Below, one piece after another: positions 1-64,000 of a stretch of 64,000 nt of DNA (the first letter of the stretch is position 1; each line of letters starts with the position of its first letter). The stretch is from NCBI RefSeq assembly GCF_020745735.1, contig NC_083417.1:63178001-63242000 (forward strand), written 5' to 3'. The notes beneath the pieces were generated by a model. That model did not search any database. It saw only the letters and a program-made list of their open reading frames with translations, and was not told where the DNA came from. Source of the DNA: Hemiscyllium ocellatum. Taxonomy: Eukaryota. Both the position numbers and the translations under genes were made by a program.

Positions 1-699
1 TCTCTCCCGGCGTTATAACAGTCTCCGCACATCAAAAACAGTCACGAGAGCATTTCGTACCAGCAAAAAAGCCATGTGTGCTTTTTCTTTTTGTGAGTGG
101 AGCATATTGTGCGCACAAGTTCTTCCATATTGGCCTGTTCCAATCAGTGTAACAGTTTTATTACTTGCATTAACGAAATAATGAGGTGCTATATATGAAT
201 ATTAGTTAGTCAATCTTTCATCAAAGCGGCGTATGTGAAACCCTGCAAACATGACGGCAGGTGCAATGTCGGAAGCATTCCCGGATCTCCAGGAGTTGGA
301 TGTACATTACGCTCGTATTATTATAACAGGTCTGTGGCAGCGTGATAACGGACTATGCTTTTAAACTGCTATTTTGCGGGGAATGTTATTCCCAGTTCCC
401 TAGCATGCCCCAGGGTTGAGTGGCTTGGTTCAACTCAACATTGAAGGTAGAATCATTGCTGGGTCTTGAGATCATATTGATCTGACATCACTATGCACCA
501 TTTCTAGAGCTGTGGAAGCCGGTCATGATTCGCTGTGACATTGATGACTCCAACTGCGTGTTTCCCTTTATCGGAAGTACCTACATGAATAAACAGGGGA
601 ACTAGGTTCCTCGTGGCATGTTCCAGCATGGTATTGTAGTTGGCCTGCTCACCCATGAGTTCATCCTTCCACGGGCTTCACGAAAACCAAGCTGTTAAT

Positions 700-900
700 T
701 ACAAATCAGAACCAGGAATTGTTGAAAAAGAAAACTCAGTAGGTCTGGCAACATCTGTGGAGAGGAAGCGGAGTCAACATTCTGGGTCCAGTGACACTTG
801 ATCAGAACGTCAACTCTGCTATCTGTCCACAGATGCAGCCAGAGCTGCTGAGTTACTTTCCAGCGATTTCTGTTTTTGTTTTTGATTTCCAGCATCCCTG
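700..900. mobile_element. Head-to-head pair of PLE terminal fragments
   Basis: Inverted arms about 730-779 and about 810-856 (catctgtgga...gagtcaac / gtcaactc...ccacagatg). Confidence 0.65.
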
Positions 901-3900
901 GTTCTTCGTGTTTTTCTTGTGTCCGCTCATTGTGATGCTTCTGTTGTGGGACTTTTCTGCGAGTAACATGACTGTGTTGTTTCCAAGAATACTGGGAACA
1001 CAACTAAAGTGCTTCATTAGTTGTAAAGTGGATTGGAATCTCACGAGGCCATGAAATGAGCCATATAAGTACTTTTTCTTTGTTCTGAAGGGACACTGGA
1101 CTCGAAACAGTAACTCTGCATTCTCATCACAAATACATTGTATAGAACATAGAACAGTGCAGCACATCACAGGTTGTGCCGATCTTTTACCCTACTCTAA
1201 CATCAAATTAACCATTATGTTTAAATTTACTAATTCACCAGTATTCATTTCCAGTCTAAAAAAAGAACATCTCTCAATTCTAATATATATTCTAATGTGT
1301 CGGATAACTTTATGCACAATGAGAACTTACCGGATGATACAGCTAAAAATAATGGAGGGATCGATGTACAGAATGATATATCTCCGTAACTTATATAGAT
1401 TATCAATTCTCTCACGCTCCCATCAATAGGACGTTCTCGGTCAAAGAACTGCATGTATCTGATGTTAGTTACCTGCATAGTTCGAATTTAAGCGATGTCA
1501 ACACGATTGCTTCGGATTTCATTTATTTTCCAAAGTTCGCGCACTGGGACATTGCTAATGATAAAGCTTGCATTTAGATGAGTTTGTTTAGCACTTGCGA
1601 GATTTGAAATACATGCTTAAAAATGCATTTTTTCAACTAAACGAGAAATGCAAGTATTGCTAAACTTGCGTTCCCTGAGGCAGCCTCAACCTCGAACCAC
1701 AAGTGTTTCATTTCTCTTCGACTCTAAGAAACCTTTATTTAAAAATAAATAAATTATACATTTGAGCAGAAACAATTGCGTAACCGAAGCATTAATCCAA
1801 AATAGATGCCTGGGTGGTCAGAACTGTCCATCAATATAGAATGCATTACAAGTAAAAATGACATGTATAAAGGGAACAAATAGAAACGGAGACACTCCCA
1901 CACATAAGGAGAAACACATAGACAAGCGTACGGCAAGTTGTATTTACATAGCGCCTGCAATCTAGAAAAATACCATGGCGAATTGCACAGAACATTATGG
2001 ACTGAGCAAAGTGACTTATTGGTGAAAACAGCTTGGTCAAAGAGGTAGGTATTAAATGAAGAGACAAAAACAGAGCTTCCAGAGATTAGGGCCCGAGTCT
2101 TTCACGACATGGCCGCTAACGGCGGAATGGAGAAAATTGGACTTGCGCGGGAGATCAGAATTAGATCAGAGAGAATGTCCTGGATTGGAGAGATTAAAAA
2201 TATTCAAGCGGATTTCAAACCAAAGACGTTGCAGGAATAAAATACAACGTGGCGCAATGAATACTAAACAATAAATGAACTTTAGCATGCATCAAACATA
2301 CAGATAAAAATGAAGACACAGCCATAAAAGCGGCGCGCACACAAGTTCACACGCTTCCAAATAAAATGGTTTGTATTTATAACATTGGAAGTCAGGATGT
2401 TCCACTTGAAAGCCACTCTAAAGTTACTGTTAGTTGCAAAAATTCACAGAAATCGAGCACCAATCGACCTGATACAGAGTTCCATAGGCACGCGCACCGT
2501 CATTCTGGGCAGTCCCTTGGAATCGAGGATGACGGCGGGTCAGGTTCGATGTTATCTCAGATGACTGAGAAGCCTAATTCCGGATCGACTAGGTTTTTAA
2601 AGAGAAATAGAAGTTACAGCCCTGCACTGGTTTATTTCTTCCTCTGTCACAGCCGCTCCAGCTCTCAACTGTCACAGTTGAGTTGGTGCCATGCACACAT
2701 TCACACATATGTATATGGAAAGGGGGAAAATGGTGACATGTAAAATGCAGTTGGCCATTGTATTTCCTCTCTCATACAATGTGGCTGCTTTCCCATTGCT
2801 CTTCGGTTTATTTCACGCCAGACCCTTCTGCAACACTCCGATAATCCGGGTTTCTGTCCCAGCATAGCGGCCTAATTAAATTGACAATTTACTTTCTCTG
2901 TGATGACGACCCTGGGTTCTCTTCATTGGGAAGATTGTTTCCTTCTACCTCTGCAACGTTACTTGTACTCATCCCTCCTCAACCATCTAAATTCCAATAT
3001 TAGCGAATAGAAAATAATGGAATCAATAATCTGAAAACAAATGGTGAAACAAACTTTGACAAACTTACACAACCAAACAAGCCACATTTTGACCATTTTC
3101 ACCAAATGCACTCCTTGCAACACCAACAACCTCCAATTTGCAGAAAATGTATTCTTTGTAAAACTCTGCTGCCCATCGGCTAGCCTACACCAAGTCGTGC
3201 TCACCCACCTCACCAATCCACGTTGACCTATAATTGTTTCCTACACACTATTGCTCAAATTCCCCTACTTCAGTATCCCTCCAACAACAATTCTACTCCC
3301 TATTCTCCTATCTGTGGAATACTGCATACATCCAGTCCTTTGCCACCATTGCCTAGATTGCATGTTCCAAAATATTCTTCCTAAGTCTTCACTACTGCAT
3401 TCTTCTTTTTCAACTAGAATTTATCAAAACCAGCTCAAGAATCAATCATTAATTTCTCTCTTTCTATCCTAATTTCTTTGATAGGGTATGGATTTGCTTA
3501 TTCCGCAGGAGACACTGCTGTATTTTTGTGTTTCAAACCCTTTATATTGACGTAACTTGTCGTTTAAGATTACTTTGTTGCTTTTCCAAGTCTGGTGAAG
3601 TCCTATGACTGAACCGTTTATTATTTTTTTCTTGGCAAATGTTAGTCAGCCCATTGTGTGATCAGGTCATGTTTTGTTTTGAATGACAATCCCATGCAAC
3701 CTCCAGATTAGGCCGAGACTACTCAGCGCATCTGATATTTTCTTGCATTTTTGCTCCTCCCTACCATTGATGTCTAATCCAATTTGCTTATCCATTAATT
3801 TATTTCTGTTTCATATGCATATTAAACTCACCATTCGATTTTTAAATGCCTATTATTGCGTATGCCCTCTAGTTTTGTACTCTATCACAAGTGGAAACAT

Positions 3901-3984
3901 TTTCTCTGGAAGGATCCTCCCTGTCAGATCAGCTCATAATTGCAATGAACTCGGTCAGGTCACTCGCAGCTTTTCATAATTCAT

Positions 3985-4313
3985 GTGTTACAACAGGCCA
4001 TTTGGTCCAACAAGTCCACACCGACCCTCTGAACGGTATCCCACCTAGACCCATTCCCTTACCCTATCATGCTACATATCCCCTGACTAATGCACCTAAC
4101 CCATCCCTGAACACCATGGGCAATTTCAAATGGCCAATTCAACTAACCTGCACACCTTTGGAAGCTCGGAGGAAACTGGAGCACACAACCGAAACCCACG
4201 CAGATACGAGGAGAATGTGCAAACTCCATACAGTCAGTCAACCGAGGCTGGAATCCAACCCGGGTCACTGGTGCTGTGAGGCAACAGTGCTAACCGCTGA
4301 GTCACTGTGCCGC
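3985..4313 (-). mobile_element. HE1-type SINE
   Basis: Reverse-complement similarity to 45125-45425. Confidence 0.8.
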
Positions 4314-4974
4314 TCAAAATTATTCCTTAAATTGATTTGAATGCCAGCCGTTGATCACATGGTTGCCACCTCACTACTATCGAAGAAGCTTGGCCAGCAT
4401 CCAACTTCAAGACTAGGGTACCAGACATCTCGATTGACATTCTAGTGCAGGAATGAGCAAATGCTGCTGTCGGAGACATTGCTTTTCTGCTGCAATGTTA
4501 AGTCCCACCTTCCTGGGTGAATGTAAAGGATCCAATCCCACTACTTTGAAGCCGAATTAAGGAGTTAAACTGAGTGTCTTTAACCTCTATAAAAATGAAA
4601 GAATTGCAGATTGTAAATGAGAAACAAAAACAGAAGTTGCTGGTGAAGCTCAGCAGGTCAGCAGGATCTGTGAAGAAAAATCAAAATTAACCTTTCAGGT
4701 TCAGTAACTTGAGGTTCTGAGGAAGAGTCACCAGACCAGAGACGTTGACTTTGATTTTTCTTCACATTCCTGATGAATGGTTGACTCTCCTGCTCCTCGG
4801 ATGCTGCCTCACCTGCTCTGCTTTTCCTTACGTTTTTGTGTCCTCAATTTTTACCATTCACTCACCAACATACATACACGAGCAACGTTTATCTGGTCAT
4901 TATGAAGTAATGTGGAGGTGCCGATGTTGTACTGGGATGGACAAAGTCAGATGTCACGCGGTATCATGTTAAAG

Positions 4975-5100
4975 TGAGGACTGCAGATGCTAGAGATCAG
5001 AGTTGAGACCATGCCGCTGGAAAGGCACAGGAGAAACATCCGAGGAGCAGGAGAATCGATGTTTCGGGCATAAGCCCTTCATTAGGAATGAGCCCGGCTA
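4975..5100 (-). mobile_element. PLE terminal fragment with a degenerate hammerhead core (CTAATGA...GAAAC)
   Basis: Reverse complement reads cattcctaatgaagggcttatgcccgaaacatcgattctcctgc. Confidence 0.7.
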
Positions 5101-5559
5101 TGTAATTCCAGCGCCACGCTCTCGACACCAGGTTAGAGTCCAACACGTTTGTTGCTTTCCGAGCGCTGCCCCGTCGTCACTTAATCTGTAAAGGAGCAGC
5201 ACTCCAAAATTTCAAATAGCCTGTTGGACTAGAAGCTGGTGTCGTCTGACTTCTGACATTATCACACTGCTAATTTGGGAAGTTTGCAGAGTGCGAATTG
5301 GCTGTTGTGCTTCCTACATCACAATTGTGACTACACCTAGTTGATGGTAACCGCTTTGGGAAGTCGAGTGGGGGCGAAAAGTGCGATATGATTTCCTTTC
5401 TGTGAGAAAGCATCACACTGATATCTAGGCAGTTGATATTTTACTGTCAATTAGCTCGCAAACTGTAGTTTCGAGTGAAAATCCTGTGGCCTCTTTGTTT
5501 CCACAAAACTTGGATATCCTTTAAATGTCTTTGCTAAATGCTAAGGCAGACTGACGAGA

Positions 5560-8470
5560 GGAGGGCGCTATTTCCTTGCGAAATCATGTTGGTCTGCCGA
5601 TGTAAAAGGCCAATCTATAATCGGCATTCCGCGACCATTCCAGCCTCCGGAACTACTCGGCCGTCATTAGCCACTCGGCCGTGCTAGCCATCATCACAGC
5701 GGTGAACAGTGAGGTCATTTCCGTCCGCACTGCCCAACAGTCCGCAGCCACGGCTGATCATGCTGCTTCCGTGACCGCTGCCAGAAGCACCCCCACTGAC
5801 GCCACTCAGCATACTTGCTCCCCCAAGATCCCAGAGTCACCACCTTGACCACCACAAAGCCCGTGGTGAGCGTCACTTCCCTAAATGATGTCACCACCTC
5901 GCTCCCTCCACAACTGCACACACTCCAGTTACAGTCTCCATCCACAGTGCCAGCCCCAGCCCTATACCTGGTCCTAGCTCCTAGCCCTGCCGTGTGTTCA
6001 CCATCCCACCCACTGATTGCAAATGATCAGTCCTCAGCAAAGGCCTTACCTTCATCCCCGTCCGCTCCTGGAATTACGAATTCAACACGCGTTGTGACAT
6101 TGAATTCTTCCTCCACTGCCTCTGCCTCTGCCTCTGAGCTTACTTTTTCTATCAAGACTCCTGTCCACCTTCCGAGGACTCCTTTGCCACCTCCAACACA
6201 CCCTGTACACCTGGACACCCCATGCCAGTCTGTTACCCACCCTTAACCTCTTTATTTCCAACTGCGGCGAGGATATTGACCACCTCAACCTGCCCATCCC
6301 CCTCACCCACTCCAACCTCTCACCCTCACAATGCGCAGCCCTCCGCTCCCTCTGTTCCAACCCAACCTCACCATAAAACCAGCAGACAAGGGGGTGCGCA
6401 GTGGTAGATTGGCACACTGACCTCTACACCGCTGAAACCAGGTGCCAGCTTGAAGACACCTCCTCCTATGGTCCCCTCAACTACAAGCTCACCTGCCATC
6501 AGCAAACCATCATCTCCCAGACTGTGCACAACCTCATCAACTTTGTGGATCTCCCACCCATAGCTTCCAACCTCATAGTTCTGGAACGCCACACTGCTCA
6601 GTTCTACCTCCTACCCAACATCCACAAGCCTAACTACCCCAGTCAACCCATCGTCTCAGCTTTTCCTGCATCACTGAATTCATCTCCACATATCTCGATA
6701 CTGTCTATGCCTCCTGGTCCAAGAACTCCCCACAGACATTCGGGACACTACCCATGCCATCCACCTCCTCCAAAACATTTGTTTTCCTTGCCCCCAATGC
6801 CTCATCTTCACCATGGGTATCCAGTCCCTGTACACCTCCATCCTCCATGACCAGGACCTCCAAGCCCTCCATTTCTTCTCCCGACGTCCCATCAGTACCC
6901 TTCCACTGACAGTCTGATTCGTTTGGCTGAACTGGTCCTCCCCCCTCAAAAATGTTCCCTTCAAATCCTCCCACTTCCTCCAGAAGGCACCTGCATAGGT
7001 ACCTGCATAGGCCCCAGCTATGACTGCCTCTTTGTTGGCTACGTGGAACAGTCTATCTTTTGCAGTTACATCAGCACCATTCACCACCTTTACCTCTGCT
7101 ACATTGATGACTGCATCGACGCCACCTTGTGCTTCCATGAGGAGGTCGAACAGTTCATCAACTTCACCAACACATTCCATCCTGATCTTAAATTCACCTG
7201 GACCATCTCAGATACATCCCTCCACTTCCTGGGCCTCTCCTTCATCAACGGTGACCGACTCCACACTGATATCTTCTACAAACCCACCGGCCCCCACAGC
7301 TACCTGGATTACATCTCCTCCCACCCTGCTTCCTGTAAAAAATATTATCCTCTATTCCCAATTCCTCGGCCTCCACTGCATCTGCTCCCAGGAGGACCAG
7401 TTTCACTACATATCACACCAGTTGGCCTCCTTCTTTAAAGGCCACAATTTCCCCTCCAAAATGGTTGATGATGCCCTCCAGCACATCTCAGCCACTTCCC
7501 GCACCTCTGCCCTCAAACCCCACCCCTCTAACTGCAACAAGGACAGAACCCCGGTGGTCCTTATCTTCCACTCAACCAAACTCTGCATCACATCATCCTC
7601 CGCCATTTCCGCCAACTGCAAACAGACCTCACCACCAGGGATATATTTCCCTCCCCATCCCTATCCGCTTTCCCTAAAGATCATTCCCTCCGTGTCTACC
7701 TTGTCAGGTCCAGATCCCCCCAACAACCCACCCTCCCCTCTCGGCACCTTCACCTGCCGCCGGATGAATTGCAAAATCTGCACCCACACCTCCCCCCTCA
7801 CCTCTGTCCAAGACCCCAAAGGAGTCTTCCACATCCATCAAAGTTTTACCTGCACGTCCACACATGTCACTTAGTTTATTGGTTGCTCCTGATGCAGTCT
7901 CCTCTACATTGGGGAGACTGGACACTTCCTCACAGAGCACTTCAGAGAATATCTCTGCAACATCAACATGAATCAAAACCGCAGCCCCATGGCCGTAGAC
8001 TCCAACTCCCCCTCCCACTCCTCCAACGACATGCAGGTCCTGGACATCCTCCATCACCACTCTCTTGCCACCCGACTCATCTTCTGTCTTGGGAACCTCC
8101 AACCCCATGGCATCAATGTGAATTTCATCAATATCCTCATTTCCCCTCCCCCCACCTTAAGTTTCAACTTTCCAGCTCAGCATTGCCCTCATGACCTGTC
8201 CATCTACCTTCCCACTTATCCACTCCACCCTCCCCTCCGACCTGTCACCATTGCCCCCACTTCCATCCACCTATTGCACTCTGAGCTACCTTCCCCTCAG
8301 CTCCACCCCCTCCCATTTATCTCTCCACCCCTGATGCTGCCAGCTTCATTCCTGATGAAGGGCTTTTGGCTGAAACATCGATTCTCCTGCTCTTTGGATG
8401 TGCCTGACCTGCCGTGCTTTTCAGCACCACACTCTCAACTCTAATCTCCAGCATCTGCAGTCCTTACTTT
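5560..8470 (+). mobile_element. Penelope-like element (RT + GIY-YIG endonuclease), frameshifted, with hammerhead-type terminus
   Basis: RT motifs GPSYDCLFVGYVEQ and YIDDCI; C-terminal CSxCSLLYIGET GIY-YIG-like region; CTGATGA...GAAAC at 8352-8376. The 5' boundary is approximate. Confidence 0.85.
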
Positions 8471-10429
8471 CACCCTAAAGGTATGCCATCTGTTGCCTCA
8501 TTCGTTACCTTATACGTCATTACTTTCGAGCTGTAAATTGTGGTTTGTCTGTTAATGCAACTTCGCTGATCTATTGCAAAACAACAGCCCTTTGTGGTCA
8601 GAACCATGTATCTAACCTGTAAAAGAGGTCATGTGGAGGTGCTGGTGTTGGACTAGAGTGGACAAAGTTAAAAATCATACAACCAGCTACCTGACTAAGG
8701 AGCTGCGTTCTGAAAGCTTGTAATTTCAAATAAAACTGTTGGACTATAACCTGGTGTTGTGTGATTTGTAACTTTAATAGATGAATACATTTGAATTTTG
8801 TTTAAAAATGCCAACTAAATGAAGTTGACTTGAAGTCTGAAGAGTAACATGAGACAATTGATAGCTATATGTCCCTCTGCTGTAGAATGATAAGCGCTGA
8901 AAGACAATTTTGAATTTGAACTTGCCTCAAAGGTACAATGTTTGATAGGATCCCAGTCCCAGTTTCACCTTTTGCATTGTCCTTACGCTTTCAGGGCACT
9001 TTGGGGATCTTTCTGTTTTGCGCAGGAGAATTGGTGAAGTGGGTGGCAAGGCACAGCATCTGTGGAGAAAAGGCATGTTAACGTTTCTGGTCTTGTGACC
9101 CTTCTTCAGAACTGAAATTATTTTGCTTTTGAAATGCTAAATATTATTATAGAAGATTGAGTGAAAATATATTTAGCCTGAATTGTAAAGATATCCTGGA
9201 AAATAAAATAACTGAATGATGTTTGGATTTGAATTCTTTAGGATGTTTTGCTATGTACAACTGTGAATATGTACATCAGTTTGCAAAAAAAGAACAATGT
9301 ACAGACTATGTCACTTCAAAATGAAAAGCAATATAAATGTGTACAACTTGGCCTTGAAGGTATCAATTCAGATTTTATTGTGATAATAAAGGCAACTAAT
9401 CAGGTAGATGTAGTAATTGCAAGAGTAAAGTGGCTTTGATCACTGATGTTAGAGAAAAATTCTGCGAATATAAGGGAAATCATAATTATGCACAAATTCC
9501 AAAACCTTATTTCAACATTTAAAACTGACTTACAAGAGCATCCGATATCAAATATCTGAGAAGCAGCAGTTTTGACAGGCACCCATGATGTCACAGACAT
9601 ACATTTACTTGTGGGGATGTGAGCACATGGAAATCCACAAGGAAATTAGAGGAATAGAAATTGCAGGGATTGAAAAGGCATTAGTTGCAGGAAGCAACAG
9701 AACAATGCCAAACTAAAGGAAGAGAAAGAACAGAGTGAATGATAGACAATAAGAGTGATACCACAAAAATTAGGTAAGTAAATTAGTTGTTAGGAAATAT
9801 CTGTAAATTATGTTATTAAGCACCAGGAACAGGTGAAAGTTAGAAGCAATCGAATAAAGAAATATTATTAAGCCCATTGTAGGCCTGCAAGCCCAGAGGG
9901 AGTAAAGTTAAAGTAAGGGAAGCATGCTTAAGACTAAGACAAAGTATAGCAGGTGCATGGGGGAAAGAAACAATTACCATAAAAAAAGGTTTAATTAATC
10001 TTCTGGAGGATCTTATTTGAAGCAAGCAACATAGCTTAGGAAAAGCAGTTGAATTAATCCAGAATACTAAGGGTGCACAAGAACAGACAGTTTAGCAGAA
10101 CAAACAGAGGAAAAAAATGGTTAAAATAAACAGTCATGTACCAGAGATACAAAGAATCATACAAGACAGTGAAAAGATAACCTTTCCATATGTTAGGCGC
10201 TTAGTTCATGACTCCTTTCCCATGACAGGAAGGCCAAAAGTCACATTAAAATATTAAACCATTTTACTCGAGTAATCAACAGGTAGGATTTTCCAATACG
10301 TAACAGTTAAGTGTCCCATTAAAAGAAGTTTAAAGACAGAATCGATGGCCATCTGTTTACTTCCCATCCTTCCTGTCATGTGCCCTGATGCTAATTTACT
10401 ATGCAAATATCATAGATGGAATTGAACCA

Positions 10430-12560
10430 CGATTAGATGAATAAATCACATATATTATAAGTGAACAGTTTATTCAAGTAATTTGCATAGGCATGAAGCT
10501 TCCAAGTTTCTCCGTCTGGTTCTGCAGATTGTGGTGTATAAGAGAATCCTCCCAATTCAGCAGGAGAAATCAATCCATGTGTTACACAATCTGCAGTGTA
10601 CCGGAAAGGTTGGATGCTGCTGGAAATCTGGATGAAGGCATCTGCAGAAAGTGCCACTGGTTTGATCAGCTTGAGCGCCATGTTTTGGAGCTCAAGCATC
10701 AGTTAGAGTTCCAAAAGAGCATCTGCGAGACTGAGAGTTACGTGGGTAATACATTTTAGACATGGTCACTTCGCAGCTTAAAAACATGTGGATAGGGAGG
10801 GATAGATAATCAGGCAGAAGAAGGGTGGTAGATGAGGAAAACCCCAGTGTGCATCTCAATCAGGAATACATTTTCTGTGTTGGCAAAAGGTGAGAGTGCA
10901 ACCAGAGCCCAGCTGCATAAGGAAGGAGAGAGAGAGAGAGAGAGAGAGAGAATAATGGTAGCAGGAGATTCAAAAGTGAGAACGTACAGACAGGCAATTC
11001 TGCAACCACTAACATGACTCCAAACTAGTGTATTGTCTCTCTGGGGCCAGGGTCAAGAATGTCACTTGAACAGCAACAGGGCTTCCATATTTATGGGCAT
11101 CTTACCAATGTGGTAGATGGGTGTTTACACTAATTTGGCAGAGGGGCAGGATATGGAGTGGAGGTATAGTAGAGGGATGCCCAAAACAAGTGTAGAAGAA
11201 TAATTGAGTTGGTCAAGAAGGCAGTGCAAATATAATCAAGTAAATAGACATTGAAAAGCGGAAAGGTTGGATGACATTTATTTTAATGCAATAAGTTTTG
11301 TGAGTAAGTTGGATGAGTAGAAGGTATTAGAAGGTGTGGATTAAAGTTTGAGGGTGTGATACCATTACTATGATAGAGACATGGTCGAAGGAAGGTAGGG
11401 CTGGCTACTCAATATTCCAGGGTAGAAAATCTTTAAGCAAAGTAGAAGAAGGGGCTATAATAGAAGAGGTGGTAACGCCATGTTGATCAAAGAATCAGTT
11501 ACTGCAGTAAAGAGAGATGTTGTCTTAGAACGTTCCTCAAATATACCCATGTACTTAAAGAAAAAAATGGGTATCTCGTTCCATGGGCATACTACTACCA
11601 GCGAGGCAGGGAGGGATAGGAAGATATATCAAATCTCAGAGAACTGTAAAAATATTTGGGAAGCACCAGTAGGAGATTTTGCCTTCCTCAATATTAATTG
11701 GGGTAGATAATAATTGGAAGGCTCTGAGCAGATGGAATTCTTAAAATGTGTCTATTAGGGCTTTTTAAGTGAACACACAGCAGTGTAATCATGGGACAGG
11801 ATGTTGATTTGGTGGCTGCTGGTAGCATCTTTCACTTAATTTTCAGAAACAGAGCTGGATAGATGTGGCCATGGTAAGTGTGGCAGTGGAGCAGCATTTC
11901 TGTGGTAGTAACCACATTTCAATAAGAGTTAAATAGAATATGGATAAGTACAGAGATGGATTGGAAATAAAGGTTCTGAACTGCAGGAACAACAATTTTA
12001 ATAACTAAGATATTTCTGAAGAAATTAACATTGAGAGGAAAAAATGTGAAGTTTTAGCAGGCTTGAAAGTAGATTAACCCCGAGACCCAGACGTATCTAA
12101 AGTTAGTGTGGGAGGCAAGGTGAGATTTCAGGGGCTCTGAAGTTAATATTCAAATCTTCTGTACCAGAAGAGGTATGTCAGTGGATTAGAAGATGGCTTT
12201 ATTCAAGAGGGGTGATGGGATAAACCAGGAAACAACAGGTCAACGAGTCTAACACGTGACGGGGAAGTCTTGTAAAAAATTCTGAATAACAGAATGAATC
12301 TTCACTTATGTAGGCAAGAATTAATTAAGGGTAGCCAACGTAGCGTTGCTTGGATGAGACAATATTTAACATATGTGATTGAATTTTTCAAGGATGTGAC
12401 TAAGTTTGTAGATGAGAGTAGTGCAGATGATGTGATCTACATGCACTTCAGCAGGGTGTTTGACAAGACCTCACATGGAAGACTAGTCGAGAAGCTAAGG
12501 GTCCATGGTTGTCAGGGCAATAATAATAATTAAAGATAAGGATATTAACATAAGGTAGGA
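10430..12560 (+). mobile_element. Older CR1 LINE remnant (ORF1, APE and RT fragments)
   Basis: CRKCHWFDQLERHV; VAGDSKVR; VGDFAFLNINW; IEFFKDVTKFVD..DVIYMHFSRVFDK. Confidence 0.8.
10926..10950. repeat. (GA)n microsatellite
   Basis: Direct reading. Confidence 0.9.
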
Positions 12561-14399
12561 ATGATAGTCAGAACAGACAATGACTTAGAATGAAGAAAGA
12601 AATAGGTGGAAATGTCAAAAATACAAGGACAATTCGAGAATGAATGAATGAATGAATGGATTTCATGGGAAGATTCTTCTGAATTTCAGGACTTAGTGGC
12701 TACTTTGACAAAGTTCTGGAAGAAAAGTAATAAATTGAAGTGGACAACAATGCCTCAGAGCATTTGACAACTTAAAAGCTGTGTTGATGACGACACACTT
12801 TTAACTGACCCTAATTATGTTAAGCCATGTCATGCCAGTTAAATCATTATGGATTCCATTTTACTTTCTATTCATTTCAAATATGCATCAATAGAAACGT
12901 TTGAAGGTGGGAAAGTGTCTGAATCTGTTTTTGGCTCTGAAACATTTTGAAATCTACATATCCAATCACACCGATTATTATTGATATGAATCATAAGTAT
13001 TTAGCTGATTATGGTTAAACTTTTTAATACAGAAATCGATCGTCTATGAGAAGTTTGAGTTCTTTAGAAAAGCAATAATTTAGCTTAGGTTGTGTCCTTC
13101 TAAGGTGTCAGAGCTGCAAATAAGTGCTAAAATGTTTTGAATTTTATGCTTTCTTAAAGTTCAGTTAGGAAACGTCAATGAAGCAACTAGCAGCTGTCCT
13201 TCTCATGCATCTGGTACAAGTCACCAACGAGAAATGCTTTGGACTTCACAAGTTAAGACGGAAATATAGATATTAGAATTAGAATAATACTTTGCTTGCA
13301 TTGACTGTCTGCAAAGGATTTTGCTGTGAACAGGGTTGAAACGTTTCTTTAGCTATTTATCTAAACATCTTTCTAAGTTGCCTTACATCCATTAGGTTAG
13401 TTTTTTCTGTAATAAACGTGTTTTTTTTTGTTAAAAGATCATTGGTTATCTTACATATTCAGAGGCCACCACCATTATGAAACTTAGAAAATAAATTGTA
13501 CAGTATTGCTGTTAGCTGCTATCACAACATTGGCCAATCAGGTGCCCCGATCCCAACACTAACTGCAAGCCGAAACAGGCTTACATTTAAAACCATTAAC
13601 TTAATCCTTAACCCTAATATATTGCCTTAACTCCACTCTTAAAACTAAAACACGTGGTATGATTGCTGCCATAGGCAGCAGAATAAGGTGTCAAGTGTCT
13701 CGATGTCGTCATTACACAAGTTGTACATGGTTAATAGCCATTAACAGAGCATCAACTTTCTCTCAATAACCACTTTGAAATATTCATAGAGATTAGTGCA
13801 ACCAAAGCATAATATGACTTGGCAGGCGATTACCTTCAGACATGACATTTTACCAATGCATTGTCACTGAAATGAACAGGTGAGTCTGAATCTACCACAG
13901 GGGGATCTCTCCTCCCATGTGGGTCAGTTGTAGACAAATTAATGAGATTAATTATAATGTTGACTTGACAACACCATAACAGGCAATCATGAGGGCAATG
14001 CAAAGGGAACGAGATGGATTTTAAGCTTTTAGCCTAGAAAACAACAAACTGCAGACAAGATAGAGAAATTTGAAAGACTGGTTAAACAGTCTTTGATTGG
14101 CTTCCCAAATATAGAAAGGCCACATATGAGTAGCAACTCAGAATATGAGTTGATAGAAATACAGGTAAATCTTTATTTCACTAGCAGTCAGTCAAAAGTT
14201 TACATGTGAAATTTATCGAAAGGTATCTTGAGAACATTCTAGTTACAAAGGAAAAAATGCAATTTGATCTGGACATGAGAATTGAATTGAACTGACTTGT
14301 GGAAATCATGGTCCTGAAGTGTAATAAAATACAAACACATTTTGCTGTTTTATTCCTTCTTTTGGTGTAGGACATAGTTCACTAGAGATCTATTTTGGT

Positions 14400-15050
14400 C
14401 AATGCAGGAAATGAGTTGAATTTCTTCTTCCTTAAGATTTGAGAATGAATTACTTTATTATGGGATGTGGACATCACTGGCTAAATTTGTATTTATTTCC
14501 ATCCTAAATCTTGCAAATTGTAATGAACTGACCCTTGAATATTGCAGTCCTTTATGTTTAAATTCTCCCATACTATTGTTCAGAGGAAATTCAAGGATTT
14601 TGGTACAGGAACAAGTGAGGGAACAATGAGAAATGCAATGCAGGATGGTATGTAGCTTTGAAGGGAACTTACAGGTTGACCAGCATCTATTGCCCTTCCC
14701 TTCCAGATGGTTAAGATCATGAGATTGGAAGTTTCTGTTGGAAGTGCCTTGGAGAATTGTTATAGTGTAACTTGCAGATAGTGCACATTTTTGAACCTGT
14801 ATGTGAAATGTGGAGGAATTGAATGTAGAAGGTGCTAGGTTGGATGCAAGTCACATAGGATGCTTTACTTTGGATGGTGTTAGGCTGTGTTACAGGCAGA
14901 TCTGCATATATCCAGGCAAATGGAGAGTATTTCATGATGCTCCTGACTTAGGCCTTGTAGATGGTGGAAAGACTTTGGCATGTCAATTGGCAAATTACTC
15001 GCTGCAAGATTCCTTGCCTTTCAACTGTTCACTGTTATGAAGATGTAGGT
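14400..15050 (-). mobile_element. Fragment of the same LINE family as 54.1-55.3 kb
   Basis: Reverse-complement similarity, e.g. ccaccatctacaaggc..gtcaggagc. Confidence 0.6.
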
Positions 15051-15063
15051 CTACTGTAATTTT

Positions 15064-16660
15064 AAGAGAGTTAAAAGCTAGCAGAACTAATTGACACAGC
15101 ACCAAATGTTCTGAATAAGGTAACAATGTAACACTTGGTCGAAGTTTCCACTTTTGTAACCCCAAATGGGCGATATAAGTTTAAAGTGATGCCGTTTGGA
15201 ATTAAGAACGCACCCGCCACATTCCAAAGACTCATGAACAGTGTTGTGGCTGGATTAACAAACTGTGCAGTATATTTGGATGATATAGTGATCTTTAGTA
15301 AGTCCTGGAAAGATCACATGGTACAATTGGCAGAGCTCTTTGAATGACTACAAGAAGCAATACTGGTGATAAACGTAAATAAAACTGAATTCGTGAAAGC
15401 AGAGGTGACTTAACATTGGTCATGGGAGGTTGATCCCACAGAGCGCAAATACAAAGTCCATCGAGGACTTTTCACAACCAACCTCAAAGAAAGAGGTGCT
15501 TTGATTCTTAGGTCTCAGTAGGTTCTATTGCAAGTTTGTTTCAAACTTAATAATGTAGTGGCAATATTAACCGATTTGCTGAAAAGAGCACAAAGTTTTG
15601 GTGGACAGAGCAACACCAGGAGGCATTTGACCATTTGAAATTAATATTAACCACCACCAGTTTTAGATACACCAAACTTTTCAAAACCTTTTACATTTGC
15701 TATCAATGCTAGTGACATTGGAGTTGGAGCTGTATTCCTACAGGAAGATGAGGATAGGATTGAACTGCCAGTTGGTTATTTTTCAAAGAAGATCAACATC
15801 CACCAAAGGAAATACTCCACGATCGAAAAGGAACTATTGAGTTTGATACTGGCCTTATGACATTTTAATGTGTATGTCATGAACATGTGTCGGAGACAGT
15901 GGTGTACATGGACCACAATCCTCTTACATTCTTAGAATGCTTTAAAGACAAGAATATGAAACTATTTCATTGGAGTCTTATGTTACAGACTTTTAATTTT
16001 AAAATGCTACATATTGCGAGTCGTAAGAATGTAATTACAGACGTGTTATTTCGGAATTAACTGATAAAGTTGAGATGAGATTTGTATTTATTTAATATTA
16101 TATACATGCAGTTAAATAGGAAGAAGGTGAACTTTAATTAAAGTTATCAATGTTTTAAGGTAATGTGTGTAAAAAAAGCAAATTAATGAAGAGAGTTAAA
16201 AGCTAGCAGAGCTACCTGACACAGCACAAAGTGTACTGAATAGGGTAGCAATGTAACACTTGGTTGAAAGCTAGATTAGCTGGTTTGCCTGGAGACAGCA
16301 AAAACAAATTCAAATTCAGCCGATCAATTTAAATTATACCCCAAAAACACCAAAATCCAATCAAATTTGTGTTTTGTATATTGACAATCTTAGGTCAGAT
16401 GCTTTGGGGTATAAGAGTGGGATAACTTGAATAGTTGAGGGAGAACTGGGGTTGAAATGAGTTGAGTTTATCGGCTGTTACGGGAATTGGAACAACTCCT
16501 TGGTCAATTTGCGGTATCAGTTTGGTTAGGTTTTCAAATAGTTGTTGTTCTAAATTCTGTTTTCTTTTGTTCGTGTTTCAATTGTAGTGTTTAAATAAAT
16601 TCTGTTTTGACCAGCTAAATCACTCCTGGAATATCCACTTTACTTCTGCCTTTAAATTAA
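15064..16660 (+). mobile_element. Gypsy/Ty3 LTR retrotransposon remnant (RT-RNase H followed by an LTR-like segment)
   Basis: YKFKVMPFGIKNAPATFQRLM, YLDDIVIFS, DASDIGVGAVFLQ, YSTIEKELLSL; 76-bp direct repeat at 15064-15139 and 16189-16264. Confidence 0.85.
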
Positions 16661-16719
16661 GAACAAGTTAGCATCTAGACTATCTTCTTCAAGTATTTTA
16701 TGGGGTCTGCCTGGTCCAT

Positions 16720-18820
16720 GACAATAGTAACCCCTGGATGTTGACAGTGAGTCTTTCAATGATGGCATTGCCAATAAAGGTGCGCGGTGGTAGTGTAATG
16801 CACCAACCGCTACACTGCTGAAGCCAGGTGCCAACGGAAAGACACCTCTTTCTACTGCCCCCTCAACCATGACCTCACTCCCTCATCACCAAACCATCAC
16901 CCAGACCATATACAACCTCATTACCTCAGGAGATCTCTCACCAACAGCTTACAACCTCATAGTTCAGAAACCCGGCACTGCCTATTTCTATCTCATTCCC
17001 AAGATCCACAAGCTGAACTATCCACCATCTCAGCCTGCTCCTGCCCCGCCGAACTCATCTCCACCTACCTCAATATTGTCCTATTCCCCTGGTCAAGCAG
17101 CTCCCCATATACATTCAGGACACCACCCAGGCCCTCCACCTCCTCTAAGACTTCTGTTTCCCTGGCCCCAATGCCTCATCTTCACCATGGACATCCAGTT
17201 CCTCTATACCTTTATCCACCTTGACCAGAGCCGCCAAGCCCTCTGTTTCTTCCTCTTCCAACTTCCCCACCAGTAACCTTCCACAGACACTCTCATTCGT
17301 TTGGCTGAACTGGTCCTCACCCTCAACAATTTCTCTTTTGAATATTCCCACTTCCTCTAGACTAAAGGGGTAGCCATGGGCACCTACAAGGACCGCAGCC
17401 TGTCTCTTTGTTGACTATGTGGAACACTCCATCATCTGTAGTTACACCGACACCACTCCCCACCTCTTCCTCCGCTACATTGATGACTGCATTGGTGCCA
17501 CCTTGTGCTCCCACAAAGAGGGAGCACATTCTACCTCAACCTTAAATTCACCTGGACCATCTCTGACACCTCCCTCCCCTTCCTGTAACTCTCTATCTCT
17601 ATAATTAATGACTGACTCAACACTGCCATTTTTTACAAACACACTGACTCGCACAGCTACCTGGATTTCACCTCCTCCCACCCTACCTCCTGCAAAATTC
17701 TATCCCAATTCCTCCGACATATTGGTTCCCAGGAGAACCAGTTCCACCACAGAACACACCAGAAGGCCTCCTTCTTTAAAGACCATAATTTTCCCACCCG
17801 CGTGGTTGAAATTGCACTCCCATGCATCTCATTCACGTCCTGCATCTCTGGCCTCAAACCCCACACCTCTAACCGCAACAAGGACAGAACCCCCCCCTCC
17901 CCCGGTCCTCACCTTCCATGCCACCAACCTCCGCATAAATCATCATCCGCTGACATTTCCGTCACCTACAAATGGATCCCACGACCAGGGATATATTCCC
18001 CTCCCCACCCCTATCCACTTTCCACAAAGTCCCTTCCCTCCTTCACTACCTGGTCAGGTTCACACCCCCCAACAATTCACCTCCCCTCCTGGCATCTACC
18101 CCTGCCACCATAGGGATTGCAATACTTGTGCCAGCACCTCCATCCTCACCTTCATACAAGTCCCCAAAAGAGCCTTCCATGTCCATCAAAGTTTCACCTG
18201 CCCTTCCACAAATGTCATTTCTTGCATCTGTTCCTCCTGATGCAGTGTGCTCTACATTGGGGAGACCGGACACCTTCTCACAGAGCGCTTCAGCGAACAT
18301 CTCTGGGACACCCATACCATCAAACCTCACAACCCTGTGGGCTGAAGATTTCAACTCCCCCTCCCACTCTGCCAAGGGCATGCAGGTCCTGGGCCTCCTC
18401 CACCGCCACTCCATCACCACCTGCCTGGAGGAAGAAAGCCTCATCTTCCATCTCAAAACCATTCAACCAACGGGGCATCAATGTGGACTTCACAAGTTTC
18501 CTTATTTCCCCTTCCTCCACCTTACCCCAGTTCCAAACTTCCTGTTTAGCACCGTCCTCCTGGCCTGAACCACCTGTCAATCTTTCTTCCTACCTATCCA
18601 CTCCACTCTCTCCTCTGACCTACCACCTTTACCCCTTCCTCCATTCACCTATTGCACTCTCAACTACCTTCACGCCAGCCCCCTCCCATTTAAGTCTCCA
18701 CTCCTAAGGCTTCTAGCCTCATTCCTGATGAAGGACACCTGCCTGAAACATTGAATTTCCTGCTCCTCGGATGCTGCCTGACCTCGGATGCTGGCTGTGC
18801 TTTTCCAGCGCCACTCTAAT
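16720..18820 (+). mobile_element. Penelope-like element, decayed second copy
   Basis: FLRYIDDCIGA RT motif; GIY-YIG region (18240-18300); terminal CTGATGA...GAAAC at about 18725-18749; colinear with the 6.3-8.5 kb copy. Confidence 0.85.
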
Positions 18821-18829
18821 TGCAATAAA

Positions 18830-19490
18830 TGTCGAGGGGCAATGGTTAAGTCTGTATTGGTTGAGATTGTCATTGACTGGCATGAATGTAACTTGACATT
18901 AACTAGGCAAAACCTAGTAAAATGCAGGTCTTGCAGCAAATGAATATATGCCATAAGGTTGTTGAATACTTTTGAACATTGTGTAATCATGAGCAAATAT
19001 GCAAAATTGTGGTCATTTGGTTGCAAGGTAACTGAAGCAATTGAAGATGGTTGGGCAAAGAGACTACCCTGAGGAATTCCGATGGTATTGTATGCGAACT
19101 GAGCTAATCAATTTCCAACATCCACAATGATCATCGTTTCAGTTGGATATGACTGCAAATCCTGAAGCCTTTCCCCCCGAATACCATTGATTCCAACTTT
19201 GCGACTACTCCTTGAAGCCATGGTTGGTCTTCTGTTTACTTGGTGTTCAGGGCAGTCACTTTCACCTCACCTCCAGAGTTCAGATCTTCTTGTCCATATT
19301 TGGAACTCAAACTGAAATGAGATTCAGACTTGAATGTTCCTGGCAGAGCCGAAATTGAGCTCCAGTGGATAGGTTGTTGCTGAGCAAATGTCTTTTCATA
19401 ACACTACCCCCTTCCATAATCTTTCCATTCATTCAGAGTGGACTGATATTGTAAAAATTGGCTGTATTGGATATGGTCTGCTTTTTAAGG
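18830..19490 (-). mobile_element. Fragment of the same LINE family as 54.1-55.3 kb
   Basis: Reverse-complement similarity, e.g. cctcagggtagtctctttgccc and ggatgttggaaattga. Confidence 0.6.
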
Positions 19491-19499
19491 AGAGAATAA

Positions 19500-22400
19500 G
19501 GTAATCCAAGATGGAGGACAGGAAAAATTTCTGGCTGTAAGAGCAGTCCTTTTTTTGAGATATTTTAGGTGCTGGAGGTGATTTCCTCGAATTCCAGGAG
19601 CAGCAATTACTGTTTTATATGCTGTTGCATTGTTTTGGAACTTTGGAAAAAATAGTCAAAACACCAGCAATTTTAAAAGGGAGAAGAACAGACAAAGGAA
19701 GCACATGGTGAGGTCAGTGCAGGAGGGAGAGAAAGCGAGAGAGAGAGAACCTGCACAGTTACTGCCTTTGCTGTTTTGAAATTCATTTTTTGCTGGACAT
19801 CGGAGTGCATCTGGGAAAATTAACAACTAATCTTGGAGGAACATGTTTGGGTGAAGTTCACAACACAGAATCAGATAAGTTAATTGTTGTTTTAAATCTG
19901 TCCAAGAGAAAGGCTGTATTAGCGAGTACTGTGGGTTCTTTCTTGATTTTTTTTTGGAAATTAATCTCTTGATTAAACTTAAAATATAAGCCACAGCTAT
20001 TAATTTAACCTGGTGCAGTGTTTTGTAGAGGAATAAGACAATGTTATTTTCTGGGTCTGTAGATTGTGAAGGAGCAAAAATGGCCTTTGCAGTGAGATGT
20101 ATTTCCTGTCAGATGTGGGAGTTTAAAGAGAGTTTAAGAGTTACTGCGGATTATATCTGCAATAAATGCTGTTGGATGCAAATTTTATCAGATCGAATGG
20201 ATCGGTTGGAGAGACAGATAGAAGCGATGAGGAATTTGCAACAGCAACAGTATGTGATGGATGACAGTTGGAGGAAGGGGGGAAAGTCTCAGATACAGTC
20301 ACATAGATGGGTTAACTCCAGGAAGGGTAAGAGAGGTCGGCACCTAGGGGCAGGAGTCTTTTGTGGATATACCCATTTCAACCAGGTATGCTGTTTTGGA
20401 AAATGTAGGTGGTGATGGATTCTCTGGGGAACATAGCACGAACAGCCACGTTTCTAGTATTGAGACTGGCTCTAATGCAACGAGGGGTATGTCGGCTTCC
20501 AAGAGATAAAAAATGAGGTCTGCAGATGCTGGAGATCACAGCTGCAAATGTGTTGCTGGTCAAAGCACAGCAGGTTAGGCAGCATCTCAGGAATAGAGAA
20601 TTCGACGTTTCGAGCATAAGCCCTTCATCAGGAAAGAGATCAATTGTGTTAGGGGATTCTGTAGTCAGAGGTACAGTCAGACGTTTCTGTGGCCAGCAGA
20701 GAAAAACCAGAATGATGTGTTGTTTCCCTGGTGCCAGGAACAAGGGTGTCTCAGAGAGGGTGCAGAATGTTTTCACGGGGGAGACAGGACAGCAGGAGGT
20801 CATTGTCCACATTGGAACTAATGATGTAGGAAGGGAAAAGATTGAGATTCTGAAGGGAGATTACAGAGAGTTAGGCAGAAATTTAAAAAAGGAGGTCCTC
20901 AAGGGTAGTAATATCTGGATTACTCGCAGTGCTACGTGCTAGTGAGGGCAGGAATAGGAGGATACAGCAGATGAATGCACGGCTGAGGAGCTGGTGTGTG
21001 GGAGAAGGATTCACATTTTTGGATCATTGAAAGCTGTTTTGGGGTAGAAGTGACGTGTAAAGGAAGGACGGATTGCAATCTAAATTGAAGGGGACTAATA
21101 CACTGCAGGGAAATTTACTAGAACTGCTTGGGAGGATTTAAACTAGTAAGGTGGGTGATTGGAACCCAGGGAGATAGTGAGGAAAGAGATCAATCTGAAA
21201 CTAGTACAGTTGAGAACAGAAGTGAGTCAAACAGTCAGGGCAGGCAAGGACAAGGTAGGACTAATAAATTAAACTGCATTTATTTCAATGCAAGGTGCCT
21301 AACACGGAAGGCTGATGAACTCAAGGCATGTTTAGCAACATGGCACTGTGATATCATAGCAATTATGGAAACACGGCTCAGGGATGGGTAGGACTGGCAA
21401 CTTAATTTTCCAGGATGCAAATGCTACAGGAAGGACAGAAAGGGAGGCAAGAGTGGAGGGTGAATGGCATTTTTGATAAGGGATAGCATTATAGTTGTCC
21501 TGAGGGAGGATATTCCTGGAAATACATCTAGGGAAGTTATGTGGGTGGAACTGAGAAATAAGAAAGGGATGATCATCTTATTGGGATGGTATTATAGACC
21601 CACTAATAGTCAGAGGGAAATTGAGAAAGAAACTTGTAAGGAGATGTCAACTATCTGTAAGAATAATAAGGTAGTTATGGTAGGGGATTTTAACATTCCA
21701 AACATCGACTGAGACTGCCATAGTGTTAAAGGTTTAGATGGAGCGGAATTTCTTATGTGTGTCCAAGAAAATTTTCTGATTGAGTATGTGGATGTACCTA
21801 CTAGAGAAGGTGCAAAACTTGACCTACTCTTGGGAAATAAGGCAGGGCAGGTGACTGAGGTGTCAGTGGGGGAGCACTTTGGGGCCAGCGACCATAATTC
21901 TATTAGTTTTAAAATAGTGATGGAAAAGGATAGACCAGATCTAAAAGCTGAAGTCCTAAATTGGAGAAAGGCCAATTTTGACGTTATTAGGCAAGAACTT
22001 TCGAAAGCTGATTGGAGGCAGATGTTCACAGGTGAAGGGATGGCTGGAAAATGGGAAGCCTTCAGAAATGAGATAACAAGAATCCAGAGAAAATATATTC
22101 CTGTCAGGGTGAAAGGGAAGGCTGGTAAGTATAGGGAATGCTGGATGACTAAAGAAATTGAGGGTTTAGTTGGAAAAAGAAGGAAGCATATGTAAGGTCT
22201 AGACAGGATAGATCGAGTGAAACATTAAAAGAGTATAAAGGAAGTAGAAGCATACTTAAGAGGGAAATCAGGAGGGCAAAAAGGGGACATGAGGTAGCTA
22301 TGGCAAATAGAATTAAGGAGATCTAAAGGGTTTTTGCAAATATTTTAAGTACAAGAGGGTAACTAGGGAGAGAATAGGGCCACTCAAAGATCAGGAAGAC

Positions 22401-24140
22401 GGCCTTTGTGTGGAGCCACAGAAAATGGGGAGATACTAAATGAATATTTTGCATCAGTATTTACTGTGGAAAATGATATGGAAGGTATAAACTGTGGGGA
22501 AATAGATGGTGACATCTTGCAAAATGTTCAGATTACAGAGGAGGAAGTGCTGGATGTCTTGAAAAGGTGGATAAATCCCCAGGACCTGATCAGGTGTACC
22601 CAAGAACTCTGTGGGAAGCTAGAGAAGTGATTGCTGGGCCTCTTGCTGAGATATTTGTATCATCAATAGTCACAGGTTAGGTGCAAGAAGACTGGAGGTT
22701 GGCAAACATGGTGCCACTGTTTAAGAAGGGTGGTAAAGACAAGCCAGGGAACTATAGACCTGTGAGCCTGACCTTGGTCGTGGGCAAGTTGTTGGAGGGA
22801 ATCCTGAGAAACAGGATGTATATTTGGAAAGGCAAGGACTGATGAGCTTTTTTGAAGAAGTACCAAAGAAGATTGAGGGCAGAGCAGGAGATGTGATCTT
22901 TATGGACTTCAGTAAGGCATTCAACAAAGTTTCCCATGGGAGATTGATTAGCAAGGTTAGATCTCATGAAATACAGGGAGAACTAGCCATTTGGGTACAG
23001 AACTGGCTCAAAGGTAGAAGACAGAGGGTGGTGGAGGGTTGTTTTCCAGACTGGAGGTCTGTGACCAGCAGAGAGTACCACAAGGATTGGTGCTGGGTCC
23101 TTTACTCTTTGTCATTTACATAAATGATTTGGATGCGAGCATAAGAGGTACAATTACTAAGTTTGCAGGTGACACTGAAATTGGAGGTATAGTGGACAGC
23201 GAAGAGGGTTACCTCAGATTACAACAGAATCTGCACCAGACGGGCCAATGGGGTGGCAAGTGGCACATGGAATTTAATTCAGATAAATGTGAGATGCTAC
23301 ACTTTGGGAAAGCAAATCTTAGCACGACTTGTACACTTAATGGTAAGGTCCTAAGGGAGTGTTGTTGAACAAAGAGACCTTCGAGTGCAGGTTCATAACT
23401 CCTTGAAAGTGGAGTCACAGGTAGATAGGATAGTGAAGAAGGTGTTTGGTATGCTTTCCTTTATTTGTCAGAGTACTGAGTACAGGAATTGGGAGGTCAT
23501 GTTGCGGCTGTACAGGACACCAGTTAGGCCACTGTTGGAACATTGCATGCAATTCTGGTCCCTTTCCTATCGGAAAGATGTTGTGAAATTTGAAAAGTTT
23601 CTTAAGAGGGAAATCAGGAGGGCAAAAAGAGGACATGAGATAGCTAAGGCAAATAGAATTAAGGATATCCAAAAGGTTTTTATCCGAAGGGTTCAGAAAA
23701 GATTTACAAGGATGTTGCCAGGGTTGGAGGATTTGAGCTATAGGGAGAAGCTGAACAGGCTGGGGCTGTTTTCCCTGGAGTGTCAAAGGCTGAGGGGTGA
23801 CCTTATAGAGGTTTACAAACTTATAAGGGACATGGATAGGATAAATAGACAAAGTATTTTCCCTGGGGTCGAGGAGTCCAGAACTAGAGGGCATCGGTTT
23901 AGAGTAAGAGGGGAAAGATATAAGGGAGACCTAAGGGGCAAATTTTTCATACAGAGGTTGGTATGCATATAGAATGAGCTGCCAGAGGATGTGGTGGAGG
24001 CTGGTACAATTGCAACATTTGGATGGGTATATGAATAGGAAGGGTTTGGAGGTGCTGGCAGGTGGGACTAGATTGGGTTGGGATATCTGGTTGGACCGAA
24101 GGGTCTGTTTCCATACTGTACATTTCTATGACTCTATGAC
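19500..24140 (+). mobile_element. Near full-length CR1-clade LINE (HER1-like): ORF1 with Cys-finger + SGNH esterase, ORF2 APE + RT; many stops and frameshifts
   Basis: CISCQMWE..CNKC; SIVLGDSVVRG, CCFPGAR, HIGTND; APE motifs MVGDFN and LDLLLGN, ASDHN; RT DFSKAFNKVSH and QGLVLGPLLFVIYIND; short (ACTCTATG) tail at about 24127-24139. Confidence 0.93.
20508..20633 (-). mobile_element. 126-bp PLE-terminus mini-element with hammerhead ribozyme core, inserted in CR1 ORF1; 7-bp TSD AAGAGAT
   Basis: TSD at 20501-20507 and 20634-20640; the empty site ttccaagagatcaac is seen in the second LINE copy (about 36675-36690, minus); core CTGATGA-AGGGCTTATGCTC-GAAAC-GTC. Confidence 0.85.
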
Positions 24141-25559
24141 TTATCTGGGCAATTTTACACATTGCTTGTCAGATGTCAGTGGTGTAGCTGCATTGGAACA
24201 GATTGGGTGGGACAAATCTGGTCTGGATTGGAATTCTTTAGTTTGCTCCTGGCTGTCAGTATCCAATGCCATCATTTGTTTATTGATATCACATGGATGG
24301 GACAATATTAATTGATGATTGGAATCTATGATGCTGCAGAATTAAGGATGAATGAGTGATGTATCTTACACGTGTCTGATGGAAAATGGATAAAAACGAA
24401 TCTGACTTGTCTTTTGCACTGATATTGAATAAATGGCCTCCATCAAATTCTCAATTTACACTTGAAATCCCCCCTTTCCTCCTATGAGAAGTTCTGATAT
24501 TAGGATAATTCTTTCATAGACTGATGATAAATGTGGCGTAATGAGATTCATATATGTCATGTAAGAGAGAAGACATCACTCTAGAATAAGTTTTGAATAG
24601 AAAGTCTTACACAGCAACCTGGAGAGCTGTATTTGAGTACCCACACTTTACAGATATAGCACTGAGCACTGAAGGTAAAAATTAGCATTTTACCCTCCCT
24701 TCGCATCATGCAAGGCTTAGTTATAGTGCTCCAGATCATTATTCCGTAATTAAACACAATAAATGAAAGTAATAGATGCACATTTTATGGAATATGATTT
24801 GATATCCTGTCTTCCATCCATAAATAATTCACTATTTCAGGCTGCTTTTCTGAATTATCATCTCTCCTTCCTTGTCAGTTTTGCATCTACACATGCTACA
24901 CATTTGCCTTGCGATATAAGTTTTGTGTCTTTGTTTGGAATCAGCAAACTTCATGTAGCATAAGCCATTTTGTCATCTCCTCTTTGTTTTGTCTGTGAAA
25001 ATAAAGCTTAATATCACTTGCTGGTCCATTGTCACATACTGTTGGAGATAATTGAGGTTGTAAATAAATGTTGTTATGAAATTTCCTCTCATCAGTTTCC
25101 AATTTGACAGTGTTTCGTAAACCTATGATGTCTACAACAAGAGCAATAGAGTCCTTGAGATGTCACCATGTCTATATTGATTTAGAATTATACACTATCT
25201 CTTCACCATTGCTGTTCAAAGTAATCAGTCCCTTGCCTAATAGTTTATGGGCATACCAACTCCACGTGGACTGCAGTTAGTAAAGAAGGCAGCTCACCAT
25301 CACCTTCTGAATTAGGATGGGCAAGAAGCATTGATCTTGTTAGTGCTACCTTTTTACCATCCATGAATAAATGAAAACAGCTTTAAATAATAACAATCTG
25401 GAGACACTAAAGATAACATATGGCCTATCAAGTTAAAATACTTTTCTTGAGCCAACTCAGCCCCTTACTTTATCACTGCAGCTTTGCTGGTTTATTTTGA
25501 ACAAGTATCCATCAATTTCCCATTTAAAATCATTGATAGTTTCTAACAATTGATTGAAC

Positions 25560-28500
25560 TGTGACGGCAATTCTGTTGTGAAAGCCACAAAGAATCAGTT
25601 TTGCGTTCATGGAAGAATACAGCCACCAAGTTGGGAATTGAATTAACTAATGATCGTACCATGAAATCTAATGAGGTCCTCAAAAATAAATGTGCTCAAG
25701 TCAAAAATCAATAGAAACAAAAAGAAAAGTCACTGGTGACTGATAAACAAAACGAACTGTGCAGTTCGATGGTTGGCCTTGGTTTGGGTGCGGGAGACAA
25801 TGAAATTTCAGATTTAGATGAATGGTGTTCCTAACTATACCTTGCGCAGCCCTGCCTCCCTCACCCCCACCTAACCTGCAAGTGAGTCTTAATGCACCCT
25901 CCGGTTATTCCAGTCTCTGCCGAAGTCCAGAGCCCCAGCACACCCAACCCTAACCCTTTCCCCACAGACTGTTTAACCTCCTGCTTATCAAACTGTTGTT
26001 GCACCTAATTCTTGAATTCCCGTTGTTCCCTTGCTGCTGACCCCTGTATTTCTCCCACCTGGATTTACCCCCGTTATAGCCACTTCTTCTCATATTCCTC
26101 AGATCCCTGTTAGTTTGGCTGCTGCAGCTCACCCTCAGACATATACTGTTGCCGTAGCCACGCCTGTTTCTCCACCCCATCCTCAGTTTACTGAGCCTGT
26201 TGCTCGCAGTCAATGAAAATCAGAATCTCACCAATCCTCTAAAAGGTCTTACTGTGTCATGCCTCAACTCGTTCAATGATCAGAAACCCCGTTGAGTTGC
26301 TCTTCTGAGGACTCGGAAGATAAAATGCCCACTCCAGGCATGTTCCCTATGGGAGAATTGACGAATCCATGGGCTGGCGCTCTCGGTCAAAATGCCACTA
26401 TCCATGTCTACTGTCCCTGGAAGCACCATGAAATTATGTCCATTATCAGTAATGCTCCAAACCACCACAAGGCTCCTCAACAGTTCCTTGGTTTCCTAAA
26501 CACTACGATTAAAGTTTATGATGGCACTGACCAGAACCTTTGGGCCCTTTTTCAAAAGACCCTTACCCGTACTGAATACACCCGTTTCTATGAACATGTT
26601 GGATATGATTTTGCTGCCCTCCCCAATGTTGTAGTTCAGGATCATCAGCGACAGGATGATTTCCTAGCTGCTGCATCTGCTATGCTGGCAAAACCTATTG
26701 ACCTTACTTGTATCCTCGAACTTTGCCCTAAAAGTCAGGAGTCTGCTGAAGACTTTCTTGAACACTTCTGAGAATATTATGAGTCCTATGCTGGGGATCA
26801 AGCTTTGAATTTCCATGTTGTCAATGCTAAACATAACTCTGTGTTACTGAACTGTCTGCCACTCTCTGTCGCCACAGCAGTCAAGCCAAATATCCTGGAC
26901 TGGGTTGACGCTAATCCTAATCAACTTAATTATTCTGTTAAGGCTATGTGGAAACATCAGAGCGAAGACAAAGCTTTGACCCAAGTAAAGTCAGAATTTG
27001 TTGTTGAGGAGGAGACTTCTCAACAATTACCTGTGTATTACAGTAGCAGTCCTACAGCCACTCAACACCACAATCGAGGACGTGGCCGAGGGATCCCTCC
27101 CAGACAATGCCCTCACAATTGTTTCAATTGTGGCAACCTATATCAGTGGGCTCGTGACTGCCTGACTCAAGGTTGCTTTAACTGTGGCCACCTTTTCCAT
27201 TGGGCTTCTAATTGCTCTAAATGGGCACGGGGTGGGGTGGGGTGGGGAGGGGGGGAAACCCAGGTAGTGCATATGGAAATTACCCTCTGGGCCCTATGAC
27301 AACTAGGGGAAACTCCCAAATAATAATCACCCTTTTACGTAAGCGAGAGGCAAAGGACAACTCGCTAATTTTTTGCAAAATAACCCATTTTCCCAATGAC
27401 TAAGTAACTTTCCTTTACAGTCTATGCCTTACAAGCAGGAACCTACAGTCTTGCTTAAAGTTGAAAACAGGTGGTATCCCTTTCTGATTGACATGGGGGC
27501 CTCAATGTCTTCAATGAAATCCGACATGAACCTTCCAATCTCTAAGAAGACCAAAAAATTATCTGGCTTTCAAAGAGAAACCCACCATTATCCACTTTCT
27601 GATCCAAATCCTGTCCATTTCCAAAGCTATTCTGTGGGCTACTGCTTTGTGATTACTACCACATTATCCTACATTTTAATGGGACAAGATCTGCTGTGTG
27701 CCTTTCAAGTCAAACTGGCTTATTCCCCTGCTGAGTTGAATACAATGTCCACTCACCCCAATGATGGTCACTTGACCTTGACCCCCAAGGGTCTGGAAGT
27801 CATGCCACCCTTGCTTATGATCGGACAGGCCAAGACCAATCCCTTGAAGGGTTTTTTTTTAGGGACTTAATAGGTATTGAATGGACCATACAGATCCTAG
27901 CTTGGGTCACTGGGCCAGAGGGCGAAGCTGATTATGTTCAAATATGGAAACAAGTAGATACTTCAGCTCCTCACATCACCTGGAAGGTCAATCCGCCTCA
28001 TCATGCTAAGGACCTGGACTCTTTGGCAATCACCAAGGCTGACCCAAACCGCTATTATCTGCAAACACTCCAAGGAGGGATGACTGTCCTCTACTATCCA
28101 AAACCTACCTCTCACAATGCCACACTCCTGCACTATGAAAATCGTAATGTCCTTGATTTAGTCCACCCTGATGTATGGACTGAAACATCCTCGCATGTTG
28201 GATTTACACATTGTGAACCCATTCAGATTGCTCTGAACCCAAATGTTGTTCCACCAACCATCCGCCATACCCACTGAAACAACAGGCGATACTGAGCCTC
28301 ACTGCTCTAATTGATGACTTTCTCCACTAAGGCATCCTGGTCCCTTGCCAATCACCTTGTAATAGCTCAATTATGGCTGTCCCAAAATCTGGTAAGCCAG
28401 ACCAGTATAGACTGGTTCAAGACTTAAGAGCTACCAACGCTATTGTGCAACCTCTTCATGCCCTGGTCCCAAATCCAGCTCATATACTAGCCTCGGTACT

Positions 28501-28597
28501 ATCAGACGCTAAATGTTTTGCTGCTGTTGACCAGCAAAATGCTTTTTTCTCTCTGTCTCTTCATGAAGACAGTCAGTACCATGCGTGTTTAATCTTT
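25560..28597 (+). mobile_element. Decayed class I (epsilon/gamma-like) endogenous retrovirus: gag-pro-partial pol; no LTRs recognised
   Basis: PPAY late motif (25977-25988); MHR-like QESAEDFLEHF; two CCHC-type knuckles; protease FLIDMGAS...LMGQDLL; RT N-terminus YRLVQDLRATN...VDQQNAFFSL; breaks off before YxDD. Confidence 0.88.
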
Positions 28598-28819
28598 GCA
28601 CTTTTGAGGTTATCATGAACGATTCTCCTTCTCAACCTTTTGCCTTTGCCTGAAGTGTGGAGATACTCAGGTTAAAACTACCATCACCTATCTCTCTCTA
28701 ATGAGAGAGCAACCCTGTGGTCTGGTAGACTATGGCGACTTGTTGCTCTGTCTGACCTTCCCTTCAGATGCTGAAAATGTGATGCTTTGCAAAGAATTTC
28801 ATTTATTCCTTTATGCCCC

Positions 28820-29430
28820 CATCTCAATGATTTTCAGGCAGAACTTGGGGTCATGATGGCTCTGTGCTTAGTGCAGCTGCCTCACAGTAGCAGGGACCCA
28901 CGTTTGATTCCAACCTTTTGTAATTGTCTGCGTGGCTTGTTGTCCCCGTGTCAGTGTGGCTTTCTGCTAGCTTACCCGGTTTCTTTCCCACAATCCAAGG
29001 ACGTGCAAATTCAGTTGATTGGCTATGCTAAACTGCCAATACTGTTGAGGAATGTCTAGGTTAGCTGCATTAGCCAAGGGAAATGCAGAGTAAAACACAG
29101 TTTGGATAGAGGGATAGGTCTGAATGGGATGCTGTTCATAGGGTTGGTGTGGACTTGTTAACCTGAATGGCCTGTTTCCATATGTTGTCCCCGTGTCAGT
29201 GTGGCTTTCTGCTAGCTTACCCGCTTTCTTTCCCACAATCCAAGGACGTGCAATTTCAGTTGATTGGCTATGCTAAACTGCCAATATTGTTGAGGAATAT
29301 CTAGGTTAGCTGCATTAGCCAAGGGAAATGCAGAGTAAAACACAGTTTGGATAGAGGGATGCTGTTCATAGAGTTGGTGTGGACTTGTTAGCCTGAATGG
29401 CCTGTTTCCATATTGTGGGGATTGTATGAA
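28820..29430 (+). mobile_element. HE1-type SINE with an internal tandem duplication (about 244-bp unit)
   Basis: Unit ttgtccccgtgtcagtgtgg...cctgtttccat at about 28940-29181 and 29184-29411. Confidence 0.8.
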
Positions 29431-29849
29431 ATGATGTTTAGCTCAGGGGCAGGAGTCTCCATGCTGCCCCCATGACTCTTTCACCCATTTCCAAGTGTCC
29501 CCTCTACCTGGTGCCCCCACTCCCACTTTTAGCTTGATCTCTTCATTGAGAATGGCCAACTTTACATTGGCTACTTAATTTATCTGCTCCTCTAAAATAA
29601 TTTAACTTTGCATTCCTTTGAATTTACTGCACTTCATTCTCTCTGTTCTAACCTTGAATTCATCATCCTATTTGCTGATAAAATTGTGTTGTTCCCATCT
29701 CTCTGGAATACATAAGCACCAACTTTCCGACACATCCTCTTATCTGACTCTGGTTCATGGTTCCACAGAGGTCCCACAGAACATCAAGCTGTTATTTTTG
29801 GGATGGTTGTTAACCTTATCTTCTCTAGTTATCTACCCTCCACAGTTCA

Positions 29850-30830
29850 GGATGAAAACTGTAACTATTGGAGCATGACGGGAGTCAGTATTGTGGCCAC
29901 AAATGTGCACAGTATATATTAATGGCTTAGGTGTGGAAAGTAAATGTTCTACAACCAGGTACACAGATAGCACAAAAACAGTTGGAAAGACAAGCCATTA
30001 GGATGAGACAAAATTAGCAGAGGAATATAAACAGGTTACATGATTGGGCAATAATTTGAAAAATGTGAAGTTATTCACTCAGCCAATATGTATAGAAGAG
30101 CTGAATATTATGTAAATGGAAAAAGACTGAAAAAAACCTATGGAACAAAGAGATTTTTGAGAGCTTGTTGATGAAACACACACACACACACACACAAACT
30201 AGAATCTGAGTTGAAAAGTTAATATGGAAGGCAAATAGAATGTTACTCTTTATTTCAAAGGAATGGAGCAGATATGTAGGGAGATCTGCTAAAACTATAC
30301 AAGGCACTAATCGGACCATAACCGGATTTCTGTGAACAAATTTATTCCTATTATCTAAGGAACGATATATAGGCATTGGAGGTAGTCTAGTAAAGGTTCA
30401 CTAAGTTGATACCAGGTATGGAGGAATTGTCTTCTGAATACAAGTCGAGTAGGTTGAACTTAGAGTGAGAGGCAATCTTATTGAAATATAGAAGATTCTT
30501 ATATCTGGCAAGTTAGACCTTGAAACGATGTTTGCCCTTGTGGGAAAGTCCAGGTAGAGGGTACAATCTAAGAATCAGAGGTTGCACATTTAGGACAAAG
30601 ATATGAAGGAATTTCTTCTAACCGTAGTGAATCTGTGGAATTCCTTCCTACAGAGAGCTGTAAAAGCTAGGTGTTTAGTGATATTCAGACCTGAGGTAGA
30701 TATATTTTTTAAATGGGAAATGGAATCAAGGATGGCGAAAAGGCAGGAAAGTGAAGATGAAGATCATTATATCAGCCATGACCTCATTGAAAGCGAAGCA
30801 GACTTGACATACTGAATGGCCCACTTCTGC
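29850..30830 (+). mobile_element. Decayed CR1 RT/3' fragment
   Basis: KALIGP, gttcactaagttgataccagg, FLLTVVNLWNSFLQRAV and a CR1-type 3' tail. Confidence 0.7.
30176..30196. repeat. (CA)n microsatellite
   Basis: Direct reading. Confidence 0.9.
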
Positions 30831-31329
30831 TCCAGTTTGTGTACTGGGCACATGTTTTATGAGTTTCTCTCTGAGTACCCTCACAGTTTACGCTTTTATT
30901 TCTTTACCACGCCTCCTCTCTCTCTCTCCTTCTCTTTCTCTGTTTCTCTCTCTCACACCACTCCTAAGTCGTCATCATCATCATCATAAGATTATAATTT
31001 TGCAGCCCTGTTCAATTCCAAAGAAGAGGCAAGCTGGACTTATAACATCATCAGCGTTTCTCTCTCCACACAGGCTGCCAGGCGTGCCGAGTATGTTTTA
31101 TGATTTGACAAGTGTTGATCAGATCATTCCATAGCCGTCATTCTCTTGAATTTCTTTCTGTTGTCAGATTATGAGCAATCTCTTGTGTTCAGTGGTTAAC
31201 CACCATGGCAGTTACACTGCGCCAATATAATCTATGTTCTTTCTAGTCAGATTTCACTCTGAGATCGGCTTTGTTCTGTATTACAATCAACTGTGATAAA
31301 AACAAATTGTGGGTTATCCGGGACAGAAT

Positions 31330-33850
31330 TCTGTTGAATTTAAAAGGGATCGGTGAACATTTAAAGAAAACGTACATAGGATTACTGGACATTGCAAGAG
31401 GTGTTTTTACGTTTATTGCACAATCTGGAATTTCAAGACGGTTGTGACTGATGTTAAAACTTTTCTGGGATTGGAAAAATGCATTTGATGATTATTTGAA
31501 ATCTTTGAGAGTGCACCAAGAGAACGAACTATGAAGTCGGAAGTAGAAAATGAAAGTTGAAACTTGTAAAGTTGAGATGCTTAAAGATTTTACTCAACAA
31601 TTAGAAATAAATTGAGGGAAATCTGACATTGGCATGTCACCGTTGAATTAAAATTTAGTTGGAATTATAAAAGAAGAAAAAGAAATGAAAGAGTAATGGA
31701 AAGCATGAGAATGAAGAAGAAAAAAAGGGAAAAAAACAACAAATATGATAATTTTAACTGGATAGCGGAAAGGGTAAAATTGCAAAGAGGAATGGATATT
31801 TAATACTATATATTGACAATATATAGTCGGCAGAATTACAAAATATGCCTTTGCTACAGAAAAGCTTAGTCTAATTGTTGAAAGAGTATGTATTAGCTCA
31901 AAAGAAGATTTTTAGTCCATTGAAAGATTTGATTTAGATAGAAATCAGTTTTAGTTCCTAAATTTACAGAACATGGAGTGGAAAGATATTTCATTTCATT
32001 TGGAAAAGTGGCTTTGAGGTTGAAGTGGCTGAAAGATATTTGGACCCAAATGTCACAGAATATTCCAATAGGTACCATGATAAATATGAATGCCAGTTTG
32101 TTGAAGAACAAACAGTAGAGCATGAAATTGCAAGAAAAAAACCTAAATGTATATGGCCCTCAATGTATTAATGAATATGTCTTGAAATAAGAAACCAGAT
32201 TAGTCAGGAATTTGTGAAATTGTTAGGAAAAAAAAGTAATTGGTATTGGTGCATTATCTCACTGAAGATAGAGAAAACTCTTTGAGAGCTCAAAGACAAT
32301 CATACATTTGGCATTCAACAATCATATTGCAACATTACCTAGATGAGTATCAAATATCAAAGATGTGAGAACAGCATTTCTGACAGATTCCTACGATATT
32401 GCACACGGACATTTACTTGTGGGGTATAGGTCATACGTAAATCAACAAGGAAACTGGAATAGGATATCTATCTTGGTTTTAAAAGTGATTAGCTTTAGGA
32501 AATAAACAGAGGAATTCCAAACAATACAGGAAAAGGTTAGAACCCAAAAGTGATTAAAGAAAACAAATAACATGCCTTCATTACAATAAGATAGGACATA
32601 CTATAGCCGAAACAAGAGATGAGTTGCAAAAATGAAAGCCCAAGGAATTCTTCGAAGAGACAGCTATATGGAAAGGAAATGCCAATTAAAGCTGCAGCAG
32701 TTGTGCAAGTGAAGCATGTTGCATAGCATTCTATGAGGACGAAACAGATAACTCAGACCATTTACAAAAAACATATTATTGGATGTTCTGTACAGTTTAT
32801 TTAAAAGGGAAAGGTACATCCTTGCTCTTCTTATAAAGGAACCATAGCAATAAAGGTATGAGAGACAATGTTTGGTTAATGAAGGGAAGAAATTATTGGA
32901 TTTATACAGAACGTAGAATCTCATTCTAATATATTGAGTTGGGTTAGAATATGAAAAAAAAAGAATCAGAGCATTTTGACTAATCCATATTGAATGAACT
33001 GGTTTCAATTGAGTCAATGACATGAATATTCGAAGAGACCACACTGTTTACTTTTTGAGAAGTATAAATTGAAATGAAGTTGGATTGCAATACAATTGAA
33101 ATACCTGGAGAAGTTCGCAACTTAAAGGTTAAGAAGAATGGAAGCAAAAACTCTCATAGAATTCCTCATTCCTCAAACAAAATTGAATTCTTGAGCTTTT
33201 TGTGAATCTATGATTTTCAATGAGCATTTGTGCCGAATATCAGCACGATAGCTGTAACTTTAGCAGAATTCTCCAAAGGTGGGGAAAAATGAAATGGTCA
33301 GCAACGTGCTGATCATTATTTGAGAAGCTGAAGGTAGTGTTAACAAATGACTTTGCACCTTCCCGTGATTTTGCAAAGCATTTTAGAATCAATTTGAATA
33401 GCAATGACTTTGCAATTGGTGCAGTCTTACGACAAGGTGATGAATTTGGCAATACAGAAGACTCTGGGACTCTTTCAAACAAAGAGAAAACATTATTAGA
33501 AGAAATGCTCAACATTGGAAAAGTAAACTTTGGGATTATCATTGACTTTATCTTAGCATTTTGAAGAAAATGTTCATCATGATTGCAAAGAAACGCTCAT
33601 ATATACTTACAGTATTCTGTTAGCTTGTGTAAAGAAATTTATGACCTGAAATTCAAAATCGTTCAGATGGAGCTTATTGATTCAACTTTAACTATATTGT
33701 TGGAAGAGAAAACATATTGGAAAATGCATGATCAAAATGCGATCGTGGTGAAATAATTTAAGTATTCTGGAAGTAAATGAAAATCCATTCCTTAAATCCT
33801 GTGTAAGGAATGAATGAGGGTGAATGAATGTAATTTGATTATGTTGTTTT
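31330..33850 (+). mobile_element. Highly decayed Gypsy-type element (in duplication copy 1)
   Basis: FPIPQTK..FVPNISTIA..KW..FEKLKVVLT..DFAKHF..NDFAIGAVLRQ RT-connection/RNase H motifs near 33150-33450. Confidence 0.6.
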
Positions 33851-34569
33851 GTGTTTGTGCTATGTGACCTCACCTACACTTTATGTGTAGAGGTAGGGGC
33901 CAGACAGTTTTCTTGTTTAGGGTAAGATACTGGAAGTTGGACTACTATGAATGAAATACCAGGAAGGCTTTGCATTCTTTTGAGCTGTGGAATACAATGA
34001 TGTGTATCAAAGCAGGGAGGGGAGAATTCAAGGTTGCATGTCAGCCAGAGACAGTTTGCTGTGAATACTGATACAACATATTTATTCAAATCCTCTGCCA
34101 TTTCCTGGTCCCTTATTATTCTTTCCACAGGCCTTATTTCCTAAGGGACCTATACTATCTTTGCCTTCTCTCTTTTTTAATTTTTAAAGAAGCTCTCGCT
34201 GTCCATCTTTTTTGTTAGTTATGTTTCAGAGGATTTTAATTAAGTCTGGAACGATGACCCTTTGCTGTAGGTTGACACGTTAACTCATGTCTGTTCATTG
34301 AAACATTAACGTTTTGTTTCAGGCATCGCAGGGGTCGACTACTTATGACTGACGGTAAAAAAATTATTTAATTCAGACAATGGTAAATGTTTGAACTTCT
34401 CCAACCTTTAAGACTCACAGCTGACTAATGCTCACACAGTAATCTATAGCGCTCTGGATGCAAATGGCTCAAGGGATATTGATATATTGCAGCAACATGG
34501 TAGTGAGGTAGCTGTCAGACATGAAATAAATGAATGACAAATTGGGCTTCGCAAGTTTGATGGACAACT

Positions 34570-37500
34570 CCTATCCATTGTAACAATGTCCTTTAGTGCT
34601 TGGTATGACTTCAAGCCTGAATAGCTTTCCACAAGTTCTATTGACTTCAGTGTTAGTATTTGGAAATATAGAATGTAACACCTCGCCTGTGACTATTGAT
34701 GATACAAATATCTCAGCAAGGGGCCAAACAATCTCTTTCCTAGCTTCCCACAGAGTTCTAGGGTACTCCTGGGGATTTATCGACTGCCAAGAAATCCAGT
34801 ACTTCCTCCTCTGTAATATGAACAATTTTCAAGATGTCACCATCTATCTCCTTACATTATATAACGTCCATGTCCTTTTCCACAGTCAACACTGATGAAA
34901 AATGCTCATTTAGTATCTCCCTCATCTCCTGCGTCTCCACATAAAGTCCTCCTTGCTGATCTTTGAGGGGTCTGTTCTTTCCCTAGTTACCTTTTTGTCC
35001 TTAATATATTTGTAAAAACCCTTTGTATTCTCCTTAACTCTATTTGCCCTCCTGACTTCCCTCTTAACAATACACTTATTGCCTTTATACTCTTCGAAGG
35101 ATTTAGTCAATCTACCTTGTCTATACCTGTCATATGATTCATTCTTTTTCTGAACGAAACCTTCATTTGCTTTAGTTATCCAGAATTCCCTACACCTACC
35201 AACCTTTCGTTTCACCCTAACAGGAATATACTGTCTCTGGACTTTCACTGTCTAATTTCTGAGGGCTTCCCATTTTCCAGCCATCCCTTTATCTGTGAAC
35301 ATCTGCCCTCAGTCAGCTTTTGAAAGTTCTTGCCCAATACCATCAAAATTACCCTATCTCCAATTTAGAATTTCAAATTTTACATCTGGCCTACCCTTTT
35401 CTATCACTATTTTAAAACTGATATTGTTATGGTCACTGGCCCCAAAGTACTCTCTCACTGACACCTCAGTCACCTGCCCTGGCTTATTTCCCAAGAGGAG
35501 GTCAAGTTTTGCACTTTCTTTAGTAGGTACATCCACATATTGAATGAGAAACTTTTCTTCTACTCACTTAAAAAAAAATCCTCTCCATCTAAACCCTTAA
35601 CACTATGGCAGTTCCAGTCTATGTTTGGAAAGTTAAAATCCCCTACCATAATAACCCTAATATTCTTATAGATAACTGAAATCTCCTTACAAATTTGTTT
35701 CTCAATTTCCCTCTGACTATGTCAGGGGCCTATAATACAATCCCAATAAGGAGATTATCCTTTTCTTATTTCTCAGTCCCAGCCAAATAACTTCCCTGGA
35801 TATATTTCCGGGAATATCCTCCCTCAGTACATCTGTAATGCTATCCCTTACCGAAAACGCCACTCCCCCAACTCTCTTGCTTCCTTTTCTGTCCTTACTG
35901 TAACATTTGTATCTTGGAACATTAAGCTGCCAGCCCTGTCAATCCCTGAGCCACGATTTGCTAATTGCTTTGATATCTCAGTCCTATGTTCCTAACCATG
36001 CCCTGAGTTCATTTTGCCTTCCCTGTAAGGCCTCTTGCATTGAAATCAATGCAATTTAGTTTATCAGACCTACCTTGTTCTCTGCTTTGTCCCTACCTGC
36101 CCTAACAGTTGGACTCGCTTCCTTTCTCAACTGTACCAGTCTCTGATTAATCTGTTTCCTTACTGTCCCCCTGGACACCATCCATCCCTCACCTTAATAT
36201 TTTAAATTTTCCTGAGCAGCTCTAGCAAATCTCCCTGTCAGGATATTAGTCCCCTTCCAATTCAGTTACAAGGTCACTTCTACCCCAGAAGAGGTTGAAT
36301 GGTCCAAAAATGTGAAGTCTACTCCCAAACACCAGCCCTCAGCCATACATTATTCTGCTCTGCCCTCCTATTCCAACTGTCACTACCTCGCAGCACCAGG
36401 AATAATCCAGATATTACTACTCTTAAGGCTCTTCTTTTTAAATTCCTGCTTCATACTTTATATTCTCCTTTCAGAATGTCATCCTTTTCCCTTCCTATGT
36501 CATTGTTTTCAATGTGTCCAATGACCTCCTGCTGGTCCTTCTGCCTTCTGCACTCTGCACTCTCTCTGAGGCATTCTTGATCCTGGTACCAGGGAGGCAA
36601 CACTCCATTCTGATTTTTCGTTGCTGGCCACAGAAACTTGTGTCTGTGCCTCGGACTAGAGAGTCCCCTAACACAGTTGATCTCTTGGAAACTGACGTAC
36701 TACTCATTTCTTTAGAGCCAGTCTCGATACCAGAAACCTGGCTGTCCATGCTACAATTCCCCTGAGAATCAATCACCCTCCACATTTTCCAAAACAGCGT
36801 ACTTGTTTGAAATGGGCATAGCTACAGAACACTTGTGCACTATCTGCTTAACTCTATCACCATTCCTGGAGTTAACCCATCTATGTGACTGTATCTGCAA
36901 ATTTTCTCCCTTGCTATAACTGCCATCCATCACATCCCAATGAGACCATTCCTCATTGCCTCTAACTGTTTCTCCAACTGATCCATTCGATATGATAGGA
37001 TTCGCAAACAACAGCATTTATTGCAGATATAATCCACAGTAACACGTAAACTCTTCCGAAACTCCCAAATCTGACAAGAAGAGCATATGACTCTATTAAA
37101 GGCCATTTTTGCTTCTTTCAATCTATAGACCCAGAAAATAACAATGTCTCATTCCTTTACAAAACACTGCTCAGGCTAACCTAATACCTATTGTTTATAT
37201 TTTTAAGTTTAATCAAGCGACAAATCTCAATAAAACATATAATCAAGAAAGAAACCACTCTACTCACTACTGCAGACTTAATGGAAGGCTACACGTAACA
37301 TATTGACTTATCTGTTTCTATGCTGTGACCTCTCCCAAACAGGTTCCTCCAAGATTAGTTGTGAATTTCACTCTTTCTTAATTCTTTCTTTCTTTCTTTC
37401 TCTCTCTCTCTCTCTCTCTCCTGCACTGACCTCACCATGTGCTCGCTGCCTTTGTATGTGCCTCTCCCCGTTAAAACTGCTGTTGTTTTGACTTTTATTC

Positions 37501-37650
37501 CTCCAAAGTTATAAAACAATGCAACAGCATATGAAACAGTAGGTGCTGCTCCTGGAATGCAAGGAAATCACCTCCAACACCTAAACTACCCCAAAAAGGA
37601 GCAGCCTGTTACAGCCAGAAATGTTTCCCATCCTCCATCTTGGATTACCC
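34570..37650 (-). mobile_element. Second copy of the same CR1 family, inverted; 5'UTR-ORF1-APE retained, RT end missing
   Basis: Minus-strand MAFNRVICSSCQIWE, TVLGDSLVRG, LDLLLGNKPGQV; the 5' end gtaatccaagatggagga matches 19500. Confidence 0.9.
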
Positions 37651-38664
37651 AGAATCCTTTAACATAAACTAAGAACCGTGGATGCTAACAATCCAGAACA
37701 AAGCATTACTTTCTGAAGAATCTCAACAAATCTGACAGCACCTGTGAAGAGAAGACAGAGTCAACGTTTCAAGTCTTTAGAAAGGATGATTAGACTATTG
37801 CTAGATGAGTGATGTCTAATGGCAGTGCCATTATTTGTTGTCCAAACTGTCCAGAGTAGATTGGTGAATTAAGCAGCTTGAATCTCTCTTGCATTCTTTG
37901 GACAATTTATCCTCGACACCTTTTCTACACAACTAAAATCTTGGCCTTGAAAGATAATGAATCACCTCTTGGTCAAGATTGGCCTGTGTTTCCAACTGAT
38001 GGTGAAAACATAGCTCAGTTGATAAACTCTTCCCACAAATTCAAGAGGATTGAAAATGAGGTGCATATACTCTTCGCAAGAGATGTTTGATGATTTAAAA
38101 CATAGTACTGTTGGAAGGATCACAGACGGCATCAATTTGAGGAAGACATCCATTGTGATATTCCTGGTGACAAAGATAATTTCTCTATTCAACTTACCTC
38201 CCAAAATGGATTTTAAAATAAGATTATTGCTCCACTGTTTGTACTTCGATATTGAGAAATCTGGAACATCTTAATACAGTCCGCCAATGTAGTTATGAAT
38301 TGCTTTGGACGAATAGAGTGCGGTATAACTTTGTTGCTGGCAGACTCTGGGTGTCATTTGGAAACTGAGACTCCAGGTAGTCTTCATCGAAATAGATGAC
38401 CGGATCATCATTGGATTCACAATGTCAAGCCCACATTCTCCCACAGATGCTCCGAGGCCTGCTGCATTTTGATAGCAGCTTCTGCTTTTGTAACATACCT
38501 CCAGCACCCACAGTTTTTTGTTTAATTTATTTGACTAGATTTTATGTAGGTATGTATTATTTTTACCAACTTGCGTTGAAAATGATGTATGCCTTGCAAT
38601 GTATATTGTCTGTTACAGCTTCTTAGTTTCCAGAGAGATATTTATATTGATAGTGAGTAACAAA

Positions 38665-38700
38665 GTTTAGATTAGATTAGATTAGATTACTTACAGTGTG
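38665..38700 (-). repeat. (TAGAT)n tail with ccacactgtaagt: extreme 3' stub of an HE1/HER1 element
   Basis: Matches the tail of the SINE at 45400-45420. Confidence 0.7.
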
Positions 38701-38769
38701 GTAAAGTTGGCAAGGAGATGATAGAAAATGGAATTTCAATTGCACATGCAGTGCAAAGCATTGCTTAAG

Positions 38770-39840
38770 TTTGGATTATATGCAATGCAGCGAGGCATTA
38801 AGGTCACTGGTTGTAACTTTGACATGCCATAACAAGTCAAAATATATGGTACTGGAGGAACAGGTGAGTCGACGCTTCAGAAATAAGCCTTTTATCAGGA
38901 ATGTGGAGATGGTAGGGGGATGAGAGATAAATAGGTGGTGGGGGCTGGGCTGGGGTGAAGTTAGGTAGGATGCAGGTGGGAGGTAATAGTAATAGGTCAG
39001 TGGGAGGGTGGAGCAGAGACATGGGAAGGAAGATAGGCATATAGGACGCATCAAGAGGTTGGGGCCAAATTAGAGTCTTGGATCTGGGATGAGGTGGTGG
39101 GAGGGGAGATTTGGAAGCTGGTGAAATAAATGTTGATGCCATGTCTTTATAAGATTTCGAGGCAGAAGATGAAGTATTCTTCCTCCAGTTGATTGGTGGC
39201 TTTTATTTGGTGGTGGAAACCCAGGTTTTGCATGTGCTAAGAGGACTGTGAGGGAGAGTCGATTTGCGTGGTCACAGGGTGGTAGGGTTGTTTGGTGGGT
39301 ACGGAGCAGAAATGTTCCATGAACTGCTCCATTAGTTGGCATTCTGTTTCCTCAATGGAGAGAAGGCTGCACCAAGAGCAATGGTGAATGTGCAGGAAAA
39401 TCTCCAATGGATTTGAAATTATTCTTTAGGTCCTTGGATGGAGGTGAGGGGGATGGCGTCGATGCAGGTTTTGCACTTCGTGCGGTGGCACAGGAATGTG
39501 CCTGCTGTAGATGGTGGGTTGGTTGGGGGAATGGACCTAACGAGGGAGTCGTGGAGGAGATGGTCCCTGTCGAATGCAGATAGGGCTGAGGAGGGAAATA
39601 TATTTTCCGTGGTGGAATCTGACTGTCGGTGGCGAAACTGTCCGAGGATAATGCGCTGTATCCAGGGATTCGTGGGGCAGGAGGTGAGATCGTGAGTGGG
39701 GGGTGGGGAGTGGGTGGGTTGGGTTCTCTCCTTCCTGTGGTTGGAAGGGTGGGGTTTGGAGGTCAGAATTGTGGGAAGTGGAGAAGACACAATGGAGGGC
39801 ATTGTTGATGAGGGAGAGGAAATTCTGTCTTTGAAATTAA
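38770..39840 (-). mobile_element. Penelope-like element, 3' fragment
   Basis: Minus-strand translation FLHDSLVRS...CHRTKCKTC...SIQGPKE is homologous to the other PLE copies; hammerhead-type terminus near 38870-38900. Confidence 0.75.
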
Positions 39841-42050
39841 AAACCAGAACAAGTGATAGACGTTGACTTATGCTCTTTATTCCTGTTTCCCACCCTCACC
39901 TCTACCACCCACCCATCCTGTCAGGCAAACAGGATTTGTGAGCTTTGAGACTTATGTTCGTTCAAAATCAATCATTCTATCACCGCAGCCATCCATTAAA
40001 ATGACCCATAATATTGTACCTGATCGACATATCACAACCTCACACTTTATTCATACCAAGATGCTGCGTGATAGCACACCAATGTAAATATTGGCCAGAC
40101 TATATATCTTGTTTATAAAGGAAAGTCGACAATATTTTTGGCCAAAAAAATTCTTCAACAAATTTGTTGACTAGCTCTCCCTAAAGTTGTCTAAACTTTG
40201 TAGGAGTTTGAACCTAGGCATGTGACTTGCTCCTGCAGTCTGTTGACTACTTGCTGTTCCCAATCGTTCCTTCGGCTGGAAATAACTTGATTTACAATGC
40301 TGGAACTTTCGGTGTATCTTTGCATTATGTTCTGTTCAACAATAGCACCTCTCAGAAGAAACCTATGCCTACATCTTGCTGGACACAGGGAAATGGCACA
40401 TATTACAGCGTTGCAATGAAAACTGCACAACCCTGAATGGCAGCCAGATGGGCCTCAGCCAGAGTTCATGTTGATAGTATTGGGCTTTGGGATTGGTTCT
40501 AACTGGACATTTCTTTGAGTGGCAAGAACTAAATTATTCTTATGTTTCAGTAGGTTCTTTCTGTCCGTTTTCTCCAACTAAACTCACCACCCGTAATATA
40601 GGTTTGGTTAAAACACATTCCTTGGCGCTCATATTTAGTTTTTATTTTGCTTTTGAATAGAATATGGTATTATCTTTTATTTACAGTGGAATAATGGCTC
40701 AGCCTCAGTTGCATTTTAGCAATGCTTTCGCCATAAAGTGTAGAACTTAGTTGTATCTGTGTGCCTGTTATGTTTGACTGTTGCTGTATTGAAAACGACA
40801 GGCATTAAACGCGAATGACGTAAAAATAACAGTTTTGGGACATGCTGCGCACTTGTGGATTCAATGGAATTCCTCCTGCTTACCTATCCAATGTCTGAGA
40901 AGGTCGTATAGGAGATCATGTTTAGTGAATGGTTGTTTTTCGCTTAGCAGTAACAAGTTCCCTAACGGAGCTTAAATTATATTTTTGAAACAAACTGCGT
41001 GCAAAGTAAATGTTAATATAGAAGCTCACTAACAAGTGCATGTTTCAAAATTAGAAAACTTGTCCTGAACTTAGTTTTCAACCTGCGACAAGTTGGAAAT
41101 GGTTTTGTATACTTTGCTCTGGGCTTTGAAAGCTCCCGTTGTTAGACTGGCTTTGCAATGGACTGGTCAGCAATTCTTCGATGTAGCATTTCCTAGTAGA
41201 TACAGATATTTCAAATAGTTGGTTCTTAATGATTGTCAATGATGATTGCAGCACGTTTTATGATATAAAACCAAATACTACATAGTGCACCCAGTAGTAT
41301 CATCCATTTTCCCAATATATTTAAATTCTTGCTTTCTTTGCCACCTTTATGCCCCCATATAATGTAGAATTGTCTTGCAGTTTGGGTGTTGATGCTTTCT
41401 TGGAACCAGGTATTTGCAGGGTGGCATACATCAGATTGTTATCTTCGCTTCCTTTCTTGGTCTGTGAAAGTAAAATTTAATATCACGCATTATCCCACCA
41501 TTGACTCTTTGATAAATGCAGTCATTTTTTTTAAAATAAAAAGACTTCAGGGGAATTTCCTTTCATCATTTGCCAACTTCAGGTTGTAACAGAGTTTATA
41601 ATTATTTTTAACTGAGTTCTCTCCACTCTGTAGCTCTGCAGTAAAAGTTCCTGTTATTCTGATTTGAACTTCTCATAAAATAAGCTAGAATATCAACATT
41701 GCCCATTAAAGAAAGCACGTTATTACTTCAATTAAAATAGCAAACGAATGAAATGCCGGTGTATTAAATGTGTTTGGAATGCTGATATTGCAAAACATCA
41801 TTTTCGACACCCAATTTCTGAGCCATGACAGCCAATGTGATGTGCTTACCGATTGGATAGGCCTCAAGTTGCAATTTACTACCAGCTTTACCCCCCATTG
41901 TTGCTGATTTACCGAACCCTGGGACCCAGGCGAATATGGTGAGCCTTGGCCGAGATGGTCGGGCCCAGTACAGTATGGGTTAAACCTCTGACCTTTCGAT
42001 TCCTACAGTTTAGCTTAGGGTCAAACGTCATTGAACGTCTTTTAAAAATG

Positions 42051-42170
42051 TTAAAGTTTCACTTGATCATATACGGTAATCTTCTTTGTTTGTCTGGGAT
42101 TCTTATTTGTCTTGGTGCTGGATTCGACAGGGTAGGCATAAGGAAGTTTGTTCTGAGTTCCGTACTTTGT
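42051..42170 (-). pseudogene. Exon 7, terminal tail exon TKYGTQNKLPYAYPVESSTKTNKNPRQTKKITVYDQVKL* with ITSM TVYDQV
   Basis: Acceptor gattttacag; 40 codons ending in TAA; TxYxxV consensus; the Y-Y spacing of 23 matches exon 6. Confidence 0.55.
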
Positions 42171-42809
42171 CTGTAAAATCGCTATTTGCCACTCTTACCA
42201 GTTCAGTTGCTATCATTATTACTGCTAGTTCATAAAAGGAAACAAGGATAATTTTCATTGTATTCTCACGCAAAACTCACAGTAAGACCTAGCTGTCCAT
42301 TTGATATCTCCCCTGATTTCCATTTCCGACAAAATCGGCAAAACAGACGTCGACATCAGTTTAATTTTGTCTTTTTTGTCATAGCATAGCATGCAAACAA
42401 GGAATAAGAGCAAGGCACTAGGCCCTTCAATCCAGCTCTATCATTCAACAATGTCATGGCCCACTCTGTCAACGTTCCATTCAGATTCCCCTCGATAATC
42501 TTTCATCCGCTCTATCACCGACAATTTATGTACCCCGCCGTAACACATTTAACGTTTCTGCATTTAGTGCCATTTGAAGAAGGGGTTTTCAAAGACTTAC
42601 AAACCTACGACTGAAACAAAAAATCCTCACCTCTGTCTTAAATAGACAATCATTTACTTTTAAACTTGGCCTTCTACATTTAGATTCTCCCACAAAAGGA
42701 AAGATCCTTTCAGCATCCACCTTGCCAAATTTGTCAGGATCTTATATATTTCAATTAAGTCACCCCTAACTCTTCTAAACTCCAGAGGTATAGGCCTACC
42801 CAATGGTAT

Positions 42810-44500
42810 ATAGCTTTTGAAAAGGAAGAGAGAAATCAAAATTAACATAGGCCCCGAAGAGAAGGAGGTGGGGAAAAAAATCATGGGGAACCAGGAAATG
42901 GTAGAATACACTAGCAGCTTTCTAAGTTATTAAGTATCCAAGGGCAAAAGGAGGAGTGGAATTAAAGAAAATAACTGTCACTGGAGAGGATGCGTCAGGG
43001 AAACTAATGGGGCATAAGACTAATATGTCCCTTGGACCTGATGCAGTACATTACACAATATCAACGGAAGAAGATACAGTAGTGGATGCGCCAATAGTAA
43101 TCTCCCAGAAATCCTTAGATTCTGAAAGAAAAACTGCCAGAGGAGTAAAACTTTTCAAAACCAACATCTTTATTTAAAAAGCAAGAAGACAAGAAATAGT
43201 TATAAACAGGCTAGTTAGCGAACGCTTAAGTCAATTATAAATGATGCAGAGTATTTCAAAATACATAATATCATCAGAGTCAGCTTGCCTTCATGAAGGG
43301 GTAAGCATGCCTGACGAATTGACTAATTTTTTTTATTGAGGTCAGAAGGAGGGCAGATGAAGCTGAGGCAATAGATGCAATATTTTTGGATTTTCAGGCA
43401 CCTTTGCTAAAGTACCACAAACTAGGTTACTTTATCAGATTAAAAGCCCATGGTGTTGCGGGCAGTACATTAACATAGATAGAGGATTGGCGAAGTAATA
43501 TAAGACTGAGAGTTGGGATAGGGTGGTAGAGCATTTTCAGAATGGAAACCTGGAACTTCTGGTGTGACGCAGGGATTAGTGTTGGGGTCACAAGGTTTCC
43601 AATTATATATATTTATATATATTACATTTGGATGTAGCAAATGCATGTACAATGGCCGAGTTTATGGTTAACATTAAAGTAGGCTGGATGATGAGAAGTA
43701 CACAAAAATCTTTAGAAGGATTTAGCCCGATTATGTGAATGGGCAAAGATTTGGCAGAAGGGATATAATGTGGGAAAATGTGAGATTTATATACTTTGGC
43801 AGAAATTCGTGAATCACAAAAAGCTAGCACCCACTTACAACAGGCAATAGAGAAGGCAAATGGAATGCTGACCTTTATTTCAGTGAGAATAGAATATAAA
43901 AACCAGGGATATTTGCCAAAGCTGTACGAGGCACGAGCTAGATCATAGCTGAAATACTGTGAACAGTTTTCTTACCCTTATCTCAAAAAAAGTATTGGCG
44001 TTGCAGGCAGTCCAGAGAAAGTTCACTGAGCTGGTATCAGATCAGAAGGAAGTCTCATGAGACAGGTTAAGATGGCTTGGTCTGTACTCATTGGAATTTA
44101 GAGGAATGAGAGGTGACTTGACTGAGACACATAATATTCTTAGGACAATTAACGAGGTGGATGTGAAGAGTTTGTTTCCCCATGTGAGAATCTAGGACCA
44201 GAGGGAATATTCTCAGAATAAGTGATTGCACCTTTAAAATAGAAGAAGGAATTTCTTCTGTCAGAGTTTAGGGAATCTGTGAAAGTATTTATAACAAATG
44301 TTTGGATTATTAAAGTTTGGTTATTAAAAACATTCAAACTATTCATTTACTGACTAAAACTATATTTTAGGCTTGAATGTAGATTTTTAGTCTGTAAAGA
44401 AATAAAATGTGAAAAGGAAAAGGCAGGGTTATGGAATAGAGGTTTGTAAGATCAATTTTCAATTCCTTGGATGGTGGAGCAGACTGGATGATCTAAATGG
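42810..44500 (+). mobile_element. Decayed CR1 ORF2 fragment
   Basis: QLAFMKG.ACLTN, DAIFLDFQ, gtgacgcagggattagtgttgggg (QGxVLG), and a 3' tail. Confidence 0.75.
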
Positions 44501-45124
44501 CTTAGCTCTCTTTTGTTATTTCATTCATAATTAGTGGACATCACTGGGTAGGCCAGCATTCATTCTCCACCCCTAACTGTGCCAGAGGGAAGTTGAGAGT
44601 CAACTACATTGATGTGACTCTGGATTGACAAGTAAGGCAAATCAGGTCAAGATGGCAGATTTCCTTCCCTGAAGATCGTGTCTTATGGTCATGAGATCAC
44701 ATAAGGGAATCTGCTCATTTCCGGTATTAGTCTAGTAAACCTTGCCTGAACTACTTTCAATGTCCTTCCACCAAAAGGGTGACCATTATTGTACGCAGTG
44801 ATACAGAATTGCTCTTATCAATCCCTTGCATTCATGAAATAGGGAGCTGTTCTTCTGATAAGAAGTCACGACAGTTTGCATGATCAACGTTTACTGAAAT
44901 TAGCTTTGCATTCCAGTTTTTTCGATTGAATTAATTTCCATTAGCTGCCCTAGTGAGATTTAAACCGATGTCTCCCATACTATTAACCTTGGAAACTGGA
45001 TATCTGCCGGTTGTTCTGTTTTATCAAGTCAAAAATACAGCACCCCCTTCCCTTACTTTTTTTAAACGACTCCATTATCGCAATGACGAAGTGAAAGTGA
45101 GGACTGTTGATGCAGGAGGTTGAT

Positions 45125-45425
45125 GGGCGGCACGGTGGCACAGTGGTTAGCACTGCTGCCTCACAGCGCCAGAGACCTGGATTCAATTGCCGCCTCAGGT
45201 GACTGACTGTGTGGAGTTTGCACGTTCTCCCCGTGTCTGCGTGGGTTTACTCCGGGAGCTCCGGTTTCCTCCCACAGACCAAAGATGTGCGGGTCAGATG
45301 AATTGGCTATGCTAAATTGCTCCTAGTGTTATGTAAGGGTATGGGTGGGTTGCGCTTCGGCTGGTCGGTGTGGATTTGTTGGGCCGAAGGGCCTGTTTCC
45401 ACACTGTAAGTAATCTAATCAAAAA
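45125..45425 (+). mobile_element. HE1-type tRNA-derived SINE (V-SINE-like), full length
   Basis: GGGCGGCACGGTGGCACAGTGGTTAGCACTGCTGCCTCACAGCGCC head with A/B-box-like motifs, TTGCACGTTCTCCCCGTGTCTGCGTGGG core, CTGTAAGTAATCTAATC tail. Confidence 0.9.
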
Positions 45426-45616
45426 CTGTGGCGGTGAAAAAGCACAGCAGGTCAACCAGCATTGGAGGCTCAGGAGTGAAGATGTTTGCCGAAACGTCGA
45501 CTCTCCTGCTCCTGCTGCGTGACATGCTGTGTTTTTTCAGAACCAAACTTTTCGACTCCATTATGACAATGTTGATGTTGTATGGGAGTGACGTGGATAT
45601 TTTTTTCTTGACAATT

Positions 45617-45727
45617 CTTGGAATAGACAGTATTTTCTTCCGCGCGTCTGTGTTTGGAGAATCCTTTGTTGGCTTTCAATTTTACTGCAGCAGAGGCGGC
45701 ATTTTCTTCAAATGGTGCTTTTCTAAG
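45617..45727 (-). pseudogene. Exon 6, decayed ITIM/ITSM module LRKAPFEENAASAAVKLKANKGFSKHRRAEENTVYSK
   Basis: Acceptor cttattttctag, phase 0; TVY motif with an S-A-A-V (YxxV-like) site 23 residues upstream; no GT at the expected in-frame end, so the frame runs on to TGA at 45470-45472. Confidence 0.5.
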
Positions 45728-46853
45728 CTAGAAAATAAGATATGAGATATAGATAGAAGCGCATTTGATTTTACAGCCAGCCATCGCCAACTGGAACTGA
45801 ACAATAGAATATTAACGTGCACAAAGTAGTTAATCAAACAAGCTAGAAATTGCATTCTGTCAACTCTCAATGATTTGCATCGAATATCTCACCAATGTGG
45901 TGGGGAGGAATGTTCTAAATATGAAACCCAGAGCATTTAAGGCATTTACCTACAATTTTACATACAGCTGATAAAAATAGACATTCATTAATTCCTTGTT
46001 TATCTCTAGCTCGCTTCAACCTTGTTGTGGCTTCGGCAGTTTCCTTATTCCATAATTAAGCCAATCAATTAGAAGATCAGATAGTGAAGCCTTTGGCTGT
46101 TCTCCTAATACTTCTGGAATCTTGCATCCTCTGACTGGCAACCAACAATTAGATTTCTGGCAAAAATTCTCCCCAAACACGTCTACAGCCATTATTTCCT
46201 CTCCCTCAGAAAGTACGAAACAGCCTGCTAACTGCTAACAAAGGAATATAATGCAGAAAGACCTGAGATTTTATGTACCACACTACTTTAGGAAGATGTC
46301 GTGGTTTGGAGAGGATATAATAGAGATTTACTAGAAGGGTCCTAGCGTTCAGGGATTTCAATGATGTTTAGAAGCTTGGACATGATGTTTTACTTAGATT
46401 AGTTACGTTTAAGGGGAGATTTAACTTAAATGTCTAACATGTTGAGAAATTGTGATGGAATAAATTAGGATAAACTATTTTCATTGGCCGGATGTTTGAG
46501 ATTTAGGGGACAAGATTCGTTTTCATTGGTAAATAATCTGGGGAGTATGTTTGTTCTGCAGCCCAGTGAGCGCCCGCAAACTGACAGAGTGACAGGAAAA
46601 ATTCGATAGGAACTTTCAAAAAGGGAACTGGATTGACACGAAAAATGTAATAAGCAGGAAAATAGCACGAGACCGGAACAAATTGATTAATTGCCTCATA
46701 GATGCAGTAGAGTTGTTAACTCTTCATCCTGGGCAATGTTATTCTCTGTTCTGTGAAATCTAAGTAATTTCGACTGAATGCAAAACTCATTGCTCTCCTT
46801 TCCACGCACCCACCTCCTATTTGTTTGGAATGTAATGAATATTATCTCCTTAC

Positions 46854-46897
46854 CGGTTAGCCATTTTGATTTTCTTCCACCGAATGTCTCCCTCTGC
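46854..46897 (-). CDS. Exon 5, short cytoplasmic exon (G)RGRHSVEENQNG*P containing an in-frame TAA
   Basis: Acceptor ttactttgctttctattag; donor CCG|gtaagg; 44 nt, phase 1-0 when joined to exon 4; TAA is the penultimate codon. Confidence 0.55.
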
Positions 46898-47499
46898 CTA
46901 ATAGAAAGCAAAGTAATATACCATGAGTGACAGAATCACTCATTCAATGTCATGTTTTCGCTGCTAGAAACGTTTAATTTCTATATATAGTTCAGAAATC
47001 TAGTTTGACAACGTTCAGCAGCATCAAGCTCATTATGCTGTGTTTTACCTGCTCACTGCTCTCATCGCGCTTCCCCCAATGACGCAGAGTCAGTCACTGT
47101 GTGACAGTACAAGTGCAAGTCAGCGTCTTATTTAATTTACAAAATTAGAATGGAAATAAAATCTGTGGATGTGCATATCTGGTTGTGAGTTCGAAAACGC
47201 CCACTTAACCTTAATGCCAAATGCCAAAATCCACTTCGAAAAATGTTTCCCTCTCAGGAACTGGACCTCCACTGAACTATAATAGAGAGCACTTAAAATT
47301 TTGATTGCGTGGAGCATGGAGGTGAATAAACCGAGTGTATAGTTCGAATAAGAAGGTGAAATATTTGCTTTTCAAATCCGGTTAGATCCTCATATCCACA
47401 ATTTAAAGCCAGGCCTTTGATTTCTCACCTGCTCTCTATGCTTTTTACACTGGGTCTAAGGAAATAAAAAGTATACAGTGAAATAAGAAAGATTCTTAC

Positions 47500-47604
47500 C
47501 AGCTGATACTTTCAATTTGAGTGTCAAGAAAATGCTTATGATTAGTACCATCGCCAATGCCCCTCCTGCACCTCCAATAATCATCAGACGATTGAAACCT
47601 TCAC
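47500..47604 (-). CDS. Exon 4, transmembrane: GEGFNRLMIIGGAGGALAMVLIISIFLTLKLKVSA
   Basis: Acceptor ttgattctgtag; donor GCTG|gtaaga; 105 nt, phase 1-1; 23-residue hydrophobic stretch followed by KLK. Confidence 0.85.
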
Positions 47605-47657
47605 CTACAGAATCAATACGTGATGGAAGTGAACATGTGTGGAACACAGGAGTGACA

Positions 47658-47801
47658 TACGCAGAGCATAATGCACAGGATGATAAATTGCAAAGGTGTT
47701 TCCCAGGATAACCCAACTGTTAACCAAATTGGACCGTTTTAATTTTGTTGGGAAAACCTGTACAAGGTCCTTAATTTGCATCAGACCCAATGAGTTGCAG
47801 C
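47658..47801. repeat. 144-bp direct repeat, copy A (intron 3)
   Basis: Identical by eye to 49298-49441. Confidence 0.95.
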
Positions 47802-47911
47802 TCAGCTATGTATTTTATGGAGAAAACACATATAATGACTTAACGGTGTGAGAAACTTCATCTGCATAGGAACACTGTTTGCTATGAGTAAAGGAAGTTG
47901 TACTTGCTCAT

Positions 47912-48261
47912 TCATAGAATCCTAGAAGAATCTTAGAATCCCTATAGTGTGGAAACAGGTCATTTGGCCCAACAAGCCCACACCGATCCTCCGAAAAGTA
48001 TTGCAGCCAGACCCTAATTGCTCTCCATTTCTCCTGAATGATGCACGAAATCTACACATCCCTTAACGCTATGGGCAATTTAGCTTGGCCAATTCAACCA
48101 ACTTGCACATCTTTGGAGTGGGGGAAGAAACCGAAGCACCCGGAGGAAACCTGCACAGACTCGGGGAGAATGTGCAAACTCCATAGTCGCTGGAGGCTGG
48201 AAGTGAAGCCAGTTTTTTTTTGGTGAATCAAAAGTGCGAATCACTGAGCCACCATGCTGCC
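47912..48261 (-). mobile_element. HE1-type SINE in intron 3 of the receptor gene
   Basis: Reverse-complement similarity to 45125-45425; starts about 60 nt after the C1 donor. Confidence 0.8.
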
Positions 48262-48321
48262 ATTTCGGATCTTCCCCACACCACACACCCCACTCCCTAT
48301 TAGATATATTTTCAATCTTAC

Positions 48322-48618
48322 CTCGATTAAAGGTGTAGCTGACGCTGGTGGGCACCTTAAGACAAGCATGAGATACCAGACAGGTATAAACTACACCACT
48401 CTGCACAGGCTGAGCATCTTCCAATGAACTAGTAACCTCATAAAGCCCGTCCACGGTCTTGTTTTTCACAGTCTCTATTCCGGTAAGAATTTTCAAACCA
48501 TTTCTTAACCAAGAGATTCCTAATTCCTCTGGGAAAAATGCAGTCGTTTTGCATTCGAATTTCAAATAGTTCTCTGAAATCCCTCCTACGGGAACGATTT
48601 TCTGGAGTTTTGGAGGAA
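48322..48618 (-). CDS. Exon 3, C1-set Ig domain: VPPKLQKIVPVGGISENYLKFECKTTAFFPEELGISWLRNG...DGLYEVTSSL...YTCLVSHACLKVPTSVSYTFNR
   Basis: Acceptor ttttctgttatag; donor CGAG|gtaaga; 297 nt, phase 1-1; C1 hallmarks CxxxxFFP, WLRNG, DGLY and YxCxVxH (Ig/MHC signature). Confidence 0.92.
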
Positions 48619-48989
48619 CTATAACAGAAAATCAAACCTTTTAACATATTAACTTTCATTCTCTTTTTTTCACCTTTCACACTCGACCCGGTTCGACACC
48701 CCATGTAATGCTGTTCCAGTACTAACGTGACAACAGCTTTCCTTGTTATTTTGTTTGAAACTTGGTATTCGCACTTATTTTTAAAAATGCTTGGCAAAAT
48801 GTTTGGATCATTTGCAAACGATGCACAACGAGCATAAACATGGGTAGAAAAACTTTAATGAAATTCAGCTATTATAATCTTCGAGGTTTAGCTTTATGTA
48901 AGTGAATTCGGTTTTTTGAACCTTTTTTGGAAGACATTCTACCTGGAGGTAAAACACGGACTAGGAGCTGAAGTAGGACAGTCAATGGG

Positions 48990-49090
48990 TATCTCTCCAT
49001 CCTGGAGGCTCCCTGCCTCCATTCCTGATGAAGGGCTTTTGCCCTCTCTAATTTAAACTTTGGTTTCCACCATCTGCAGTCCTCACTTTT
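48990..49090 (+). mobile_element. PLE terminal fragment in intron 2 (hammerhead core truncated)
   Basis: cattcctgatgaagggcttttgccc followed by catctgcagtcctcacttt; GAAA is missing. Confidence 0.65.
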
Positions 49091-49297
49091 GCCCAGCCAA
49101 TGGGTAGTCAATTCAGCTATTTGAGCCTGATCCAACAGTTTTTATGATCTTGCCTGAGTACTTTCTGTTCCTGATTGGCATTCCCGGTTTGGTCTGAAAC
49201 CCTTTTTTGAAGTATCAATTCTACATTACTCAAGTGTACTTGTGTCCTCTTCATCTACAAGCGGTGCTTAGCTGCGAGCTGATCTCCTGTCATAACG

Positions 49298-49441
49298 TAC
49301 GCAGAGCATAATGCACAGGATGATAAATTGCAAAGGTGTTTCCCAGGATAACCCAACTGTTAACCAAATTGGACCGTTTTAATTTTGTTGGGAAAACCTG
49401 TACAAGGTCCTTAATTTGCATCAGACCCAATGAGTTGCAGC
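49298..49441. repeat. 144-bp direct repeat, copy B (intron 2)
   Basis: Identical by eye to 47658-47801; offset 1640 bp. Confidence 0.95.
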
Positions 49442-60369: not shown

Positions 60370-63300
60370 GTAGACATCTGTTGAATTTGAAATCGATCTC
60401 TGAATCTTTAAAGAAATGACTACATAGAATTACTGGACCTGGAAAGAGGAGTTTTGAATTTTATTGCACAGATTAGAATTTGGAAATAATTTTGACTTTT
60501 GTTAAAAGCTTTCTCGGAGTAGAAAAATGCGACTGAAGTTTATTTGAAATCTTCGACTAAGACGACACTGTGGGAATGAACAAATAAATTAGAAGTAGAA
60601 AACAAAAGTGTAACCTTGCAAAGTTGAGATTCTTAAATATTTTACCCAACATTTGGAACTAAATGGAGAGAAAACTGAAACTGTCATGTCATCACTGAAT
60701 TAAAATTCAGCAAGAATAAAAAAAGGGAAAAGAAATGAAAGGAGCAATGGAAAAAATGAGAATGAAGAAGAAGAAAGGAAAGGTAAAAAGCGATGACTAA
60801 GAACATTTGAATGAGATGGAGCAAAGGAAAAATGCAAATAGAAATGGACTTTAAAAATATGATCAGTAAAGAGACAGCAGAACTAGAAAGTAGGTCTAAA
60901 CTACAGAAAAGCTTACCATAATTGTGGAAAGAATATGTACAAACTCAAAAGAGGATTCTTATTCCATTGATAATTGTGATTTAACTGGACATGTGCATTA
61001 GTTGCTAAATTTCCAGAGCTTGGAGTGGAAATATGTTTCAGTTCAATTGAAAAGATAGCCCGGAAGATGAAGTAAACACAAAAAATAGAATATAGATCTT
61101 ACAGCACAGTACAGGCCCTTGGCCCACGACGTTGTGCCAAGCATTTATCTTAATCTAAGATCATCCTAATCTACAAACCCTTCAATTTACTGCCAACCAT
61201 GTGCTTGTCCAACAGTCGTTTAAATGTCCCTAATGTCTCTGACTCTACTACCATCGCTGCCAGTGCAATCCATGCACCCACCACTCTCTGTGTAAAGAAT
61301 CTATCTCTGACATCCCCACTATACTTTCCTCCAATTACATTAGAATTATGATCCCTCGTGACAGTCATCCTTCCCTGGGAAAATTGTCTGGCCATCTACT
61401 CTATCAATGGCTCTTATTACCTTGTATACCTCTATCAAGTCAGCTCTCTTCCATCTTCTCTTCAGAATGAAAAGCCCTAGTTCAATCGTTCTCTCTTCAT
61501 AAGACAAGCTCTCCAATTCAGGCAGCATCCTGGTAAATCTCCTCTGCACCCTTCCTATAATGAGGCTACCAAACTGGACACAACGTTCCAAGGGTGGTCT
61601 AACCAGGATTTTATACAGCAGCAAAACATTGCGGCTCTTAAACTCAGTCCCTCTGTTAATGAAAGCCAAAACTCTGTATATCTTCTTAACATTCATATCA
61701 ATCGGGGTGACTACTTTGAAGGATTTATGTACATGGACCAGAAGATCCCGCTGCTCTGCCACACTGCCAAGAATCCTGTGTTTAACCCTCTATTCAGCAT
61801 TCAAAATCGACCTTCCAAAATGATTCACTTAGCAAGTGTTGAAAGATATATGGGCCTGAATGTTACAGAATATTTTGAACAGTATCATTAAAAATTTGAT
61901 GAATCAGTTTGTCAGAAGAACAATTTGCAGGGCACAAAACTGGACAAGCAAAACAAATGTATGTGAGTTTGAAACTATTAATTTATATGTCAGATGATTA
62001 GAAACTAACATAATCAGTAATTTGAAGGAAAAGAAATTCATTTCGATTGGTACCGTCTCTCACTGAAGTTGGAGAAAGAGTTTGAGAACTTGAAGGAAGT
62101 AATGACTATACTATTCAAAATTGTATATTAGCAATTACGTCTATAAGCTTCAGTAAGCTTCAAATGTCAAAGATCTCGGAATAGTACTTCTGACAGGTTC
62201 CTATGATTTTGTAGACAGACCATTACTTATAGGGCATTTTTCATGTGGAAATAAACAAAGAAATTGAAAGAAAATATTCATTTTGGTTTTAAAAGGTACT
62301 GGTTTTAGGAAATAAACAGAAGGATTCCAAACAATATAGGAGAAAGGCTGGAACCCAAATATGATAGAAAGACAATAATATACTGCCGTTATGATGAGAC
62401 AGTATATTAAAGCTGAAATGAGAGATTAATTACAAAAAATAGAAGCCCATGGAATCCTTCGAAGAGACAAGCATCAGGAAAGGAAATGAACATTAAAACT
62501 GGAGCAAAAGTACAAATGGAGCATGTTGCATTGCATTCTACTAGGAATGAATAGATAACTCAGATTTTTAAGACATCTTTTGCTTAATAGTGCAATTCAA
62601 AATCAGACCATTCAGTGTTCTAGATAGTCTTTTAAACGGGAAAGGTATTTTCTTGGTCTTCTAATAAAGGAGACAACCAATAAAGATATTGAGACACAAT
62701 GGATGGGTTAATGATGGGAAGAAATAATTGGCATTAAACACAGAGAGCGCAATGTCATCCTTTTATCTTGCATTGACTTAAAATATGAAAAAAAAGCGAG
62801 TTTACTAATCCAAATTGAAGGATCTGATTTCATCCGAGGCAATGATATGACTATTTTGAGAGACCACACCGTTTCCTTATTTGGTTACATATAAGGAAGT
62901 TGACTGCAATACAACTGAAATACTAGGAGAAGTTTTCAACTTAAAAGTTAAGAATGGGAGTAAACGCTCTTATAGAATTCCCGATTCATAAAACTGAAGA
63001 GAACTCATGAGATTTTTGTGAATGCATGATTTCAATGAACATTTGTGCCTAATATCAGCACAATAATTGTAGCTTTGACAAAATTGTTACAAAAACAAGG
63101 AAAATGATATGGTCAGTGGCGTGATAATCATTATTTGAGAAGCTGAAGGCAATGTTAATAAGTGAATTAGCAATTCCTCCGATTTTAGAAAGCGTTTTAC
63201 GCTGGAAACTAATGTTTCTAACGTTGCAATCTTATGAAACGGTAATGAATTTATCAAAAGAGAAGGCAGTGGGACGCTTTTCTAAAAAAAACCGTCAGAA

Positions 63301-63600
63301 GAATTACTTAACATCGATAAAGGAAACTTTGCAATTATCATTATCTTTAATATTTTGAAGTTAATTTCCAACATGATTGCAACGAAACACCAATATATAC
63401 TGATCATACTCTGTTAGGTTTTGTAAAGAAATTTATAACTTGAAATTCAATATCATTCTGATGGAGCTTATCGATTCAATTATAACTACAATATATTGCT
63501 GGAGAAGAAAGTATAACAGCAAACACGTTATCAATAACGTTTTTGTGCCGTAATAGCTTAAGTAAATGAAAACACGTTGCTTAAATCCTGTGTGAGGAAT
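60370..63600 (+). mobile_element. Paralogous decayed Gypsy-type element (in duplication copy 2)
   Basis: Colinear with 31.3-33.8 kb; FVPNISTIIVALTKL..W..LFEKLKAMLISE near 63040-63170. Confidence 0.6.
61075..61830 (-). mobile_element. 5'-truncated CR1 3' end inserted only in duplication copy 2
   Basis: LVRPPLERCVQF..RVQRRFTRMLPEL..FFTQRVVGAW; tail at about 61080-61100. Confidence 0.85.
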
Positions 63601-64000
63601 CAGTGCGGGTGAGTTTTATATATTTAAATAAGCTCTTGCTGACCATCTTTTTGAATAGGTCTGTTTGAATAGATTGTTTCTCAAATGATATCGAACTCTG
63701 ATCCCGTGTTGTTTGACACCTTAGCTCATGCCTGTTCACTCAAACACTAATGCTTTGTTTTAGGCATCTCGGTGGTTGGCTAATTATGACTGAGGTAAAG
63801 AATGATACCTTAACTCACTTCTTGAACGACGAGGGTTGTGGCAGCTCACTCATTGAGAATGCTCCCGACAGTAATTTGTTGTCCTCTTGATGCTAATATC
63901 TCGAAGGATATGGACATAGTGAGGCAATGTGGTAGTGAGGTAGATGTCAGCCATAAAATAAATGAATGATAAATCGGGCTTCCCAGGCTGAATGGGCAAC

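Follow-up and report, generated by a model that had tools for sequence, protein, structure and literature searches.

On the minus strand of the 64-kb window (the whole stretch of Hemiscyllium ocellatum DNA analysed), positions 51830-41321 form an eight-exon gene, comprising a leader exon, a V exon, a C1 exon, a TM exon and four tail exons. The first four exons are undamaged, while the tyrosine-motif tail is switched off by two lesions, an in-frame TAA in exon 5 and the loss of the exon 6 splice donor, and no enumerated splice path rescues it. Judged from its sequence, the gene is a member of the cartilaginous-fish 'SIRP-like' family, which combines a leader, a VJ-type V domain, one C1 domain, a TM segment and a modular tyrosine-motif tail. 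On balance, we favour a recent tail loss in a birth-and-death family, as a neutral step to a pseudogene or as a null or altered allele, over a selected function.

Exon plan and family membership

Exons 1-4 are free of lesions, with frames open throughout and canonical splice sites (Table 1). The V domain of exon 2 is recognized by the Pfam V-set model at 4.3e-12, and exon 3 is 86-88% identical to the two C1 copies in P0006, a RefSeq-predicted protein of Chiloscyllium plagiosum. P0006 is the orthologue, with identical residues at 102/103 positions of the V domain, 35/37 of exon 6 and 40/46 of exon 8. With DNA identities of about 70-77%, the two C. punctatum loci compared are paralogous rather than orthologous; one paralogue from this species, L001, has the boundaries of exons 5, 6 and 8 placed as in the Hemiscyllium copy.

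Table 1. Features of the gene, in order of transcription (a slash marks an exon-intron boundary).
Feature	Position	Strand	Details
Exon 1, leader MLVRAAVLFMALLRMAWP	51776..51830	(-)	ATG at 51830; donor CAG/gtactc; phase 1; tblastn to P0009 and P0002 leaders; splice context
Exon 2, VJ-type V-set	51261..51569	(-)	Frame open; two Cys, Trp, J-like ..SGSLLTV end
Exon 3, C1-set	48322..48618	(-)	Frame open; canonical ag/gt; Pfam C1-set 5e-9
Exon 4, stalk and uncharged TM LMIIGGAGGALAMVLIISIFLTL, then KLKVSA	47500..47604	(-)	Sequence; tblastn to TM of P0011, P0018 and P0003
Exon 5, 44 nt, phase 1 to 0	46854..46897	(-)	Reads G-RGRHSVEENQNG-stop-P; ttag/GC AGA ... GGC TAA CCG/gtaagg
In-frame TAA	46857..46859	(-)	Codon 269 of conceptual 389-codon frame (388 codons and terminal stop)
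Exon 6, tail module 1 (..AASAAV..23..TVY)	45617..45727	(-)	tblastn 1.5e-15 to P0006
Exon 6 Ser codon (TCT)	45694-45692	(-)	23 residues ahead of the TVY tyrosine
Lost exon 6 donor	45607..45616	(-)	AAG/aattgtcaag versus paralogue CAG/gtaaga
Exon 7, tail module 2 (TKY, LPYAYP..23..TVYDQ)	42063..42170	(-)	Open frame; weak donor CAA/gtgaaa
Exon 8, conserved terminal module	41321..41461	(-)	ITIM LMYATL 41434-41417; ITSM TLYGGI 41365-41348; then stop

The exon plan matches that of the family. Specifically, every junction of the leader, VJ-type V-set and single C1-set exons is in phase 1, as in the shark family, and the uncharged TM exon is followed by a 44-nt juxtamembrane exon that converts phase 1 to phase 0 and by phase-0 tail modules; identity to cartilaginous-fish family proteins ranges from 60 to 98%. 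An open frame through a terminal exon with LxYAxL ... xLYAxV/I, a mark of the family, is interrupted here by the TAA in exon 5, and the locus belongs to the family by descent, not by product. Protein searches returned no Hemiscyllium protein for the locus. RefSeq names family members inconsistently ('tyrosine-protein phosphatase non-receptor type substrate 1-like', 'natural cytotoxicity triggering receptor 3 ligand 1-like' and 'tapasin-related protein-like'); the 'SIRP-like' names are automatic annotation. A plus-strand reading, in which 42051-42130 resembles a TM exon, was rejected, as all homology, like the V, C1 and TM exons, is on the minus strand. The segment 45202-45248 falls within a repeat of intron 6.

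The preliminary description, confined to 42051-46897, covered the 3' half of the gene and took exons 6 and 7 for a SIRP-alpha-like 2x(ITIM+ITSM) tail. Exon 7 is not the last exon: exon 8, outside that range and hence missed, follows it, so that the ancestral tail has three modules. Exon 8 matches the orthologue P0006 (tblastn 4e-19) and P0011 of Heterodontus (8e-8) and contains the sole canonical ITIM/ITSM pair of the tail, LMYATL and TLYGGI, spaced by 23 residues; AATAAA occurs 639 and 674 nt downstream of it. Exon 7 is a cassette exon in Heterodontus, is absent from the P0006 model and has decayed in the C. punctatum paralogue; relatives splice at its end (..TVYAQ/TKQ..). The terminal exon of another copy, dead, is located at about 24990-24861.

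Tail lesions and the predicted product

The in-frame stop reported 3 nt ahead of the exon 5/6 junction is present in the assembly, and homology fixes the frame in which it is read. With phase 1 at the end of the TM exon (GCT G/gtaaga), exon 5 is translated as given in Table 1, in the same frame as its counterparts in catshark P0003 (DNNRNSVEAAQREEP) and in P0006 (GRGRNSVEANQNVQP). The TAA is the penultimate codon of exon 5; the residue at this position is Gln in the C. plagiosum orthologue and Glu in the paralogue, catshark and Heterodontus, the C. punctatum paralogue DNA reading GAG.

Exon 6, as also reported, lacks a GT at the in-frame junction to exon 7. The nearest GT after exon 6 lies at +4 nt (T/gtcaag) and is out of frame. 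The orthologous donor is implied to be intact by the P0006 protein, which continues ..TVYSQ/TKK.. across the junction. A 12-nt deletion is a possible origin of the donor loss, the paralogue alignment being ambiguous there. Both the change from Gln to stop and the loss of the donor postdate the split from the C. plagiosum orthologue.

The parallel 23-residue spacing in exons 6 and 7 and the Ser at the first site of exon 6, where exon 7 has Tyr, are both as first described. The Ser had been counted as a third tail lesion; it also occurs in C. plagiosum P0006 (AASAAV) and in a C. punctatum paralogue (TSATV), a distribution that places the replacement of Tyr already in the hemiscylliid ancestor. 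The stop and the lost donor remain as tail lesions, and the Ser is older.

We enumerated 18 splice paths to exon 8, combining exon 5 (normal acceptor, alternative acceptor or skipped), exon 6 (normal donor, cryptic donor or skipped) and exon 7 (in or out). All 18 lead to tails without a tyrosine motif, in line with the proposal of a switched-off tail below an intact ectodomain. The locus is predicted to encode one product only, a membrane V-C1 protein of 268 residues whose tail, free of Tyr, is 19 residues long, close to the about 20 residues anticipated.

The TM contains no charged residue, indicating that the product would not be an activating partner and would not couple to an ITAM adaptor, and a 19-residue tail without tyrosine could not recruit SH2-domain phosphatases; the predicted product would thus be signalling-dead. 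A search of the 64-kb window for the R-type TM exon present in P0002, P0004 and P0012 found no homologue. The suggestion of a paired receptor, in the activating sense, does not fit this uncharged TM or this window.

NMD typically requires a junction more than 50-55 nt downstream of the stop, and a transcript in which the exon 5 junction is the last would escape it. Splicing from exon 5 to exon 8, comparable to the Heterodontus isoform P0008, would likewise evade NMD, while paths retaining exon 6 or 7 place a junction >100 nt downstream and should be NMD-sensitive. Thus, the part of the proposed NMD escape that relies on a stop 3 nt from the junction stands, but the part that makes exon 6 a new terminal exon does not, as neither AATAAA nor ATTAAA occurs for about 1.7 kb after exon 6 and the acceptors of exons 7 and 8 are intact. 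Two sequencing runs guessed to be RNA contained 0-2% of the locus's words; the remaining matches are DNA-like and come from one study, and no recorded RNA run was found to contain the locus. This scarcity favours neutral loss over a retained receptor.

Tail loss and alternative readings

Both lesions lie in the tail, which accounts for about 35% of the coding target; exons 1-4 have been spared. Two independent tail lesions are what neutral decay following a first hit would permit, and family turnover would be in keeping with such decay, given the dead terminal exon of another copy and the decayed exon 7 of the C. punctatum paralogue. We infer, with modest confidence, that the tail loss was neutral. 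Counter to neutral decay, exons 1-4 are free of lesions, the stop is placed where NMD can be escaped, and the product mimics a normal short form of the family.

These last features point instead to a tail-less receptor kept by selection, SIRP-gamma-like or a decoy, in which a membrane V-C1 protein would bind the family ligand without signalling, competing with inhibitory paralogues or acting in adhesion. We regard this as a serious but doubtful contender. In its favour, no damage is seen in the leader, V, C1 and TM exons or at their splice sites. NMD would spare transcripts that terminate after exon 5 or splice it straight to exon 8, although it would be expected to act on those retaining exon 6 or 7. 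The comparison of dN/dS between ectodomain and tail, suggested at the outset, gives 0.23 for the ectodomain and 0.71 for the tail against a paralogue, in favour of this reading, but the values span the entire paralogue divergence, not the time since the stop. Derived changes on the Hemiscyllium lineage are likewise biased to the tail (8-10/98 residues versus 6-7/202 in V and C1; roughly p = 0.02-0.1, with numbers too small for significance), and those on the C. plagiosum lineage amount to about 2% in both; the tail-dense changes fit a tail freed from constraint above which the ectodomain is still constrained. Nonsense lesions in expanded immunoreceptor families are mostly neutral, which argues generally against a selected function.

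Relatives also make such a form. Catshark (Scyliorhinus) P0003 (271 aa), Mobula P0032 and Hemitrygon P0033 combine a TM lacking charge with a tail that has no Tyr and stops just past the counterpart of exon 5, and in Mobula P0031, also with an uncharged TM, the tail runs slightly further and has one Tyr outside any motif; the short tails of the catshark and the three ray predictions lack ITIM/ITSM motifs, and the tail-less form is therefore an ordinary variant of the family. The next gene lies only 2.4 kb downstream of the P0003 gene, so this copy is probably short-tailed by structure. A bolder version holds that the TAA is fixed and NMD-escaping, that it converted an inhibitory V-C1 receptor into a signalling-dead membrane decoy with stable expression, reproducing by mutation the short form that arises in catshark and ray relatives when the protein ends after exon 5, and that tail-less competitors evolved repeatedly in the oldest jawed vertebrates; as a joint claim, we consider it speculative and rather unlikely.

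Alternatively, the TAA could stem from an error of assembly or base calling, or from an allele that is private to the sequenced animal or heterozygous in it, the inhibitory receptor being normally intact in the species. One C-to-T change separates it from the Gln codon of the orthologue, and one assembly alone shows it. This reading is improbable, given that the same copy bears a second independent lesion at the exon 6 donor, that the position lies outside a homopolymer and that exon 6 would be unspliceable in frame even without the TAA. A transcript without the TAA that joined exon 5 to exon 8, or exons 5, 7 and 8, would yield an ITIM tail. Far less probable still is that transcripts evade the stop by exon 5 skipping, another acceptor or unrecognised exons and thereby make a full ITIM tail. 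Exon 5 does have a tandem acceptor (ttag gcag), and relatives P0007, P0008 and P0011 splice phase-0 tail cassettes alternatively; but exon 5, at 44 nt, takes the reading from phase 1 to phase 0, and its omission or shortening would therefore throw all later exons out of frame. Path enumeration excludes the alternative acceptor (gcag) and exon skipping as a bypass, a tyrosine motif being restored in 0/18 paths.

Neutral tail loss, our preferred reading, and a retained receptor differ in what the locus would mean. Should the short product be expressed, ITIM-tail, charged-TM and tail-less arms would all be represented in the cartilaginous-fish V-C1 family, paired-receptor logic would trace to the origin of jawed vertebrates, and ligand hunting would gain a natural 'tail-off' variant. 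If it is not expressed, the locus would be another decaying copy in a birth-and-death immune cluster, and its chief use would be to correct the annotation to eight exons and to place the canonical ITIM in exon 8.

Comparison with known receptors

The closest counterparts are the RefSeq-predicted cartilaginous-fish V-C1-TM-ITIM receptors C. plagiosum P0006, Heterodontus P0011 and P0018, and Hypanus P0021, which share with the Hemiscyllium gene the exon plan and phases, the VJ-type V domain, the single C1 domain, the type of TM, the exon 5 juxtamembrane peptide and the 23-residue Tyr-to-Tyr tail modules. Unlike the Hemiscyllium copy, with its exon 5 stop and missing exon 6 donor, the long-tailed relatives have up to six tail tyrosines. 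The short-tailed models P0003 and P0031-P0033 resemble the predicted product in their V-C1 ectodomain, neutral TM and tail of about 20 residues, but read past exon 5 into the intron, by alternative termination or downstream exon loss; in the Hemiscyllium copy, a nonsense codon truncates the protein, and exons 6-8 remain downstream with open frames. A literature search found no paper on a cartilaginous-fish V-C1-ITIM family. The papers on UrIg and UrIg2 (PMC12227049, PMC10751288) describe different genes, of non-rearranging VJ-C1 type.

The nearest solved chains to the exon 3 C1 domain in a PDB search are UrIg2, IgM, B7-H6 and SIRP-alpha, the domain being no nearer SIRP-alpha than the other three. 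SIRP-alpha has two C1 domains, whereas the Hemiscyllium gene has one C1 exon between the V and TM exons; the spacing of paired tail tyrosines is alike. Among human SIRPs, SIRP-alpha is inhibitory, SIRP-beta is activating via DAP12, and SIRP-gamma, whose tail is only a few residues long, is not known to signal. Similar ectodomains are thus combined with an ITIM tail, a charged TM or neither, and the truncated product, with its intact ectodomain, neutral TM and short Tyr-free tail, would by analogy be of the SIRP-gamma type. The mammalian KIR, LILR and Siglec clusters are birth-and-death families with tail-truncating alleles and pseudogenes. They belong to another gene family and another lineage, but there too nonsense and splice lesions strip ITIM tails while the Ig exons stay open.

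Gene organization and tail modules

Six-frame scans of the window and tblastn with family proteins reveal eight exons on the minus strand, among which exons 1–5 have canonical ag/gt splice sites, with phase-1 joins between the Ig exons. Protein searches returned no Hemiscyllium protein among their matches. The nearest database protein, P0006 of C. plagiosum (identity of 102/103 in the V domain, 35/37 in exon 6, and 40/46 in exon 8), is taken as the orthologue, which makes a hemiscylliid shark the source of the window. With two near-identical C1 domains but neither a signal peptide nor a TM, the P0006 model seems to have been built wrongly or to include a local duplication; its odd N-terminal exon (MDRLDDELQYCELKRYFQN..) matches a window segment that contains a stop, the true leader being exon 1.

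Features of the receptor locus and its surroundings
Feature	Position	Strand	Details
Exon 1, leader	51830-51776	minus	six-frame scans and tblastn
Exon 2, V-set	51569-51261	minus	Pfam V-set 4.3e-12
Exon 3, C1-set	48618-48322	minus	Pfam C1-set 5e-9
Exon 4, TM	47604-47500	minus	ends GCT G/gtaaga, phase 1
Exon 5, tail	46897-46854	minus	44 nt, phase 1 to phase 0
TAA in exon 5	46859-46857	minus	in frame, 3 nt from donor
Exon 6, tail	45727-45617	minus	phase-0 unit
Ser codon in exon 6	45694-45692		TCT
Exon 7, tail	42170-42063	minus	phase-0 unit, ends CAA/gtgaaa
Exon 8, tail	41461-41321	minus	phase-0 unit, tblastn 4e-19
Match to P0006 N-terminal exon	52103-52174	minus	stop present
Terminal-exon relic	24861-24990	minus	in-frame TGA
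V-domain-like match	53305-53454	minus	E 0.06-0.18
Long remnant-type open frames	~5600-8400, 16600-18700, 20000-24300, 34500-37100, 38800-39900		LINE/retrotransposon type

As the preliminary description noted, exons 6 and 7 are built as parallel modules, each with 23 residues from its first site to the TVY tyrosine. Its two-module 2x(ITIM+ITSM) tail ending at exon 7 has to be extended, since exon 7 ends at the exact point where Heterodontus proteins go on (..TVYAQ/TKQRSGENQLTYAAL..), and a conserved exon 8, open in frame and preceded by a good acceptor, lies 600 nt farther, beyond the range then covered. Exon 8 contains the only canonical tail motifs (ITIM LMYATL and ITSM TLYGGI, 23 residues apart) and is followed by AATAAA 639 and 674 nt past its stop. 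With exon 7 non-terminal and exon 8 conserved, the ancestral tail consists of three tandem modules.

In C. punctatum, a collinear paralogous locus (BEZZ01000124.1, 457050-478767) matches with 70-77% DNA identity across exons and introns alike. Of its tail exons, 5, 6, and 8 have stayed intact and exon 7, with indels and a TAG, has decayed; the donor of the leader exon and the acceptor of the TM exon seem changed. The locus is annotated solely as a hypothetical protein of 124 residues. Within the window, a terminal exon of the family survives as a relic (acceptor ttttcacag, followed by TKQRGDDKMAYAT-stop-SLLIPNKDTKL..) in which the second Tyr is replaced; because V, C1 and TM exons are all missing from its vicinity, it is all that is left of a dead copy next door. 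The weak V-domain-like match (..SRQSFSPVYGDSS..YCTSTQHVKTQQLLGFHEGKQLT) could stem from the decayed V exon of a further copy or be due to chance. Outside the receptor gene, the window is mostly taken up by long open frames of the LINE or retrotransposon remnant type, reverse-transcriptase-like and low-complexity Pro/Ser-rich, and several of these match repeats of the C. punctatum loci at 70-80% identity.

Lesions in the tail

After the phase-1 TM end, exon 5 reads G-RGRHSVEENQNG-TAA-CCG/gtaagg. Homology to the peptides of catshark P0003 (DNNRNSVEAAQREEP), the orthologue (GRGRNSVEANQNVQP), and the C. punctatum paralogue (GKGRSSMEAGQNDER) establishes this frame as the true one, and thereby the previously reported in-frame TAA, at whose position the orthologue has Gln and more distant relatives have Glu. 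Exon 6 indeed lacks an in-frame GT, its end being AAG/aattgtcaag versus CAG/gtaaga in the paralogue; the nearest GT, 4 nt downstream, is weak and out of frame, and the orthologue's protein (..TVYSQ/TKK..) implies that P0006 keeps a working donor. The Ser at the first site of exon 6, formerly counted as a third lesion, is present but not recent, being common to the orthologue (AASAAV) and paralogue (TSATV). Tyr is kept there in Heterodontus, Mobula, and Hypanus (TAYATL, LAYATL, TAYASL), and was lost independently in other family members. Since the Ser is old, the lineage-specific lesions are two, the TAA and the lost exon 6 donor.

We enumerated 18 splice paths into exon 8, with three options for exon 5 (regular splicing, use of the tandem gcag acceptor, skipping), three for exon 6 (regular splicing, use of the cryptic donor at +4, skipping), and two for exon 7 (in or out). 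None of the 18, including those that skip exon 5 or change phase, restores a tyrosine-motif tail, and a splicing bypass of the stop is highly improbable. An erroneous TAA, or one confined to a private allele while the gene is otherwise intact, is unlikely; judged from sequence, the lesions in the assembly are real and the inhibitory tail is switched off, as first proposed.

Predicted product and family context

With normal exon 5, the predicted product has 268 residues, comprising V-C1, a TM without charged residues (LMIIGGAGGALAMVLIISIFLTL), and the tail KLKVSAGRGRHSVEENQNG. The TM exon with R found in relatives P0002, P0004, P0012, and P0022 has no homologue in the window, at odds with an activating form of the paired receptor suggested earlier; the predicted protein would act neither as an inhibitory receptor nor as an activating partner coupled to ITAM. 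Under the 50-55 nt rule of NMD, the stop is harmless only where no further junction follows that of exon 5. Exon 6 had been envisaged as a new terminal exon, but no poly(A) signal follows it for ~1.7 kb. Direct splicing of exon 5 to exon 8, as in Heterodontus isoform P0008, would also escape NMD, while transcripts retaining exon 6 or 7 have a junction >100 nt beyond the stop and would be expected to undergo decay. No sequencing run on record as RNA contains the locus; in two small runs of presumed RNA, 0-2% of its words occur, a weak and uninformative result.

Among 37 retrieved relatives from sharks, rays, and one chimaera, those with a classifiable C-terminal part form three main classes: members with long tails bearing tyrosine motifs (P0007, P0008, P0011, P0015, P0018, P0021, P0028-P0030); members with an Arg-bearing TM, an ..IVDH.. 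motif and a short tail (P0002, P0004, P0012, P0022, P0034), probably activating partners; and members with an uncharged TM and a short ITIM/ITSM-free tail that stops at the exon 5 peptide or shortly past it (P0003, P0031, P0032, P0033). The P0003 copy is probably short by structure, because an unrelated gene lies only 2.4 kb downstream. The third class makes the tail-less form an ordinary variant of the cartilaginous-fish V-C1 family. Ectodomains of P0002, P0003, and P0004 from the catshark Scyliorhinus canicula share 69-83% identity; what follows them is either an Arg-TM with a short tail or a neutral TM whose tail is Tyr-free, a paired-receptor pattern inside the family. Our literature search found no paper on this pattern or on the cartilaginous-fish V-C1-TM-ITIM family.

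Neutral or selected tail loss

We somewhat favour a tail loss that is recent and probably neutral, within a birth-and-death receptor family, the locus being a young pseudogene or altered allele. Differences from the orthologue, polarised with six or seven outgroups, give 6-7/202 derived residues in V plus C1 and 8-10/98 in exons 5, 6, and 8 for the window lineage, and 4/202 and 2/98 for the C. plagiosum lineage, a direction that fits a relaxed tail and constrained ectodomain, with counts too small for weight. That both lesions lie in the tail is not counted as evidence, because the tail makes up ~35% of the coding target.

A tail-less receptor of SIRP-gamma type, favoured by selection, is a less probable reading. 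The ordinary short-tailed relatives make the finding less novel, yet a working truncated receptor plausible, and dN/dS against the C. punctatum paralogue, a comparison raised in the preliminary description, is lower in V plus C1 (0.23) than in the tail (0.71), but these values average over the whole paralogue divergence and are silent on the time since the stop. Tail loss of this kind is well known in the SIRP, KIR, and LILR families, and the predicted 268-residue product would resemble in type the tail-less receptor human SIRP-gamma.
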